Below, piece after piece: positions 1-64,000 of a DNA stretch of 64,000 nucleotides. Below the pieces are notes generated by a model. The model searched no databases, was not told the origin of the DNA, and saw nothing but the letters and a program-made list of their open reading frames with translations. Source of the DNA: Halobacteriovoraceae bacterium (lineage in GTDB: Bacteria > Bdellovibrionota > Bacteriovoracia > Bacteriovoracales > Bacteriovoracaceae); the NCBI GenBank assembly GCA_963719505.1, contig CAVRCF010000005.1:288001-352000 (forward strand). The letters run 5' to 3'. The position numbers were made by a program, and so were the translations under genes. Position 1 is the stretch's first letter. Each line of letters opens with the position of its first letter.

Positions 1-96
1 GCAGTGGAGTGTCATGAGTTTTTCGAGTTGGCAAAGTTGATGAAAATCATTCCAACAAGCAAGATAAACTCTTACGACAAAATTATGAAACTCTAG
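1..96 (+). CDS. 3' end of a CDS entering from the left edge (partial, unidentified)
   Basis: Frame 1 is open from base 1 (AVECHEFFELAKLMKIIPTSKINSYDKIMKL) to TAG at 94-96, followed by a hairpin. Confidence 0.35.
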   Translation, partial: AVECHEFFELAKLMKIIPTSKINSYDKIMKL

Positions 97-106
97 TAAA
101 AATGAC

Positions 107-140
107 AAAAAAAAACCCCGGCAAACTGCCGAGGCTTTCT
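107..140 (-). terminator. Rho-independent terminator for the SWIB gene, possibly bidirectional
   Basis: A-run, then ccccggca-aac-tgccgagg hairpin, then ttt; gives a U-tail on the minus strand downstream of the stop at 162. Confidence 0.7.
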
Positions 141-161
141 ATAAAACGATCTATCTATAGA

Positions 162-758
162 TTATTTTAAGTGCTTAGAAACAAGTTTAGTCATCTCAAA
201 CATTGAAACTTCTTTTTTCCCACCAAATACTGGCTTTAATTTGTCGTCAGCAAGGATGTTTCTCTTGTTTTTTGGATTTTGAAGGTCATGCTTCTTGATG
301 TAGATCCAAAGTTTTTTAACAACTTCAGTTCTTGGAAGTGGCTTAGCCCCAACGATTTCAGCTAATTCTGGAGAAGGAGTTAACTCTTTCATGAATGCTG
401 GATTTGGTTTTCTCTTAGCACCTTTTTTCTTAGGAGCTTTCTTTGCCGCTTTCTTAGCTACTTTTTTAGTCGCTTTCTTAGCTACTTTCTTCGTCGCTTT
501 TTTAGCTACTTTTTTCTTCGTTGCTTTCTTAGCTACTTTTTTCTTTGTTGCTTTTTTAGCTACTTTTTTCTTCGTTGCTTTTTTAGCTACTTTTTTCTTC
601 GTTGCTTTTTTAGCTACTTTTTTCTTCGTTGCTTTCTTAGCTACTTTTTTCGTTGCTTTCTTTGCAACTTTTTTTGTTTTCTTAGCTGCTTTTTTAACTA
701 CTTTTTTTGCTTTTTTTGCAACTTTCTTTGCTTTTTTAGCTACTTTCTTCTTAGCCAT
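162..758 (-). CDS. SWIB/MDM2-domain protein with N-terminal histone H1/Hc2-like Lys/Ala repeats
   Basis: C-terminal SPELAEIVG...RTEVVKKLWIYIKKHDLQNPKNKRNILADDKL...SMFEMTKLVSKHL is the SWIB signature; about 110 aa of KKVAKKAT repeats; GGAGG RBS upstream. Confidence 0.9.
   Translation of the reverse strand: MAKKKVAKKAKKVAKKAKKVVKKAAKKTKKVAKKATKKVAKKATKKKVAKKATKKKVAKKATKKKVAKKATKKKVAKKATKKKVAKKATKKVAKKATKKVAKKAAKKAPKKKGAKRKPNPAFMKELTPSPELAEIVGAKPLPRTEVVKKLWIYIKKHDLQNPKNKRNILADDKLKPVFGGKKEVSMFEMTKLVSKHLK
436..756. repeat. Coding tandem repeat of 24/27-nt units encoding VAKKATKK(K)
   Basis: Eight VAKKAT units plus degenerate copies; DNA unit approximately ttagctacttttttcttcgttgcttt. Confidence 0.9.
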
Positions 759-785
759 TTAGTCCTCCCGGGTTTTATTAATGAG

Positions 786-1232
786 CTATACTACTTTTTC
801 CCATTCAATTATATTCGTTGAAGTGTTACTTCCAGTTTTAACATAGTCATGTCCCTCATTAAGAGAGATCATTCTAAAATTATCTTGTGCACAGTAATTG
901 ATAATCTTATTCAAACCTTTCTCCTGTGCCAGTTCTTCGTAAAATTCTTTGATAAGGTGGGAAAATCCATTTCCTTGGTATTCCATTTTTATCGCCGTAT
1001 TTTTTGTATATAGAGTCTTATCGACAATCTTTATAAAAATTGCAGCAACAATATCTTTTTCCACAGAAACAGAAAGAAGAGACCAACCAGCAGAAATTTG
1101 AGATTTTAGTTCCTCTGTATTCCACTCGAAGTCTTGCATATCTGCAAAAGCGTTAATATTAAAATTATAGATTGATTGTATTTCTGCGTCGGTTACGCAT
1201 TCTTTTATCTCTAGTGATGTTTGTTCGCTCAT
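786..1232 (-). CDS. GNAT-family N-acetyltransferase
   Basis: EYQGNGFS acetyl-CoA-binding motif A, plus N..MISLN..HDY motif B. Confidence 0.7.
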   Translation of the reverse strand: MSEQTSLEIKECVTDAEIQSIYNFNINAFADMQDFEWNTEELKSQISAGWSLLSVSVEKDIVAAIFIKIVDKTLYTKNTAIKMEYQGNGFSHLIKEFYEELAQEKGLNKIINYCAQDNFRMISLNEGHDYVKTGSNTSTNIIEWEKVV

Positions 1233-1474
1233 TTGTAATAAATCCTTTATATAAAAAGTCTAATGTATCTGAGAGATGAAATCAAATATTATTTACCCTT
1301 ATATTGGCGCCGTGGTTTTAGTGTCAAAATGACGACTCAATTCTTGGGTTGTCTCGGTCTAACAGAAATCCTTATCAACCATCCCTTATGCCTAGACGTA
1401 TTCTAAGAGAATTCATTGCCTTTACCACCCAAATATGGGAAATATAACCCATAATAACAATCATTTGAGGCTAA

Positions 1475-3112
1475 ATGCAATCGATCATAAAAAGCTTAAA
1501 AAAAGTAGAACGCACCTTCGGAAGCATGAAGTTTGCTGTCACTATCATCTCTCTTTTCACAATCTTCCTCATTTATGGAACTTTTATGGAAAGTTATCAC
1601 GGAGCTGAGTTTGCTAATCGTCTCGTGTATAAATCGTGGTGGTTCATGGGAATTCAACTTCTCATGTTTATCAGTATTGTTGTGGCAACTTACATGAGGT
1701 TCCCTCTAAAGAAGAGGCTTTATGGCTTTTATACCATTCACTTAGGCCTTATCGTTTTATTCATCGGCTCGTTTGTGACCTATATGAGCGGTGTCGACGG
1801 AAGCCTTGAACTTTACCCCAACACTCCTTCAAGAAAGATTGGCATTGATAGAGACTTTCTAAAAGTGACTTATAAGACGGATAAAGAGTTCTCTCAAAAA
1901 TTTGCCCTTCCCTACAGTGCCTTTCCAGCGGATCTGGATGGAAGTTTTAGAAATGTTGTTAAACTCAAAGAGTTCTACCCAAGTGCAAAGCTTGAGACAA
2001 ACTGGTCAAAGACCAATTTTAAAGAAGATGAGATCGATCACGGATCAACCTACACAATATTTAATGATAATGTCTCCCAAGACTTCACTATGTCTCTCAA
2101 TCCAGTCAGTGACTTTAAATCCTCCGAGAAATTGGGGCTACTCAATTTAAGCTATATGCCAAAAACTCTCTATAAATGCTTTATAAAAGAGACAAAAAGC
2201 GGCTTTATTATTTGGAATACTCTCACTCAGGAGTGCTTTACCCCGGAGGAGCGAAATTATCCAATTATTAAAACATCTAAAGGAAATGAGTTTATCGCCT
2301 TTAACCACAATAAAGAGATTTTAAAATTCTTTCCAAACTTCTCTCCACTTCCTGTAAATGATGATCTTACCAAAAAAACAGATAGTGAATTTAGAGTATT
2401 TTCTAGAAAACTGTTTGAAGACAAACCAAACCTCTTTCTCTTTGGAGATAAAATCGCCTACTACAAGAAAAGAAAAAAAGCCTGGATCGGACAGCAGTTT
2501 AAGTCTGAAAATGACCTTATCAAGCTTCCTTGGATGGGCTTTAAGCTTAGAATGGTAGAAAATTATGATCGAATGATTCCTTATCAAGAGCCTGTCTACA
2601 CCCGTCCTATTCAAGACAACGGAAATATTGTCCAAGGAAACGTCAAAGCTGTCAGAGTTGAGATCAGAGGTAAAGACTATTGGGTGAGAACCGATGCTCC
2701 TTTGGCGCTAAACAACGGAGAAAGTGAGATTAGACTTCAATTAGTGAAGGATGAAATTCAACTTCCCTACCAAATAACACTGAGAAATTTTAAAATGGAT
2801 GTTAACCCCGGTACAAATGATCCAGCAAGCTATGAGAGCTTTGTGGATCTTCTTGACGGAAGAAATAGAGTGCCGGCAACTGATCATCACGTCTTTATGA
2901 ATAATCCTCTAAAATACGACGATTTCACTTTCTATCAAGCAAGCTACTTTCAGGTGGGACCTGAGGCTTATGGAAGTGTCTTCTCCGTAAATTTTGACCC
3001 AGGACGCCCTCTTAAGTACGGCGGAAGTCTTCTTCTGGTCTTAGGCTCAATTTGGCATTATATTATCAGAAGAAGAAAAACAAAACTACAACCGACAAAG
3101 GCCATAGCATGA
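1475..3112 (+). CDS. ccsB: Cytochrome c biogenesis protein ResB/CcsB (system II)
   Basis: N-terminal TMs with YGTFMES, VYKSWWF, IHLGLIVLFIG; C-terminal MNNPLKYDDFTFYQASY and DPG motifs. Confidence 0.85.
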   Translation: MQSIIKSLKKVERTFGSMKFAVTIISLFTIFLIYGTFMESYHGAEFANRLVYKSWWFMGIQLLMFISIVVATYMRFPLKKRLYGFYTIHLGLIVLFIGSFVTYMSGVDGSLELYPNTPSRKIGIDRDFLKVTYKTDKEFSQKFALPYSAFPADLDGSFRNVVKLKEFYPSAKLETNWSKTNFKEDEIDHGSTYTIFNDNVSQDFTMSLNPVSDFKSSEKLGLLNLSYMPKTLYKCFIKETKSGFIIWNTLTQECFTPEERNYPIIKTSKGNEFIAFNHNKEILKFFPNFSPLPVNDDLTKKTDSEFRVFSRKLFEDKPNLFLFGDKIAYYKKRKKAWIGQQFKSENDLIKLPWMGFKLRMVENYDRMIPYQEPVYTRPIQDNGNIVQGNVKAVRVEIRGKDYWVRTDAPLALNNGESEIRLQLVKDEIQLPYQITLRNFKMDVNPGTNDPASYESFVDLLDGRNRVPATDHHVFMNNPLKYDDFTFYQASYFQVGPEAYGSVFSVNFDPGRPLKYGGSLLLVLGSIWHYIIRRRKTKLQPTKAIA

Positions 3113-4593
3113 AATTAACACTTCTCACCCTTCTCCTTGCTCTTCCTGCATTTGCTGGTATTTGTGACAACTATAAAGACTTAGAGCCGCTGGCGACATT
3201 AAATAACGGACGAGTTAAGCCCTATCTTGTAGCTTCCGGTGAATTTGTTAAAACGATATCTGGAAAGTCTAAAATTGGTGACAAACCAGCGACTGAAGTT
3301 TTTTGTCAAATATCAACTGGCGACATAGCTCAACTCTCCGAGCAAATAATGGTTCATATTGATCATGTGGAACTTAAAAAGCTTGTGAATATTTCAGAAA
3401 ATGAAAGTGAGATTACCATTGAGAAAGCTCGTGGATTTAAAGAATTGGCCAGAGCCGAAATCATGGGAATGAAAGAGAATAACTCTTATAAAAAGTCCCT
3501 AAATAAATTTTGGTTCAAAGTCGACCAATTTGAAAAAGCCAGTCGTGGTGAGTTTTGGAATATACCTACTGTTGAAGGCGAAAATGTCACTTGGAGTGCT
3601 ATTGGGGCCATTAAAGATAGTGTCACTATCGAGATGTTAAATAAAAAAGATGAAGAATTCAAATCATCTATAGATAATGAAATTGGATTAGAGCTCAAGT
3701 ATGCAAGAAGTAATATTTTTACTTGGGCCATGCTGATCGCCATTATTGGAATCTTTTTAACTGTACTTTTAAAAAAAGCAACCGCTGGTCTGATAACGGC
3801 TTGGATACTCGTTGGAGTTGAAGTCATCGGTATGACGATGAGAGTTCTCATATCTGGGCGAGCACCTATCACAAATATGTACGAGACGGTTCTTTTCTCC
3901 GGTTTTGGTGCTCTTTTTATCGCATTGATTATTTACCAATTTAAAAAAGATAAGCTCTTTATCCTCGGGGGCTTGGCCTACAATATTCTTTGCCTCTTTA
4001 TGATGAAGTTTGCCGATGGCATGCTTTCAGAGTCGATTAGCCCACTAGTGCCTGTGCTTAGAGACAACTTTTGGCTCTCCACTCACGTAACAACAATTAT
4101 TTTAAGTTACGCCGCACTGGCCTTGAGCTGGATGCTAGCCAATATTGTCTTAATTAAAGGACGCTTTGGTAGTCTCACTTCAAAGGATCTGAAATACTAT
4201 GAAGACCTTATCTATTCCGCAATCAAAATTGGAATCGTTCTCCTAGCCGCAGGAATCATTTTAGGTGGTGTATGGGCTGATTACTCTTGGGGAAGATTCT
4301 GGGGATGGGATCCAAAAGAGACTTGGTCACTAATTGTTCTTCTGATCTACGTCGCTGTCTTACACGGAAAAAGTACCAGTTGGATCAATACCAAAGGCTT
4401 TATTATCTTTAGTGCGGCTGGATTTATGAGTGTGATGATGGCCTGGTTTGGCGTCAATTATATCCTCGCAACAGGACTTCATTCTTATGGGTTCTCTGAA
4501 GGTGGAGCGATATTCCTTGGAACATTTTTTATCACTCAAATTGTCATCATTCTTTTGACCGCTTTCAATTTGCAAACGAAAAAAAGTGTTTAG
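3109..4593 (+). CDS. ccsA: Cytochrome c biogenesis protein CcsA/ResC
   Basis: WWD domain GGVWADYSWGRFWGWDPKETW, LxPVLRDNFWLSTH and GLHSY. Start moved to ATG 3109, which overlaps the upstream stop (ATGA). Confidence 0.92.
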   Translation: MKLTLLTLLLALPAFAGICDNYKDLEPLATLNNGRVKPYLVASGEFVKTISGKSKIGDKPATEVFCQISTGDIAQLSEQIMVHIDHVELKKLVNISENESEITIEKARGFKELARAEIMGMKENNSYKKSLNKFWFKVDQFEKASRGEFWNIPTVEGENVTWSAIGAIKDSVTIEMLNKKDEEFKSSIDNEIGLELKYARSNIFTWAMLIAIIGIFLTVLLKKATAGLITAWILVGVEVIGMTMRVLISGRAPITNMYETVLFSGFGALFIALIIYQFKKDKLFILGGLAYNILCLFMMKFADGMLSESISPLVPVLRDNFWLSTHVTTIILSYAALALSWMLANIVLIKGRFGSLTSKDLKYYEDLIYSAIKIGIVLLAAGIILGGVWADYSWGRFWGWDPKETWSLIVLLIYVAVLHGKSTSWINTKGFIIFSAAGFMSVMMAWFGVNYILATGLHSYGFSEGGAIFLGTFFITQIVIILLTAFNLQTKKSV

Positions 4594-4804
4594 GCTTTTC
4601 ATTCTCTTTATCGTCTCAGGCTGTGCCAGTCACTCGCTGAATGATCGTTTAAAAAACGGAGAGATTCGCATAGGACCTCTTCTCGATCTCTCTAGAAGTA
4701 GCTATTTAAAAGGCTGCAGTGAAAACTCGGACCTAAGTTTTGAAGCCTGTCTAAAGAAGGCCAAGCTCCACGAAGCAGAAATTAATGAGATCCTGTCACA
4801 ATAG
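4586..4804 (+). CDS. Small putative lipoprotein
   Basis: Hydrophobic N-terminus with lipobox-like VSGC; overlaps the ccsA stop. Confidence 0.5.
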   Translation: MFRLFILFIVSGCASHSLNDRLKNGEIRIGPLLDLSRSSYLKGCSENSDLSFEACLKKAKLHEAEINEILSQ

Positions 4805-5381
4805 TCTTTTTGGTACCACAGACCCCAACTGAAAAGACTATCATCTCTTTATGAATCTTATCCATTACCGTTAAAACATTCCAAGAACCATCTTCAAAGC
4901 TGTGAAGTCCATCAAAGATTTTTATGTTGTCTTGATCATGAGTGAGGGAGTAGATATTTTTAGCCAACTTATTTCTGTCATTTTCAATTTGAGTCATTTG
5001 TTCATCTTCAAAAAGATCGTCAAGAGGAGCTTCACTGTAGCTAAAAGTTGGATCCAAAAGGTTCTCAGCGGTAAAAAAGGTGCTTACATTCGTAACCTCA
5101 GTCACATAAGAATACTCATCATAATCAGTCATAAGAGTCTGTGATTCAAGCATCAGCTGCTTAACTGTATTAATATCTTCCTCTTCTTCACTTTTTTGAT
5201 ACTTAAAGGCCTTAATATCAGAACAGTCACCATACAAGGCGACTTCTTCAGTAATTTCCAAAATTGTGTCAGAGAGACTATTGATTCTCTCATTAGCTGA
5301 ATCGATAATTTTTTCAAATGTTGCAGCATAAGAATTTTGCACACCAAGCATAACTAAAGCTGAAAGAAATCTCTTTTTCAT
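4782..5381 (-). CDS. Secreted acidic hypothetical protein
   Basis: Signal peptide MKKRFLSALVMLGVQNSYA; ATGA coupling to the upstream protease gene. Confidence 0.65.
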   Translation of the reverse strand: MKKRFLSALVMLGVQNSYAATFEKIIDSANERINSLSDTILEITEEVALYGDCSDIKAFKYQKSEEEEDINTVKQLMLESQTLMTDYDEYSYVTEVTNVSTFFTAENLLDPTFSYSEAPLDDLFEDEQMTQIENDRNKLAKNIYSLTHDQDNIKIFDGLHSFEDGSWNVLTVMDKIHKEMIVFSVGVCGTKKTIVTGSH

Positions 5382-6181
5382 CGCTTCTCCTTATGTAGAT
5401 TATTTTTAATAAACTCAATATGGAGGCTTAATGGAGCATAGATTGAGCTTATATAATTTGAATTGATATTTATTCCCCTAAGAACCCCTACTTGTTCTTT
5501 ACTCTCCAAAAGAAGCGGACTTCCTGAATCTCCTGCTGAGGTTATTTGATCGTCAATGCTTCTACTAAAAAGCTCGATAAATTCCTCGTTGCGGCTAATT
5601 GTCTCTAAACGGTAAAAAGGATTCAGAGGATTATTATAAATGATTCCGCTAGGTGTTTGTTCATAGCTTAGATAGCCATACCCCACAGCAGTCACTGCTG
5701 TGCCCTCATATTGTTTTTGAAAGTTTAATCTTGTCTTCTTAAAGAGTTTTGAAAGCTTATATTTAAGCTTTATTAAAGCAATATCATATTGGGTCACGGC
5801 CTTATGTTTTTTTGCATAATCTAATTGTAGAGCGCTATTAAGCGGATCCAGATCAAGCCGGTCTTGACTGTCGTAGAAAGCTTTAGAAAGTGAATAATAG
5901 GCATTGGGAATAGAGATGGCCAAGACCTTGTATGATCTTCCCTCGATAAGAAGCTTAAGTCTCTTACCTGCGCGAATTTGATCAGTACAGTGAGCAGCAG
6001 TTAAAACTGTGTAATCGTCTATAATGGTGGCCGTACAATGAGGATAGATATCCCCAGAGCTTTTAAAAGCGATCTTATAAACGTTTTCGTATTCTTTTTG
6101 GTTGTCCTCTACTCCATCGATTATTTCGGCCAGAGCAAGCTGACTTAAAACGAGAAGAAAGAGGCAAAAGATACTTTTCAT
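5378..6181 (-). CDS. Secreted trypsin-like (S1) serine protease
   Basis: VLTAAHC, YDIALIKL and GDSGSPL catalytic triad motifs; signal peptide. Confidence 0.92.
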   Translation of the reverse strand: MKSIFCLFLLVLSQLALAEIIDGVEDNQKEYENVYKIAFKSSGDIYPHCTATIIDDYTVLTAAHCTDQIRAGKRLKLLIEGRSYKVLAISIPNAYYSLSKAFYDSQDRLDLDPLNSALQLDYAKKHKAVTQYDIALIKLKYKLSKLFKKTRLNFQKQYEGTAVTAVGYGYLSYEQTPSGIIYNNPLNPFYRLETISRNEEFIELFSRSIDDQITSAGDSGSPLLLESKEQVGVLRGININSNYISSIYAPLSLHIEFIKNNLHKEKR

Positions 6182-6299
6182 GCACGCATCTTAAACTTAA
6201 AACTCATACGAATGTTAGAAAATCCAAAATCATGACAAATTTTCATGGTTAAATTGACTAGTTTCTAATGACTTAGATGTGAAATGGTACTTTTTATAC

Positions 6300-6330
6300 A
6301 AAAAAACCCAGAGCCTAAACCCTGGGTCTT
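6300..6330 (-). terminator. Probable Rho-independent terminator
   Basis: A7 followed by an acccag...ctgggt hairpin, just downstream of the minus-strand gene ending at 6357. Confidence 0.55.
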
Positions 6331-6356
6331 ATAACACTAATCAATCTAAGCCTTAA

Positions 6357-7586
6357 CTAAAGAACTAGGTAAGGATTGATATTTTGACGAGTAATTTCTT
6401 TAACCATGACTGAGTTACCTGTTGCTTCGAAAAATCCAACAAGTGCCCCTTCATTTCTTTTTTGCTCTACATAGAAAGACTCAGCAAAGTTTTCTACTAA
6501 AGATTTAATCCAACCTGGGATTGGTAAGAACCCAAGTCCAACCTGACCGAGGTTTAAAAGAGATCTAAATCTTTTCACTTTATTTGGTTTTTCATAGTAG
6601 TAAGCTGTGGCCATCTTACCAGAGAGCATATGCTGGTTATTCATTAAGTTTTTAACAACTCTCTGACCATCTTCTACAGCTTCAACAAAACCGTAGTTGT
6701 ATCTTACAGGACTTGCCATTGTACCATTCATTGAGGCTTGTCTAATTTTGTTATTTCCAACTCTAACGACAGCAAAGAATTTATCTAAACCGTACATTTC
6801 CCAGTTATTAGCCGCTCTATTTGACTCTCCATAAGAGATAGCACCAATTCTTGACTCATAGATTGATGAGAACACTCTGTTAACATCACTCTCACTCATA
6901 CCAAGCTTTGTTTCAAAGTTTTGAAGGTAATGAAGAAGCATATTTTGGTGAAATTGTCTTTGCTCTAGGACAAGATCGTGAACTTTAACGATAACAAAAG
7001 AAGCTAGGTTTAAAACTGGAATATTTCCAAATTTTTTCTTAGCAAAATTAAGAGCTCTTGTTACCACTTCATACGTTACCGTCTTTCTGTAGAAGTATCT
7101 TGCATCTGTTGGATCAGCAACAATTGAAAGATCGAGCATCTTAAGAGCTTTTTTAAGATCAAATTCAAATGCCTTGAGAACATTATGTTGTTGAATATCA
7201 GCGAAAGCCTTATCAACATTAATCATTGGAAGATTCTCTAGGGACTCTCTCACGACCTTTGCATTTTCATAAGCCTCATCAGACTTATTTGAATTTTCAA
7301 CCATGTAATCAACGAAGGCATCTAATTCTGCAGAAGTTTCTGATTTGTCTCTGCTTTGAATTCTTGCGATCTCTTCTTTGAGATCATTTTTGATTTGAAC
7401 AAGATAAGGCGCAATTGAGAAGCTCGATAAGAACTTCATCTTAACCGCGGTCACTTCACCTTGGTCATTTTTTACGATTTTGAATCTCTTGTTGAATCCG
7501 TCCATTGTTTGAGTTGGTGTAGACGCACCAAATGCTGCTTGTAAACTTAACCCTAATATTAAAAAGACTATCCATGTCCTCTTCAT
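6357..7586 (-). CDS. Secreted hypothetical protein
   Basis: 409-aa ORF with signal peptide and strong AGGAGG RBS; no motif recognised. Confidence 0.75.
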   Translation of the reverse strand: MKRTWIVFLILGLSLQAAFGASTPTQTMDGFNKRFKIVKNDQGEVTAVKMKFLSSFSIAPYLVQIKNDLKEEIARIQSRDKSETSAELDAFVDYMVENSNKSDEAYENAKVVRESLENLPMINVDKAFADIQQHNVLKAFEFDLKKALKMLDLSIVADPTDARYFYRKTVTYEVVTRALNFAKKKFGNIPVLNLASFVIVKVHDLVLEQRQFHQNMLLHYLQNFETKLGMSESDVNRVFSSIYESRIGAISYGESNRAANNWEMYGLDKFFAVVRVGNNKIRQASMNGTMASPVRYNYGFVEAVEDGQRVVKNLMNNQHMLSGKMATAYYYEKPNKVKRFRSLLNLGQVGLGFLPIPGWIKSLVENFAESFYVEQKRNEGALVGFFEATGNSVMVKEITRQNINPYLVL

Positions 7587-7733
7587 AATCTACCTCCTAT
7601 CCGTGGAAATTATATAAAAGTTATTAATTTATACTAGGGAGTTTGAGATAGATTTACTAAGTAATTTTTAAAGATGTAAGAATATATTATATACCTTGCT
7701 TGCACCAAATACCCGTCTATATTACATTGCTTT

Positions 7734-8609
7734 ATGCGTTTTTTAACCCTTGCGTCCCTTTTCTTATCTCTGTCTGCTGTGGCTTTATTTCACCTTCCTG
7801 AGAGTAGAACCTACATCCCCAGAGTTGATATAGGTTATGAACAATACAATACCCCATCGCTTCATTTTAAGTCTCAATACGTTCTTACCTTTGACGATGG
7901 ACCTCACCCGATAAACACGCCAAAGATTTTAGATATCTTAAAAGAATATAATGTTAAGGCCACTTTCTTTGTTCTAACGCATAAACTTAAAAGAAGTAAT
8001 CTGGCCCTTATAAAAAGAATACTTGATGAAGGACATATTGTATCAAGCCACGATCATATTCATGATCACAATAATAGAATCGACAAAGAGACATTTAAAA
8101 AGAAAATGACCATGTCATTTTTAAAGCTTAAAGAATATTACGAATTAGCTGGTCATGAGATGACGACATTCTATTTTAGATTTCCCTACGCTGAGTACGG
8201 CGGAAGATCTGACTACCATCATATTAATGTCCTCAAAGAAGTCTCTGATGAGCTTTTTGGTAAGAACTGTATTCACTTTGCCTTTTGGGATATCGATTCA
8301 GGTGACTGGATACCAAACCTTACACCGACAGAGGTTTATAAAAACATAAGAGCCCATCATATCGGTGGAGAGTATACAACTTATAGAACCACCAGAGACT
8401 CAAGAGGAAGACAAGTTATCTTAAAAAAGAAAGCCTATGTCGATAAACCTACTGAGGGAGGGGTGATCCTTCAACACGATATTCAAACGCGAAGTATTGA
8501 GGGCACCAGACAATTTTTGCAATACGCACTTGAAAACCAGATTAAAATTGTCAGAATGGATGATGTGGATGAGTTCTCTTATAAGGGACTTGGTTGCTCG
8601 TTCAAGTAA
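7734..8609 (+). CDS. Secreted polysaccharide/peptidoglycan deacetylase (CE4/NodB)
   Basis: LTFDDGP, SHDHIH, FRFPY, DSGDW and ILQHD motifs; signal peptide. Confidence 0.9.
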   Translation: MRFLTLASLFLSLSAVALFHLPESRTYIPRVDIGYEQYNTPSLHFKSQYVLTFDDGPHPINTPKILDILKEYNVKATFFVLTHKLKRSNLALIKRILDEGHIVSSHDHIHDHNNRIDKETFKKKMTMSFLKLKEYYELAGHEMTTFYFRFPYAEYGGRSDYHHINVLKEVSDELFGKNCIHFAFWDIDSGDWIPNLTPTEVYKNIRAHHIGGEYTTYRTTRDSRGRQVILKKKAYVDKPTEGGVILQHDIQTRSIEGTRQFLQYALENQIKIVRMDDVDEFSYKGLGCSFK

Positions 8610-8670
8610 AAAAGAACATTACTCAATTGGAACAATGTTAAACATATTACTGACTAATATCATTCTGAAT

Positions 8671-9306
8671 CTATTCACAGAGTTCTGTTAGTGATCTCTT
8701 TTCCCTTCTTAATTGCATTACTCTTGGTGGAGTACCTGTTCCTGCAAGTTGGTCATTAAACTTAATATTTGCTTGAATTCTTATTCTTGTATTTAATATT
8801 TGTGACTTAAAGCTTTTTCTCAACCTATTAACTCTATTAAAATTGGCATCACCCTTTCCACCTTGTGCAAATGCACAACTCAGTGCCTCACCCAATAAGT
8901 TTGAAATCTTTCTAGATAATTCTCTGTTCTCAGCATTGATTAAGGCTTGTTGGGAGGCTTTAAACATTTGCTTGAACGCCTTTCTTTCTTCAGGACTTTC
9001 ACTAACATTGCTGTTTATCCAAAGCTCCACATCATCTCTAACTCCATCACCGTCTACGTCGACTCCAAGTAAAGTTGAATCGTTGACTTCCTTATCAGGC
9101 ATCGGAGGAATAACGTCTCCATCGTCAATTATAGGGAGACTATCAGTCGCTTTTGCCCCATCAAGAGCATTTGCACATGGGCTAGCACATTTTTTATGGG
9201 TCACTTTAAGTTTTGCAATTGGACTTTTTTCTTTATCCTTTTTTCTGCTATCAGCAAATGAGGAGTCTAGTAGTAAAAAAATAAATATTAATAAAAATTT
9301 TTTCAT
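8671..9306 (-). CDS. Secreted protein with GxDxDxDGVRDDV domain (copy 1)
   Basis: Signal peptide from ATG 9306 (MKKFLLIFIFLLLDSSFA); PPMPDKEVNDSTLLGVDVDGDGVRDDVELWI. Confidence 0.75.
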   Translation of the reverse strand: MKKFLLIFIFLLLDSSFADSRKKDKEKSPIAKLKVTHKKCASPCANALDGAKATDSLPIIDDGDVIPPMPDKEVNDSTLLGVDVDGDGVRDDVELWINSNVSESPEERKAFKQMFKASQQALINAENRELSRKISNLLGEALSCAFAQGGKGDANFNRVNRLRKSFKSQILNTRIRIQANIKFNDQLAGTGTPPRVMQLRREKRSLTELCE

Positions 9307-9503
9307 TAAGATCCCTAGGAAATATTTGATCGAATATCTGTTCGGCAAAAAATATGATAAAAGTGAGGACCAAATTCAAATAAAACTTGAAAGGTCTGGT
9401 ATAGTTAGCCAAACTCTGTCATTGATCTTTTCTTAATTCTTAATCCACAAAAAAATTTGAATTATTATTGGGACACAATTTGTTGTCACTTGATAGTATG
9501 ATC

Positions 9504-9713
9504 CTAGTCTTCTATGCCTTCATCTTGATCTTGCCCTTTAGACTTATACTTTCTATAAAATGCCTCTTTTCGATCTTCTATTTCAAGCCTTTTCTCTTCA
9601 AGCATCTGATTGGTATACCTAATCATTTCTGAAGAATTCTCCTGCTGATCTGTTTCAGATCCTAAAGCACTAAATGTTGTTATGACTAGTAGTAAACAAA
9701 TAAGTTTGATCAT
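9504..9713 (-). CDS. Small secreted hypothetical protein
   Basis: AAGGAG RBS, signal peptide, charged helical body of 69 aa. Confidence 0.6.
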   Translation of the reverse strand: MIKLICLLLVITTFSALGSETDQQENSSEMIRYTNQMLEEKRLEIEDRKEAFYRKYKSKGQDQDEGIED

Positions 9714-9738
9714 AAATTCTCCTTTTGATATTTTTATA

Positions 9739-11667
9739 TTAATATCTGCAAGTACCGTTAGTTAAAAATTCACCGAAACCTTTTTCTGATGAGAAACAAA
9801 AATTCTGAAAAACTAGATCTGAAGTGCTAAGGGTCCATGTAATGTCACCAATTATCTGAAAACGACCTTCAATAACTGCATTCTCAATTCTTGAAGAAGG
9901 AGAAAGGAAGGACCTGTATGTCTGCCCTGAATAGCCTCTGACAAAGGAAGATTTAACGCTACCTGAAATATCAACATTTCCTTGCAGCGTACTATCAAAT
10001 ACAGATCCATTTTTTATATGAAGAACATAGTAGTTCCCACTAGTTGCAAGTCTATCAGTATAACCAAAACTAGTAATAGTAGAAAAATCAACTTTTCCAC
10101 TTTGAAAAAGTGGTCGTCCAGTTATAGTTGATACGAGAAATTTAGTGCCAATTGTAGCGCTAAGAAGTTCATCTCCATTGGACAAAAGAACTTTAGCCGA
10201 ATCTCCATTATATGTAGTAGAAACTAATTCTGAGTCCTGTATATAGGCTCTACCTCTAACGGAGGAGAAAGCAGAAAGATCAGACTCAATGACAGTTACC
10301 GACGCCTCAGCAAAATCGGCTTGAGAAAGAATTGAATTATCAATATATATAGATGCATCTGAAGAGTTCATCGGCTCTATAAAAGAATCTGAGATTGACG
10401 AGTCCTGGACGACGAAGCTTGAACCTTCAACTGGATCACCAGTGGCACATGCAAACAATTCTTCAACAAGAGACAAGTTGTCCTCACTTGATTTTATCTC
10501 AACAAACGAGCATCTATTTCCAATGCCAGAATTTTCGAAAATCACATTACCTGAAATATTTCCATTATCCGTATCGATGAATGAATCACCACAAACTCTT
10601 GCACCATTAGCTATAACGAAATCTGGGTCAACATCAGCATCAGGCGAAATATAGCCACCGTCTTTTGTTTCAAAAGCAAAATCTACTTCTTCTCCATCGT
10701 TATTACAGTCATCAACACCCTTACCAAGTCTACTGGACAAGTCTACTAATTTTTGAAATAAGGAATTTCTAAGATTGACTAAATCACCGACAGGAAAACC
10801 AGAAATATAAGTTGAAATAAAACTGTGGTTGTTTTTTGAGTCTTTCAACCCTCTAGGATCCGGAATTCCTGGTTGTGCCATCAAAAAATTTGGTGTTAGA
10901 CTGAAAGGAACTTTTGAAATTTTATCTAGCGTGTTAGTGATATATTCATTTTCTTCAATTTCGATTTCACTAGCTGGAGTTGCTACTTGGAGGTTTCCGA
11001 GTCTTCTTTTAAAATCATTGATTCTAAGATTTTTTTCTGAATCAATAATTGCATTGAACTCACTCAATTCTTGATATGCCACATTTACGAAGAGATTACC
11101 TTGGGAATGCGAAATAAGAATTAAATTTTTATCTTCTTTTAGTGTTTTTCTTATAGCATTCTGTAAGTCACTTACGACACCAACGGTTGAATTATAAAGC
11201 CTTCTAAAGGCACTCGCTCTATCAAAAACGTCTAGCACATCTTGAGCGTCCTTACCACTTCTAAATTTACCATCAGTGTAAATAAAACCAAACTGATAAA
11301 TTGTTTGGTAGACTGAACTCCAAGCCTGGTTAACGCTTAATGATTCATTCTCATCTAAAAGAAGTAAAACAAGTGATTCCATATAGTCAGGTAGAGCTGC
11401 TCCATCTGAATCGACGCCAAATGTACGATTAAATACATTCTTTACGTCAACTATACCTTTTGAATCGACTTTCCTAAAAAACTCATTACTACTTATTAGT
11501 TCCTCCAACCTCAACCTAGAAATGTCAGCGTCGTCTTTTTCATTCTCTTGACCATTTACATAAATTATTTCTGTGCCCTCCCCAGAGTTATATAGTTGTC
11601 TCTTCTCAACATTTAATTGTGCAACACAGATAGATGGTAATATTAACACTATAAATAGAAACCTCAT
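9739..11667 (-). CDS. Secreted alpha/beta-hydrolase (lipase-like) with C-terminal beta-helix repeats
   Basis: IIYVNG, LILISHSQGNLF nucleophile elbow, VATPA, D.I and HSF..Y; then GGYISPDADVD...GARVCG and Ser/Ile-rich repeats. Start at ATG 11667 after GAGG. Confidence 0.75.
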   Translation of the reverse strand: MRFLFIVLILPSICVAQLNVEKRQLYNSGEGTEIIYVNGQENEKDDADISRLRLEELISSNEFFRKVDSKGIVDVKNVFNRTFGVDSDGAALPDYMESLVLLLLDENESLSVNQAWSSVYQTIYQFGFIYTDGKFRSGKDAQDVLDVFDRASAFRRLYNSTVGVVSDLQNAIRKTLKEDKNLILISHSQGNLFVNVAYQELSEFNAIIDSEKNLRINDFKRRLGNLQVATPASEIEIEENEYITNTLDKISKVPFSLTPNFLMAQPGIPDPRGLKDSKNNHSFISTYISGFPVGDLVNLRNSLFQKLVDLSSRLGKGVDDCNNDGEEVDFAFETKDGGYISPDADVDPDFVIANGARVCGDSFIDTDNGNISGNVIFENSGIGNRCSFVEIKSSEDNLSLVEELFACATGDPVEGSSFVVQDSSISDSFIEPMNSSDASIYIDNSILSQADFAEASVTVIESDLSAFSSVRGRAYIQDSELVSTTYNGDSAKVLLSNGDELLSATIGTKFLVSTITGRPLFQSGKVDFSTITSFGYTDRLATSGNYYVLHIKNGSVFDSTLQGNVDISGSVKSSFVRGYSGQTYRSFLSPSSRIENAVIEGRFQIIGDITWTLSTSDLVFQNFCFSSEKGFGEFLTNGTCRY

Positions 11668-11687
11668 ACGTACCTCTTTTTGTTCAA

Positions 11688-12215
11688 TTACAGTTGGCTT
11701 ATTTTGTCGCAAGCTTTTATTCTAGTCTTAATCTTAGACTCGACTCTAAAAAAGTCTGGATGCCCACTAGTTCCAGAGAGTTGATTGTTATAAATTATAT
11801 TCGCTCTAATTCTTTCTTTTGAGTTTAAAATCAAAGCCTTTTGCTTCTTTAGAATTGATTGCATTTTATACCATCCCTGATCTCCTTCAAAGTAGGTCGA
11901 TAGGCAATTTAAGGATCGATCCCACTCATGAGAGTTTATGAGTGACTTGTTTTTACTTCTATGCTCAATTAAACCTTTAAACCGCGCTGTCGCCATCTGA
12001 GTCAATGCATTTTTAATATTTTCACTTTGATCAGAGCCCTGGATAAACTCGTCTACATCGTCTCTAACGCCATTCTTATTTAGATCTTGACCTAGCAGGT
12101 TTTCAGAGTTTAGATTCGTTTTTTTTTCAGTCTTAACTTGATTATGTATCGATTTTTTATCACAACCAACAACCACCAAAAGCAGCAAGAGAATTGAATT
12201 ATAAATTAACTTCAT
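11688..12215 (-). CDS. Lipoprotein with GxDxNxNGVRDDV domain (copy 2)
   Basis: Lipobox VVGC; LLGQDLNKNGVRDDVDEFI...LNSKERIRANIIYNNQLSG. Confidence 0.75.
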   Translation of the reverse strand: MKLIYNSILLLLLVVVGCDKKSIHNQVKTEKKTNLNSENLLGQDLNKNGVRDDVDEFIQGSDQSENIKNALTQMATARFKGLIEHRSKNKSLINSHEWDRSLNCLSTYFEGDQGWYKMQSILKKQKALILNSKERIRANIIYNNQLSGTSGHPDFFRVESKIKTRIKACDKISQL

Positions 12216-12226
12216 CTTTATCCTTT

Positions 12227-14755
12227 TTATTGATCAAAGTTACACAAAGATAACTCGCGAGAAGATTTTTTAGCCGCAATTACTCTTTCAGATGTCCCAA
12301 CTCCATGTAAATGATCATTATACTTAATATTTGCAAGTATTCTGTTTTTGGTATTCAAGAACACAGCCTTTTGCTCCTTAAAAGCCCTATAAAAAAGAGA
12401 TGTATCTAGTTCATCGGCTTTAACTTGCGCATATGCACAAACCAATGCCTCTTCTAGTCTGCGTGATTGTTCAATAGAAGCCAGTTTATCAGAGCTGACC
12501 TCAAGAGCAACCGCTCTCACTTTTGCAATCTCTTTGAATGCTTTTCTCTGCTTTTCACTATTTTCAAATTTATTGTTTATCCAAAGCTCAACATCATCTC
12601 TCACGCCGTCGTTATCAGAGTCAATACCGGCTATTGTAGAGTCGTTTATTTCTTTGTTTGGTATCGGCGGTATGAGGTCTCCATCTATCTGCGTTCTTAT
12701 AACCTCGAGATTAATTATCTTGGGCTTTGAGATGAATCCAAAAATATCTCTAATCTTGTACTCTACACTCCAAGAACCAAATTTATCGAGCTGAAAACTT
12801 GAAAAATTTTCTACAAATTCTAAGTTAATTTCACTTCCAGATTCATGGGTAGCCTTTAAAATATGTGTAATATCTTTTGAAGGCATTGAACTTATCTCAG
12901 TGACGTTTATTGTCTTAGGGTCACTTGATGCCGGTTGTAAAGTAAAGTTGGCAACAGGCTCAAAACTCCCCCAGTCAATAAAGTATGAAAAGCTGTAAGG
13001 CTCAGAAGCATTTCCGTCATTGTCGGTCGCTACAACTGTGAAATTATAAGTTCCTTTCTTTGGAAATCTAAATTCTTTTGCTATATTGCTAAAATCAACA
13101 TTTAGGGCTTGAATTTGAGTACCGTCTTCATGCTCGGCTTTTGTATAGCTATAACTAACAACCTCACCAAACTTATCTTCGAATCCAGTGTAGATATATT
13201 GAATTCTTGGATCGTGACCGCTGATATCGATATCGTTAAAGATTGCGACAGGAATAAAGCCCTCTTTAGTCCAAGTGTTCTCTTCTGTTATTATTAAGAC
13301 ATCTGATTTGTTTCCATCTTCGTCGATACCATAGAATTCATATGTCCAAAGTCCTGGTTTAGTAAGTTCTACCCCACTATCTCTTACAGATGAGTCTTGG
13401 AATAGCGCTAATGAATCTCCATCTTCATGAGTTGCTGAATATACAAACTGTGTTATTGGTTTACTTGAACTGAAGAATGCACCAAAGTATTTAATGTTTG
13501 GGAAATTTTCATCTGTGGCGAGATAGTAGTCAACCAGCTTTGGCGATATTCCATCACCATCGAATCTAATATCCACAACGTCTCCAAGGGCAAATTGGTC
13601 TGTGGAGTCAAAAGCTCTTACCGTTAGTCTATAATCTTTATTAGCTTCAGGAACAGCAATTGTGTACTTGTCCTCAGTTGTATAGTGATCAATAAATATC
13701 TCAACTTCATTTTCTGGACTAAAAGAATACAAAACATATCTGAATAGCGATGCCTTACCATCTTCAAAGTCAGAACTAGCACTTGCATCAATGAGAAAAT
13801 GCCCATTAAGACCTTCCACTTGGGTAACGTTAAAGAGCGTTATCGGTGTCGCATTAGTTATTTGAACGACACGCTTCTCACTCAAAGACTTATTGCCGGC
13901 ACTATCTTCAATTTCAACTTGAATTTCGAATGTTCCAGACTCTTGAAAAGCGACATTTTCTCCTGAATATTCGGAAGTAAACCTATTTATTTCAAGACCG
14001 TCTTTTAGTGAGATATAAGTGAAGCTTACTATGTCCCCCGCGTCGGAAGTTGATCCTGACGCATCAACGCTAACAAAGCCAAGGTTTTGATCATGCTGAA
14101 CCTGTATGTCTGCGAGAATGTTTATTAATTTTTCTTTTTTCTCGAAAACTCCATAACCGTAAGTTGAGTAAAGTTTTATTTTTTTCTTATTCTTTTTATT
14201 ATTCTTATTTTTTTCATAAATAAATTTGAAATACGCTTTATACTCACCAACTGGAATTGAAGAAATATCAATCAAAGCTACAATATCTTCGCCCTCTAAA
14301 GTGGTCTCAACGGTATGTGTCTTGGAAAATATACTTCCTAGCTTGTAATAAATCTTTCTTACCAGGTACTTATCTTTCTTGCTATCAAGCCTCAATTTTA
14401 ATTCATTTTCGTTACTTGATTCAAGTTCAATAACTTGAATCTTGCCGAACAGTTTATTCACTAACTTCTTTAGAAAACTCTTTTTCTCTTCTAGATATGC
14501 TTTTTTAATAAATTTCGACTGATCAGCATAAATATAGTGACTAATTTTCTTTCCTCTTTTAAGCATATTCATATGATCAAATTTATTTTCTTTTTTATTG
14601 GATGCACGGGTCTTCTGACCTCTATACTTCATCATATTTTTGTTCTTATATTTTTTTATCATTTCACTTTTATAAGATGGGCTTTTATATTTTGAAGATT
14701 GACTGAAAGCCACAAGTGAAAATAATGATAAAAATAAAACAATAAATAGTTTCAT
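12227..14755 (-). CDS. Large secreted protein: basic N-terminal region, PKD/Ig-like repeats, C-terminal GxDxDxDGVRDDV domain (copy 3)
   Basis: Signal peptide; PKD-like VDASGSTSDAGDIVSF and IDASASSDFEDG; repeated (A)THEDG...KPGLWT / KKGTYNFTV units; C-terminal PPIPNKEINDSTIAGIDSDNDGVRDDVELWI. Confidence 0.75.
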   Translation of the reverse strand: MKLFIVLFLSLFSLVAFSQSSKYKSPSYKSEMIKKYKNKNMMKYRGQKTRASNKKENKFDHMNMLKRGKKISHYIYADQSKFIKKAYLEEKKSFLKKLVNKLFGKIQVIELESSNENELKLRLDSKKDKYLVRKIYYKLGSIFSKTHTVETTLEGEDIVALIDISSIPVGEYKAYFKFIYEKNKNNKKNKKKIKLYSTYGYGVFEKKEKLINILADIQVQHDQNLGFVSVDASGSTSDAGDIVSFTYISLKDGLEINRFTSEYSGENVAFQESGTFEIQVEIEDSAGNKSLSEKRVVQITNATPITLFNVTQVEGLNGHFLIDASASSDFEDGKASLFRYVLYSFSPENEVEIFIDHYTTEDKYTIAVPEANKDYRLTVRAFDSTDQFALGDVVDIRFDGDGISPKLVDYYLATDENFPNIKYFGAFFSSSKPITQFVYSATHEDGDSLALFQDSSVRDSGVELTKPGLWTYEFYGIDEDGNKSDVLIITEENTWTKEGFIPVAIFNDIDISGHDPRIQYIYTGFEDKFGEVVSYSYTKAEHEDGTQIQALNVDFSNIAKEFRFPKKGTYNFTVVATDNDGNASEPYSFSYFIDWGSFEPVANFTLQPASSDPKTINVTEISSMPSKDITHILKATHESGSEINLEFVENFSSFQLDKFGSWSVEYKIRDIFGFISKPKIINLEVIRTQIDGDLIPPIPNKEINDSTIAGIDSDNDGVRDDVELWINNKFENSEKQRKAFKEIAKVRAVALEVSSDKLASIEQSRRLEEALVCAYAQVKADELDTSLFYRAFKEQKAVFLNTKNRILANIKYNDHLHGVGTSERVIAAKKSSRELSLCNFDQ

Positions 14756-15145
14756 ACAAACCTCAAAAAGATAGTTGATTGGTTAAAAATAGTATCGGAG
14801 AAAGCAAGAAAATTACGGAGTAAAGATTTCTTAATGCTCTATCAAAAACTCCTTAACATCTTTAAACAGGGGCTAAACACAATAAATTAATTATAGTTAA
14901 GGGTGCGATAAAACTTGAAGAACCAGATATTCGACAAAAATAAGTGGCAATTACTGCTTTGATCAGTGATCATTTGTTATATTTAGAGTAAGTAAAGAGA
15001 TATTCACGAGAGTCCATAATAAAGGAATGTTCAATTTAGTTCACCTTAAAGGAAAAACGAGCTTTAAGAATTACACAACAGATCAACAAATTGATCTATG
15101 ATCATTTTAACAAAAGGAAATCAATCCTCGTTCACCGTGAACTAG

Positions 15146-15568
15146 TTAGTTTTTCTTACTAGGCTTTGCGGTGACAATTTTATTTTTCAAAAGAACACTT
15201 TTAAATCTTTCAACATCAAAGGGCTTAGCTAGGACAGAAGTTACTCCAAGCTCTTTTGCCTCTTTTACATCTTCAACTGATAAAGCTCCCGACATCAACA
15301 TGATCTTTGTTTCATCAGCCGGGTTTAGTCGACGTATTTGACGAATAAGATCGAAGCAACCAAGCCTTGGCATTTTTAGATCTGTTAGAATGATATCAAA
15401 TTTTTGGTTGGCAAGTTTCATAAGAGCTTCTTTACCATCAACCGCTCCGACGATAAACCCAAAGACTTCGAGGGATTGGAGCATATGAATTAAGATATCA
15501 CGTAACTTTTCTTCATCTTCAACTATAAGGGCGGACAGCTGCTGGCCTTTTATCGTTTTTAATTCCAT
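15146..15568 (-). CDS. Single-domain response regulator (CheY-like)
   Basis: LIVEDE, TDLKMP (phospho-acceptor Asp), MSG and AKPF. Confidence 0.9.
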   Translation of the reverse strand: MELKTIKGQQLSALIVEDEEKLRDILIHMLQSLEVFGFIVGAVDGKEALMKLANQKFDIILTDLKMPRLGCFDLIRQIRRLNPADETKIMLMSGALSVEDVKEAKELGVTSVLAKPFDVERFKSVLLKNKIVTAKPSKKN

Positions 15569-15710
15569 GCGTCATGGTAAGTCATTTCTTAGATTTTCCA
15601 AAACACTATTTAATTTTTTTTAAGGTTTACTTGTTAAGTCTCTAAAATTACTAAAAAATTAGTGTTGTTTATTGATAAAGTAATGAAGTCTTTAAAATAA
15701 ATAATTTTGA

Positions 15711-16115
15711 TCAATTAATATTAATGCCAACAATATGAATGGCCACTGGCCCTTTTGGACCCTCTCCTATTTCAAACTCAACGAGATCATCATCGTAAAT
15801 TTCAAATCCGCCTAGTGCACTTTCGTGAAAAAACAAATCATCCATATCTAACTTGGGCTTAATGAACCCAAATCCTTTCTCGGGATCAAAAAATTTTATT
15901 CGTCCTTCAAATTTCTCTGAAGGCGTTGAAACTTCTTCTTTAATCTCTCCCCATATGATTTCGTGAATGACATCAACCTTATCACCCTTATGAATTCTCT
16001 CTAGTTTCTCAATAACAGACGCTTTGGTCTGAGCATCGACCACCAAATCTTTTCTCTTTCTCTTTTTTGTTTTTAATGTGTCGTACTTTACTAATTCAAC
16101 AGTGAATTTTGTCAT
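15711..16115 (-). CDS. Cold-shock-domain protein with N-terminal extension
   Basis: GRIKFFDPEKGFGFI (RNP1), DLFFHES (RNP2) and GPKGPVA. Confidence 0.88.
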   Translation of the reverse strand: MTKFTVELVKYDTLKTKKRKRKDLVVDAQTKASVIEKLERIHKGDKVDVIHEIIWGEIKEEVSTPSEKFEGRIKFFDPEKGFGFIKPKLDMDDLFFHESALGGFEIYDDDLVEFEIGEGPKGPVAIHIVGININ

Positions 16116-16135
16116 GAGACCTCAACTTTTAAACA

Positions 16136-16489
16136 CTATGATATGGGAAACTTTGCTTCTAGATATTTGATAATATCACCGGACTCATACATCCATGTAT
16201 CACCAATTCTAAGACAGGGAACCATCGGGCTTCCCCCTTTTTCTAATAACTCTGATTTTACACTCTCATCCATATTGGCATTTTTTAATTCAATAGGAAG
16301 ATTGAGTTTTCTCATTGTCCTTCTTACTTTGATACAGAATGGACAGGCATTAAATTGATACAGGGAATAGTCTTGTAATTGTTGTTCGACTTCTTTTTGC
16401 TTCTCCGGACTTCTTTTCCCAAGACTTGGCTGAGTTAAAAAGTTCAAAGCTATGAGTATCTTGCCAACGATGTATCTAATTATTTTCAA
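16136..16489 (-). CDS. Glutaredoxin / GST-N-like protein
   Basis: CPFC, GGSPMVPCL and YESGDII. Confidence 0.88.
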   Translation of the reverse strand: MKIIRYIVGKILIALNFLTQPSLGKRSPEKQKEVEQQLQDYSLYQFNACPFCIKVRRTMRKLNLPIELKNANMDESVKSELLEKGGSPMVPCLRIGDTWMYESGDIIKYLEAKFPIS

Positions 16490-16518
16490 CTAAGTTCCTT
16501 TATAATGAGCTAAAAAGA

Positions 16519-17316
16519 TTATCTTTTTTTAAGCTCCATTGGTCTTTGAGGAAATCCATGTCCTAGGTCGTGATCCATATTCCATCTGTCGAGCATATAC
16601 TCTTGTCTCTCAACTCGGTAATGCTTAAGAGACTCGTCTAGACCATCAAGCTTTTTTTGAAGCTCAACTTGCAAAAGAAGATTCTCTTGTTTGGTTTCAA
16701 GCAGGTTATCGATCGCCAATTGTTTTTTTCTTCTAAGCGCATTAATCTGCTCATCATAATCGGCTGCTGTTTTCATTTTTTGTTGATCATACGTCCATAA
16801 AAAATGATTGATATTATTGAGTTGATTTAAAAAACCATCTTTTCTCAAAAGAAGAATTTCTCTGTATTTACTGGCTTCAAAAACTCTGGTGGCAAGCTCA
16901 TTTGATTCGAAGTTTAATTGCATGCCTCTTGGAAAGTATTTTCCACTTGGCCAACAAGAATCAAAGTCCTGAACATAAATGACAAAGTAGAAATCTTCGG
17001 TGTTTCTCACACTCGCGCGACATGGAATATTTGATTCATGTTGATTGACCGTAAAGTAAACCGAATCACCAGCTTTAAAAAATTTGGTGTTATTATTCTC
17101 TACTTTAACCTTGAGAATTCGCCCTGACTTATCTTTATCAGTTACCCTTCCCATGAATTTTTCGTAGTCAACTTTTGGATCTATAAAGGCATTATTCGGG
17201 GGATCGACCAAACCTTTATCCGGGAAATCAGGAACCGCTTGCACTGCAAAACAACTTCCTAAACTTAGAGAGAACAATCCTATTCCCATTAAAAACTTTT
17301 GGCCATAATCCTTCAT
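16519..17316 (-). CDS. Secreted hypothetical protein with C-terminal coiled coil
   Basis: 265-aa ORF, GAGG RBS, signal-like N-terminus. Confidence 0.7.
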   Translation of the reverse strand: MKDYGQKFLMGIGLFSLSLGSCFAVQAVPDFPDKGLVDPPNNAFIDPKVDYEKFMGRVTDKDKSGRILKVKVENNNTKFFKAGDSVYFTVNQHESNIPCRASVRNTEDFYFVIYVQDFDSCWPSGKYFPRGMQLNFESNELATRVFEASKYREILLLRKDGFLNQLNNINHFLWTYDQQKMKTAADYDEQINALRRKKQLAIDNLLETKQENLLLQVELQKKLDGLDESLKHYRVERQEYMLDRWNMDHDLGHGFPQRPMELKKR

Positions 17317-17381
17317 ACCTCATATTATGACCCGAATTTTAAAATTACGCAAAAAATCATATCAATTTCAAGGAGAACCGC

Positions 17382-18026
17382 ATGGAATTTTTTATCGACA
17401 CAGGAAATATTGAAGAAATTAAAACGGCATATTCATGGGGATTCATTGATGGAGTGACCACGAACCCATCTTTAGTTGCTAAAGAGGGAATTGGACAGGA
17501 AGAACTTATCAAGATGATCGCTGAAATAGTTGATGGACCAATCTCTGCTGAGGTTATCTCTACAGATGCTCCAGGAATGTTAGCAGAAGCTACTGAACTG
17601 GCAAAAATTCACGAAAACGTTGTTATCAAGCTTCCTATGACAAAAGATGGGATGATTGCCTGCAAGGCTTTAAGCACTAAAGGGATCAAGACAAACGTAA
17701 CTTTGGTCTTCTCTGCCAACCAAGCTCTTCTCGCAGCTAAAAACGGTGCAACCTATGTTTCTCCGTTTATTGGAAGACTGGATGATATCGGTCAAACAGG
17801 AATTGAGCTTATTGGAGAAATTAGAGAGATTTTTGACAATTTTGGCTTCCCTACTAAGATACTTGCAGCCTCGATCAGACATATGGACCATGTAAAGCAA
17901 TCTGCTTTAGTTGGTAGTGATGTGGCAACTATTCCTTTCAAAGTTTTAAGTGCTTTGTTTAATCACCCACTTACGGACCGTGGTCTCGAGCAGTTTTTAG
18001 CAGATCATGCTAAGGCAAATAGATAA
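17382..18026 (+). CDS. tal: Transaldolase / fructose-6-phosphate aldolase (TalC family)
   Basis: [18 protein letters not shown] (Schiff-base Lys), [11 protein letters not shown] and LAASIR. Confidence 0.92.
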
Positions 18027-18056
18027 AATAAACTCAATAAATTTAAGAGCTTACCT

Positions 18057-18083
18057 GGCCTGCTGAAAATGCAGGCCTTTTTT
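18057..18083 (+). terminator. Rho-independent terminator
   Basis: ggcctgc-tgaaaat-gcaggcc followed by T6. Confidence 0.85.
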
Positions 18084-18107
18084 ATCCCCAAAAACAAAAC
18101 TTTTTAC

Positions 18108-18134
18108 TCAAGTATTACGTGTAAGCGTCGATAA
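18108..18134 (+). promoter_or_regulatory. Putative sigma28 (FliA) promoter
   Basis: TCAAGTAT-N11-GTCGATAA, against the consensus T(A/C)AAGTTT-N11-GCCGATAA. Confidence 0.55.
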
Positions 18135-18148
18135 TATACCTGAGCGTC

Positions 18149-19015
18149 TTGCTCAACAACCAAGACTCTCCAAGGGATAAATTGAAAAAGCTAACGTTAT
18201 TTGCATTCTTGGTTGTGGGAACCATTGCATGCCAGCCACCGGCGACCGAGCTTGGTTCATCGAGGGGCTCTAGTGCCTCTGCACTTGCACCATCTTACTG
18301 GCCAGCTGGGCAATCAGCATTTCCATTAAATGTCAGACTATCAGAAGACTTTGCCTCAACCGAAGTTGATGCCATAAGAAACTCGGCTGATAATTGGTCA
18401 GGCGCCGTTGATAATAGAGTTACTTTTTTTAGAACGACATCAAGCACCGCTGAAAAGGGTGGAAGTTTAACGTCTTATAACGATGGTCTCTATGGTATTT
18501 ATAAACTCAATACATGGCCGTCGGAACTTCCGGGTTCAGCACTTGCTGTCACTCAAATCTTTGGGCTAAGAAAAAATATTGGCCAAAGCAATGAGGCCAT
18601 AGAAATAACTCATGCAGATATTCTTGTTAATTATGATAATTTTAGTTTTGCCTCCACCAACGGTGGGTCGGGTTACGATCTGGAAACGGTGGTTCTTCAC
18701 GAGTTTGGCCATTTTCTTGGACTGGGTCATGATTCAAGTAGTGTCTCATCTTCGGTTATGTATCCAACGATCTCAAGATACTCTCAAAGTAGAGTCCCTT
18801 TAAACAATGATATTTCGAATATCAAATCTCTCTATGGAATCTCTGGGGCGACTGAAGCGAATTCAGGGTTTAGGGGTATTGCTAGTGTGAGTGAAACACC
18901 TGAAAAAAGTTCTGATCCAGGTCAGCTGGTTGTTATTCAATTTGAAATAAATGCTGATGGATCTGAGAAGGTAAAAGTTGACGGTAAATATATAGAACAT
19001 AAATGTAAGCATTAA
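18149..19015 (+). CDS. Matrixin (M10) zinc metalloprotease, lipoprotein
   Basis: HEFGHFLGLGH, Met-turn SVMYP, and lipobox TIAC. The start may be TTG 18182. Confidence 0.9.
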   Translation: MLNNQDSPRDKLKKLTLFAFLVVGTIACQPPATELGSSRGSSASALAPSYWPAGQSAFPLNVRLSEDFASTEVDAIRNSADNWSGAVDNRVTFFRTTSSTAEKGGSLTSYNDGLYGIYKLNTWPSELPGSALAVTQIFGLRKNIGQSNEAIEITHADILVNYDNFSFASTNGGSGYDLETVVLHEFGHFLGLGHDSSSVSSSVMYPTISRYSQSRVPLNNDISNIKSLYGISGATEANSGFRGIASVSETPEKSSDPGQLVVIQFEINADGSEKVKVDGKYIEHKCKH

Positions 19016-19053
19016 TCTTTGGTGAATTCGAAGAGCACCTCAGACAAGTGAAC

Positions 19054-19091
19054 AATAAAAAAGGGAAGTCACTCGCTTCCCTTTTTTTATT
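19054..19091. terminator. Bidirectional terminator
   Basis: aataaaaaagggaag-tcactcg-cttccctttttttatt. Confidence 0.85.
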
Positions 19092-19174
19092 GGCATATCC
19101 AAAACCCTCCCCTTAAATCACCAAAGTAAAAACAAGTGCTTATCTAAAAACTAAAGAATACTTGAGCTTAAAGC

Positions 19175-19202
19175 TAAACTAAAAGAATGATGATGCCGAT
19201 AA
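19175..19202 (+). promoter_or_regulatory. Putative sigma28-like promoter
   Basis: Perfect GCCGATAA -10 box at 19195-19202 with TAAACTAA 12 nt upstream. Confidence 0.45.
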
Positions 19203-19234
19203 AGTTAATGAAATATTAATACAGAGGGAAAAGT

Positions 19235-19303
19235 ATGCTTGAGTTTAAGACTTACCAACTTATCGGGACATTTTGTATCGGTACAATCGAGCTTCAAATA
19301 TGA
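19235..19303 (+). other. 22-codon mini-ORF (leader or gene remnant) coupled to the next gene
   Basis: GAGGG RBS, MLEFKTYQLIGTFCIGTIELQI*; its TGA overlaps ATG 19300 (ATGA). Confidence 0.35.
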
Positions 19304-20430
19304 AAGTGTGGATTCTCTTTTTTATCCTTTCGCTAAATATAAACGCTATGGTCTGCCAGGAAGGGATGCAAACGACTCAAGTCCTAGAGATAAGTGAGTT
19401 ACTAGAGCTTGCCACAAGTATCGAAAATCGACCCTTTGATCCCTGTGCTCAAACGACTGAGTCCCCTAAAACAAAACAACAACTTTGTTCAATGAAACCC
19501 AGGGACTTTCAAAGTCTGCTCTGTAGCAAAGAAGGAAAAATGGGCTTTGATAATGAAAAAGGACTTTTTGGACTGCCAACAGGAGTGTGTTGGTGGCATT
19601 CACGCTTTCATAGAAATGCAACTTATCTCGCTTATTACTCGCCTGAGAAGAAAAAACTCGATCCCGATAATAAAGAAGATAAAAAACAGCTAAAGAAAAT
19701 TATAAGAAATATCGCTCGTCGAAAAGAAATGGTTGAAATTCCGGGTTATAAATCAATTCGAGAGTTCACTTCAGACCCTAAAAACGAAAAGCTTATTCAA
19801 AGGTTTCTCCAAACCTGGATGGCTGAAGATAGTTTTTTGAAAATGAACTGGGTCAATGGTCTTATCATTCCAAAAAATTACACTCATAAATCCAAAGAAT
19901 TTTATATGCAACAAGGAAAATGGAGACGAAATCCAGAAAGAGACTTGGGTTCAGACAGATTAAATGAGCTTGCTCAAAATGCTTTTGAAAGACGAACCTA
20001 TGACACTGATGAGGAAGAAGAAAAAGCGAGACAAAAAACTCTTGAACACCAACAAAAACAAGTCGACACCCTTTTTGATAATGTCGTCAACCAAGAAGAG
20101 ATCAGCTTCATAACCTTGCAATACCCAGGAGTCACGGCCCACTCACAAATTGTCTTTGATGCAACAAAGTCCCTAAAGGATGGCAAGGCAGTTTATGACT
20201 TTAAAGTTCAAGACTCCAACTATCAAGGCGGACTTTTTGAAAATCCTTTTCAAAAAAATTCTTATTCACAAATTAGATATAATGATGGGATTTGGTATAA
20301 GAGGATAGATCCAGGAACTATGGAGGGAGCATCTTACACGCCAATAAACATAGCAGTTCACAACGACAGAAAGCTAAAAAGGATTCAAAAAGTGTTTAAA
20401 AGAGAGTGTAACAAAGAGCTCTTTAAATAA
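19300..20430 (+). CDS. Secreted protein with putative Cys-His-Asp (papain-like) triad
   Basis: Signal peptide MKVWILFFILSLNINA; motifs GVCWW, AHSQIV and QDSN. Confidence 0.65.
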   Translation: MKVWILFFILSLNINAMVCQEGMQTTQVLEISELLELATSIENRPFDPCAQTTESPKTKQQLCSMKPRDFQSLLCSKEGKMGFDNEKGLFGLPTGVCWWHSRFHRNATYLAYYSPEKKKLDPDNKEDKKQLKKIIRNIARRKEMVEIPGYKSIREFTSDPKNEKLIQRFLQTWMAEDSFLKMNWVNGLIIPKNYTHKSKEFYMQQGKWRRNPERDLGSDRLNELAQNAFERRTYDTDEEEEKARQKTLEHQQKQVDTLFDNVVNQEEISFITLQYPGVTAHSQIVFDATKSLKDGKAVYDFKVQDSNYQGGLFENPFQKNSYSQIRYNDGIWYKRIDPGTMEGASYTPINIAVHNDRKLKRIQKVFKRECNKELFK

Positions 20431-20455
20431 AAAAGGGAAGCTCTCACTTCCCTGT
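20426..20455. terminator. Terminator between convergent genes
   Basis: aataaaaaagggaag-ctctca-cttccct. Confidence 0.75.
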
Positions 20456-20460
20456 TCTTA

Positions 20461-21900
20461 TTATTTCTTTTTCTTAGGATTTTTCTTGGTCGTCTTTTCT
20501 AATTTTTTATAAACCTTCTTCTTGGCGTCTTCTTTGGCCTTCATAATCGAATCAAGTTTTTGGGAAACGTCATCGAGCTCCTCGACAAGTTTCTTTTTAA
20601 TTTTTGCTGGACTCATTAAAATAGCTTCATACTCTTTGATTCTCGACTTATCGTCTTTAATCATAAGAGTTCGCTTCTCGACTTCTTCTTTAGTCATTCT
20701 ATAAATGGCCATGTCAGCAAGATATTCAGCATAAAGAAATTTCTTTTTTGATAGGTAATCAACATAAGATTTTCTATTGGCCTTCTTCTCAGCTTGGTTG
20801 TACTGCTTCTCTTTGATAAAGCGAATGATCTCGTTATTTTTATTGAGTCTTTCTTTGGCATCAATAACTAAAAGTTCGTAGCGTCTTTTAACGACGGCAA
20901 GTCTTTGATGAGTAAAAATCTCAATAATTTGTTCCGCACGATCCAGAACCTTAACCCCTCGCTCAGAAATAAGAGTGTAGTTAGGGACCTGACTGGCAAC
21001 GGTTCCCATCTCTTTTTTGACTTCCTCTAGAGTTGGTGTCTGCCCTCTTTTAAAGACAAGCTCTATATTGATATCGTTATCAACAGTTGAGTCGATATAA
21101 TCTTTAACAAAATCGTTGTCGATATGCTTATTTAAAAACTTATATATTTTTTTGGCGTCATAACCTCTAGGAAGCTCAGTGATAAAAATGGAATCACCTT
21201 TTTTCTCAAACCCCATATGGAAATAAATCTTTCCGCTTTTATCGACGTCAACTTTTTCTGAATAGTTTCTAATCCAAGGTTTAATTTTTTTAGGCTTACC
21301 AGTACTAATAACTTCTTTCATCGAAGCGATAATATCGTTGTGTTTAAAACTTGGAATAACTGAAGAAAACCCAGTTCCGATTCCTTCAGCACCATTGAGA
21401 AGCATGATGGGAAGCTTTGGCAAAAGCCCTAAAGGCTCCATGACTTTCTCATCGTAGTTGGGAACCATTGTCACTTGATTCATATCATCAAAGAGTAAAA
21501 CCTTTGCCACTTCTCCAAGCTTTGCTTCAATATATCTCGCGGCAGCAGCTTGAGTTTCCATTCGCTCTCCGAAGTATCCTTTCTTATCTATAAGAGGATA
21601 ATTATTAGAGAAGGTATAATCTTGGGCCATATTAACGATGGATGATTCAACTGATGCAGGCCCGTGAGGGTGAAGAGTTAAAACCAGTCCCGTCAATGAG
21701 GAGACCTTAACGAGTCCCTTTGATTGGTTTTTAAAAAGTGTATAAAGAATACGTCTTTGACTGGGTTTTAAACCATCTTGAAGATAAGGGATGGCCCGGT
21801 CCATAAGAGTATATATTTGATAAATCCTATATTCATCTTTAACTAGAGTTTCTAGAGGTACCGCTTCAAGAGAATGAAAGTAGGTCGTTTCTTCAATCAT
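20461..21900 (-). CDS. Type IIA DNA topoisomerase subunit A (no beta-pinwheel CTD)
   Basis: RAIP..QDGLKPSQRRILY, HPHG and AAARY (catalytic Tyr); only 479 aa; ends in a Lys-rich tail. Confidence 0.92.
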   Translation of the reverse strand: MIEETTYFHSLEAVPLETLVKDEYRIYQIYTLMDRAIPYLQDGLKPSQRRILYTLFKNQSKGLVKVSSLTGLVLTLHPHGPASVESSIVNMAQDYTFSNNYPLIDKKGYFGERMETQAAAARYIEAKLGEVAKVLLFDDMNQVTMVPNYDEKVMEPLGLLPKLPIMLLNGAEGIGTGFSSVIPSFKHNDIIASMKEVISTGKPKKIKPWIRNYSEKVDVDKSGKIYFHMGFEKKGDSIFITELPRGYDAKKIYKFLNKHIDNDFVKDYIDSTVDNDINIELVFKRGQTPTLEEVKKEMGTVASQVPNYTLISERGVKVLDRAEQIIEIFTHQRLAVVKRRYELLVIDAKERLNKNNEIIRFIKEKQYNQAEKKANRKSYVDYLSKKKFLYAEYLADMAIYRMTKEEVEKRTLMIKDDKSRIKEYEAILMSPAKIKKKLVEELDDVSQKLDSIMKAKEDAKKKVYKKLEKTTKKNPKKKK

Positions 21901-23996
21901 TATTTTTTACTCGCTTTTTTCTTAGATTTTTTAGCTGTTTTCTTTGCTGCTTTTTTAGCTGTTTTCTTGGCCGCTGTCGTTGCTGTTTTCTTAGCAGCAG
22001 CTTTCGCTTTTGCTTGTCCAGTTGCCCCAATATCAACATTCACATCCTCGTCATCAATAAGAAGGTCTTTTCGAAGTTGAGTATCTTTTCCAAAACAGGT
22101 ATGAAGCATATGCTTGGCATCTTTTTTATCTTCGATAATAATTTTTGTGTAGTCACCGCGAGAGAGCACGTGTTTAAAGGCTTCGGGACTCATCTCCCCC
22201 AAACCTTTGTTTCGTTGGATCTCTCTAATTTTTATATTTCCCTTATTCTTAATGCTCTCGAGTTCACTTTCACTCTCAGCATAAATGGGACCTTTATCCG
22301 TAATAATCTCAAAGAGAGGAGCTTTTGCTAGTTGGATACATCCATTATCAAAAAGCTCAGGCCAATAGGTATAAAAGAAATTCGTTAAAAGTGTATTAAT
22401 ATGCCCACCATCAACATCTGAATCGGCGAAGAAAACAATTTTGGGATAGCGAAGTTTTTCAATCTCTGCTGGCTGCCCTAGAGTTAATCCAATACTGGCC
22501 ATAATGTCAGAGAATTCCTGATTCGCAAGAACATCTTTAATCGTCGCCTGGGTAACATTCATGGGCTTTCCACGAAGAGCAATCCCACCTTGATTGAGCT
22601 TATTTCGAGCGGAGCGAAGTCCACCAATAGCCGAATCCCCTTCACAGATAAATAAAGTACACTCGGATCGATCTTTTCTTTGGTTGGCATCCAAAAGTTT
22701 TTCTACTCTTTGCTTCTTTGCTTTTTTCGCCTGTTTACTTGCATCTTTTAAAACATCAAAGCGCTGTCTAGATTTCGCACGCTCCATAATATGCTCAAGA
22801 TATTCTTTATTTTTTCGAATAAATTTAGGCATATAATTATTCATAAAATCATCGATCGCTTTATCGAGATCTTTATCACGAACGAGCTTTCTTTTTGTTT
22901 GAGATTCAAACCTTGGGTTTGGCATAATCACACCAATAACAAAGGTCGTCCCCAAAAGAATATCGTTATCGACAAGATTGATCTTCGCTCGCTTAGCTTC
23001 TCGTTCGAGTTTATCTTTAATCATATTGATATAAAGTCTCTTAAATCTATCGTGATGATAACCACCATCAAAAGTAGGTGTTGAGTTTACAAAAGAGATA
23101 AATCTCTCTCTTTCTTCACTTTCGCGGTCGAGAACCACCGATAGCGACATATCGATTTTTGCTTTATACTTAACTTTTTTAAGGTTCACACCAGAGTAGA
23201 CAAATTTATCCTCTCCAATATTTTGTGCTTTATCATCGCCAATTCTCGCAGCGAGTTCATAAAGACCTTTTTTGAAAAGAAATGACTCTCCGTTAAAAGT
23301 AAATTTTAACCCCGGGTTATTGTAAGCTAAATCAATAATTCTCTTTCTTAAAAGATCCTTATCAATGGTGTTATTTTTATAAACTTCCTTTGCAAGGATG
23401 AGCTCAACTTTTACTCCAGACTTACCCTTAAAAGGTTTTGGTCTCGTTTTATTAATTTTATTTGCACCATCGATAAAAGTGTAAGTCTGCTCTTTTTTGG
23501 AATTGTGATGCTTAACAGTGACTTTAAAATTATCACTGGTTAGACAAGTAGCAGCAGCTCCCAGTCCATTTTGACCAAGTGTTCTAAAGAGAAATCCTTT
23601 GTCATCAACTTCCAAATCTTTAAATTTCGAGCCGGTTCTAAACTCTGAATAAACCATAGGCACTTTATCTAGGGGAAAGCCAATTCCATTATCTTCAACA
23701 ATAACAGTCATGCCATCGTCTTTGAGCGTGGTCTTAACCTCAGAGACATGACCCCGATAAAACTCATCAATACAGTTATCTAGAAGCTCTTCTATGGCCT
23801 TTGACTTTGCCTGATGAAATTGAACGGTTTTAAATTCAAGCGAATCTTCAGTATAGAGATAAGTATCGAGTTCTTCGACATCGTTACTTCCAAAAACCAA
23901 TGTTACCCTGTTTCTACAGTGCCACCTTTGATCTTTGGCCTCAATGACCGCTTCTTTCACTTTTTTTGAACGAGTAGACGCCTTTTTTGCACACAT
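21900..23996 (-). CDS. Type IIA DNA topoisomerase subunit B (GHKL ATPase + TOPRIM) with histone-like C-terminal tail
   Basis: ELLDNCIDE, EDNGIG, GQNGLG, EGDSA, LRGK, DSDVDG and RNKGLGEM; TAATG overlap with subunit A. Confidence 0.92.
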   Translation of the reverse strand: MCAKKASTRSKKVKEAVIEAKDQRWHCRNRVTLVFGSNDVEELDTYLYTEDSLEFKTVQFHQAKSKAIEELLDNCIDEFYRGHVSEVKTTLKDDGMTVIVEDNGIGFPLDKVPMVYSEFRTGSKFKDLEVDDKGFLFRTLGQNGLGAAATCLTSDNFKVTVKHHNSKKEQTYTFIDGANKINKTRPKPFKGKSGVKVELILAKEVYKNNTIDKDLLRKRIIDLAYNNPGLKFTFNGESFLFKKGLYELAARIGDDKAQNIGEDKFVYSGVNLKKVKYKAKIDMSLSVVLDRESEERERFISFVNSTPTFDGGYHHDRFKRLYINMIKDKLEREAKRAKINLVDNDILLGTTFVIGVIMPNPRFESQTKRKLVRDKDLDKAIDDFMNNYMPKFIRKNKEYLEHIMERAKSRQRFDVLKDASKQAKKAKKQRVEKLLDANQRKDRSECTLFICEGDSAIGGLRSARNKLNQGGIALRGKPMNVTQATIKDVLANQEFSDIMASIGLTLGQPAEIEKLRYPKIVFFADSDVDGGHINTLLTNFFYTYWPELFDNGCIQLAKAPLFEIITDKGPIYAESESELESIKNKGNIKIREIQRNKGLGEMSPEAFKHVLSRGDYTKIIIEDKKDAKHMLHTCFGKDTQLRKDLLIDDEDVNVDIGATGQAKAKAAAKKTATTAAKKTAKKAAKKTAKKSKKKASKK

Positions 23997-24071
23997 AGTT
24001 GAAGTCTTCCTTGGCTTTTTTATATACTTTCAGATATTTAGGTTAAGAGCATAAAATGAACGTGAAAAGTC

Positions 24072-24099
24072 TAACTGCGTTATGATTTTATGCCGATAA
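24072..24099 (+). promoter_or_regulatory. Putative sigma28-like promoter
   Basis: GCCGATAA at 24092-24099 with a weak -35 (TAACTGCG). Confidence 0.35.
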
Positions 24100-24110
24100 G
24101 AATTAAGTCT

Positions 24111-24719
24111 ATGAAATTATTAATTAAAATTTTTATATTTAACCTTATCTTGACCTCCTCCACACTTATCGCTGGCGCTGAAGAGGAGAAAACTCTCGAG
24201 GGCTTTTACAAGGATAAGTGGAATCTAACCAAAACATCAATAGAATATCTCAAAAAAGGCGTAATTTTGGCAGAATCAAGCGTCACTAGTGCGGATAAAA
24301 AGCAGGATTTTTCTCTAAAAGCGGCTGCTGTTCACCCAAAAAACTGCACAAAAGTTCTCCGAAAGCTCTCGATGCTTGAAAATTATGATGAATGGATCTC
24401 TTTTATTAAGAAGTCTGACTACTCTGAAAAGAGAAAGCTAGCGACCATAAAAGCTGACCACGCCCTTCTTCCCTATCCGATGATCGTTCATGTCTTCGTG
24501 GAAAGGCCCACCAAACCTGGAATCTACCCCTTTAGCTTTCCAACCGGCCTTTTTAAAGGTCTTACTGGAACCTTTACCATTGATGAGCGTCAGGGAAAAT
24601 GCATGGTTTTCTCTAAAAGCCACTGGAGCGGAGAGAAACAACTTCCAGATTTTGCCGTCTCACTCTTTGCTGAAACTCTAACGAAGCTTGCCGGTCAGGT
24701 ATTGTTTAGAAAAATTTAA
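24111..24719 (+). CDS. Secreted hypothetical protein (possible START/SRPBCC-like fold)
   Basis: Signal peptide from ATG 24111; ENYDEWISFIKKS resembles a START-type segment. Confidence 0.6.
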   Translation: MKLLIKIFIFNLILTSSTLIAGAEEEKTLEGFYKDKWNLTKTSIEYLKKGVILAESSVTSADKKQDFSLKAAAVHPKNCTKVLRKLSMLENYDEWISFIKKSDYSEKRKLATIKADHALLPYPMIVHVFVERPTKPGIYPFSFPTGLFKGLTGTFTIDERQGKCMVFSKSHWSGEKQLPDFAVSLFAETLTKLAGQVLFRKI

Positions 24720-24768
24720 TTACTGCATTGTTTCTTTCTTTTTACGCTAAAGCACGTATATTCAACCC

Positions 24769-25206
24769 ATGGAAGTGAGACAAGTAGAAACAAAAGACAC
24801 GATGTATATAAGAAAACAAGTCCTCAGACCACAGGGAACTATGGAAGAGTGCATGTTTGAAGGTGATAGTAACGAGTCAACTTTTCACCTTGGCGCCTAT
24901 ATCGACGAACAGCTTGCCTCCGTAGCTTCATTCTACCTCGATAGTCATCCCAAAATTAGAGATACTTACCAATATAGATTAAGGGGAATGGCAACGCTTC
25001 CTGAGTTCCGCTCTCGCGGTTTAAGCCAAGCACTTTTGCAGACGGCTTTCCCTCTTATCAAACAAAATAATATCGAGACACTTTGGTGTAATGCACGGGT
25101 TTCGGCCCAAGGTTTTTATGAAAAAGTGGGCTTTGAGGTGGTAAGTGAGGTCTTTGATATCCCAAATATCGGCCCCCATGTGGTGATGATTAAACAGATC
25201 ACTTAA
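24769..25206 (+). CDS. GNAT acetyltransferase (YitI/ElaA-like)
   Basis: IRKQVLRP, LRGMATLPEFRSRG, WCNAR...GFYEK.GF and GPH. Confidence 0.9.
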   Translation: MEVRQVETKDTMYIRKQVLRPQGTMEECMFEGDSNESTFHLGAYIDEQLASVASFYLDSHPKIRDTYQYRLRGMATLPEFRSRGLSQALLQTAFPLIKQNNIETLWCNARVSAQGFYEKVGFEVVSEVFDIPNIGPHVVMIKQIT

Positions 25207-25290
25207 AAAGCTTTTCCAAGTGTAAAATTTTCTAAAACCCTAGAACCCAAAAGCTCAAAGAGTTATCCTCTAGATCTCTAGGAGCTTTAT

Positions 25291-25920
25291 ATCTACCAAT
25301 CACTTCGAGTTTTTTTATTCATTTGTGCCTTTTTATCTCAGTTGGGATTTGTTCAAGCTCAAGACACCACCTTGGTCGATCTTCAAGATCACTTGGGATA
25401 CAGAAACTATAGCGAAGTCGCTACCCTTACCGAAGATGAGAATTGGGCCATAATGTCTTATGGCTTTACGGATGAAGTGGACTACCAAGATATCAATGGC
25501 TTTTTGAGATTTGGAGTAAACTATGACCTCTATAATCAAAGCGTCTCAAGTGTTACCAAGTTGATAGAACATATAAAAAGTGCAGCCGATAAGCTTCCTC
25601 GTATGCCAAAAAACTTGATCACTTATAGAGGGTTAAAACTAAAATGGAGAGAGGATAGATGTTTTATAAAAGGAGAGGTTCTGCAGGATCCCGCTTTTTT
25701 ATCCACCACCTTAAAATTGTCGACTGCCAGACATTTTGCCTTTTATAAACAAAGTGGCAAGGGTGCCCTTTTAACAATCAGTCTCTCCAATGAAAAAAGA
25801 GGGATTTTAATATCAGAAAATAATGAAAACGAAGTTCTCTTTATGCCAAACACAAGCCTAACTATCACTTCATCTTTTATTAAAAATGGTGAATGTTACG
25901 CCTTCGCCCACCTAGATTAG
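25291..25920 (+). CDS. Putative secreted ADP-ribosyltransferase (VIP2/C3-like, R-S-ExE)
   Basis: Y..INGFLR, TYRG, FLSTT and ENENEVL. The frame extends upstream of TTG 25342 through a signal-peptide-like segment to ATC 25291, which follows AGGAG. Confidence 0.8.
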   Translation: MYQSLRVFLFICAFLSQLGFVQAQDTTLVDLQDHLGYRNYSEVATLTEDENWAIMSYGFTDEVDYQDINGFLRFGVNYDLYNQSVSSVTKLIEHIKSAADKLPRMPKNLITYRGLKLKWREDRCFIKGEVLQDPAFLSTTLKLSTARHFAFYKQSGKGALLTISLSNEKRGILISENNENEVLFMPNTSLTITSSFIKNGECYAFAHLD

Positions 25921-25923
25921 GCC

Positions 25924-26298
25924 TTAATAATCTCGCATTTTCATCTGTTCATCCGGATGAAAGCAAAATCTATTTCCACGGGCCTCATTCGTTAATCTTT
26001 GTTGCTCTTTGGCGCAAAGCTCATTGGTTTTAAATTCGTTAAAAAATGCACAAGGAAGTCTTCTTTCTAGATCGAGAAGAGCTTCTTTTCGCTGGGTCTT
26101 GCACCGGTTGTATTCAAGTTTTTTCGTACAAACCCAGTGGTCAGTATTGCAGTCATAAACCAGATACTCTCCCCGCAAATAATAGGCATCTAGGGCAGGA
26201 TCTGAGTTATCAAAATCACTCCCCTGCGATCCGCTTTGAGCGTAGACATCGATGACGACACAGATACAGAGAATGAAAAATAATAAAACAAACCTCAT
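25924..26298 (-). CDS. Secreted Cys-rich hypothetical protein
   Basis: Signal peptide; six Cys in the mature part; possible TTGAGTTC-N11-TCCGATAA promoter upstream on the minus strand. Confidence 0.65.
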   Translation of the reverse strand: MRFVLLFFILCICVVIDVYAQSGSQGSDFDNSDPALDAYYLRGEYLVYDCNTDHWVCTKKLEYNRCKTQRKEALLDLERRLPCAFFNEFKTNELCAKEQQRLTNEARGNRFCFHPDEQMKMRDY

Positions 26299-26390
26299 AG
26301 ATTCCCATTTTTAGTTTAAAAAGATAACTTTACATGTTATTTTAATACCTTATCGGAACATTTAAAAAGAACTCAATAAAAAAGGCATAT

Positions 26391-28145
26391 ATGAGCGTTT
26401 TACTCCACAACTCAGTCAAATTAGAAATAGCAAAATCTATAAATAAAGCTATTAGTAAGGCTTATCCAGACTCAGAAGCGCTGACAGAGAAGTCAATTTA
26501 TGACGGCCTAACAACCGCGCCTAATTTTAAAATGGGTCATTTGGCTTTTGGCTGCTTTCCCCTAGCGAAAGCCCTGCGAGGAAATCCAGCCGCTATCGCC
26601 ACTGAGGTTCAAAAAAATATTGATTCTTCTGGTTTTATCGCCAGCACCCAAACAGCAGGACCCTATATCAATATCTTTTTAAAGACTGATGAGATTGCCA
26701 AAACTATTTTTTCACAGATTGAAAATGGATCGTTTTTTGAAAAAAAGATAACTGAAAATTCCCCCAAAACCATTATTGAATTCTCTCAACCAAATACCCA
26801 CAAAGAACTTCACGTGGGACATATGAGAAATCTGTGTTTGGGAGACGCTATTATTAAGCTCCACAGGTATTGTAACTACCCAACTCTATCCACTACCTTT
26901 CCAGGTGACGTTGGGACCCATGTAGCAAAATGTCTATGGTATTTTAAAAAGCATAACAAAGAAGAAGTTCCAGCGACTCGTAAAGGGGCTTGGCTTGGTA
27001 CACTCTACACTAAAGGAAATAATCTTTTAGAGGAACAAAAAGGCACTGATCACGAAGAAGAAAATAGAGCAGAGCTCACCGCGATTTTAAAGCAGCTTGA
27101 GGCTAAAAGTGGAGAGTATTACGATCTTTGGGTTGAGACTCGTCAGTGGTCGGTGGATCTTATGAATGAGGTTTACGCTTGGGCCGGTGTTACTTTTGAC
27201 TCTTGGTACTGGGAAAGTGATGTCGATAGTGAGTCAGTAAAACTGATTAAAAAATATCAAGACAGTGGTCTTTTTAAAGAGGATCAAGGAGCTGTGGGTA
27301 TAGATCTTTCTGAGGATAAACTGGGTTTTTGTATTCTTTTAAAGTCAGATGGAACAGGCCTCTATGCCACAAAAGATATTGAGCTTGCGAGACGAAAATT
27401 TGAAGATCACAAGGTTGAAAAAAGTATTTATGTTGTGGACAATAGACAGTCTCATCACTTTAAACAAGTCTTTAATGTTCTGGATAAAATGGGGTTTGAA
27501 AATGCAAAAAATTGCTTTCATCTCCAATATGAAATGGTTGAATTAAGTGACGGAGCGATGAGTTCGAGAAAGGGAAATATTGTGGCCTTGCAAAGTCTCA
27601 TCGAGAGCATGGTGGCAAAAATAAAAACTGACTATCTTGCAAAATACCGTGATGAATGGTCACAAGAAGAAATTGATCACACAGCAAAAATCGTTGCCAG
27701 TGGTGCCATAAAATATGGAATGACCAGAGTCGACTCCAATAAAAAAATAGTTTTCCAAATGGATGAATGGCTCAAGCTCGATGGAGAAAGTGGACCTTAT
27801 ATCCAGTACGTTCACGCCAGAATCCACTCAATGGTTGAAAAGTTAAAAGGTGATTATAAGTCTGACTACTCACAGCTATCAACTGATAATGAGAAACAAA
27901 TCATTATTAAACTTTCAGAATTTAACTCTGTCGTCGAATCAGCATGTGAAGAATATAAAACACATCTTTTAACTGGATATCTCTACGATCTATCAAAACT
28001 CTTTAATTCTTTTTACGCCGAGTCTCAAATTTCAAACGCTGAAGAAGGTATAAAGGGAGCGAGACTTGAGATGTGTGAATCAGTCTCTTTAGTTCTCAAA
28101 AAAGGTCTCGAACTTTTAGGGATAGAGGCGCCAAAGAGAATGTAA
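26391..28145 (+). CDS. argS: Arginine--tRNA ligase
   Basis: EFSQPNTHKELHVGH (HIGH motif), MSSRKGN, GPYIQYVHARI and C-terminal PKRM. Confidence 0.97.
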   Translation: MSVLLHNSVKLEIAKSINKAISKAYPDSEALTEKSIYDGLTTAPNFKMGHLAFGCFPLAKALRGNPAAIATEVQKNIDSSGFIASTQTAGPYINIFLKTDEIAKTIFSQIENGSFFEKKITENSPKTIIEFSQPNTHKELHVGHMRNLCLGDAIIKLHRYCNYPTLSTTFPGDVGTHVAKCLWYFKKHNKEEVPATRKGAWLGTLYTKGNNLLEEQKGTDHEEENRAELTAILKQLEAKSGEYYDLWVETRQWSVDLMNEVYAWAGVTFDSWYWESDVDSESVKLIKKYQDSGLFKEDQGAVGIDLSEDKLGFCILLKSDGTGLYATKDIELARRKFEDHKVEKSIYVVDNRQSHHFKQVFNVLDKMGFENAKNCFHLQYEMVELSDGAMSSRKGNIVALQSLIESMVAKIKTDYLAKYRDEWSQEEIDHTAKIVASGAIKYGMTRVDSNKKIVFQMDEWLKLDGESGPYIQYVHARIHSMVEKLKGDYKSDYSQLSTDNEKQIIIKLSEFNSVVESACEEYKTHLLTGYLYDLSKLFNSFYAESQISNAEEGIKGARLEMCESVSLVLKKGLELLGIEAPKRM

Positions 28146-28146
28146 G

Positions 28147-28830
28147 TTAGCCTTGAATAATAAGGTCTAGATGCATCTCTGAGATGGGCTTCATGGACTT
28201 TAGTCCAATTTTATAGGCACTCTTCACTCTTCCCTGACTCTTAAATCTAAAGCGCTGTGAGTACACCATCTCTACTTCATAACCTTCTTTAATAAAATGC
28301 CCTTGCAGTTTTGTGATCTCAAAAAATGAGCCCTCTTCAAAGTATTTTATATCCTTTTCAGAGATAACGATGCTCATACCACCTGAAGAGATATCAATAA
28401 CCTGAAATTGAAATTCTTGAGTGGCATCGATTAAGAGCTCAACATTGACCTTTAAAGACACACTCTTTCGATCGGACGGCTTAAATTTAATTCTGGCCTG
28501 CTCACGAAGCTCCAAAGCCTTTACTTCAACCGGCAAAGACAATGAGATATTTTCAGCGATTTGCGAGATGACTTCGACCTTAAAAACCGTCTCTTTAAAG
28601 CTAAATTTTGCGTAGGTAGGCTTTTTGGAATTATGCTTAAATGCAGAATAGTTTTTAACTTTGACTTGAAAGGTATTAAACCTCTCATTAACAGCTAAAT
28701 CCTCTATTTCAAAGATATAGCGTTTCTCTCCGTCATTTTGCCAAAGAAAAGCTTTTTTGTCCCCGTTTGACTGGTGAAGAATTTTCACGATTTCGTTGAA
28801 ATTTTTTGAGGTTCTGTAGTTTGAAAGCAT
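28147..28830 (-). CDS. PilZ-domain protein
   Basis: ELREQAR (RxxxR) and DISSGG (DxSxxG) c-di-GMP motifs. Confidence 0.85.
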   Translation of the reverse strand: MLSNYRTSKNFNEIVKILHQSNGDKKAFLWQNDGEKRYIFEIEDLAVNERFNTFQVKVKNYSAFKHNSKKPTYAKFSFKETVFKVEVISQIAENISLSLPVEVKALELREQARIKFKPSDRKSVSLKVNVELLIDATQEFQFQVIDISSGGMSIVISEKDIKYFEEGSFFEITKLQGHFIKEGYEVEMVYSQRFRFKSQGRVKSAYKIGLKSMKPISEMHLDLIIQG

Positions 28831-28943
28831 AGTGAAATCTAATCAAAACACACATCTACGTCAAATAGAAAATTAGCTTAGGCCCTATACAGGATATTTA
28901 AAATAGGCTATATTTACCCTTAATTAGAAATGCGGTGTGTAAT

Positions 28944-29387
28944 ATGGTTAAAATCAATAAAAAGGTGGAGTACGCTTTAATAGTTCTAAAGCATATGACC
29001 ACGAAAAAAGAGGGTGAGCTTACTCAGGCCAGAGAAATCTGTGATCAGTACCACACACCTTTTGATACAACGGCTAAAGTCATGCAGCTGATGAATAACC
29101 GTGGTTTTTTCCACTCCCAAAAGGGTGTTAAAGGCGGCTATTCTCTGGCTGTTAAATTAAAAGATATCAATTACCTTCAACTTGTAGAGCTTATAGAAGG
29201 AAAAAGAGCGACCATGGATTGCACAGAAAATAAGTGCAGCCTTTTGAGCTCGTGCAATATAGTAAGTCCCATCAATAAATTAAATAAACATCTATGGTAT
29301 TTTTTCAAAGGTTTAACTCTTGACGAGCTTCTTGGCCAAGACTCCCTTGATCCAGTAGATAGAATATTCGAGGTAACAGGAACATGA
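28944..29387 (+). CDS. Rrf2-family regulator (IscR-like, 3 Cys)
   Basis: [17 protein letters not shown] and C..C..C; first gene of the suf operon. Confidence 0.88.
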
Positions 29388-30817
29388 GCGATATCGAACA
29401 AAAAATGAATGAAGAATACAAATGGGGATTTGAATCCAATATCGAAATGGAAGAATTTCCCAAAGGTCTTAACGAAGACATTATCAGACTTATTTCTTCA
29501 AAGAAAAATGAACCTGATTGGCTTCTTGAGTCTCGTCTTAAAGCTTTTAAGCACTGGCAAACACTTAAGCATCCAAATTGGCAATACTTTAAGGTGCCTG
29601 AAATAGACTTTCAAGACCTCTACTACTACGCCAAACCTAAGACTAAAAATGCCATCGCAAGTTTAGAGGATCTAGATCCCGAGCTTTTAGCGACATTTGA
29701 AAAACTTGGAATCCCACTACAAGAACAAAAGCGTATCTCCGGTGTGGCCGTTGATGCCGTTTTTGATTCAGTAAGCCTTGGGACAACTTGGAAGGATGAT
29801 CTTCTCAAAGTTGGCGTTATCTTTTGCTCTATTTCTGAGGCCGTTGAAACTTATCCGGAGCTTGTAAAAAAGTACTTGGGAACAGTTGTCCCTCATACTG
29901 ATAACTACTATGCCGCTCTAAACTCTGCCGTGTTCACCGATGGCTCATTTGTCTTCATCCCAAAAGGTGTCACTTGCCCAATGGATCTCTCAACATATTT
30001 TAGAATAAATGCAAAAGAGACCGGTCAGTTTGAAAGAACATTAATCATCGCTGAAGAAGGCTCTTATGTGAACTACCTTGAAGGTTGTACAGCTCCACAA
30101 AGAGATGAGAACCAGCTGCATGCGGCTATCGTTGAGCTTGTCGCGCTAGATAATGCGGAGATTAAGTACTCCACTGTTCAAAACTGGTATGCCGGAGACA
30201 AAGAAGGCAAAGGCGGAATCTATAACTTTGTAACGAAAAGAGGAATATGTAGAGGGGTGAATTCTAAAATTTCTTGGACTCAAGTTGAAGCTGGAAGTGC
30301 GATCACGTGGAAATATCCAAGTTGTATTCTTATGGGAGATAACTCTGAGGGAGCTTTTTATTCAGTGGCCCTTACCAATAATAAAATGAAAGCTGATACG
30401 GGAACAAAAATGATCCATATTGGCAAAAATACTAAAAGTACAATCATCTCAAAAGGTATCTCGGCTGAACAGTCTCAAGGTATCTACAGAGGTGAAGTAA
30501 AAATCATGCCAAGTGCAACAGGAGCGAGAAACTACTCTCAATGCGACTCTATGCTCATTGGTGATCAGTGTGCCGCTAATACCTTTCCCTATATCGATGT
30601 TAAAAACTCTTCGGCCACTGTAGAGCACGAAGCTAGTACATCAAAGATATCAGCTGATCAGATGTTCTACTTGCAATCGAGAGGGATCGATGCAGAAAAA
30701 GCGATCTCACTTATTGTTAATGGATTTTGCAAAGATGTTTTTAAAACACTTCCACTGGAATTCTCAGTAGAAGCGGTAAAACTTATAGAAATGAAACTAG
30801 AAAACTCAGTTGGATAA
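29384..30817 (+). CDS. sufB: Fe-S cluster assembly protein SufB
   Basis: [23 protein letters not shown] and [10 protein letters not shown]. Confidence 0.97.
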
Positions 30818-30835
30818 TAAAAATAGGATAAAAAA

Positions 30836-31606
30836 ATGTTACAAGTAAAAGACCTTTCAGCTTCAGTAGAAGCAAATGAAATTTTAAAAAAAATTAACTT
30901 CTCGGTTAAACCTGGCGAAATACACGCAATCATGGGCCCAAACGGTAGTGGTAAAAGTACACTTTCTAAAGTGATAGCAGGACATCCAGACTATGAAGTA
31001 AAAAATGGAAGTGTTCAGTTCAGCATCAACGGAAAAATGACTGATATTGGAGAGCTTGAACCAAGTGATAGAGCAAGAGAAGGTATCTTTTTAGGTTTTC
31101 AATATCCTGTTGAAATTCCGGGAGTGACAAATATTAATTTCATGCATGAATCTTTCAATGCCTTATGTGAACATCAAGGTGCGGACACAATGAACGAGAA
31201 AGATTTTAGAGAATATGTAAAATCAAAACTTCCTATTCTTGAGATGAGCGAAGCCTTTTTAGATAGACCAGTTAATGAGGGCTTCTCTGGTGGGGAGAAA
31301 AAGAAAAATGAAATTCTTCAAATGCTTATTCTCAATCCCAAGCTTGCTCTTTTAGATGAGACAGACTCTGGTCTTGATATCGATGCTCTTAAAACTGTTG
31401 CAAATGGTGTTAACACTTTAAAAAGTAAGTACAACTCTGTTGTCCTTGTCACCCATTACCAAAGACTTCTAGATTATATAAAGCCAGATTTTGTGCACGT
31501 TCTGTACAACGGTCAAATCATTAAAACGGGTGATAAATCATTGGCTTTAGAGCTTGAAGAAAAAGGCTACGACTGGCTAATAGAGGAGCACAATGCAAAC
31601 TCTTAA
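30836..31606 (+). CDS. sufC: Fe-S assembly ATPase SufC
   Basis: GPNGSGKS, NEGFSGGEKK and LDETDSGLDID. Confidence 0.97.
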   Translation: MLQVKDLSASVEANEILKKINFSVKPGEIHAIMGPNGSGKSTLSKVIAGHPDYEVKNGSVQFSINGKMTDIGELEPSDRAREGIFLGFQYPVEIPGVTNINFMHESFNALCEHQGADTMNEKDFREYVKSKLPILEMSEAFLDRPVNEGFSGGEKKKNEILQMLILNPKLALLDETDSGLDIDALKTVANGVNTLKSKYNSVVLVTHYQRLLDYIKPDFVHVLYNGQIIKTGDKSLALELEEKGYDWLIEEHNANS

Positions 31607-32771
31607 GGACTTTAAAGAAAATATTCCCAACAGAAGAGATGAAAGCTACAAATATACAAACTTCACAAAGGCCTTTGACCCCTTTGAGAGCTTTGACTTT
31701 AGCCAAAGTAGTTTTGACCTTGAAAGTATAAAAGTTGAAGGTGCCATAAACCTCTTTATTACCAGTGGTGAGTTTTCTGAATCATCAGAACCCTGTGATC
31801 TTAAATATTCTTCAAAAGTTGATAAAGATGTTCAAGCGCTGAATAAAAATGCTTTTACAAATGACTTCATTTTTAATCTTGGAAGCCTCAATACTATTGA
31901 GCATTCATTTGAATTAACTGACAACAGCGTTATTGAAAAACCGATCTTTCTTTTCCATGTCATAAGTAATAGTGATACTCACCTTTTTCACCAAAAGTGC
32001 ACTTTTAAAATCGGTAAAAACTGTGACTTAAAAGTGAATGAAGTTTTCATCAACACTGATAGTAATAAGGTTTTCTTTAATCATTCATCACTAACAGACT
32101 TGGCGGAGAACTCAAATTTTTTGCATGTTCACCATCAGATACTTAATTCAGAATCTGTCTTTGGTCTCAATATAGCTTCTCAAGTAGCCAAAAACGCTCA
32201 TTATAAATCCTTTACGACAACTTTAGGATCTAAAATGAGTCGCGCGAATATTCATATTGATATCAATGGTGAAGGATCTAACGCCACGGCGTCGGGAGTC
32301 TACACACTTCAGGGATCCCAACACGCCGATATAAACTCTTATATGTCTCACAACTCTCCCCACTCTGAGAGTCACCAGCTTTATAAGGGAATTATGAATG
32401 ACTCCTCAAGAGGTGTATTCACGGGACTAATTAAAGTCCAAAAAGATGCTCAACTCATTAATTCCAATCAAATGAATAGAAACCTTCTTTTAACGAAAGG
32501 GGCGCATGCCAACTCAAGACCTCAACTTGAGATCTTTGCCGATGATGTCAAATGTGCTCACGGCTCCACAACGGGTCAACTGAGTGAAGATGAGCTCTTC
32601 TACTTTCTCTCGCGAGGAATCACCGAAGAGAAGGCTAAAATGATGCTCGCAAGGGCCTTTACTTATGATGTTCTTTTGAAAATAAACAATGAACTAATAC
32701 GTGAATACTTGCACGACGATATAACTGAAAAATTTGAAAACAAGGCTTTTGGTACAATAAATGATCAATAG
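31593..32771 (+). CDS. sufD: Fe-S assembly protein SufD
   Basis: ESYKYT and PQLEIFADDVKCAHG. Confidence 0.95.
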   Translation: MQTLKDFKENIPNRRDESYKYTNFTKAFDPFESFDFSQSSFDLESIKVEGAINLFITSGEFSESSEPCDLKYSSKVDKDVQALNKNAFTNDFIFNLGSLNTIEHSFELTDNSVIEKPIFLFHVISNSDTHLFHQKCTFKIGKNCDLKVNEVFINTDSNKVFFNHSSLTDLAENSNFLHVHHQILNSESVFGLNIASQVAKNAHYKSFTTTLGSKMSRANIHIDINGEGSNATASGVYTLQGSQHADINSYMSHNSPHSESHQLYKGIMNDSSRGVFTGLIKVQKDAQLINSNQMNRNLLLTKGAHANSRPQLEIFADDVKCAHGSTTGQLSEDELFYFLSRGITEEKAKMMLARAFTYDVLLKINNELIREYLHDDITEKFENKAFGTINDQ

Positions 32772-33978
32772 AGAAGAAATAAAAAGAGATTTTCCTCAAA
32801 TCAGCGAACTCTACGATGGTAAACCTATCGTCTACCTCGACAGTGCAGCGACGAACTTAAAGCATATTGATGTTATTAAAAGCAATAATAATTACTACTC
32901 TAAAGAGACGGCAAATATTCATAGAGGTATTCACACTCTCAGTGAAATAGGGACGGAAAAGTACGAGCACACAAGAACTCTTCTTAAAGAACTTATTAAT
33001 GCCTCTTCCAATAAAGAGATCATCTACACCAAAGGGACGACTGATTCAATTAACCTTGTAGCTAAAAGTTGGGGAGAAAATAACTTGGGCCCAGGTGATG
33101 AAGTCCTTATAAGCCATATGGAACACCATTCTAATATTGTCCCTTGGCAGATGGTATGTGAGAAAACGGGAGCGAAGTTAAAAATCATTCCTATAGATGA
33201 TAATGGCGACATCCTTTTTGATGAATATCTAAAGCTTCTCAATGAAAGAACAAAAATTGTAAGTGTCGTCTATATCTCCAACTCACTCGGTACTGTAAAT
33301 CCTATCGATAAAATGATTGGGGAGGCGAGAAAGGTTAACGCTCTTTTTTTGGTTGATGCCGCCCAAGCAATATCTCATAAAGTTATTGATGTCCAAACCA
33401 TGAACTGTGACTTCTTATGCTTTAGTGCCCATAAAATGTTTGGACCGACTGGAATTGGCGCCCTTTATGGAAAAGAGTCACTCTTAGAGAGCATGCCCCC
33501 AATTTTTGGTGGTGGTGATATGATTGATAAAGTTACTTTTGAAAAAACAACGTACAACACTCTCCCCTATAAATTTGAAGCTGGGACTCCTAATATTTCA
33601 GCTGGTATCTCTTGGGCCCCAGCTCTTGAATATATTAAAAAAGTGGGAATAGAAAATATCGCAAGTCACGAAAGTGAACTTTTAACCTACGCGACAAATG
33701 AACTTAAAAAGGTCGAAGGCTTGAAAATTATAGGCACGGCCAAAGAGAAGTCCGCTGTGATTTCTTTTACTCTCGAGTGTTGTCATCCTCATGATATTGC
33801 GACGATGGCCAATAAGTATGGTGTAGCTCTAAGGACCGGTCACCATTGTACTCAGCCCGTTATGGAGAGGATGAATGTGCCTGCTACAGCGAGAGCATCA
33901 TTTGGAATATATAATGACAAAGCTGACGTGGATAAGTTAGTTGATACATTAAATAAAATTGTAGATCTTTTTAGCTAA
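32761..33978 (+). CDS. sufS: Cysteine desulfurase SufS
   Basis: YLDSAAT, EHHSNIVPW, SAHKMFGPTG and RTGHHCTQP. Confidence 0.95.
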   Translation: MINREEIKRDFPQISELYDGKPIVYLDSAATNLKHIDVIKSNNNYYSKETANIHRGIHTLSEIGTEKYEHTRTLLKELINASSNKEIIYTKGTTDSINLVAKSWGENNLGPGDEVLISHMEHHSNIVPWQMVCEKTGAKLKIIPIDDNGDILFDEYLKLLNERTKIVSVVYISNSLGTVNPIDKMIGEARKVNALFLVDAAQAISHKVIDVQTMNCDFLCFSAHKMFGPTGIGALYGKESLLESMPPIFGGGDMIDKVTFEKTTYNTLPYKFEAGTPNISAGISWAPALEYIKKVGIENIASHESELLTYATNELKKVEGLKIIGTAKEKSAVISFTLECCHPHDIATMANKYGVALRTGHHCTQPVMERMNVPATARASFGIYNDKADVDKLVDTLNKIVDLFS

Positions 33979-33996
33979 AAAGAGATAGAGGAAAAT

Positions 33997-34551
33997 ATGA
34001 GTGCACAAATACAACCAACACCAAACCCAAATGCTCTAAAGTTTATTTTAGACAAAGTTGTAAAAAATGAAGGTAAAACTTCTTTTAAAAATCCTAATCA
34101 AGCCAAAGAAGTTAATCTTGCCGCCGCTTTGTTTGATCTTCGAGGCGTAGACCAAATTCACTTTTTTCAAAATGTTATAACTGTTAGTAAATTTACTTTT
34201 GAGCCTTGGGATAATTTAGAACCAGCGATTGTCACTTGTATTGATAACCACTTAGATGACCACGACCCAAACTTTAAAGACCACGATCCAGAGAAAGAGA
34301 GAAGAAAAAATCTTCCTGCAGATCTTTTACAAATTGAAGAAATTTTAGATCGAAGAATTCGTCCAGGCCTGCAAGGCGATGGTGGGGATATGAGTTGTTT
34401 ATCATTTTCCAATAATACCCTTATCGTTAAGTATCAAGGAGCTTGTGGTAGTTGTCCAAGCTCTACAACCGGTACTTTAGAAGCTATTAGAGGAATTCTA
34501 AGAGAAGAATACGATCCTGAGATTGAAGTTTATATTGCCCCTGAAGAGTAG
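33997..34551 (+). CDS. Nfu-type Fe-S carrier (Nfu_N + NifU-C)
   Basis: TPNPNALKF, IRPGLQGDGGD and GACGSCPSS. Confidence 0.9.
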   Translation: MSAQIQPTPNPNALKFILDKVVKNEGKTSFKNPNQAKEVNLAAALFDLRGVDQIHFFQNVITVSKFTFEPWDNLEPAIVTCIDNHLDDHDPNFKDHDPEKERRKNLPADLLQIEEILDRRIRPGLQGDGGDMSCLSFSNNTLIVKYQGACGSCPSSTTGTLEAIRGILREEYDPEIEVYIAPEE

Positions 34552-34553
34552 AG

Positions 34554-35456
34554 ATGATCTTACTATTTTTTGCCCTCATCACAACGACGGCCATCTATGG
34601 CGACAGGTTCTCTGACCAAGAGTTTGTCCAATCTGTCGAATACTCTATTCTCAATCCTAATACCGAAATTGAGCTCTACAATAATGATAGTAATGAAACT
34701 CTTAATTACTCTCCGAATACGAGGACTTCACTAGGAGTTGCTGTAAATTTTGAAGATTTTTCACTAGCTGGGACATTTAGAGACTCCTCAACCCAAGAAG
34801 ATGATGATCAAATAAGCGAATCTCGCTACAATGACTTTAGGTTAAAAACTCCCTTCTACAGGGGTATTTTAGAAGCCTTTTATCTAAAATATAAAGGCTT
34901 TAAAATTGATCAAAATGAAAAAAATGAGCTCCTCCCCATTACAGCTAGGACTTATGGATTGAATTATACATTTTTTACAAATCCTCAAGTCAACATTTCT
35001 CAACACATGGGAAATTTCCAATATGACAAAAAAACTGAGTATGGTGCTTTTTTAAGCTTTGGATATGCCAAAAATAAAGTTAACTCAAAGACCTCTATGG
35101 TTCCTCGAGGTCGCGAAGACGACTTTAAAAATTTCGTCGGACTCAAGTCTTTTGAGCAAGATGCACTTTCCGCTATTTATGGAATTGCTGGAAGCTATAG
35201 TTTTTACAAATTCTATGTTCAGGGTTCAATTGGTATTGGGATAAATTTTTCAAAAGTTGACTACAAAGGAACCGATCTAGAAAGCTCATCAAACTCTGGT
35301 CCTGCAAGTAAAACCCATCTAAATTTCGGTTACCAGTTTAAAAACACTCTTGTGGGTTTTGACACTTACCTTACTTCTACATCTGACCGCCAAGGTGAAA
35401 ACGAGCTATCAATCAAAAGACTGGATTCAAATGTCTATTACCATTATTTTTTCTAA
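34554..35456 (+). CDS. Putative outer-membrane beta-barrel protein (DUF4421-like)
   Basis: YSPN...LGV and YLKYKGF; alternating beta pattern; C-terminal aromatic residue. Confidence 0.6.
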   Translation: MILLFFALITTTAIYGDRFSDQEFVQSVEYSILNPNTEIELYNNDSNETLNYSPNTRTSLGVAVNFEDFSLAGTFRDSSTQEDDDQISESRYNDFRLKTPFYRGILEAFYLKYKGFKIDQNEKNELLPITARTYGLNYTFFTNPQVNISQHMGNFQYDKKTEYGAFLSFGYAKNKVNSKTSMVPRGREDDFKNFVGLKSFEQDALSAIYGIAGSYSFYKFYVQGSIGIGINFSKVDYKGTDLESSSNSGPASKTHLNFGYQFKNTLVGFDTYLTSTSDRQGENELSIKRLDSNVYYHYFF

Positions 35457-36346
35457 ACCCAGCTTTTTGGATAATAGTTCTCTAACATTTTTTCATGGGG
35501 AGAATCTTTTTTAGGTGCATACTTATAAGTAAACATCGCCCGCTTTGGCAGTGAGATCAAGATAGAATCCGTTCGACCATTTGTCTGTAAACCAAAAAGC
35601 GTTCCTCTATCATGAAGAAGATTAAACTCTATATATCGTCCATGTCTGTGTAATTGAAAATCAATATCATCTTGAGTAAAGTCTTCATTCATTCTTTTCT
35701 CAACAATAGGAAAATACGATTCAATAAAGTGATTTGAAAGATCAATAACCATATCAAAATCTTTTTGAATGTCTCCCGAGTTATGATGATCAAAAAAGAT
35801 TCCCCCTATTCCTCGCATTTCATTGTCTCTATGTTTATTGACGAAATATTCATCACACGTTTTCTTCATTTTATCGAAGCAGTTGTAAGGAGCACATGCT
35901 TTTTTCCAGACCTGATGAAAATGTTTAAAGTCTTCAGGGAAAGGAAAATATGGTGTGAGATCGGCGCCGCCGCCAAACCAGACACTTTCACCTTGATTGA
36001 TCATTCTAAAATTCATATGGACAGTTGGAATTTTTGGATTAAAGGGATGAATAATAAGAGAAATACCAGTGGCCCATAACTCATCTGATTTTCCTTGCAG
36101 TTTTTTAGCAAATTCAGGATTTATCTTACCGAAAATCTCCGATGTATTCACTCCGGCATTTTCAAAAAGATCTCCTTCAAATGCCCGGGTTATACCACCG
36201 CCTCCGGGATTATTAGCATGATCGACTCGGCTCCAATTATCCTCCACCAGCTCCAGTGAGGCGTCCAAAGAGTTCATCTTCAAAGTAATCTCATTTTGAA
36301 GATTCTTAACATGGTCAGAGAATTTCTTTTTTAATTCGTTTAACAT
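35453..36346 (-). CDS. hemF: Oxygen-dependent coproporphyrinogen III oxidase
   Basis: HPFNPKIPTVHMNFR, WFGGGADLTP, RGIGGIFFD and RYIEFNLLHDRGTLFGL. Confidence 0.95.
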   Translation of the reverse strand: MLNELKKKFSDHVKNLQNEITLKMNSLDASLELVEDNWSRVDHANNPGGGGITRAFEGDLFENAGVNTSEIFGKINPEFAKKLQGKSDELWATGISLIIHPFNPKIPTVHMNFRMINQGESVWFGGGADLTPYFPFPEDFKHFHQVWKKACAPYNCFDKMKKTCDEYFVNKHRDNEMRGIGGIFFDHHNSGDIQKDFDMVIDLSNHFIESYFPIVEKRMNEDFTQDDIDFQLHRHGRYIEFNLLHDRGTLFGLQTNGRTDSILISLPKRAMFTYKYAPKKDSPHEKMLENYYPKSWV

Positions 36347-36427
36347 TAAAAAGCCTTTAATAAATCTTAGTAAATATCCGATATTACTTATATATAATTT
36401 AAATCGCCCTTTTTCAAAGGTTTTAAA

Positions 36428-38641
36428 ATGGCCAATATTTTTTCTAGGTTTGTCCGCTATATCGGAATCGTTCTTATCTTTATTTTTAGTGCAGCTTCAA
36501 TCTTCTTTAGCTTCATTGAAAGAACTATTCCTGAGGGTCAACCCCTGAAAGAGACAATTCAATATGCCTCATTTTTTGAAAATAGATTCTATGACTTAAG
36601 AATGCAGTCGACCTTGTCCCCTGAGAATCAAAATAATGAGATCGTCTTGATTAAAGTTGATGATGAGTCTTTACAAAAGATTGGATCATGGCCAGTTAAT
36701 CGGGAGACATGGGCCACAATGATCAATAATTTAGGTAAGTTTGGCGCCAAGGTCGTGGCATTCGATGTTATGTTTCCCGAGGAAGTGAAAAGTTGTGGAG
36801 AGGTGTCTCCTGATGATAGCTTTGCTAAAGCTATTGAAGACTTTCAACTTCAGGCCAATAGAAGAATTATTTTGGCCTACACCACTCAAGATGAAAGCAC
36901 GAGAAACTCCTTTTATGACGAGATGCCAGAAGATCTCTATACCTTTATCCTGGACTCAACTCAAGTGAGTGAGAATGCCTCGCTAGTGGTGAAAAAGGTC
37001 GAAAGGCATACCTACCCCATTCAAAAGCTGCTAAGTGCATCTCCTGATCTTGGTTTTATCAATATGTTAGAAGATGCTGACGGCGTTTTCAGAAATTATC
37101 AGATTGTCTCAAACATCGATGGTGTTTTATATACACCCTCTTTAGGTCTTAGAGCTTTTCAGGCCTATCAAGAGACAAACCCTAAGCTTAATATCGATAG
37201 TACCGGCTCCGCACAGCTTCTTATTAAAGATGACAAAATCTTTATTAATAACAGAGGGGAAACCAAAATTCGCTGGCTAGGGGCCAGTAGAAACTTTAAG
37301 GATATTTCTCTTCATGAAGTTGTCGACCCAAATGCTGATCAGGAAAAATTAGAGGCATTTTTTAAAAACAAAATAGCCTATGTGGGATCGACGGCAACGG
37401 GTGCACACGACTTAAGGAATACACCTGTTGACTCTCAGATGCCTGGAGTCTACGCCCACATGAACATGACAAGTATGTTAATGAAGAATTTTTATTATAA
37501 GGATCTTTACAAGTCGATAAAAATTTCTTTTCTCTTTCTTATCGTGGGTACTGTCGTTTTAATTGTGACCATGTTTTTAAAAAATGCCTTTGTGGATTTA
37601 TTTATGACTATTCTTTTAGTCGTTACCATCCTCTTTATTGATTACACCTATCTTTTAGAGTCTGGTTATGAAGTGAGAATGTTCTTTGTCATTTTTAATA
37701 TCCTGGCCACTTATTCGTGGGTCACCCTTTTGAACTTTAACAAAGCCAATGCGGAGAAAAAGCAGATTAAAGGAGCATTTGCCCGTTACGTAGCCCCAAC
37801 CATTGTCGATGAGATGCTAGAGAATCCTGACAAGTTAAAGGTCGGAGGACAGAGAATGGACATCACCTGTATGTTCTCAGATGTGCGAGACTTCACTTCC
37901 ATTTCTGAACAACTGTCGGCCAACGAACTTGCAAAGTCGCTTAACCGCTATATGGGAGAGATGACCGATATTGTTTTTGATACCAATGGAACTCTAGACA
38001 AGTATATTGGAGACGCAATTGTGGCTTTCTGGGGAGCACCTATTGATATCGGTGATCATGTTACTGCGGCAGTTGACGCCTCTGTAAAAATGCTAGAGGC
38101 CCTTCCAGCGATAAATGATGAATTTAGAGCGGCTCAGTTACCAGAGTTTAAAATAGGAATCGGTCTCAACTCTGGGGAATGTAATGTTGGAAATATGGGC
38201 TCAGATAAAATTTTTGCTTACACGGCCCTTGGAGATACGATGAACTTAGGAGCCCGACTGGAATCAAGTTGCAAGTACTATGGAGCACAGATCCTTATCT
38301 CTGAATACACATTTGAGCGAATGGATAAGAGTCGTTTTATCACTCGTCTCATCGATAATGTGGTCGTGAAAGGGAAAGTAAAGCCCGTAAAGGTTTACGA
38401 AGTCCTTTATCGTGGACATCATCTATGGGAGAAAAAGGATTTAATGTCATTGTTCTCTACGGCCTATCAAAATTTTCTCGATAGAGATTTTGAAGCTGCC
38501 CAAAAAAACTTTGAGCTTGTGCTGGCAAAATCTCCTGATGATAAGTCATCTCAAAGATTATTGGAGCTGACTTTAGAATACAGACAAAATCCACCACCAA
38601 GTGATGTTGATCATTCTCTTAATACGAGGACAGATAAATAG
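36428..38641 (+). CDS. CHASE2-sensor class III adenylate/guanylate cyclase
   Basis: CHASE2 (GSWP, FDVMF, DADGVFR, PGVYAH), three TMs, FSDVRDFT, DKYIGDA, GD.MNLGARLE and VKGK. Confidence 0.93.
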   Translation: MANIFSRFVRYIGIVLIFIFSAASIFFSFIERTIPEGQPLKETIQYASFFENRFYDLRMQSTLSPENQNNEIVLIKVDDESLQKIGSWPVNRETWATMINNLGKFGAKVVAFDVMFPEEVKSCGEVSPDDSFAKAIEDFQLQANRRIILAYTTQDESTRNSFYDEMPEDLYTFILDSTQVSENASLVVKKVERHTYPIQKLLSASPDLGFINMLEDADGVFRNYQIVSNIDGVLYTPSLGLRAFQAYQETNPKLNIDSTGSAQLLIKDDKIFINNRGETKIRWLGASRNFKDISLHEVVDPNADQEKLEAFFKNKIAYVGSTATGAHDLRNTPVDSQMPGVYAHMNMTSMLMKNFYYKDLYKSIKISFLFLIVGTVVLIVTMFLKNAFVDLFMTILLVVTILFIDYTYLLESGYEVRMFFVIFNILATYSWVTLLNFNKANAEKKQIKGAFARYVAPTIVDEMLENPDKLKVGGQRMDITCMFSDVRDFTSISEQLSANELAKSLNRYMGEMTDIVFDTNGTLDKYIGDAIVAFWGAPIDIGDHVTAAVDASVKMLEALPAINDEFRAAQLPEFKIGIGLNSGECNVGNMGSDKIFAYTALGDTMNLGARLESSCKYYGAQILISEYTFERMDKSRFITRLIDNVVVKGKVKPVKVYEVLYRGHHLWEKKDLMSLFSTAYQNFLDRDFEAAQKNFELVLAKSPDDKSSQRLLELTLEYRQNPPPSDVDHSLNTRTDK

Positions 38642-38642
38642 T

Positions 38643-39338
38643 CTAGAGTCGAAAAAGAAGAGAAGAGTTTAACCCAAATTCTTGTCTGGTGATATCGAGA
38701 TCAACATAGGTATTTTCTTGATCATAAATCTCTAAATAGAGATCAAAGATAAGAGAGAACTTACTGTTTAATTTATACAAAAGATCAGTTGAGGCTTTAA
38801 GAACAAAACCTGTATCAAAATCATCATCACCACTGATGAGAATACCCGCTGCAGCTCTTGCGTCTAGCCTCATTTTCTCACCCTTATAGTAGTTAAATCC
38901 ATAACCACCAAGGATTCCAATATTATCATACGTCACATCAGTTAATTCGCTGCTGTCATTGTTCTTAGCACCAACACCGAGTTCTTCTCTTTGAAAGAGG
39001 TCGATAAAAAGATCACCAAAGCTATAGGCCTTTAAAAAAGTAGAACCGATAGAAAAAGAGTTATAATCGTCTATCTCTCCCCCGTCATCGAATTCAGAAA
39101 AAGAATAGTTTCTCATATAAACATAAGGTGAAATTTCAATACCTGAATCAGGACAATAAATAATCCAATTTCCTCTGATTGATAGACCTGAGTCTGAGAC
39201 TATGTCGAGCTCATCTGAGCCTCTTTGACCATTGAGAACGAAGGAATCAAAACCGGCACCAACTTTAAAAACATCTTTTATACAATCAGCTTGAGCGCTA
39301 AAGGAAATAAGAGAAATAAGAAAAATAATTTTAAACAT
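38643..39338 (-). CDS. Putative outer-membrane beta-barrel protein
   Basis: Signal peptide from ATG 39338, overlapping the FecR-gene stop; amphipathic strands; ends in LLFRL. Confidence 0.6.
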   Translation of the reverse strand: MFKIIFLISLISFSAQADCIKDVFKVGAGFDSFVLNGQRGSDELDIVSDSGLSIRGNWIIYCPDSGIEISPYVYMRNYSFSEFDDGGEIDDYNSFSIGSTFLKAYSFGDLFIDLFQREELGVGAKNNDSSELTDVTYDNIGILGGYGFNYYKGEKMRLDARAAAGILISGDDDFDTGFVLKASTDLLYKLNSKFSLIFDLYLEIYDQENTYVDLDITRQEFGLNSSLLFRL

Positions 39339-40341
39339 CAAAGTACCTATCATATGCATTTTTATCTTTTGAACTCTTTTTTGGAACAATATTCGACCGA
39401 TTGGCTTTTTTAATAATTTCTTTCATTTTACTTGATGCATTTTTCTGAACCACAAGCCCTTTATTTTCATCCACGACGACACCTTTAGGTGGAATATAGG
39501 TGCCATTGTCATCAGCTGTTCCCAAAAGTTTATCACCCTCGACTGGAGGAACATAAACTCCTTTGTCAAAGTCTACAAAGCCAAGAGATGCCGTCTTGTT
39601 GTCCTCTAAATTGGCCGTAAATTCTTTTTCCAAGATTTTTGCCTCAGCGTTAATTTTGGACATCTCTGATTTTCCAATATCCGTCTTGGTCGCCCCGAGG
39701 GAATCGTCTTTTTTCATCAAAAGAAACTGCTTAGGATTTATCTTAACCTTTTGCGTTTTTTTAATATCAGATTCTGCAACTCTAAAAAGATCACCTTTAA
39801 CAACGGAGGTCTGATTTGTTTCTAAATCTTTTTTGAGTTCCTTAATTGATTGAGTTTCTCCAATTTTAGATTTTTTCATATCGACTTTTCCCTCATAAGT
39901 AAGAAGAGAAGTCTTTTTAGCTTTTGGTGCAAAGGAGACTTGAAATTCTGTACCACGAACTCCCATCGTTGCAGAGTTAGTTTTGACGAGAAATTTTTTG
40001 TCGTTATTTTTATTTTTATCAACAAGGGCCCTGATCTTTCCAGAAACAAGGTTCACTAAAGAGGTTTTATCTTGCATATCCATATCCAAAACCACTTTTG
40101 AATTTGGTCCCACTGTCAAAAATGAAGAGTTGATATATTTAATTCTAGCAAAGCCCTTACCATCGACATAAACGGATGTGTCTTTGACCAGTTTAGACTT
40201 TTTCGTCAATAACTGGGCTTTCTTGGAGCCTGGGGCCAAGAAAGTTACCTTTCCCTTCACGATAAGCGCGCTGGCAATCTGGGGCATTGCAAAAGAGACA
40301 GAGACATAACTGAGACATAGTAAACAAATTAATTTTTTCAT
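39331..40341 (-). CDS. Secreted FecR-domain protein
   Basis: VGPNSKV, LVSGKIRA, TNSATMGVRGTEF and YEGKV. Confidence 0.88.
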   Translation of the reverse strand: MKKLICLLCLSYVSVSFAMPQIASALIVKGKVTFLAPGSKKAQLLTKKSKLVKDTSVYVDGKGFARIKYINSSFLTVGPNSKVVLDMDMQDKTSLVNLVSGKIRALVDKNKNNDKKFLVKTNSATMGVRGTEFQVSFAPKAKKTSLLTYEGKVDMKKSKIGETQSIKELKKDLETNQTSVVKGDLFRVAESDIKKTQKVKINPKQFLLMKKDDSLGATKTDIGKSEMSKINAEAKILEKEFTANLEDNKTASLGFVDFDKGVYVPPVEGDKLLGTADDNGTYIPPKGVVVDENKGLVVQKNASSKMKEIIKKANRSNIVPKKSSKDKNAYDRYFDV

Positions 40342-40499
40342 AATAAAATAGTAACCGTTATTTCGTATTAATCAATGTTAAACGCTAGGGAAAATACTTC
40401 ACAGATGCAGCGCAACACTTCTCAGAAAACTATTAGAGATATGCCTAGTCGAAAAATTTCAATTTTGCTAAGATCTGTGCAATAGAGAGGGAAATTTAT

Positions 40500-41966
40500 A
40501 TGCTGTATAAATCTAAAGATGAAATCACTAAGTCTTATGACGTAATCGTTATAGGATCTGGCCTTGCCGGTATGACTGCGGCCAATAAGATGGGTAAAGA
40601 CGGATTAAAAGTCTTACTACTTGAAGCACATAATAAACTTGGTGGTTTTGCGACTTGGTTTTATAGAAATAAAAAAGATCACGTCTTTGATATCTCTTTG
40701 CATGGTTTCCCCTTTGGAATGAAAAAAACTTGTCGCAAGTACTGGAACAAAGAGATAGCAGACCATATTGTTCAGTTAAAAGATGTAAGATTTGAAAATC
40801 CTCAGTATAGTCTTCAGTCGACTTTTACCCGTGAGGATTTTACCGACAAACTGGTCAATCACTTTAAAGTCGAACTAGATACGGTTAATGCCTTTTATGA
40901 TTTTGTTGAATCCATGAATTTCTACGACGACCAATCCATGACAAACAAAGAACTCTTTCAAAAGTTTTTTCCCGACAGGATCGATATTGTGAGATTTCTG
41001 ATGGAGCCGATTGTTTATGCTAACGGCTCTACCCTTGATGATCCCGCAATCACTTATGGAATTGTTTTTTCTAATTTTATGAGTAAAGGGGTCTACACCT
41101 TCAAAGGTGGAACCGACGAGATCATAAAAATGATGAAAGAGGAGCTTCTTGCCAACGGTGTGGATATAAAAATGCACGCCAAAGTAGACGAGCTCATAAT
41201 TGAAAACTCAATTTGCAAAGGGGTTATCTTAAAAGGAAAACCCATTCATTCAAAAAGTGTTCTCTCCAATGCAAATCTTAGAACCACCATCTTAAAAATG
41301 GCAAAAGCTGAAAATTTTAGTCCTAATTTTATTGAAAAAGTAAAAAAAGTAAGAATGAACTCATCGTCTTGCCAAGTTTATATTGGTATCAAGCCTGGAG
41401 AAACTATTCCCCATATCGGAGATCTTGTTTTTACCTCCACTCATCCAAGCTTTGATTCACAAGCCCTTGTCGGGTTTAACATCACAAGTAGAACCTTTAG
41501 TGTCTATTATCCAGAGGGGCGACCTTATGATGAAAAACCAAGATATGCCATTGTTTCATCGACTAATGCAAACTTTGATGACTGGGCCAACCTCGATGAT
41601 GAAACCTATGAAATTGAAAAACAAAAAATGATTGATGAGACGATTGAATGTTTAGAAAAGTATATCCCAAATATTAAAACTAAAATTGATTTTCTTGAAG
41701 CGGCGACACCAAAAACAGTTCAAAAGTTTGTCCACCACGAGAAAGGCTCTTCTTTTGGAACTAAGTTTGAAGGTTTAGAAATTAGCATGGGTCTTCATAA
41801 AGAAATCGCTGGTCTCTTTCATGCCGGTAGTGTTGGAATTATCATGAGTGGATGGCTTGGAGCTGCAAATTATGGAGTCATTCAATCCAATGAAATAAGT
41901 AGTTATATTTATCATCTAGAAAAAAATAAGGAACAAAATATTGTTCATGGAGAAATGCATGTCTAA
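40500..41966 (+). CDS. CrtI/phytoene-desaturase-family FAD oxidoreductase (1)
   Basis: YDVIVIGSGLAG, EAHNKLGG, FDISLHGF, ATPKT and C-terminal GLFHAGS. Confidence 0.88.
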   Translation: MLYKSKDEITKSYDVIVIGSGLAGMTAANKMGKDGLKVLLLEAHNKLGGFATWFYRNKKDHVFDISLHGFPFGMKKTCRKYWNKEIADHIVQLKDVRFENPQYSLQSTFTREDFTDKLVNHFKVELDTVNAFYDFVESMNFYDDQSMTNKELFQKFFPDRIDIVRFLMEPIVYANGSTLDDPAITYGIVFSNFMSKGVYTFKGGTDEIIKMMKEELLANGVDIKMHAKVDELIIENSICKGVILKGKPIHSKSVLSNANLRTTILKMAKAENFSPNFIEKVKKVRMNSSSCQVYIGIKPGETIPHIGDLVFTSTHPSFDSQALVGFNITSRTFSVYYPEGRPYDEKPRYAIVSSTNANFDDWANLDDETYEIEKQKMIDETIECLEKYIPNIKTKIDFLEAATPKTVQKFVHHEKGSSFGTKFEGLEISMGLHKEIAGLFHAGSVGIIMSGWLGAANYGVIQSNEISSYIYHLEKNKEQNIVHGEMHV

Positions 41967-42699
41967 CTTTAATGGCCAAACAGTTATTGTCACTGGCGGA
42001 ACAAGAGGAATTGGGAGAGGAATCGTTGAGAGTTTTCTAAAAGATGGAGCCAGTGTCATTGCAACTTATGCAAGAAACGATCAAGCAGCTCATCTTTTTA
42101 AAGAAGAGATGATTCAATTTGGAGAGAAGTTAACTCTTAAGAAATTTGATGTTTCAAAACTGTCTGAAGTTGAAAGCTTCTTCACAGAAATAGATAATAA
42201 CGGCTCAACGATTGATATATTGGTTAATAATAGTGGAATTAGACAAGATAACCTCACGGCCAGTATGACTGAAGGCCAATGGGATACCGTTATGGATATC
42301 AACCTGAAAGGAACTTTTAATATGAGTCAAAAAGCTGTTCTTCATATGATGAAAAACAGATACGGGCGTATCATTAATATTTCTTCGATTGGCGGAGCAC
42401 TAGGACTTCCAGGACAAGCCAACTATGCCGCTAGTAAAGCAGGACAGGTAGCTTTAAGTAAGGTTCTAAGTAAAGAAGTCGCCAAAAGAAAAATCACAGT
42501 CAATAATATCGCCCCGGGCTTTATTGAAACAGAACTTTTAGCAGACCTTCCAGAGGAACAAATTAAAGAGTATAAAAAATCAGTGCCGATGAAACGCTTT
42601 GGAACAGTAGAAGAAGTTGCAAGTGCGGTAAAATTTCTTGCAAGTAAAGAGGCAAGTTATATTACTGGTACAACAATTGAAATATCCGGTGGTCTGTAG
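41959..42699 (+). CDS. fabG: 3-oxoacyl-ACP reductase
   Basis: TGGTRGIG, NNSGI, GQANYAASK and APGFIET. Start at ATG 41959 after GGAG. Confidence 0.9.
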   Translation: MSNFNGQTVIVTGGTRGIGRGIVESFLKDGASVIATYARNDQAAHLFKEEMIQFGEKLTLKKFDVSKLSEVESFFTEIDNNGSTIDILVNNSGIRQDNLTASMTEGQWDTVMDINLKGTFNMSQKAVLHMMKNRYGRIINISSIGGALGLPGQANYAASKAGQVALSKVLSKEVAKRKITVNNIAPGFIETELLADLPEEQIKEYKKSVPMKRFGTVEEVASAVKFLASKEASYITGTTIEISGGL

Positions 42700-43121
42700 T
42701 GAATGAAGAAATAAAAAAACGAATTCCCCAAAGAGAACCCTTTCTCTATATCGAAGAAATTGTCTCAAAAGAAGAAAGAACAATAACCACATCTAAAAAG
42801 ATTACTGGTGAAGAGGATTTTTTTAAAGGTCACTTTCCAGGTGATCCGATCATGCCCGGTGTTCTTATTTGCGAGGCGGCCTTTCAAACCGGAGCACTCC
42901 TTATGAGCTATATTATGGAAGGTGGAATAACCGGAAAGACTGCGGTCGTCAGTCGCATTCAATCCGCAAAATTTAAAAATATGGTTCGCCCTGGAGATGA
43001 ACTCCAAATGACTGTCAGCTTGGTCGATCAATTAGAAAATGCGGCTTATCTGAAAGGTAAGGTGACAACAAATGGAAAAACGGCTCTTCAAATTGAGTTC
43101 GCCTGTACACTAGTAGGTTAA
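42699..43121 (+). CDS. fabZ: 3-hydroxyacyl-ACP dehydratase (FabZ-like)
   Basis: PQREPFL and FFKGHFPGDPIMPGVLICEA. Confidence 0.88.
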   Translation: MNEEIKKRIPQREPFLYIEEIVSKEERTITTSKKITGEEDFFKGHFPGDPIMPGVLICEAAFQTGALLMSYIMEGGITGKTAVVSRIQSAKFKNMVRPGDELQMTVSLVDQLENAAYLKGKVTTNGKTALQIEFACTLVG

Positions 43122-43122
43122 A

Positions 43123-43911
43123 ATGGATTTTAAAGACAAATGGATATATATTGCGGGAATTGCGAATAAAAAAAGTGTGGCTTTTCACACCGCAAAGTCG
43201 CTTCAAGAGCGCGGTGCCAAGCTTATTTTATCAGCTCAGAACCAAAAAAATCTAGAACAAATAAACAAAATTTTTCCTGACTCCCCTTCTTTTATTCTTG
43301 ATGTTGAAGATGAAAGTCAGATGAGTGAATTAAAAAATAAAATATCCACCTTTACTCAAAAAATAGATGGCTTTCTTCACTCTTTGGCCTTTGCCAATTT
43401 TTCAGAGGGACCAAAGCCTTTTCATGAAACCAAAAGATCAGATTACCTTCAAGCTTGTCAAATCAGTAGTTTTTCATTTATCGAAATGAGTAATTCTCTG
43501 AAGTCCCTTTTCTCTCAGAACGCTTCGGCAGTAACAGTCTCTATATCAAGCACCAAGGCCACAAGTTACGGCTACCTAGGTCCTATAAAAGCCATGCTTG
43601 AAACGAGTGTGTGCTACCTTGCAAAGTCCTTCTCTGAATTTTCTAATGTCCGATTTAATTCAGTTGGAGCTGGACCGCTTAAGACTTCCGCCAGCGCTGG
43701 GATTCCAGACTATATTGAGAACTATCTCTATTCCGAGCAACTAACTTTAAGGAAAAAGTCTCTTCAAACTCAAGAAGTTGCCAATGTTATCTGTTTTCTT
43801 CTCAGCGATCTTTCAAGTGGGGTTAATGCCACAAACCAAATTGTTGACTGTGGAATGAGTAGTAATTATTTTGACCAAAACATTGTCAAAGGTTTTGCCA
43901 AGAACCTTTAA
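43123..43911 (+). CDS. fabI: Enoyl-ACP reductase (divergent FabI-like)
   Basis: GIANKKSVA, HSLAFA, Y......K (YGYLGPIK) and AGPLKTSASAGI. Confidence 0.8.
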   Translation: MDFKDKWIYIAGIANKKSVAFHTAKSLQERGAKLILSAQNQKNLEQINKIFPDSPSFILDVEDESQMSELKNKISTFTQKIDGFLHSLAFANFSEGPKPFHETKRSDYLQACQISSFSFIEMSNSLKSLFSQNASAVTVSISSTKATSYGYLGPIKAMLETSVCYLAKSFSEFSNVRFNSVGAGPLKTSASAGIPDYIENYLYSEQLTLRKKSLQTQEVANVICFLLSDLSSGVNATNQIVDCGMSSNYFDQNIVKGFAKNL

Positions 43912-44915
43912 AGTCTTCGAAGATCCATCGATTCATTTCTTTGCTTAAAAGTTTTGATCAGACCCTGCTCTATTGAGATTGTCGGCTCGTAATCAAAATC
44001 TCTATTTGCTTTTGCATGGGAAAAATAATGACTTTTCGCCAACTGACAGGCCACAAATCTAGTCATCGGTGGTTCGGGTTTAATAACCCCTAAAGCGCTG
44101 AAGACTTTCTCAAAAAGCCAACCTAGATTGTAAGCCGATCTAAAACTTATACTACTTTCAACTAAATCCTCTCCAGAAGACACAAGAAGGGTGTTTATAA
44201 ACTCCCAAAGCTTCACCGGTCTCTCCTGACCTATAAAATATGATTGACCCGATAAGGAGGAATCATTTAAAAGTTTCTCAAAAGCCTTAACGTGAGCGAG
44301 AGCTGCATTTTCAACAAAAATAACGTCAACTAAATTTTCACCATCACCGACTTGTTTTAACCTTCCAGCTTTTGCCTTTTGGACAAGTCTCGGAAGAATA
44401 TGGGGGTCACCTGGTCCCCAAATTAAATGGGGACGCAGCGCTAAAGCTTTAAATGAGTCTGAAGCTGCTTCCAAAACATATTTTTCAGCATTGGCCTTAG
44501 TTCGGCCATAATGATTGAGAAACTTCTTTGGATAGTTAAGCGTCTCATCACCGAGAATAATATCTTCTTTTTCAAAGACGACACTAGGACTTGAAGTATA
44601 AATAAAATATTGAATACCAATTTCTTTGCAGGCATCCACAAGTTGAATTGTTCCTACCTCATTGGTCTGAACAAAGTCTTCTTCTTTACCCCAAACGCCT
44701 GCGATAGCTGCCACGTGAAAGACAGCATCTATCCCTTCAAGGGCTGATTTAATAGAATCTACGTCTCTAAGTGATCCTTTTCTTGTCTTGATACCCAAAT
44801 GATCAAGTTCGCTATGGTGGTGACGAGAAAAATTAATAACGTCATATTTCTCAACGAGAATTTTACAAATATTTAATCCTAAGAACCCGCCGGCCCCAGT
44901 TACTAAAATCTTCAC
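43908..44915 (-). CDS. oleD: 2-alkyl-3-oxoalkanoate reductase OleD
   Basis: TGAGGFLG, HVAAIAGVWG, YTSSPSVVF, YGRTK and LRPHLIWGPGD; ole gene context. Confidence 0.88.
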   Translation of the reverse strand: MKILVTGAGGFLGLNICKILVEKYDVINFSRHHHSELDHLGIKTRKGSLRDVDSIKSALEGIDAVFHVAAIAGVWGKEEDFVQTNEVGTIQLVDACKEIGIQYFIYTSSPSVVFEKEDIILGDETLNYPKKFLNHYGRTKANAEKYVLEAASDSFKALALRPHLIWGPGDPHILPRLVQKAKAGRLKQVGDGENLVDVIFVENAALAHVKAFEKLLNDSSLSGQSYFIGQERPVKLWEFINTLLVSSGEDLVESSISFRSAYNLGWLFEKVFSALGVIKPEPPMTRFVACQLAKSHYFSHAKANRDFDYEPTISIEQGLIKTFKQRNESMDLRRL

Positions 44916-46540
44916 TTATCCTCCAGCTGTTGAGCCCAGCGTGTGAGAGCTAATCTATCTATCTTTATATTATGCCTAACATCCACAGGCAGCTTTTTAT
45001 GCAAATAGTATTCAAATTGAAAGTTTTTAAATTGGCTCTCAATAACAATAGTCTTTAATTCGCTATCAAAACTCTCTTTTTCTCTCGCTGTCATTGTCGT
45101 CTTGCCATCAACTCGCTCAATAACAAATTTTGCTTTATTAGCATTTTTAATAAGAGCAGACTTTCTAATCATAGAGTGCTGATTTATAACCGTTTCAAAA
45201 AGGATAGGAAAAAACTTTTTTGAGCCGATGCTAAAGAAGTGGGATGAGCGACCACAAAACCAAAGATTTCCCTCGTCGTCAAAATAACCCATATCCCCCA
45301 TGCGATGATAGAAGTTGTTCTCAATATGAATTTTTGCCAGTTTCGTTTTCTCGGGCATATTAAAATAGCTTCTCGTTGTGACTTTACTGCTGACAATAAT
45401 CTCACCAATCTCACCCACTGGAAGTAGCTCAAAGTTATCTTCAGTGATTTCACCATCTACAAATTTTACGATCTTAACATCTACTTCTGTAATAGGTTTT
45501 CCCAGACAGGTTCCATTACCTTCAAGGATAGTCTGACCGAACTTCTTTAAAATTTCTTTACCACTAATATTACAAACAGGAAGACACTCTGTAGCACCAT
45601 AAGGAGTATAAGTTGTCCCAGCAGGAAGAATCTTTTTAAACTTCTCATGTAAAGACACTGGAATAGGTGCGCCAAACATGACTAGATACTTTACCGAAGG
45701 CAGTGTGATACGATTTTCTAAACAATGATCTGCCAGTTTTGTCCAAATCGCAGGAGAGCCAGCAACAAAGGTTGCACCTTGATCCATGATATTTTTAAGA
45801 AGTTTTTGAGGATTACTCATCCCTGGTTTGGATGGATTCATATCTGGAATAACACTTGTCATTCCCATGCTCAGTGTAAAAAGAGCAAAAAGAGGAAAAC
45901 CCGGAATATCGATATCATCATGTGTTAAGCCGAAAGACTTTTTTAACAAAGAGGTTTGTTCGATAAAAATCTCGTGGGAATAGACGACACCTTTTGGAAC
46001 GCCCGTACCACCACTGGTAAAAAGAATAGCAGCCATATCATCTTTATCCATAACAACTGAGTCAAAAAGTGAAATCTCAGAATCAATATGACTTGTCATG
46101 CTTTTAGAGAAAACTGAAATTTTACTTGTACATAAATACAATTCTATTGATTTAAACTTTTCTCTAAATATTCTCGCAATAAGATGAGCAGCCGGAATAC
46201 CAAGAAGAACTCGGGCTCCAATGGATTCAATTGAGCTTAAAACATTTTTTAATCCCATACCGGGATCAATAAGAACAGGGATTGCTCCAATCTTAAAAAG
46301 CGCAAAGGTATAAGCACAAAAATCAACTGAAGGCTTAACAAAGACTAAAACCTTATCACCTTTTTTTACCCCTGCCTTTTGAAAGCGATGAGCAAACTGA
46401 TTGATTCTTTTTTCAAGATCGATAAAGGTGTAGTGCTCATAAAAATAGTGGAGACTAAACAGTGAACAGCGGCTCATCACCACAGCTCGTTTATATGGCA
46501 TCTCAATCGCCTTATCGGTTATTTGATCGGCAACATTCAC
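44912..46540 (-). CDS. oleC: Olefin beta-lactone synthetase OleC
   Basis: IDPGMG, LFTSGGTGVPKG, TPYGATE, HRMGD and PVDVRHNIKIDR. Confidence 0.9.
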   Translation of the reverse strand: MNVADQITDKAIEMPYKRAVVMSRCSLFSLHYFYEHYTFIDLEKRINQFAHRFQKAGVKKGDKVLVFVKPSVDFCAYTFALFKIGAIPVLIDPGMGLKNVLSSIESIGARVLLGIPAAHLIARIFREKFKSIELYLCTSKISVFSKSMTSHIDSEISLFDSVVMDKDDMAAILFTSGGTGVPKGVVYSHEIFIEQTSLLKKSFGLTHDDIDIPGFPLFALFTLSMGMTSVIPDMNPSKPGMSNPQKLLKNIMDQGATFVAGSPAIWTKLADHCLENRITLPSVKYLVMFGAPIPVSLHEKFKKILPAGTTYTPYGATECLPVCNISGKEILKKFGQTILEGNGTCLGKPITEVDVKIVKFVDGEITEDNFELLPVGEIGEIIVSSKVTTRSYFNMPEKTKLAKIHIENNFYHRMGDMGYFDDEGNLWFCGRSSHFFSIGSKKFFPILFETVINQHSMIRKSALIKNANKAKFVIERVDGKTTMTAREKESFDSELKTIVIESQFKNFQFEYYLHKKLPVDVRHNIKIDRLALTRWAQQLEDK

Positions 46541-46543
46541 AAG

Positions 46544-47419
46544 CTAAACTCTTTCCAAAAAGTCTTTTATATTTGATATAACATCATCAGCTTCGTCCTC
46601 TAGAATATAGTGACCAGCATCCTTATAATATTTATAATAGGCATCGGGATAAATCTCCTGCCATTTTCTAAAAAAGACATCGTTAAAACAAAAATCTTTT
46701 CCTCCCCAAAGAATAATTTTTGGACAGTTGAGTTCTTTAAGCTTATCTTCAATCTTCTTTAGTTCTTGAAAGCTTCTATGATCTTTTTTAAGGGGAATGT
46801 CTTGGACAAATTCTGCAACTGCTATCCGGTTTTTAGGTGAGTCGTAGGGAAACAAATATCCAGCTTTAATAGTGGGACTAAGCTTCTTTTTTGAAGCCAT
46901 AAATGTCGCGGGCCTTGCGAAAGCGTTAAAGTTTTTAACAATAAACTTTCCAAATAATTTATTTTTACATAGACCAATAGTAAATGGAATCCTATTGATA
47001 TGAAAAGCCGCTGTGTTGAGTATAACGATATTCTTTATAAGTTTAGGGTGCCTTGTCGCGAGACCGAAACCTATAGCACCCCCCCAGTCATGAACAATTA
47101 GAGTTATATTTTTTAAGTCTAAAAATTGAACTAAAGTCTCAAGATTATCGATATGATTTTTTAAAGTATATTCATAATCTTGGGGTTTGTCAGAGAGACC
47201 ACAGCCAATATGGTCGGGCACAATAACACGGTGACTATGTTCAAGCTCTCTTGCCACATTTCTATAGTAAAAAGACCAAGTAGGATTGCCGTGAACCATG
47301 AGGACAGGGTCACCTTCACCTTGGTCGATATAGTGATATTGATTGGAGCTGATATCCAAATAATTTGAGGCGAAAGGATAAAGATTTTTTAGTTCACTAT
47401 CGAGGGTTCTTTTTAACAT
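46544..47419 (-). CDS. oleB: Beta-lactone decarboxylase OleB (haloalkane-dehalogenase-like)
   Basis: HGNPTWSF, DHIGCGLSDKP, HDWGG, DFCF and AGHY. Confidence 0.9.
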   Translation of the reverse strand: MLKRTLDSELKNLYPFASNYLDISSNQYHYIDQGEGDPVLMVHGNPTWSFYYRNVARELEHSHRVIVPDHIGCGLSDKPQDYEYTLKNHIDNLETLVQFLDLKNITLIVHDWGGAIGFGLATRHPKLIKNIVILNTAAFHINRIPFTIGLCKNKLFGKFIVKNFNAFARPATFMASKKKLSPTIKAGYLFPYDSPKNRIAVAEFVQDIPLKKDHRSFQELKKIEDKLKELNCPKIILWGGKDFCFNDVFFRKWQEIYPDAYYKYYKDAGHYILEDEADDVISNIKDFLERV

Positions 47420-48451
47420 TATATTTTTACTCCAAGCATAACTGAATGCAGACCACTACCAATACCCAACAGAGCCACATTTTGATTTGATAAAAGTCTT
47501 TTACTCTCCATCGCTTTAACAAAGGTAAGGGGAAGAGCAGCCGAGCCGGTATTTCCATATTGATCAAAAGTTTTGTGGTCCTTCAAAATATCTAAGTCTA
47601 ATTCCTTGTACATTAAATCTCTGTGAGCACTTCCTACTTGGTGACAGATCAGATGATCAAAGTCTTGCTCCTTGAGAGACAACTCTTTTTGCAGCCCAAT
47701 CCAAGTCTCCTTCGCAAGTTTTACACCAGCGTGTAAAAGTTCTTCAGACTCTGTTTGCATCATTAAAGAGTCCGCATTGCCTGATCCCGTACAAAGAGCA
47801 CTGGCCTCACTATCAGTTAGAGAATACCCACCAAGAAGCTTGTGTCCATTTTGACAAAGGTCTTTGTGACTTAAAATAAATGCGACACCACAGGAGCCTA
47901 TAGTAAGATTTGCAATAAACTTTTTTATCGATTTTCTGGTCAAACTCATGTCTGAATTTAACTTATTTATTGTCTCCTCTATCAGAGGTCCCGAGTTCTC
48001 ACCCGTGACAATAAGAGCGGTTTTTATCGTGCCATTTTCGATCATATCAGCGGCGACAGTCATCGCATTAACAAAGCCCAAACAAGCATTGGAGAGATCA
48101 AAACTCATGCACTGAGGCTTTAGCTTAAGGTTGTTGTGGATACTTGAGGCCGTTGAAGGCTCTAGAAAATCTCGACAGACACTTGAGTGAATTAAAAGGT
48201 CGATATCAGAATGTTCAAACTGTGATTTCTCCAACGCTTTAATTGCAGCACCAGTTGCAATTAAACTGGGTTTAGTTCCCACAGGCCAGCATCCCTCTTT
48301 TCTCTATAGAGGTTTGAAGCTCCAAACGACCAAAGGGAAGCTTAAGTCGCTCATAAACTGGGGCCAATCTAGTTTCCATATCATCAGAGGACAAAAAGAT
48401 CTCAGGATCATGATATGCATAATTTTCAATGACAACATTTGTATATTTCAT
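47419..48451 (-). pseudogene. oleA: OleA acyl-CoA condensing enzyme, frameshifted as sequenced (+1 nt near 48293-48295)
   Basis: ATG 48451 gives MKYTNVVIENY...RLKLPFGRLELQTSIEKRG then a stop at 48272. The alternate frame continues CWPVGTKPS...RDFLEP, SNACLG, HQVG and GNTGS. The 1033-nt span equals 344 codons plus 1 nt. Confidence 0.85.
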
Positions 48452-49846
48452 TTAATTTTCCATTAAACCGTGAAGGTTCGCCATTGAAATGCCTGACAGC
48501 ATTGATCCCACAATTCCTAAAAATCCTTGATCAGTTCCAATGATAAATAAATTTGAAAATTCTGTTCTTCCATCTCTTGTCTTATCTGGGGAGCCATAGA
48601 CTGTGCCATCAAAATGAGAAGTATAACGCTCTACAGTTGTAGGGCTAAAAACGTCATAAAAGTGAACTTTTGAATCAAACTTGGGGTTTAGCTTTTTTAG
48701 AAGGTTTAAAGAGTGTTCGTATACAACTTCTTTTTCTTCTTTATATCTTTCCTTCTCCAAGGCCTTCCATTTGTCATAATTGGCCATAAAGGTCACTCTA
48801 TAAGTCCCCTCACCTTCACGGTTTTCTCTTTCATAATTATCAGGGCAACAAATAACTGCCGAACTTGAATCAAAGAGGGTCTCTGAACGTGAGTAATCAT
48901 ACTTATTAGAATTATTATAAAAAACAATTGTTGGATCAAATTCTAGCGGTTTGGATTCAGTAACGATGATGGTCTCCATAAAAGAGAGTTTTCCAACGCT
49001 GACTTTGTTTGAAGCTTCAACACCAATAAGTTTTAACGTTTCAGGATATCCCATTGAGGAGAAAATTTTATCACACTCATAAGTATTCTTACTGGTTTTC
49101 ACGTGGGTAATTTTTGAAGGAGAGCAAATAATATTCTCAACACCTTCTCTGAAGTGTAGCTGCCCACCAAGATCTGAGTATCTCTTTAGAAGCTTATCAA
49201 TAATCGTTCGAACCCCACCTTCAGGTCTAGAAAATCCTTCCATATAAATTGATTTAAACATAATAACGAATTGAGCAAAATCCATATCGTGCTCCCAAGC
49301 GGAACCGTAGATAAGAAGTGGACATATAATCATTTCAATAAGGTCGTCGTTTTTAATATACTTTTGAAGGACAGATCTTGAAGAGCTATATCCTTGATCA
49401 AGATTGAGCTCATCAAATTCATCAATCGTGCTCAGAAGTTTTTGAAAATTTTCTTTTTCTTGTGGAAACTCTCGATTGACTTCTTCGACAAAGAGCTCAA
49501 ACTCGTTGCTAAATTTAATTTTATGTTCTGGAAAATCGATTGAAGAGTATGTTTGCTCGTGCAACTGAAACTCGTCATAAGAGAAACGAAGCTGTTTTAG
49601 AAGTTTAGTAAAAGGCTTTTTTCTTTCACCTTTTTTGGCAAAGTTGGTTAATGCGTGAAGTCCCACGTCAAACTTTCTGACTCCACCATATTCTTTGTTG
49701 CGTCTTTGGTAATAGGAATTAAGGCCCCCGGCAATCGAGTGTTTTTCAAGAATGAGAACCTTTTTATCAAACATCGCCAGCCTGATACCCGCTGCAAGAC
49801 CACTCATACCAGCCCCCACAACTATGGCATCATACTTCGTCGTCAT
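48452..49846 (-). CDS. CrtI/phytoene-desaturase-family FAD oxidoreductase (2)
   Basis: YDAIVVGAGMSG, EKHSIAGG, FDVGLHAL, FSPTT and GTDQGFLGIVG. Confidence 0.88.
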   Translation of the reverse strand: MTTKYDAIVVGAGMSGLAAGIRLAMFDKKVLILEKHSIAGGLNSYYQRRNKEYGGVRKFDVGLHALTNFAKKGERKKPFTKLLKQLRFSYDEFQLHEQTYSSIDFPEHKIKFSNEFELFVEEVNREFPQEKENFQKLLSTIDEFDELNLDQGYSSSRSVLQKYIKNDDLIEMIICPLLIYGSAWEHDMDFAQFVIMFKSIYMEGFSRPEGGVRTIIDKLLKRYSDLGGQLHFREGVENIICSPSKITHVKTSKNTYECDKIFSSMGYPETLKLIGVEASNKVSVGKLSFMETIIVTESKPLEFDPTIVFYNNSNKYDYSRSETLFDSSSAVICCPDNYERENREGEGTYRVTFMANYDKWKALEKERYKEEKEVVYEHSLNLLKKLNPKFDSKVHFYDVFSPTTVERYTSHFDGTVYGSPDKTRDGRTEFSNLFIIGTDQGFLGIVGSMLSGISMANLHGLMEN

Positions 49847-49847
49847 T

Positions 49848-50093
49848 TTACTGCATTTTTGGCGTGAGATAAGTCACACAGCCTGCCAGTGTTGCAAGAT
49901 GTGGATAATCTTCACTTGGAACTTCAACTTTATGACGTTTCCTAAGCTCCATGACGATATCTAAAAAGTCCATTGAATCTAAATCAAGTTGATCTCTTAA
50001 AGATTCATTTTCATCAATTCCTGATACGTCCTCATCTGGCGCCACGTCTTCAATAATATCTAAAACAACTTTTTTTACTTCTTCACTAGTCAT
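49848..50093 (-). CDS. Acyl carrier protein
   Basis: LDLDSMDFLDIV phosphopantetheine site; start at ATG 50093, 81 aa. Confidence 0.92.
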   Translation of the reverse strand: MTSEEVKKVVLDIIEDVAPDEDVSGIDENESLRDQLDLDSMDFLDIVMELRKRHKVEVPSEDYPHLATLAGCVTYLTPKMQ

Positions 50094-50124
50094 AATTACC
50101 TTTTCAAATTTATTTATATTTCTT

Positions 50125-51360
50125 TTAGCTGTGTTTCTTAATAATGACAGAGGAGTTAATCCCAAGCATACCAAAAGAGTTATTGAGAATAATTTCAATA
50201 TTATCTTTTCTCTTTGGTTCATTTAAAACGAGATTATTCATGGTGCATTCGGGGTCAAGATTATCGACATTAATTCCTGGATGAATAATTCCATCTTCGA
50301 AACTTAAAAGGTTACCCGCAAGTTCCAAAGCGCCAGCAGCCCCCATGGTGTGTCCAATATGACCTTTCGTAAAATTCACGTATGTCTCTTTGCAGTCATT
50401 AAAAACATTTTTGACGGCATTGAGCTCATTAATATCTCCAGCTTGAGTTCCAGTCGCATGCATATTAACGATATCGATATCTTCTTTTTCAATTTTCGCT
50501 TTTTTTAACGCCTTTAAGATACATTCCGACTGTCTTTCAGTATTGGGAAGAACAAAGTCAGTTGCATCTGTATTGACAGCATACCCTAAAACTTCTCCAT
50601 AGATTTTTGCTCCTCGAGCGATGGCGTCTTCTCTTCTTTCAAGAGTATAAATACACCCACCCTCACTGATGACAATTCCATTTCTATCAATATCAAGTGG
50701 TCTTGAAGCTTTTGTTGGGTCTTCGTGGGAAGCAAGGGCCCCTTGAGCTGCAAAGGCTGCAAAGATACCAAAGGTTTGTGCCGACTCAGAGACTCCTCCA
50801 GCTAAAGCAAAATCAACTTCATCTAAAAGCAGTTGCTGAACACCTTGGATAACACCCATATTCCCACCGGCACAAGCTGAACCAATAGTGTAATGAGGTC
50901 CCGTGATTCCCAAGTTAAGGTTAACCTCTCCCGCGGGAGAATTGGCAACGGTTCTTGGATTGTGATGGTGTGACCAAAAAGTAGTGTCTAAATTATTTTG
51001 ATGAAGAAGAAAGATCTCCTCTTCAGTCTCTACGTTTCCATGCTCTGTAATTCCAATATAAGTTCCAACTCGAGACTTATCTATTGAACTAAAATCTATC
51101 TTTGAATCTACGATGGCTTCATTTGCTGCATAAATAGCAACACTTCCTGCTCTCGTTCCTCTTCGTCTCGTTTTCTTTTTCTGATATTTATATTCATCAA
51201 AATCACAAAGACCAGCAGGATGCTTGCCCATATAGCGGATTTCCTCGAGTGTAATTCCCGATTTTCCCTCTATCAGATTTTGGCGAAACTCACCTAGCGT
51301 ATTACCATTTGGCGCAGTTAAACCTATCCCTGTAATGACAATTCTATGGTCTTTATTCAT
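50125..51360 (-). CDS. fabF: Beta-ketoacyl-ACP synthase (FabF/FabB-like)
   Basis: VITGIG, SAC (catalytic Cys), HATGT, KGHIGHTMGAAG and NSFG. Confidence 0.88.
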   Translation of the reverse strand: MNKDHRIVITGIGLTAPNGNTLGEFRQNLIEGKSGITLEEIRYMGKHPAGLCDFDEYKYQKKKTRRRGTRAGSVAIYAANEAIVDSKIDFSSIDKSRVGTYIGITEHGNVETEEEIFLLHQNNLDTTFWSHHHNPRTVANSPAGEVNLNLGITGPHYTIGSACAGGNMGVIQGVQQLLLDEVDFALAGGVSESAQTFGIFAAFAAQGALASHEDPTKASRPLDIDRNGIVISEGGCIYTLERREDAIARGAKIYGEVLGYAVNTDATDFVLPNTERQSECILKALKKAKIEKEDIDIVNMHATGTQAGDINELNAVKNVFNDCKETYVNFTKGHIGHTMGAAGALELAGNLLSFEDGIIHPGINVDNLDPECTMNNLVLNEPKRKDNIEIILNNSFGMLGINSSVIIKKHS

Positions 51361-51562
51361 ATAGCCTCAGTTTATAAAATTTGTGACCTATTTTTATAAT
51401 TTATAACCGATAAAATCAATAAAAATCAATAATACAAACGATTTACAAGCATTTTACTCGTCGCGCAGCTGCGATGCGCAAACTTTAAAAATAAATACTC
51501 TGGATTTTAAAGCAAAGTTAATTATAATTGTGAAAACAAAAAACCTAACAAAAGGATATGTA

Positions 51563-51952
51563 ATGGAAAGCATCATAGTTGTCAGCAAGGTAAAAAAATT
51601 CATAAAAGAGAAATATGGGTTTAATACATCCTCAAACTTTTTTGATCCAATTAACAAAGATCTTTATGAGGCCCTAGATAAGGCAAGTGAGCATACAAAG
51701 TCTACAGACCGAAAAACTGTCATGGGACGTGACTTTAACTTCTATATCGATAAACCTGAAGTGGATGTCGTTTTAGTTGTCGCAAGTAAAATTAAATCCT
51801 ATGTTAAAGAAACTCACGGGCTCAGTACCTCAAAACAAGTTATGGAACAACTTACTGTAAGAATTCAAAAGATGATTGAAATGGCTGCTCAAAAAGCAAC
51901 TGAAGCTAAAAGAAAAACAATTATGGATAGAGATATAGAAGATCTTATTTAA
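51563..51952 (+). CDS. Bacterial histone, tandem (doublet) histone fold
   Basis: Two repeats, IIVVSKVKKFIKEK..NTS...RKTVMGRDF and VLVVASKIKSYVKE..STS...RKTIMDRDI; ATG 51563 follows AAGGA. Confidence 0.88.
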   Translation: MESIIVVSKVKKFIKEKYGFNTSSNFFDPINKDLYEALDKASEHTKSTDRKTVMGRDFNFYIDKPEVDVVLVVASKIKSYVKETHGLSTSKQVMEQLTVRIQKMIEMAAQKATEAKRKTIMDRDIEDLI

Positions 51953-51990
51953 GGTCCTCTCAATCCATTCATCAAATAAAAGAGACAGTT

Positions 51991-52647
51991 GTGGTTGAGA
52001 ATCTGAACATGGACTTTTCAAAAAGAGTTGTTATTAAAACAAACGACTTAGATTGGATCCAGTCTCCCAGTTCCGGTATCAATCGCAAACCTCTTGAACG
52101 TCAAAATGCAGAAAGCGGAAGGACAACTTCGATAGTGGAGTATCTTCCCGGTTCGAAATTTAAAACTCATTCCCACCCAGGGGGTGAAGAAATTCTAGTG
52201 TTAGAGGGAGTTTTCTCCGATGAAACTGGAGACTACCCTGCAGGAAGCTATCTTCGAAATCCCCCAGGTTCATCTCACGCCCCTTTTAGTGAAAAAGGGT
52301 GCAAGCTTTTTGTCAAACTTCACCAGTTCGATTTAGAAGACAATCAAAGCGTCAAATTTAACACCAAGGAACAAGCTTGGAGAGCAGGACATGGCCAATT
52401 AGAAGTGATGCCACTTCACTCGTTTAAAACTGAAAGCTGTGCTCTAGTAAAATGGCCTAAAGGTGAAAAATTTCTGCCCCATTCCCATTTTGGTGGCGAA
52501 GAGATCTTTGTCCTTGAAGGCGTTTTTAAAGACGAAAATGGGGATTATCCAAAAGGCACCTGGATCAGAAGTCCCCATCTATCGACTCATCATCCTTTTG
52601 TCGATGAACAGACTATTATCTATGTTAAAACAGGACATTTAAACTAA
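51991..52647 (+). CDS. ChrR-like double cupin protein
   Basis: Two HxHxGGEEI.VLEGVF.DE.GDYP.G repeats. Confidence 0.9.
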   Translation: MVENLNMDFSKRVVIKTNDLDWIQSPSSGINRKPLERQNAESGRTTSIVEYLPGSKFKTHSHPGGEEILVLEGVFSDETGDYPAGSYLRNPPGSSHAPFSEKGCKLFVKLHQFDLEDNQSVKFNTKEQAWRAGHGQLEVMPLHSFKTESCALVKWPKGEKFLPHSHFGGEEIFVLEGVFKDENGDYPKGTWIRSPHLSTHHPFVDEQTIIYVKTGHLN

Positions 52648-52655
52648 GCGGATTT

Positions 52656-53615
52656 CTATTGAGGTACTTTGATATCGGGAAAGTCAGTAAAAAGTCCGTC
52701 GAGTTCTAAATCATTTTTTAAAAATTTAAAAAATTTTTCCTCGGACATTCCAAGGCTTAGTGATTCTCTTCTATAGGTGAAGGCATAAAGCTTTAGTTTT
52801 GACTCTCTAACTTTTTTTACAGTATTTGTAAGTTTCAAACCGGAAGAACTATCGATGAGATTATCTAGTGGATAAGAAATAATGGATGCATATTTCTTAA
52901 CTTCTTTGAGACCTTTAAGACTAAACATAGATTTATAGTCAAATGAGGTTTCATTCCAAGAATTTTTCGCCACTAACTGCAACAGAGGGATTGTGGTTTT
53001 AAATTCATTTTTAAGCCTTTTAAGACTGTTTGGCCAAAAGCTTTGTATAATTGCTTTTTGGTCTTTTTCATATCCATACTCACGCAAAACTTTTATCAAA
53101 GCGTGGGTTATATCTTTTTTCATCTTAAGATGAAATTCAACTTGTTTTATTTCTGGAATGATTCCTATATTCTTTTTTCGTGATTTATTTAAAGATTGAA
53201 CCAACTCAATAAACTCTCTAAAGGTTGGAACCTTAAAAGAGAGTGATGAAGAGAATCTATTTGGAAAAATTTGTTCTCCAGTTTTTGGATTAAACCTCTC
53301 CCGAACTGTTAGCGTCTTTATCTCTTTAAGAGTAAAATCAACCGCGTAGAAGCGGCCATCCTCTCTCTTTCTTTTGGGAAACTTTTTCTCTACATCGGTT
53401 GTGGTATCTATATGATGATCGTGTAGGACTACCAGTTCATCATCTTTAGTCATAACGACATCGGGCTCTATATAATCGACATTAAAGGCATGGGCCATCG
53501 CCACTGCTAAAAGAGTATGCTCTGGTAAATAACCGGAAGCCCCTCTGTGAGCCACAAGAGTTAAGCCGAAAACTTGGTTACAAAAAATTATACAAAGAAT
53601 AGATAAACACTTCAT
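52656..53615 (-). CDS. glpQ: Glycerophosphodiester phosphodiesterase
   Basis: AHRGASGYLPEHT, IEPD, LHD, PEIK, IQSF and DGLFTDFPD. Confidence 0.92.
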   Translation of the reverse strand: MKCLSILCIIFCNQVFGLTLVAHRGASGYLPEHTLLAVAMAHAFNVDYIEPDVVMTKDDELVVLHDHHIDTTTDVEKKFPKRKREDGRFYAVDFTLKEIKTLTVRERFNPKTGEQIFPNRFSSSLSFKVPTFREFIELVQSLNKSRKKNIGIIPEIKQVEFHLKMKKDITHALIKVLREYGYEKDQKAIIQSFWPNSLKRLKNEFKTTIPLLQLVAKNSWNETSFDYKSMFSLKGLKEVKKYASIISYPLDNLIDSSSGLKLTNTVKKVRESKLKLYAFTYRRESLSLGMSEEKFFKFLKNDLELDGLFTDFPDIKVPQ

Positions 53616-53637
53616 AGGAGAAATCTTCCAAATCAAG

Positions 53638-54759
53638 TCACAGAGACTTTACTATATAAGCCACTGCGATCCCTAAATAATTACCAACGGCGTAGCCAAT
53701 CAGTCCACTTGTAAGTCCAGAGACAACTATTTCTCTATTGCCGAGCCTCTCTGCAACGGGTCCAACAAATGGTGGACCAAAAATTCCAGCGACACTTGTG
53801 ATAATAGCTGTATCACGATCTATCTTAAAGAGACGGCACAAAAATACGTGAATGGAGATAGAAAGAAACATCACGATCCCCAAAAGAAGCACATAAGTCA
53901 TACTCCCCTTCATCAGTTGTTCAATATTTGCCATGGTCCCAATCGCCACACAGAAAACTAAAAGAAGATACTGACCAACTTCGTAGCTCCCTTTAATCGC
54001 TCTCACTTTTTGAAAGAAAGAAAAGGCAATGCCAAAACTTGTAATGATTAGAATTATAAAAGCAACTTCATCACGCCCAAAGAAAAGCTGGCTAAGGCCA
54101 ATAGAGATTCCAAGGAATATCCCACTCAGTCCTATGAGCCCAAAAAAATGCGCCATTTTATTTAAAAGAGTTAAACTCTCCCATGGATCTATATAATGAA
54201 CTTCTTTATTATCTGAAGAATATTTAAAAGCGGGAAGAAAAAATCCCATAATCTTTACACCGAAAGTGAGGATAAATAAAAGGTAACCAGCACCTAGCAC
54301 GAGATCGGCTCCATTCATTAAAACAAAAACATTCTCATCAACATTTAAGGCCAAACCAATAGCTGTCAGATTTGGCGTTCCACCGGTATACACACCAACC
54401 ATCATGCCGGCGAGCTGCCAATAATTGGCCAGTTCATCTTTGAAACCCAAAGAGACAAAAGCCGAGACAAGACACACGGTAATAACGATGAGAACGAAGG
54501 ATATAACTGTTGGTCTTGCTAACCTAAACCAGCCAACAAAGTTAGTCCCTAAAAGAAGAAGTGGAATGGCGAGTGGAACACTTGCATCTGTTGCCATTTT
54601 TGAAATATTTGAACTTACATCGAAGCCCAAATTTGCAAAAAGAATTCCCACGATATAACAGCAGACCACTGGACTGATAGCACTAATAATTTTTGTCTCT
54701 TTAAGACTTAAAAATAAAAGTGGGGCAAAAAGTGTAATAACAATTTGAACAATATCCAT
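53638..54759 (-). CDS. DUF819-family membrane protein
   Basis: Multi-TM; GVYTGGTPN, GPPFV and GYAVGNYLG. Confidence 0.8.
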   Translation of the reverse strand: MDIVQIVITLFAPLLFLSLKETKIISAISPVVCCYIVGILFANLGFDVSSNISKMATDASVPLAIPLLLLGTNFVGWFRLARPTVISFVLIVITVCLVSAFVSLGFKDELANYWQLAGMMVGVYTGGTPNLTAIGLALNVDENVFVLMNGADLVLGAGYLLFILTFGVKIMGFFLPAFKYSSDNKEVHYIDPWESLTLLNKMAHFFGLIGLSGIFLGISIGLSQLFFGRDEVAFIILIITSFGIAFSFFQKVRAIKGSYEVGQYLLLVFCVAIGTMANIEQLMKGSMTYVLLLGIVMFLSISIHVFLCRLFKIDRDTAIITSVAGIFGPPFVGPVAERLGNREIVVSGLTSGLIGYAVGNYLGIAVAYIVKSL

Positions 54760-54761
54760 AA

Positions 54762-56624
54762 CTACTCTTTTTTAGCGATTTTCAATAGGTAACTGGCAAT
54801 GGCAAAAAAGGCAATCAGCGACAGCACCTGCTGAATCATTGGACTCATTCCAATAACCTTTAAATCGATATTAAGATAAAGGAAGATTGCCACAATCACT
54901 CCCATAATAGCTTCACCAGCAATAAAGCCTGAACTGAGGAGGACGCCTTTGTCCTTGCTCTCATCTTTAACCGATCTCTTTTTATCCACCATAAATCTGA
55001 TGAGTCCACCAATCATAATCGGTATCGCCAAAGTGACAGGCAGATAAATTCCCACGGCAAGTGGCATGAGGTGTAATCTAAACGCTTTATTTTTTAAGAA
55101 CATCGAGTCGATAAAAATAATAATAATTCCAAATATGGCCCCATAAATAACCATATTGATTGGAAGATCACCACCGCCAAAAAGCCCTTTTGTGATGGCC
55201 GCAAATAAAGTGGCCTGAGGTGCTTTAAGACCCTCTCCAATAACATAAGCATTATGAAGAAGCGTCAAAACTGGTGCAATTATAAAAGCTGGAATAACGA
55301 CACCGATAATTTGAGCATATTGCTGAAATTTTGGAGTCGCCCCAATTAAACTTCCCGTTTTTAAATCTTGAGAACAGTCACCAGCTGTACAAGCTGCACA
55401 ACAAACGACAGCAGCAACTCCTAAGGTTGAAAGAATAGCTGAGTCTCCTTCATAACCTAACGCTAAAAACAGTGCCGCACTAACGAGTAAAGCCGAGATG
55501 GTCATACCACTGACTGGATTATTAGAACTCCCCACAAGTCCCACGATATAACTTGAAACGGCGACAAATAAAAACGAGCAAACGATCATTAAAAGGGTGG
55601 TAAAGATTGAGATGCCAAAGTTTCCAATCATCGACTGATATAAACCGAGCATAATAACAAAACAAAGAAGTAAAACGATAACCATGGCCCAAAGACTCAT
55701 GTCTTGTTGAGTTCTGGCGACAGTCTCCCCTTTATTCTTGTAAGCATCTTTGAGACCACCAATCCCTGCAGAAATTCCTTTCCTGACGGAGAAGATTGAC
55801 CAGACACCACCGGTGATCATTGCCCCAACTCCAAGGTATCTCACTTTCGTTGACCAAAGAGTCCAAGCGATATCGATAGCTGATTGATCTTCCATCCCAA
55901 CGGGGATACCAAGCATGGGAATGGCGATATTAAAACCAATAAGGCCTCCGATAAAAACGAGAGAGGCAACTTCTAGCTTAACAATATAGCCCACCGATAA
56001 AAGAGCAGGTGAAATATCCAAACCAAAAAACCATGTTTTTCCAGCGATGATTTTTGCCGTCTCAACGGTTCCTTGAATAATACCGAGTCCACCTGCAACG
56101 AATTTAAATATTCCTCCAAAGAGAAGACCTTTTAAAATAGTAACAAATCCCTCTCTACTTTCTTCAACACTTGTAGCACTACTGGCCGATGTTAAAACAG
56201 CCGCACAAGCAACCCCTTCCGGATAGATAAGTTCTTTTTCATCTTCTATAAGCGCTCTTCTTAATGGAATCATAAAAATGATCCCTAAAAGACCACCGCT
56301 TATTGCAATAAGTGTGGTTGGCCAAAACTGAAAGTCATTCCAAGCACCAACGATAACGAGTGCTGGTAAAGTAAAAATAATTCCCGCTGCTAATGATTCA
56401 CCGGCAGAAGCCATTGTTTGCACTATATTAGATTCATGAACAGAATCTCGACGAAGAATTCCCTTAAAAACACCCATAGCGATAACTGCTGCAGGAATCG
56501 ATGCCGAAACAGTCATCCCAGCATAGAGGCCTAGGTAAACATTGGCCGCTGTCATGACGACAGCAATAATTAGTCCAAGGCCTATGGCCGTTAGTGTGAA
56601 CTCTTTGGGGGAAGTATTTTGCAT
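54762..56624 (-). CDS. OPT-family oligopeptide transporter
   Basis: ANVYLGLYAGMTVSASIPAAVI, YPEGVAC, GSSNNPVSG, QDLKTG and APQA; start at ATG 56624. Confidence 0.93.
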   Translation of the reverse strand: MQNTSPKEFTLTAIGLGLIIAVVMTAANVYLGLYAGMTVSASIPAAVIAMGVFKGILRRDSVHESNIVQTMASAGESLAAGIIFTLPALVIVGAWNDFQFWPTTLIAISGGLLGIIFMIPLRRALIEDEKELIYPEGVACAAVLTSASSATSVEESREGFVTILKGLLFGGIFKFVAGGLGIIQGTVETAKIIAGKTWFFGLDISPALLSVGYIVKLEVASLVFIGGLIGFNIAIPMLGIPVGMEDQSAIDIAWTLWSTKVRYLGVGAMITGGVWSIFSVRKGISAGIGGLKDAYKNKGETVARTQQDMSLWAMVIVLLLCFVIMLGLYQSMIGNFGISIFTTLLMIVCSFLFVAVSSYIVGLVGSSNNPVSGMTISALLVSAALFLALGYEGDSAILSTLGVAAVVCCAACTAGDCSQDLKTGSLIGATPKFQQYAQIIGVVIPAFIIAPVLTLLHNAYVIGEGLKAPQATLFAAITKGLFGGGDLPINMVIYGAIFGIIIIFIDSMFLKNKAFRLHLMPLAVGIYLPVTLAIPIMIGGLIRFMVDKKRSVKDESKDKGVLLSSGFIAGEAIMGVIVAIFLYLNIDLKVIGMSPMIQQVLSLIAFFAIASYLLKIAKKE

Positions 56625-56748
56625 ACTGTCATTCCTTAAAAAATAGAAGATTAAACCACTATGATTCACTTTTGCATCGGCTTTGTAAAGGATGCCGTTT
56701 GCTTGTTTAAATATCAAAATAGACTAAAATGCTAGAAAGGAAATTATT

Positions 56749-57663
56749 ATGACACCTGAATGTTCACTTACTCTCTACTTTATCCCTTCTCCATATGGTC
56801 TCAACTGGGAAAGTCCGACAACTTTGGCCCGCGATATTGTCAAAAATTTTGCGGCTAAAGGAAGACTGGGAAATACAAAAAGATTTATGGGTCATGTCAA
56901 TATAGAATTAAAATATACTGATGAAGGACGAGATGTTCATATCATGACGGGAATGGTTGCCTCAAAACTCAATGCAACTTCTCTTCTACTCAAAGACAAG
57001 GTTGGTCTGGGAATCGTTTTTCACAGTTTTCCTGGAAGGCTTGAGTCCAAAGATGAGCTCGTTCCAGAATTAGATAGCTATGCTGATCGCGGCAATAAGA
57101 TGATGAATTTCTGCCAATATCTTATCTCTCTAGAGACGGCCAAAAGAGTTGAAGATTATATCAATGAGTATCGCGCTAAGGATATTGGAAGATACTATGG
57201 CCTGTTTAACTCTCCTTTGCATGGTGAAGGTTCCGGCTGCTCAGCATTTGGCGCGAGTTTTCTGGATGTCATAGGAGCTTTAACTGAAGAGCATAAAAAG
57301 AATTGGGCCAACAAAGTCATCATCCCCCACCGACTCGTGGGTGCACCGCTAAAAAAGAATAAAGTTAATTTTTTTAAAATTCTTTTTAATAAGGACAAAT
57401 GGCAACAAACAAAGACAGATGATAGCCACGAAATATTTTTTTGGGATCCCGATCTTATGTATCAAGACACTCAAAGAAAACTAGAAAATTTACCCGCTGA
57501 TGCAAAAGAGATTAAAATAAGAAATATGTCCGGACTTCAATACGATTTAAAAAATATTAAAACACCCTCTTCTCTTATCTTTAAACGTTACGATGATGAA
57601 GGCCAGGTACGATCGTTCACACCTGAGTTTGATATAAACACAAATATTCATAAATATACCTGA
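56749..57663 (+). CDS. Hypothetical protein, possible permuted papain-like (His...Cys) enzyme
   Basis: MGHVNI, GEGSGCSAF and WDPD; AAGGA RBS. Confidence 0.65.
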   Translation: MTPECSLTLYFIPSPYGLNWESPTTLARDIVKNFAAKGRLGNTKRFMGHVNIELKYTDEGRDVHIMTGMVASKLNATSLLLKDKVGLGIVFHSFPGRLESKDELVPELDSYADRGNKMMNFCQYLISLETAKRVEDYINEYRAKDIGRYYGLFNSPLHGEGSGCSAFGASFLDVIGALTEEHKKNWANKVIIPHRLVGAPLKKNKVNFFKILFNKDKWQQTKTDDSHEIFFWDPDLMYQDTQRKLENLPADAKEIKIRNMSGLQYDLKNIKTPSSLIFKRYDDEGQVRSFTPEFDINTNIHKYT

Positions 57664-57668
57664 TGAAC

Positions 57669-57702
57669 CAATATGGCCTGAAGTTTTAAACAGGCCATAT
57701 TG
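57669..57702. terminator. Hairpin between convergent genes (probable terminator)
   Basis: Perfect 12-bp stem caatatggcctg / caggccatattg with a 10-nt loop. Confidence 0.7.
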
Positions 57703-57733
57703 TTAACTTTTACGATTGAACTCCAACCTATTA

Positions 57734-58090
57734 TTAATCACAACTTTCTGAATGTCTGTGTCTTCCTCTTCTTGGACAAGAGTAATCTGTAGAAATATTT
57801 CTCCAAGTCCAACAGTTAACATCAGTAGAGAGCTCTTCTGTTATAATCCAGCTTCCATAGATATCAAGAACCTCGACCACTCCTGTAGCATTCACACCTT
57901 TACACAGTTCTATGCTATATCTCTTACCTTCGCCTTGCATGAACCTATCAAAGTTACATCCTTGACCAACAAGAGATTGGATATTAATTTGGATTTGACC
58001 GTTTTTTGTGCCGCATTTTAAATTTAATGGTGCTGCATAGAGGGATAAAGAGCTTAAAAGCAAAATTGCCTTGATAATCATTTTTTTCAT
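57734..58090 (-). CDS. Small secreted Cys-rich protein
   Basis: Signal peptide and six Cys; divergent from the LysR gene. Confidence 0.6.
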   Translation of the reverse strand: MKKMIIKAILLLSSLSLYAAPLNLKCGTKNGQIQINIQSLVGQGCNFDRFMQGEGKRYSIELCKGVNATGVVEVLDIYGSWIITEELSTDVNCWTWRNISTDYSCPRRGRHRHSESCD

Positions 58091-58180
58091 AACGTACTTC
58101 CTTTTTGTCTATTTTTGTTAACTTCTATTTATAAAATACCTTGATTCTAACCTTGTCATCAAGAACATCTAGAGCAATCA

Positions 58181-58202
58181 TACTTGCCTTTTATAACAAG
58201 TA
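58181..58202. promoter_or_regulatory. Inverted repeat, candidate LysR operator
   Basis: tacttg-N10-caagta in the divergent promoter region. Confidence 0.3.
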
Positions 58203-58218
58203 CTGCTAAGAATCATCA

Positions 58219-59070
58219 ATGAACTCCTTACTTACAATTACAGAAGCTGAACTCCTTATTGATTTTGAGCAATGTCGGAGCATAGAATCTCTAGCAAATA
58301 AATTAAATAAGGATCCAACTGTAATCTCACGACAACTAAAAAAAATGTCTCACAAAGGTAACTTCTTAGTAAAAGTAAGTGGAAGATGGAAAATAACGAC
58401 TAACGGAAAAAAATTCAATCAACTGACAAGAGACTATATCCTCGCTCAAAATAAAATTACAAATAATGAAGTTCATTTAAGAATTGGAGCGACAAGAGAA
58501 TTTTCTGCTCAGATACTTGCCAAAAATTACCAAGCCCTAAAAAAAGCATTGGGAATAGATAGCTTCAGCATAATTTCTATAGAGTTAGGCGTTGAGGAAA
58601 GTTTATTAAATGGAGAAATTGATTTAGGCTTTGATTGTGGGAGGCCTTTTTCTCCAGATATAGTATTTAAGCAGTGTATAGATGAGCCCATTTCTGTCGT
58701 TGCGTCAAAAAAATATTTTGGCTCTATTAAAGATATAAAATCACTAGAGGACTATCCCCATATTCTTTGTGAAAGAATTGATCCAGAGAAATACTTAAAA
58801 AAAGGCTTTAGATTAAATAATATATCTTCAAGAACAAACGATATTGCAACCGCTAAAAATCTTTGTTTGTCCTCTGAAGGTTGGGCTCTTCTACCCAACT
58901 ATGCCATAAAAAATGAATTAGCTTCTGGTGAGTTAAGGGTTATCAGTGGCCTTACTTATCACCAAGATAAATTCGGAGTTTATTACCTACGCCATAGGAA
59001 AGAGCTTGAGAATATTTTTGAAAAATCGATAAAATGGCTTAAACACAATGGTGGAAGTTTTTTAAATTAA
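58219..59070 (+). CDS. LysR-family transcriptional regulator
   Basis: N-terminal HTH (SIESLANKLNKDPTVISRQLK...TTNG), LLNGEIDLG, GWALLP...ELASGEL. Confidence 0.85.
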   Translation: MNSLLTITEAELLIDFEQCRSIESLANKLNKDPTVISRQLKKMSHKGNFLVKVSGRWKITTNGKKFNQLTRDYILAQNKITNNEVHLRIGATREFSAQILAKNYQALKKALGIDSFSIISIELGVEESLLNGEIDLGFDCGRPFSPDIVFKQCIDEPISVVASKKYFGSIKDIKSLEDYPHILCERIDPEKYLKKGFRLNNISSRTNDIATAKNLCLSSEGWALLPNYAIKNELASGELRVISGLTYHQDKFGVYYLRHRKELENIFEKSIKWLKHNGGSFLN

Positions 59071-59110
59071 TTATTCTTTATAGATCGCTTTTACTAAAAA
59101 AAAATCTTTT

Positions 59111-60349
59111 TTAGAATTTAACTTTATTAACGACGACAAACGGATTTTTTTGACGATGAGACAGAATCCAGTTCTCTGACAGACAAGAGTATCCTCCCAT
59201 TCCCCAACCTGTGCCCCAGCTATTAGTCGCAATAAAACAAAACCTTCCTTCATTCAAGACTGAAGGAAGTTTCACCAATCCGTTGAGAATGATCGAGTGG
59301 CCTAGAGCATGATCATCCAATTGTCCGCCTTTGTTTTTATCCTGCATGAGAATCAAGCCTTCGTTTTGGTAAAAATTAGGACTTAGTTTCGTGCTCATGA
59401 TAACGACCTTATTATTCTGAATGGCCCTAACAGCATCATCCAAGGTGTCGAGATGCTTAAATGATTCTACCTTTACCACAGCTTTAGAGCACCCATCACT
59501 CAGTGGAAGAGAAGTCTCGTTATCATCACTTGTATAAGATTGATAAGGACAATCTTTTTCTAGAGGTATATTTAAGCTCGACTGCTTCTTTGAGTAGTCA
59601 AAACCAAAGCCCACCCAGGAGCCTTTCTTTGAACATTTACGATTTCGACAGTCAGGCTTACTAGACCAATAAAAATACTGCTCACTCAAATCTATTGTCT
59701 TTCCCGCTTGTGCAAGGGCCACTTCAATTGATCGCACCCCCGTAAAAGCGGAACAGGTCGCACGCGCCTTCTGATCCTTTACACCAATGGCCAAAGATTT
59801 ATTCACAAAATGAAATTCTCTGTCTATCTCTATAGATACAGGTTCATTAACTTTGGACTCATCGACAGGAAGGACAAGTGGAATATCAAAAAGATTGGCT
59901 TTATAGGTTTTAATATTTTTAAGATACTCTCTTTTCTCTTTTTCCCAATCAGCTTTTAAAGCTTCGAGCTCTTTAGACCACTGCTTTTTAGAAAGGGCTT
60001 TTGATTTAACCGCCTCTAATTGTGATCTCACCTCATTGGCATGGATGAGAAACTTTTTATTATCTTCTTTTGCAGCGCTCACTATATCGCTACCACTTTT
60101 TGCCAAACGAGGGTCTACGCCATTTTTTAAAGCTAGTTTTTCTCTATTTTCTCGCTTAATTCTCTCGAGAATCTCACGCCCCCTACCGCCAGAATTAACT
60201 GACTTTTTATTAGGGACATCAACTTTAATATCTTTTGTTTTTTCATAAAGTTGAACATAAATGGCATTTAAAATAAGATCTTCTTTCTCTTTTTCAGAAA
60301 GCTCCACTGACCAAGCCCCCAAGCTTAGAAAAAATAAGAAAATAATCAT
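59111..60349 (-). CDS. Secreted papain-family (C1A) cysteine peptidase
   Basis: DQKARATCSAF, DLSEQY, GHSII and NSWG. Confidence 0.88.
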   Translation of the reverse strand: MIIFLFFLSLGAWSVELSEKEKEDLILNAIYVQLYEKTKDIKVDVPNKKSVNSGGRGREILERIKRENREKLALKNGVDPRLAKSGSDIVSAAKEDNKKFLIHANEVRSQLEAVKSKALSKKQWSKELEALKADWEKEKREYLKNIKTYKANLFDIPLVLPVDESKVNEPVSIEIDREFHFVNKSLAIGVKDQKARATCSAFTGVRSIEVALAQAGKTIDLSEQYFYWSSKPDCRNRKCSKKGSWVGFGFDYSKKQSSLNIPLEKDCPYQSYTSDDNETSLPLSDGCSKAVVKVESFKHLDTLDDAVRAIQNNKVVIMSTKLSPNFYQNEGLILMQDKNKGGQLDDHALGHSIILNGLVKLPSVLNEGRFCFIATNSWGTGWGMGGYSCLSENWILSHRQKNPFVVVNKVKF

Positions 60350-61551
60350 GACACAATTCTCGTTCGAATAGACTTGTCTAGTTTCTTAATTTCTTCTTCA
60401 AGGTTCTTAGCCTCTGACAACTTAACGTCGACAACGAGGTATCCAATATCTGGGTCTGTCGAAAGATACTGTCCTTCTATATTTGCACCGGAGGCGGAAA
60501 TTATATTATTAATTGCACTTAAAACACCAGGCTCGTTTCTATGAACGTTGAGAAGTCGAGAGCTGTCTCCTTTGAGAGGAAGGTCAACTTGTGGAAAATT
60601 AACCGAGCCATGACTTGAGCCAGCTTTTAAAAACCGTCTTATACTCTCCGAAACTTCACCCCCTATATTAACCTGAGCCTCTTCCGTGCTTCCTCCAATA
60701 TGGGGAGTTAAAATAACATTTCTCACGCCTTGGAGAACAGAGACAAATTCTTCCTCATTGGATGCTGGCTCACTTGGAAATACATCAATGGCACAACCAC
60801 CAAGATGACCACTCTCAATTGAAGCCTTGAGGTCCTCAATAACCACAACGGATCCGCGACTGGCATTTATGAGAAATGAGCCCTCTTTCATTTGCGAGAG
60901 TTCTTTTTTTGTTATCATATTTTTTGTCTCTGGAAGTTCTGGTACATGCAAGGTGACAAAATCACTTTGAGCGTAAAGCTGTTCCAATTCTAAGACTTGA
61001 GAGGCATTTCCAAGAGGCAGCTTTTTGACCACGTCATAAAAAATAACTTTCATTCCAAGGCCTTCGGCTAAAACGGAGACCTGACTTCCGATATGTCCAT
61101 AACCTACAATACCGATTGTCTTTCCTCTTACTTCGAAAGATCCTGTGGCAGTCTTACTCCATTTCCCCTGATGAGCAAACATTGAACGGTCTCCAATTTG
61201 TCTGGCCAGTGCAATCGCCTCTGAAATCACAAGCTCAGCGACACTTCTTGTATTGGAGTGAGGGGCATTAAAAACCGGGATAGCCGATGTCTTCGCTGCC
61301 TCGAGATCAACTTGATTCGTTCCAATGCAAAAACATCCTATGGTCAAAAGATGTGAATTCTTTTCGATAACTTTTTTTGTCATCTTCGTTTTTGAGCGTA
61401 TCCCTACGGCATCATAACCTGCAAGCTTAGTGAGAAGTTCTTCTTCGTCGGGGGCATAAGTGATAAGGTCAACATTAAAGCCACTTGCTTCCAAGTTCTC
61501 TTTAGCAAGGGGATGTATATTTTCACACAGAAGTATCTTTAATTTTTTCAC
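60346..61551 (-). CDS. serA: D-3-phosphoglycerate dehydrogenase
   Basis: GCFCIGTNQVD, SNTRSVAE, GYGHIG, TPHIGGSTEEAQ and an ACT domain (HRNEPG). Confidence 0.96.
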   Translation of the reverse strand: MKKLKILLCENIHPLAKENLEASGFNVDLITYAPDEEELLTKLAGYDAVGIRSKTKMTKKVIEKNSHLLTIGCFCIGTNQVDLEAAKTSAIPVFNAPHSNTRSVAELVISEAIALARQIGDRSMFAHQGKWSKTATGSFEVRGKTIGIVGYGHIGSQVSVLAEGLGMKVIFYDVVKKLPLGNASQVLELEQLYAQSDFVTLHVPELPETKNMITKKELSQMKEGSFLINASRGSVVVIEDLKASIESGHLGGCAIDVFPSEPASNEEEFVSVLQGVRNVILTPHIGGSTEEAQVNIGGEVSESIRRFLKAGSSHGSVNFPQVDLPLKGDSSRLLNVHRNEPGVLSAINNIISASGANIEGQYLSTDPDIGYLVVDVKLSEAKNLEEEIKKLDKSIRTRIVS

Positions 61552-61693
61552 AAGTACCTGACTCCAAAAGTTGGTTTAATAGTATTACTAAGATTATTAT
61601 CAGTTTTTTTAATACTTCTGGCAAGAAACCCACCAGGATAATATAGGGTTAGAGTTATTTGCTAGGTGGCTCAATCTTCAGTGAATTGCTAGA

Positions 61694-62665
61694 ATGGAGA
61701 CAATGAAATACTGCATCTTTTTTATTCTCTTCACACAGCCAGCACTGGCCCAACCCCATTATAATATCAATATTGTGAATCGGTACCTCATTAAAGCTGT
61801 GTCCTCCATATTCACGACAGAAAAAGAAGTGAAAAGAACACTAACACCCGTGGGCTCACAAAACCAATGCTCTTTATCCCAGCTTGAACAGATGGAAAGC
61901 ACCAGTACCTATGGAGTGAAATCGTGGAAAGAGGCTAAAAGATATTTCCAGTGTTACGCCAATCATAGTCTCGATGAAAAACAGATAGAAATTATAAAAA
62001 TAGCATCCAAGCATTTTGGCATCAATGATATCATGATGGCTTGTCTCTTTTTAATGGAAAGCCGCTTTGACCCAAAAGCTCAAAGCCCTTACGCCAGTGG
62101 ACTTGCTCAGTTCACTCCCCAAACTTTATCCACCATTAAAAGTTGGAATACTATGCCATCGAACGCCAGTATTACAGCTTGTGAAAAAGATTTAAATGCG
62201 CAAGAGAAAATCTACTGCGCGAAAATTAAACAAAGGCGAAAGTTTTCCCTTCATTTTAAAAAAATAAATCAAAAGATGAAAACAACGGGTTTAATTCCCG
62301 GTGGAGTTAAGTTTAACCTATGGGATAAGTACTCCTCTATTGTTCTTTCAGCAATGTATATGAAAAAATTGATCGACAATGTTCGACTAAGAACCGAAGA
62401 TTTTGAAAGAAGCAATGATCCCCTTGAAAGCGAAATGAAAATAGTAAAAATGGCTTTGGCCGGTTATAATATGGGTGAAGGAAATGTTAACTCCAAAATA
62501 GAAAGACTTAAAACAACGGATGAAAATATCAACCTCACTATGGCCTTAAAAGAAGTTAAAAAGGTCTCCACTGAATCCGCAGGGCATATGGATGGCATTG
62601 AGAGATGTATCAGATCGAAAAATTTTGAAGGCCCAACTGAAAAAGAGAGGTATCAGGAATGCTAA
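61694..62665 (+). CDS. Secreted lytic transglycosylase (SLT domain)
   Basis: ES.F...A.S, GLAQF and AGYNMG motifs. Confidence 0.85.
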   Translation: METMKYCIFFILFTQPALAQPHYNINIVNRYLIKAVSSIFTTEKEVKRTLTPVGSQNQCSLSQLEQMESTSTYGVKSWKEAKRYFQCYANHSLDEKQIEIIKIASKHFGINDIMMACLFLMESRFDPKAQSPYASGLAQFTPQTLSTIKSWNTMPSNASITACEKDLNAQEKIYCAKIKQRRKFSLHFKKINQKMKTTGLIPGGVKFNLWDKYSSIVLSAMYMKKLIDNVRLRTEDFERSNDPLESEMKIVKMALAGYNMGEGNVNSKIERLKTTDENINLTMALKEVKKVSTESAGHMDGIERCIRSKNFEGPTEKERYQEC

Positions 62666-62985
62666 GAATCTTGTTATTTTTTCTTTTCATTAATGCTCAC
62701 GCCAGTGATTTAGAGTCTTGCTCGTTCAAAAACATTACTGAACTCGACTCCTTTGCCGCTACATCTTCCCAAGAGATAAAGCTCATCTTGGCGCCGCATC
62801 TTATAGAGAAAGAAGTTATTTTTGATAGTTGGCCTGTTCTTTGTGGCTCCATTCTTTTTGAACTGAAAAAGTCAGCGAGCAAAGAAATTTTTAAGAACTG
62901 GCAGGAATGTCTAAAGGGCAGAAAAGAGGTCGATACAAAGATATCGACCCAAATTAAAAAATGCGTTAAAAAAATACTTTTTTAG
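62659..62985 (+). CDS. Small secreted hypothetical protein
   Basis: Signal peptide MLRILLFFLFINAHA; four Cys; overlaps the SLT stop. Confidence 0.55.
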   Translation: MLRILLFFLFINAHASDLESCSFKNITELDSFAATSSQEIKLILAPHLIEKEVIFDSWPVLCGSILFELKKSASKEIFKNWQECLKGRKEVDTKISTQIKKCVKKILF

Positions 62986-64000
62986 AGCCCAATCGAAGAT
63001 CCCTCTTCCCTTGGATCACTCACTCCTTGAAGACCTTTTTCAGTTTTAATAATGGCTTGGATTTTACAACCAAGATTTTTCCTACTTATTTTATGTCCCA
63101 TTTTTATGAGCTCTTGCTCAACCTCTTTAGAAAAACCAGGATCTCCAATGCGAATCTCCTCGGGCGACCACTGATGATGATAGCGAGTCGCACTTACAGC
63201 TTCCCAAAGAGGCATTTCGTGCTCAATAACATTGAGAATTGTTTGCATCACACAGGTTAGAATTCGGGTTCCACTTGGAGTCCCTAAAGCCAGAAGAGGC
63301 TTCCCCTCTTTATCAAAAACAATTGATGGACTCATTGAGCTCAGAGGTCTCTTTCTTGGTTCGACCAAATTATTCTTCCCACCAATAGCGCCAAAGAGAT
63401 TCACTCCCCCAATATGGGAAGCAAAGTCATCCATTTCGTTATTCATCACTACACCTGTTAGTGGAGTCACCATCGCACTACCAAACCATCCATTAATCGT
63501 CTGAGTGCTTGAGACAATATTTCCATCGCCATCCATTATCGTAAAGTGAGTCGTATCATCTGATTCATACATTAGTTCTCTAAAAGGAATGGGAAAATCT
63601 TTAGAGGATAATGCTTTGTTGAGTGGAATTTTTTTTCTCAAATTCTTTGCATATTTCTTATCAATAAGTTTATCGACAGGTACATTTGCAAAGTCACTGT
63701 CCCCCATATAAGCCGCTCTGTCAGCAAAGGCGATCTGCATAGCTGAACTGGTGAGATGAATGGCTTGTGACGATTGCACTCCCATGGCTTTTAGGTCATA
63801 GCCTTCAAGGATATTAAGGATTTCGACAATATGTGTTCCACCTGAACTTGGAGGCGGCATTGAAACAACTTTGTACCCTTTATATGTGCCCTCTATAGGC
63901 TCTCTATTTTTTACCTTATAGTTTTTGAGATCACTTAAGCGCAATAACCCACCCATCTGTTTTTGATAGTTTGATATTTGAATCGCTGTAAAATCCTCGT
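62982..64000 (-). CDS. ggt: Gamma-glutamyltranspeptidase (5' end outside the window)
   Basis: PPPSSGG, DTTHF (catalytic Thr), NNEMDDF, KRPLSSMSP and DPR; the frame stays open to the window edge. Confidence 0.95.
   Translation of the reverse strand, partial: EDFTAIQISNYQKQMGGLLRLSDLKNYKVKNREPIEGTYKGYKVVSMPPPSSGGTHIVEILNILEGYDLKAMGVQSSQAIHLTSSAMQIAFADRAAYMGDSDFANVPVDKLIDKKYAKNLRKKIPLNKALSSKDFPIPFRELMYESDDTTHFTIMDGDGNIVSSTQTINGWFGSAMVTPLTGVVMNNEMDDFASHIGGVNLFGAIGGKNNLVEPRKRPLSSMSPSIVFDKEGKPLLALGTPSGTRILTCVMQTILNVIEHEMPLWEAVSATRYHHQWSPEEIRIGDPGFSKEVEQELIKMGHKISRKNLGCKIQAIIKTEKGLQGVSDPREEGSSIGL

Follow-up and report, generated by a model that had tools for sequence, protein, structure and literature searches.

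Olefin formation by OleABCD has been described in Xanthomonas campestris, Stenotrophomonas maltophilia and Shewanella oneidensis. In Shewanella and Photobacterium, OleA is fed by a Pfa type I synthase, which gives C31:9 from 16:4 acyl-ACP, and OleA appears to accept the 16:4 acyl groups directly from the Pfa ACP domains (PMC6463001, in the portion of the article available). The Pfa synthase is distinct from the housekeeping fatty-acid synthase (FAS), is often linked to ole genes, and uses FabA-like dehydratase/isomerase domains.

Also close are the 'extended FASII' clusters of Desulfotalea psychrophila (DP1860, DP2405, DP2406) and Kuenenia stuttgartiensis (Kuste3336, Kuste3607), in which FabF, ACP and FabZ stand with 'phytoene dehydrogenase' genes of the amine-oxidase fold. 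According to the available part of Rattray et al. 2009 (PMC2649909), the FASII clusters of D. psychrophila adjoin the phytoene-dehydrogenase-like DP2405 and DP2406, and the organism, which has no pfa and no known PUFA pathway, produces the hydrocarbons C31:8 and C31:9; such clusters were proposed to take part in making polyunsaturated chains without oxygen. Javidpour et al. 2016 tested such clusters without result, as far as the available text of that paper goes. The locus reported here has the same gene types, a likeness drawn by description; unlike those clusters as described in the available text, it has no radical-SAM or methylase Pfam match among its 11 genes, and its link to oleABCD is a physical one.

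Long lipid chains are the substrates of known CrtD/CrtI-fold enzymes, which work on their C=C bonds. UfaD, a CrtI-like enzyme that desaturates phospholipid-bound fatty acyl chains in furan fatty acid synthesis, and FabX of Helicobacter, an FMN TIM-barrel dehydrogenase/isomerase, are precedents for flavoenzymes that add or shift acyl-chain double bonds without di-iron desaturases. Their gene contexts differ from that of the flavoproteins described below.

Gene content of the locus

The window, a stretch of 64,000 nucleotides, belongs to a Bacteriovoracaceae predator, not to a PVC bacterium. The 11 genes of the locus lie in two converging operons, with FADox1, FabG, FabZ and FabI-like on the plus strand, and FabF-like, ACP, FADox2, OleA, OleB, OleC and OleD on the minus strand. 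An open-reading-frame and Pfam/NCBIfam check upheld the positions given to all 11 genes by the first-pass annotation, as well as the overlap of the fabI and oleD stop codons as TTAA at 43908–43911.

The plus-strand operon opens with FADox1 (40500–41966), a flavoprotein of 488 aa. The FabG-like 3-oxoacyl-ACP reductase (KR; 41941–42699) scored 293.7 bits on TIGR01830 (cut-off 297.75), matched adh_short_C2 at E 1.8e-60 and has the TGGTRGIG and YAASK motifs. It is followed by a FabZ-like 3-hydroxyacyl-ACP dehydratase (DH; 42699–43121; NF000582 113.9 bits, cut-off 113; FabA-like domain E 1.1e-22), with the histidine of HFPGDPIMPG and a downstream glutamate, and by a divergent FabI-like enoyl-ACP reductase (ER; 43123–43911), which reached 156 bits on the best NCBIfam FabI model (cut-off 362) and has the Y-x6-K motif (YGYLGPIK). 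On the minus strand, the FabF-like elongating ketosynthase (KS; 50125–51360) has ketoacyl-synt N and C domains, scored 301 bits on TIGR03150 (cut-off 493.75) and retains the Cys-His-His triad motifs GSACAGG, HATGT and GHTMGAAG. The dedicated ACP (49848–50093; 81 aa, with its ATG start at 50093) matched PP-binding at E 2.9e-8 and NCBIfam ACP models at 40 bits or less (cut-off 66), and it has the DSM serine motif. FADox2 (48452–49846; 464 aa) follows.

The remaining minus-strand genes share enzyme types, the order oleA-B-C-D and catalytic motifs with known OleABCD systems. OleB (46544–47419), an alpha/beta-hydrolase beta-lactone decarboxylase, matched Abhydrolase_1 at E 1.6e-29 and an NCBIfam haloalkane-dehalogenase-type model at 179 bits (cut-off 241), with its nucleophile and histidine in HDWGG and GHY. 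OleC (44912–46540), the AMP-binding olefin beta-lactone synthetase, passed NF006754 (541 bits, cut-off 478) and has the TSGGTGVPKG motif; on the olefin beta-lactone synthetase models it scored 415 and 410 bits (cut-offs 850 and 900). OleD (43908–44915), the 2-alkyl-3-oxoalkanoate reductase, gave 353.9 bits on each of NF042422 and NF042423 (cut-off 580) and E 2e-55 on 3Beta_HSD, and contains GAGGFLG and YGRTK. Thus, OleC and OleD lie below NCBIfam's equivalog cut-offs, and OleA above that of NF006720. The ole operon, unlike that of the known systems, also encodes a KS, an ACP and a flavoenzyme of its own, and opposite it lies an operon for a flavoenzyme, KR, DH and ER.

A further difference is that oleA (47419–48451), which encodes the thiolase, is frameshifted in the source assembly, which the first-pass annotation overlooked. 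One extra base (+1) near 48290–48300, relative to the closest relative, ends the 59 N-terminal codons (48451–48275) at a TAA (48272–48274), and the remainder continues in another frame. The C-terminal part (47419–48282) covers profile positions 58–337 of NF006720 at 319.3 bits (cut-off 285), and the motifs SNACLG, CHQVG, GNTGSA and FLEPS are retained. When produced in E. coli, the OleA of Halobacteriovorax marinus is active (PMC7064751, in the part available).

The two flavoenzymes

Both flavoproteins are CrtI/CrtISO-like FAD enzymes, and they share 23% identity with each other. FADox1 matches Pfam Amino_oxidase, NAD_binding_8 and FAD_binding_2 and has a GxGxxG motif at residues 19–24; FADox2 matches Amino_oxidase (E 7.3e-12, residues 14–456). 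On NCBIfam, FADox1 comes closest to carotenoid isomerase, CrtD and CrtI while staying far under each cut-off (carot_isom 106 bits against 586.9, crtI_fam 70 against 238.1), and FADox2 scored 97.5 and 46.5 bits on the same two models. Their AlphaFold models (pLDDT 81.6 for FADox1, 94.3 for FADox2) predict that both share the CrtD/CrtI fold. The best fold match of each is 4REP, a gamma-carotenoid desaturase, with a TM score of 0.69 and 17% identity for FADox1 and 0.74 and 18% for FADox2.

Like CrtI, CrtD and CrtISO (4DGK, 4REP; TIGR02734, TIGR02730), then, the two have GxGxxG and the overall fold, with TM scores to structures of this type of 0.55–0.69 (FADox1) and 0.59–0.74 (FADox2). Unlike them, they are only 13–18% identical to the solved structures, score 46–106 bits against cut-offs of 238–587, and are encoded among FAS and ole rather than crt genes. 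They may be desaturases, isomerases or reductases, as they are remote from every characterised enzyme (best PDB sequence match E 5.6e-10) and far below the NCBIfam cut-offs. FADox1 has orthologues in Nitrospinota and Planctomycetota at 56–59% identity, and the FADox2 family comprises 216 representative clusters at E ≤ 1e-30.

A second fatty-acid synthase

The first-pass annotation supposed that the fab genes form a dedicated set feeding the ole enzymes independently of Pfa. The genome indeed has a separate housekeeping fabH-fabD-fabG-acpP-fabF cluster (contig C1, 1044263–1048404), with an intact FabF and a FabD of 288.5 bits (cut-off 260.9), and further FabI- and FabZ-like genes elsewhere. The cluster copies are 29–38% identical to their housekeeping counterparts: 38% for FabG (C1, 1045846–1046598), 32.6% for FabF, and 30.5% between the FabI-like protein and that encoded at 651351–652094 of C1.

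No PfaA-type synthase was found in the genome: the best match reached 184.8 bits (cut-off 1010) and is a nearby KS-AT gene that encodes a PKS-NRPS hybrid carrying an aminotransferase domain. Among 51 genomes of the family, a search run without a positive control found no PfaA match at E ≤ 1e-100. The lack of a phytoene synthase, noted earlier for the window, extends to the genome, in which neither a phytoene nor a squalene synthase was found, and a carotenoid role for the flavoenzymes is therefore unlikely.

Conservation of the cluster

The FabF-ACP-FADox2 triad is found again in 28 of 30 related loci, with the ACP (62–81 aligned residues) between FabF and FADox2; oleA lies directly 3' of FADox2 in 17 of the 30, and 16 have FADox1, whether or not FabG, FabZ and FabI accompany it. 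This arrangement is not chance. Five Nitrospinota loci run FabF-ACP-FADox2-FADox1-FabG-FabZ-FabI without ole genes beside them, and both in that phylum and in Planctomycetota the two flavoprotein genes lie between ACP and FabG/FabZ/FabI, the ole genes being elsewhere or divergent. By this gene order, the flavoenzymes belong with the ACP/FAS operon rather than with the ole genes, which in turn favours action on acyl-ACP. The cluster has no conserved neighbour such as a thioesterase, an acyl-CoA ligase or another accessory gene, which fits a direct hand-off from ACP to OleA.

At the genome level, in counts whose independence is overstated because the genomes are related, FADox2 occurs in 52 of 251 Bdellovibrionota, all 52 with OleA (against 10 of the 199 others), and FADox1 in 36 of 201 Planctomycetota (OleA in 35 of these, against 25 of 165 others). 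The corresponding Nitrospinota figures are 95 of 120, with OleA in 79 of the 95 against 7 of 25 others; here module and OleA are both nearly phylum-wide, and many genomes are small and may be incomplete. An OleA match was absent from 16 of the 95 module-bearing Nitrospinota genomes and 1 of the 36 in Planctomycetota, and the Nitrospinota ole genes are dispersed and unlinked to the module. The expected co-occurrence of CrtI-like, fab and ole genes was thus found in three phyla. The first-pass annotation was also right about similar sets in PVC-group bacteria, in that related loci and clusters include Planctomycetota and Verrucomicrobia, the source genome itself being one of Bacteriovoracaceae.

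Discussion

The gene identities and catalytic motifs, the separate housekeeping FAS, the failure to find Pfa, the conservation and the co-occurrence with ole all come from the analysis itself. On balance, we consider it probable that the 11 genes form one self-contained pathway to a long-chain, probably polyunsaturated, olefin, in which the flavoenzymes act on the ACP-bound chain before OleABCD. The first-pass annotation knew of no biochemical characterisation, and in this it was right; however, the hypothesis had already been published in 2009 for Desulfotalea and Kuenenia in a source it did not name (Rattray et al., PMC2649909, part available). The idea is not new, and the kit is uncharacterised. 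The literature searched held no lipid or hydrocarbon data on the source organism or its family.

In the proposed scheme, the dissociated type II synthase (FabF-like KS, FabG KR, FabZ DH and FabI-like ER) would elongate an acyl chain carried by its own ACP, with malonyl loading by the housekeeping FabD. During or between elongation cycles, the two anciently diverged CrtI/CrtISO-fold flavoenzymes would work on the ACP-bound chain, either dehydrogenating it or isomerising enoyl intermediates with the help of FAD, so as to install or reposition double bonds, in place of the FabA-type domains of Pfa synthases. OleA would then take two acyl-ACPs directly and condense them head-to-head, after which OleD would reduce the 3-oxo acid, OleC close the beta-lactone and OleB decarboxylate it to the olefin; chains of a 16:4-like kind would give a C31:9-type polyene. 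We infer what the flavoenzymes act on, how long and how unsaturated the chains are, and that hand-off is direct; the enoyl reductase in the module means that much of the chain may be saturated. The logic is that of the Pfa systems (PMC6463001, part available), namely a secondary lipid synthase, separate from the housekeeping FAS and ole-linked, that delivers a special ACP-bound chain to OleA; unlike them, the cluster has dissociated type II proteins instead of a PfaA-type multidomain protein, and FAD enzymes where Pfa has FabA-like domains.

Having proposed action on acyl-ACP, we would note that the same genes can be read in other ways. The synthase might supply OleA with an ordinary chain, saturated or mono-unsaturated and of set length, and the flavoenzymes might desaturate, isomerise or saturate the olefin or its beta-lactone after condensation, as CrtI, CrtISO and RetSat do finished polyenes. 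The closest folds (4REP, 4DGK and 5MOG) are indeed those of CrtI-family enzymes whose substrates are free, membrane-embedded hydrocarbons; in the window FADox2 lies directly 5' of oleA, with FADox1 at the far end, adjoining the ole block; and the complete KR-DH-ER set could give saturated chains. Nevertheless, we regard this as unlikely, given that a second full FAS for ordinary chains would duplicate the housekeeping set, that ACP and FADox2 are adjacent in 28 of 30 loci, and that in Nitrospinota and Planctomycetota the flavoprotein genes sit inside the FAS operon, with ole elsewhere or divergent. Decidedly unlikely, in our judgement, is that the flavoenzymes are true CrtI-type desaturases extending conjugation, with a conjugated polyene (a pigment-like or antioxidant hydrocarbon) as product rather than a methylene-interrupted one of the C31:9 type. 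The match to a carotenoid desaturase fold (4REP) points that way, as does the argument of Rattray et al. that such enzymes would place double bonds beside existing ones (PMC2649909); against it, the best NCBIfam likeness is to carotenoid isomerase, not to the CrtI/CrtD desaturases, the Kuenenia homologues Kuste3336 and Kuste3607 failed to replace CrtI in a lycopene assay (PMC4790861), and the D. psychrophila hydrocarbons were taken to be the same C31:8 and C31:9 compounds as those of psychrophiles and planctomycetes, double-bond positions not being determined there (PMC2649909; both articles in the parts available).

Two further readings concern the end of the pathway. OleA, OleC and OleD alone yield beta-lactones in lipstatin-type and nocardiolactone-type clusters (PMC7064751, part available), and a beta-lactone natural product had been offered as an alternative by the first-pass annotation. 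We consider this outcome highly improbable, because OleB is present in the operon with its HDWGG and GH motifs; it is also retained in all 17 loci with oleA after FADox2, except where the contig ends first. The oleA frameshift, in turn, means either that the pathway is off in the source strain or that the assembly is in error by one base. In the former case the cluster would be a decaying remnant that makes no olefin there, whatever the pathway does elsewhere. The extra base and the TAA speak for this, as does an open frame of 294 aa, against 333–415 aa for full-length matches in related genomes (three further matches reach a contig end and are shorter) and 342 aa for the intact OleA of a same-genus genome. 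We judge it somewhat unlikely, since OleA keeps every catalytic motif and the other 10 genes are undamaged, which points either to a change of very recent date or to an error in the assembly, and none of the other window genes that were scanned against Pfam looked split. Returning to the pathway that we favour, with the flavoenzymes acting on acyl-ACP ahead of OleABCD, the kit probably yields long-chain polyunsaturated hydrocarbons independently of the usual Pfa synthase.

Gene content of the cluster

Genes of the cluster were assigned by Pfam and NCBIfam profiles, and motifs were read in the translations; the assignment of the motif residues as catalytic follows the literature, for OleA that on X. 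campestris. The plus strand carries FADox1 (40500–41966; GxGxxG), which is one of two amine-oxidase-fold FAD proteins, followed by FabG (41941–42699; YxxxK), FabZ (42699–43121; His and Glu motif residues) and a divergent FabI (43123–43911; Y-x6-K). The minus strand begins with a FabF-like ketosynthase (51360–50125; Cys-His-His motifs), an 81-residue ACP (50093–49848; DSM serine) and FADox2 (49846–48452; GxGxxG), the second flavoprotein. These seven proteins are referred to here as the module. Downstream of FADox2 lie the OleA thiolase (48451–47419; SNACLG, CHQVG, GNTGSA, FLEPS), the OleB hydrolase (47419–46544; HDWGG, GHY), OleC, a lactone synthetase of the AMP-ligase type (46540–44912; TSGGTGVPKG), and OleD, an SDR reductase (44915–43908; YGRTK). 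The open reading frames agree to the base with those described in the first-pass annotation, including the TTAA overlap of the fabI and oleD stops at 43908–43911.

The genes oleA-B-C-D form four contiguous minus-strand genes (48451–43908), and the cluster shares with the known OleABCD pathway the gene set, the gene order and the OleA family match; what it lacks is an intact oleA frame. OleA scores 319.3 bits against NF006720 (OleA-type KAS III; cut-off 285) and keeps the Cys/His/Asn and Glu motifs. OleC (415.4 and 410.4 bits against cut-offs of 850 and 900) and OleD (353.9 against 580) fall below their NCBIfam equivalog cut-offs and are, judged by sequence, divergent family members. FabF, ACP and FabI are also below their equivalog cut-offs (301, 40 and 156 bits against 493.75, 66 and 362, respectively). 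The G+C content of the cluster resembles that of its surroundings. Between 40200 and 52000, 27 promoter-like and 9 terminator-like sites were counted, no excess over shuffled sequence (30.9 and 9.0).

The oleA frameshift

A feature that the first-pass annotation had overlooked is that oleA is interrupted by a +1 frameshift near 48290–48300. The first 59 codons (48451–48275) run into a TAA at 48272–48274, and the remaining 287 codons are in another frame. Alignment with oleA of L001, the closest related locus, shows an additional base within the part that encodes ...IEKRG/CWPVGT... All related full-length OleA matches are whole, with open frames of 333–415 aa (three matches at contig ends are shorter), and oleA of a genome from the same genus is intact at 342 aa. 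A general assembly error was considered as a possible cause; the housekeeping fabF is intact and no other scanned gene of the window looked split. Marker completeness is 83.5% in the window's genome versus 87% in the same-genus genome; the low value is common to both and is therefore no pointer to indel errors. Because of the frameshift, the window's copy of the pathway may be inactive.

Fatty-acid and carotenoid genes elsewhere in the genome

The window's genome comprises 3.69 Mb in 5 contigs with 36.8% G+C. Its named homologues and related loci indicate a member of the Bacteriovoracaceae/Halobacteriovoraceae within the Bdellovibrionota rather than one of the PVC group. A housekeeping fabH-fabD-fabG-(acpP)-fabF set lies at C1:1044263–1048404, with FabD above its cut-off, and further FabI- and FabZ-like genes occur elsewhere. 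The fab copies of the cluster share just 29–38% identity with their housekeeping counterparts. They are an extra set, in line with the dedicated role that had been ascribed to them, and not the only FAS of the genome.

As in the window, for which their absence was initially noted, no PfaA-type gene and no phytoene synthase was found in the genome. The best match to the multidomain (KS-AT-ACPn-KR) PfaA reaches 184.8 bits against a TIGR02813 cut-off of 1010.1, and a search at E ≤ 1e-100, run without a positive control, gave PfaA in 0 of 51 genomes of the window's family. At a marker completeness of 83.5%, the genome gave 0 matches to the phytoene/squalene synthase domain PF00494.

One gene close to the window had to be considered as a Pfa synthase, namely the KS-AT gene at C5:369364–374379, ~32 kb away. 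This gene, the best match to PfaA, was rejected: it encodes an ACP-KS-AT-ACP-aminotransferase protein next to an NRPS gene. The hybrid PKS-NRPS locus (C5:363784–375105; 5784–17105 of locus L039) lies about 24–35 kb beyond the cluster and consists of that 1671-aa protein, then a 1859-aa C-A-PCP-TE NRPS, with an Sfp-type phosphopantetheinyl transferase adjoining. It looks like a lipopeptide-type cluster, and its phosphopantetheinyl transferase could also serve the ACP of the olefin cluster. Separately, a small second cluster at C3:115761–119339 encodes a FabH/OleA-like thiolase, a FabG-like reductase and an OleC-like AMP-ligase, which share 24%, 25% and 24% identity, respectively, with the olefin-cluster proteins.

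Neighbouring genes of the window

Divergent and upstream of the cluster fabF, a 140-aa protein with two internal repeats is encoded at 51530–51952 (plus strand). It gives weak histone-fold matches (CBFD_NFYB_HMF, 23.6 bits against a cut-off of 21.4; Histone, 24.3 bits; DUF1931) and is kept in the same position in five loci (L008–L012) at 49–54% identity. One candidate identity is a bacterial histone doublet, another a local regulator. At 36428–40341, directly upstream of the cluster, a 737-aa CHASE2-adenylate/guanylate cyclase is encoded beside a FecR-domain protein and a protein of 248 aa that belongs to no clear family. Of these, the cyclase recurs next to the cluster in L002, and the FecR protein does so together with its neighbour in L001. 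At 25342–25920 (plus strand), this predatory bacterium encodes a 192-aa protein with an ADP-ribosyltransferase exoenzyme domain (PF03496, E 7.7e-14).

The two flavoproteins

Both FADox1 and FADox2 contain the GxGxxG FAD-binding Rossmann motif, and past the FAD-binding fold a DxxLH motif is invariant in the alignments of FADox2 (L63, H64) and FADox1 (L67, H68). Their best NCBIfam match is carotenoid isomerase, at 106 (FADox1) and 97.5 bits (FADox2) against a cut-off of 586.9; the CrtI family TIGR02734 is likewise not reached (70 and 46.5 bits, cut-off 238.1). Sequence matches to solved structures are weak. The AlphaFold models are confident (pLDDT 94.3 for FADox2, 81.6 for FADox1), and their closest fold is the gamma-carotenoid desaturase 4REP (TM 0.74 and 0.69, respectively), followed by two uncharacterised oxidoreductases, CrtI and plant PDS, at 13–18% identity; 4DGK was matched with TM 0.59 and 0.55. 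Thus, the fold and the Rossmann motif are shared with the CrtI/phytoene desaturase family, whereas the scores and the carotenoid context are not. Sub-cut-off profile scores together with a CrtI-type fold in the models therefore make FADox1 and FADox2 predicted CrtI-fold enzymes outside any characterised CrtI subfamily.

FADox1 orthologues in other phyla are 56–59% identical, as opposed to just 23% between FADox1 and FADox2; by this comparison the pair is an old duplication, inherited together. A FADox1–FADox2 heterodimer test returned a score of 0.00, which carries no weight either way. Close homologues of FADox2 number in the thousands; with E ≤ 1e-30 as the limit, 216 representative clusters match it. 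Look-alike clusters of P0117, a homologue of a window protein, are labelled Bdellovibrionota, Verrucomicrobiota, Planctomycetota, Acidobacteriota and Bacteroidota, and serve as no more than leads.

Gene order and co-occurrence

Gene order was compared in 30 related loci from public genomes. The FabF-ACP-FADox2 triad is present in 28, the exceptions being the truncated L001 and the 3.3-kb contig L013. In 17 loci oleA directly follows the triad, with oleB, oleC and oleD next in those that run far enough; all 17 are labelled as Bdellovibrionota lineages bar one labelled Sulfitobacter. Next comes the FADox1-FabG-FabZ-FabI block, which is convergent, as in the window, in 7 loci and on the same strand in 3. 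Five Nitrospinota loci have FabF-ACP-FADox2-FADox1-FabG-FabZ-FabI in one operon with no ole gene adjoining, and in two Planctomycetota loci oleA, oleB and oleC (plus oleD in L025) are divergent from FabF-ACP-FADox2-FADox1-FabZ-FabI. In seven loci from three phyla, no conserved accessory gene (thioesterase, acyltransferase or phosphopantetheinyl transferase) stands beside the module; its flanks there are unrelated housekeeping genes that differ between lineages.

Two of these loci deserve comment. L017 (JBLHVN010000001.1), labelled as a Sulfitobacter sp. MAG, holds a Halobacteriovorax-type 11-gene cluster with match coordinates nearly as in L015, and its OleA coordinates (C1:441846–442697) are those of G138, a genome of the window's own family; the Sulfitobacter label looks wrong. 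In L012, a Bacteriovoracaceae MAG, an insert of ~4.7 kb (7114–11849) between oleC and oleD contains an AI-2E transporter, a YD-shell fragment and a beta-lactamase-family protein.

Co-occurrence was read by hand from genome tables, with OleA counted at E ≤ 1e-40. Among genomes that include non-independent relatives, OleA was found in 52/52 Bdellovibrionota genomes with FADox2 (52 of 251 genomes) versus 10/199 of the others, and in 35/36 Planctomycetota genomes with FADox1 (36 of 201) versus 25/165. For Nitrospinota, with many small and perhaps incomplete genomes, the figures are 79/95 with FADox1 (95 of 120) versus 7/25. The Bdellovibrionota positives comprise the window's genome, 49 of the 51 others of its family and 2/20 of another family; the two Bacteriovoracaceae genomes without FADox2 are the same two that have no OleA. 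The sole Planctomycetota module genome without OleA has its FADox1 match on contig 491. In Nitrospinota, where the module is nearly phylum-wide (G001–G005, G491–G593), the ole genes do not form one cluster but occupy at least three loci, with OleA and OleB adjacent and the OleC-like and OleD-like genes elsewhere. Taken together, the sequence comparisons point to a consistent association of module and ole genes, short of statistical proof. The first-pass annotation had named three outcomes that would count against it; with a second fab set in the genome and CrtI-like genes accompanying ole and fab genes in three phyla, two of them, a sole FAS set and a lack of co-occurrence elsewhere, did not arise.

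Proposed route and its precedents

Since the genes for FADox1 and FADox2 keep company with those for ACP and FAS even in genomes whose ole genes lie elsewhere, we think that the two enzymes would act on an ACP-bound chain. They might install double bonds by dehydrogenation. Alternatively, they might isomerise enoyl intermediates with reduced flavin; CrtISO isomerises carotenoids in that manner. With either chemistry, the FabI-like reductase would be bypassed in selected cycles. The acyl-ACP could be taken directly by OleA, as proposed for Pfa ACP domains (PMC6463001), and OleD, OleC and OleB would complete the olefin. By analogy with the literature, the product would be C31:9 from two 16:4 chains. 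On a bolder reading, the module would be a dissociated (type II) polyunsaturated fatty-acyl synthase, the first of its kind, with FADox1 and FADox2 as FAD-dependent enoyl-ACP isomerases/dehydrogenases introducing cis double bonds with neither oxygen nor FabA-type domains. We put this forward tentatively and consider it rather doubtful as it stands.

The route hypothesis itself is already published. Rattray et al. (2009) proposed a flavoenzyme-extended FASII route, and reported that D. psychrophila, which has adjacent phytoene-dehydrogenase-like genes in FASII clusters and no known PUFA pathway, makes C31:8 and C31:9 hydrocarbons (PMC2649909). Their extended clusters, like that of the window, bring together FabF, ACP, FabZ and amine-oxidase-fold genes, and this is the closest published precedent for the gene set; the likeness to the DP2405/DP2406 and Kuste3336/Kuste3607 clusters is drawn from their published description. 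They differ in their associated radical-SAM/SAM-methylase genes, of which no counterpart was found: the 11 cluster genes and the scanned flanking genes gave no radical-SAM match. Javidpour et al. (2016) showed that the homologues from Kuenenia do not stand in for CrtI, with no further result (PMC4790861), and a 2026 review still treats the phytoene-dehydrogenase-like enzyme as a proposal (PMC13459092).

On the ole side, Smith et al. (2020) found the Halobacteriovorax marinus OleA active, and their gene-context section mentions neither Halobacteriovorax nor its gene neighbours (PMC7064751). Within the excerpted text of Vigneron et al. (2023), oleC is noted in Nitrospina and PVC MAGs and the module is unmentioned (PMC10176705). 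Reviews attribute C31:9-type polyenes to Pfa synthase plus OleABCD (PMC4882568). The literature searched, supplements aside, yielded neither a biochemical characterisation nor a description of the fused 11-gene arrangement, and no paper in which oleABCD of Bdellovibrionota or Nitrospinota is tied to a type II FAS plus CrtI-like module. As judged from its genes, the cluster is a real, conserved, multi-phylum kit of ordinary components in an uncharacterised combination.

Implications

In the window, the proposed acyl-supply module is physically fused to oleABCD, and the module occurs in 49/51 other Bacteriovoracaceae, 95/120 Nitrospinota and 36/201 Planctomycetota genomes. If the proposal is true, it would represent a new kind of enzymology, in which double bonds form on acyl-ACP independently of oxygen. 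It would be relevant to the unsolved function of the ‘phytoene desaturase-like’ homologues in ladderane clusters, and offer an 11-gene kit of soluble enzymes for engineering polyunsaturated hydrocarbons; abundant marine nitrite oxidisers and predators would join the sources of biogenic alkenes. The bolder reading would account for C31:9-type hydrocarbons in organisms without Pfa, and would predict such polyenes in the Bacteriovoracaceae, in almost the whole of the Nitrospinota and in roughly one in five Planctomycetota.
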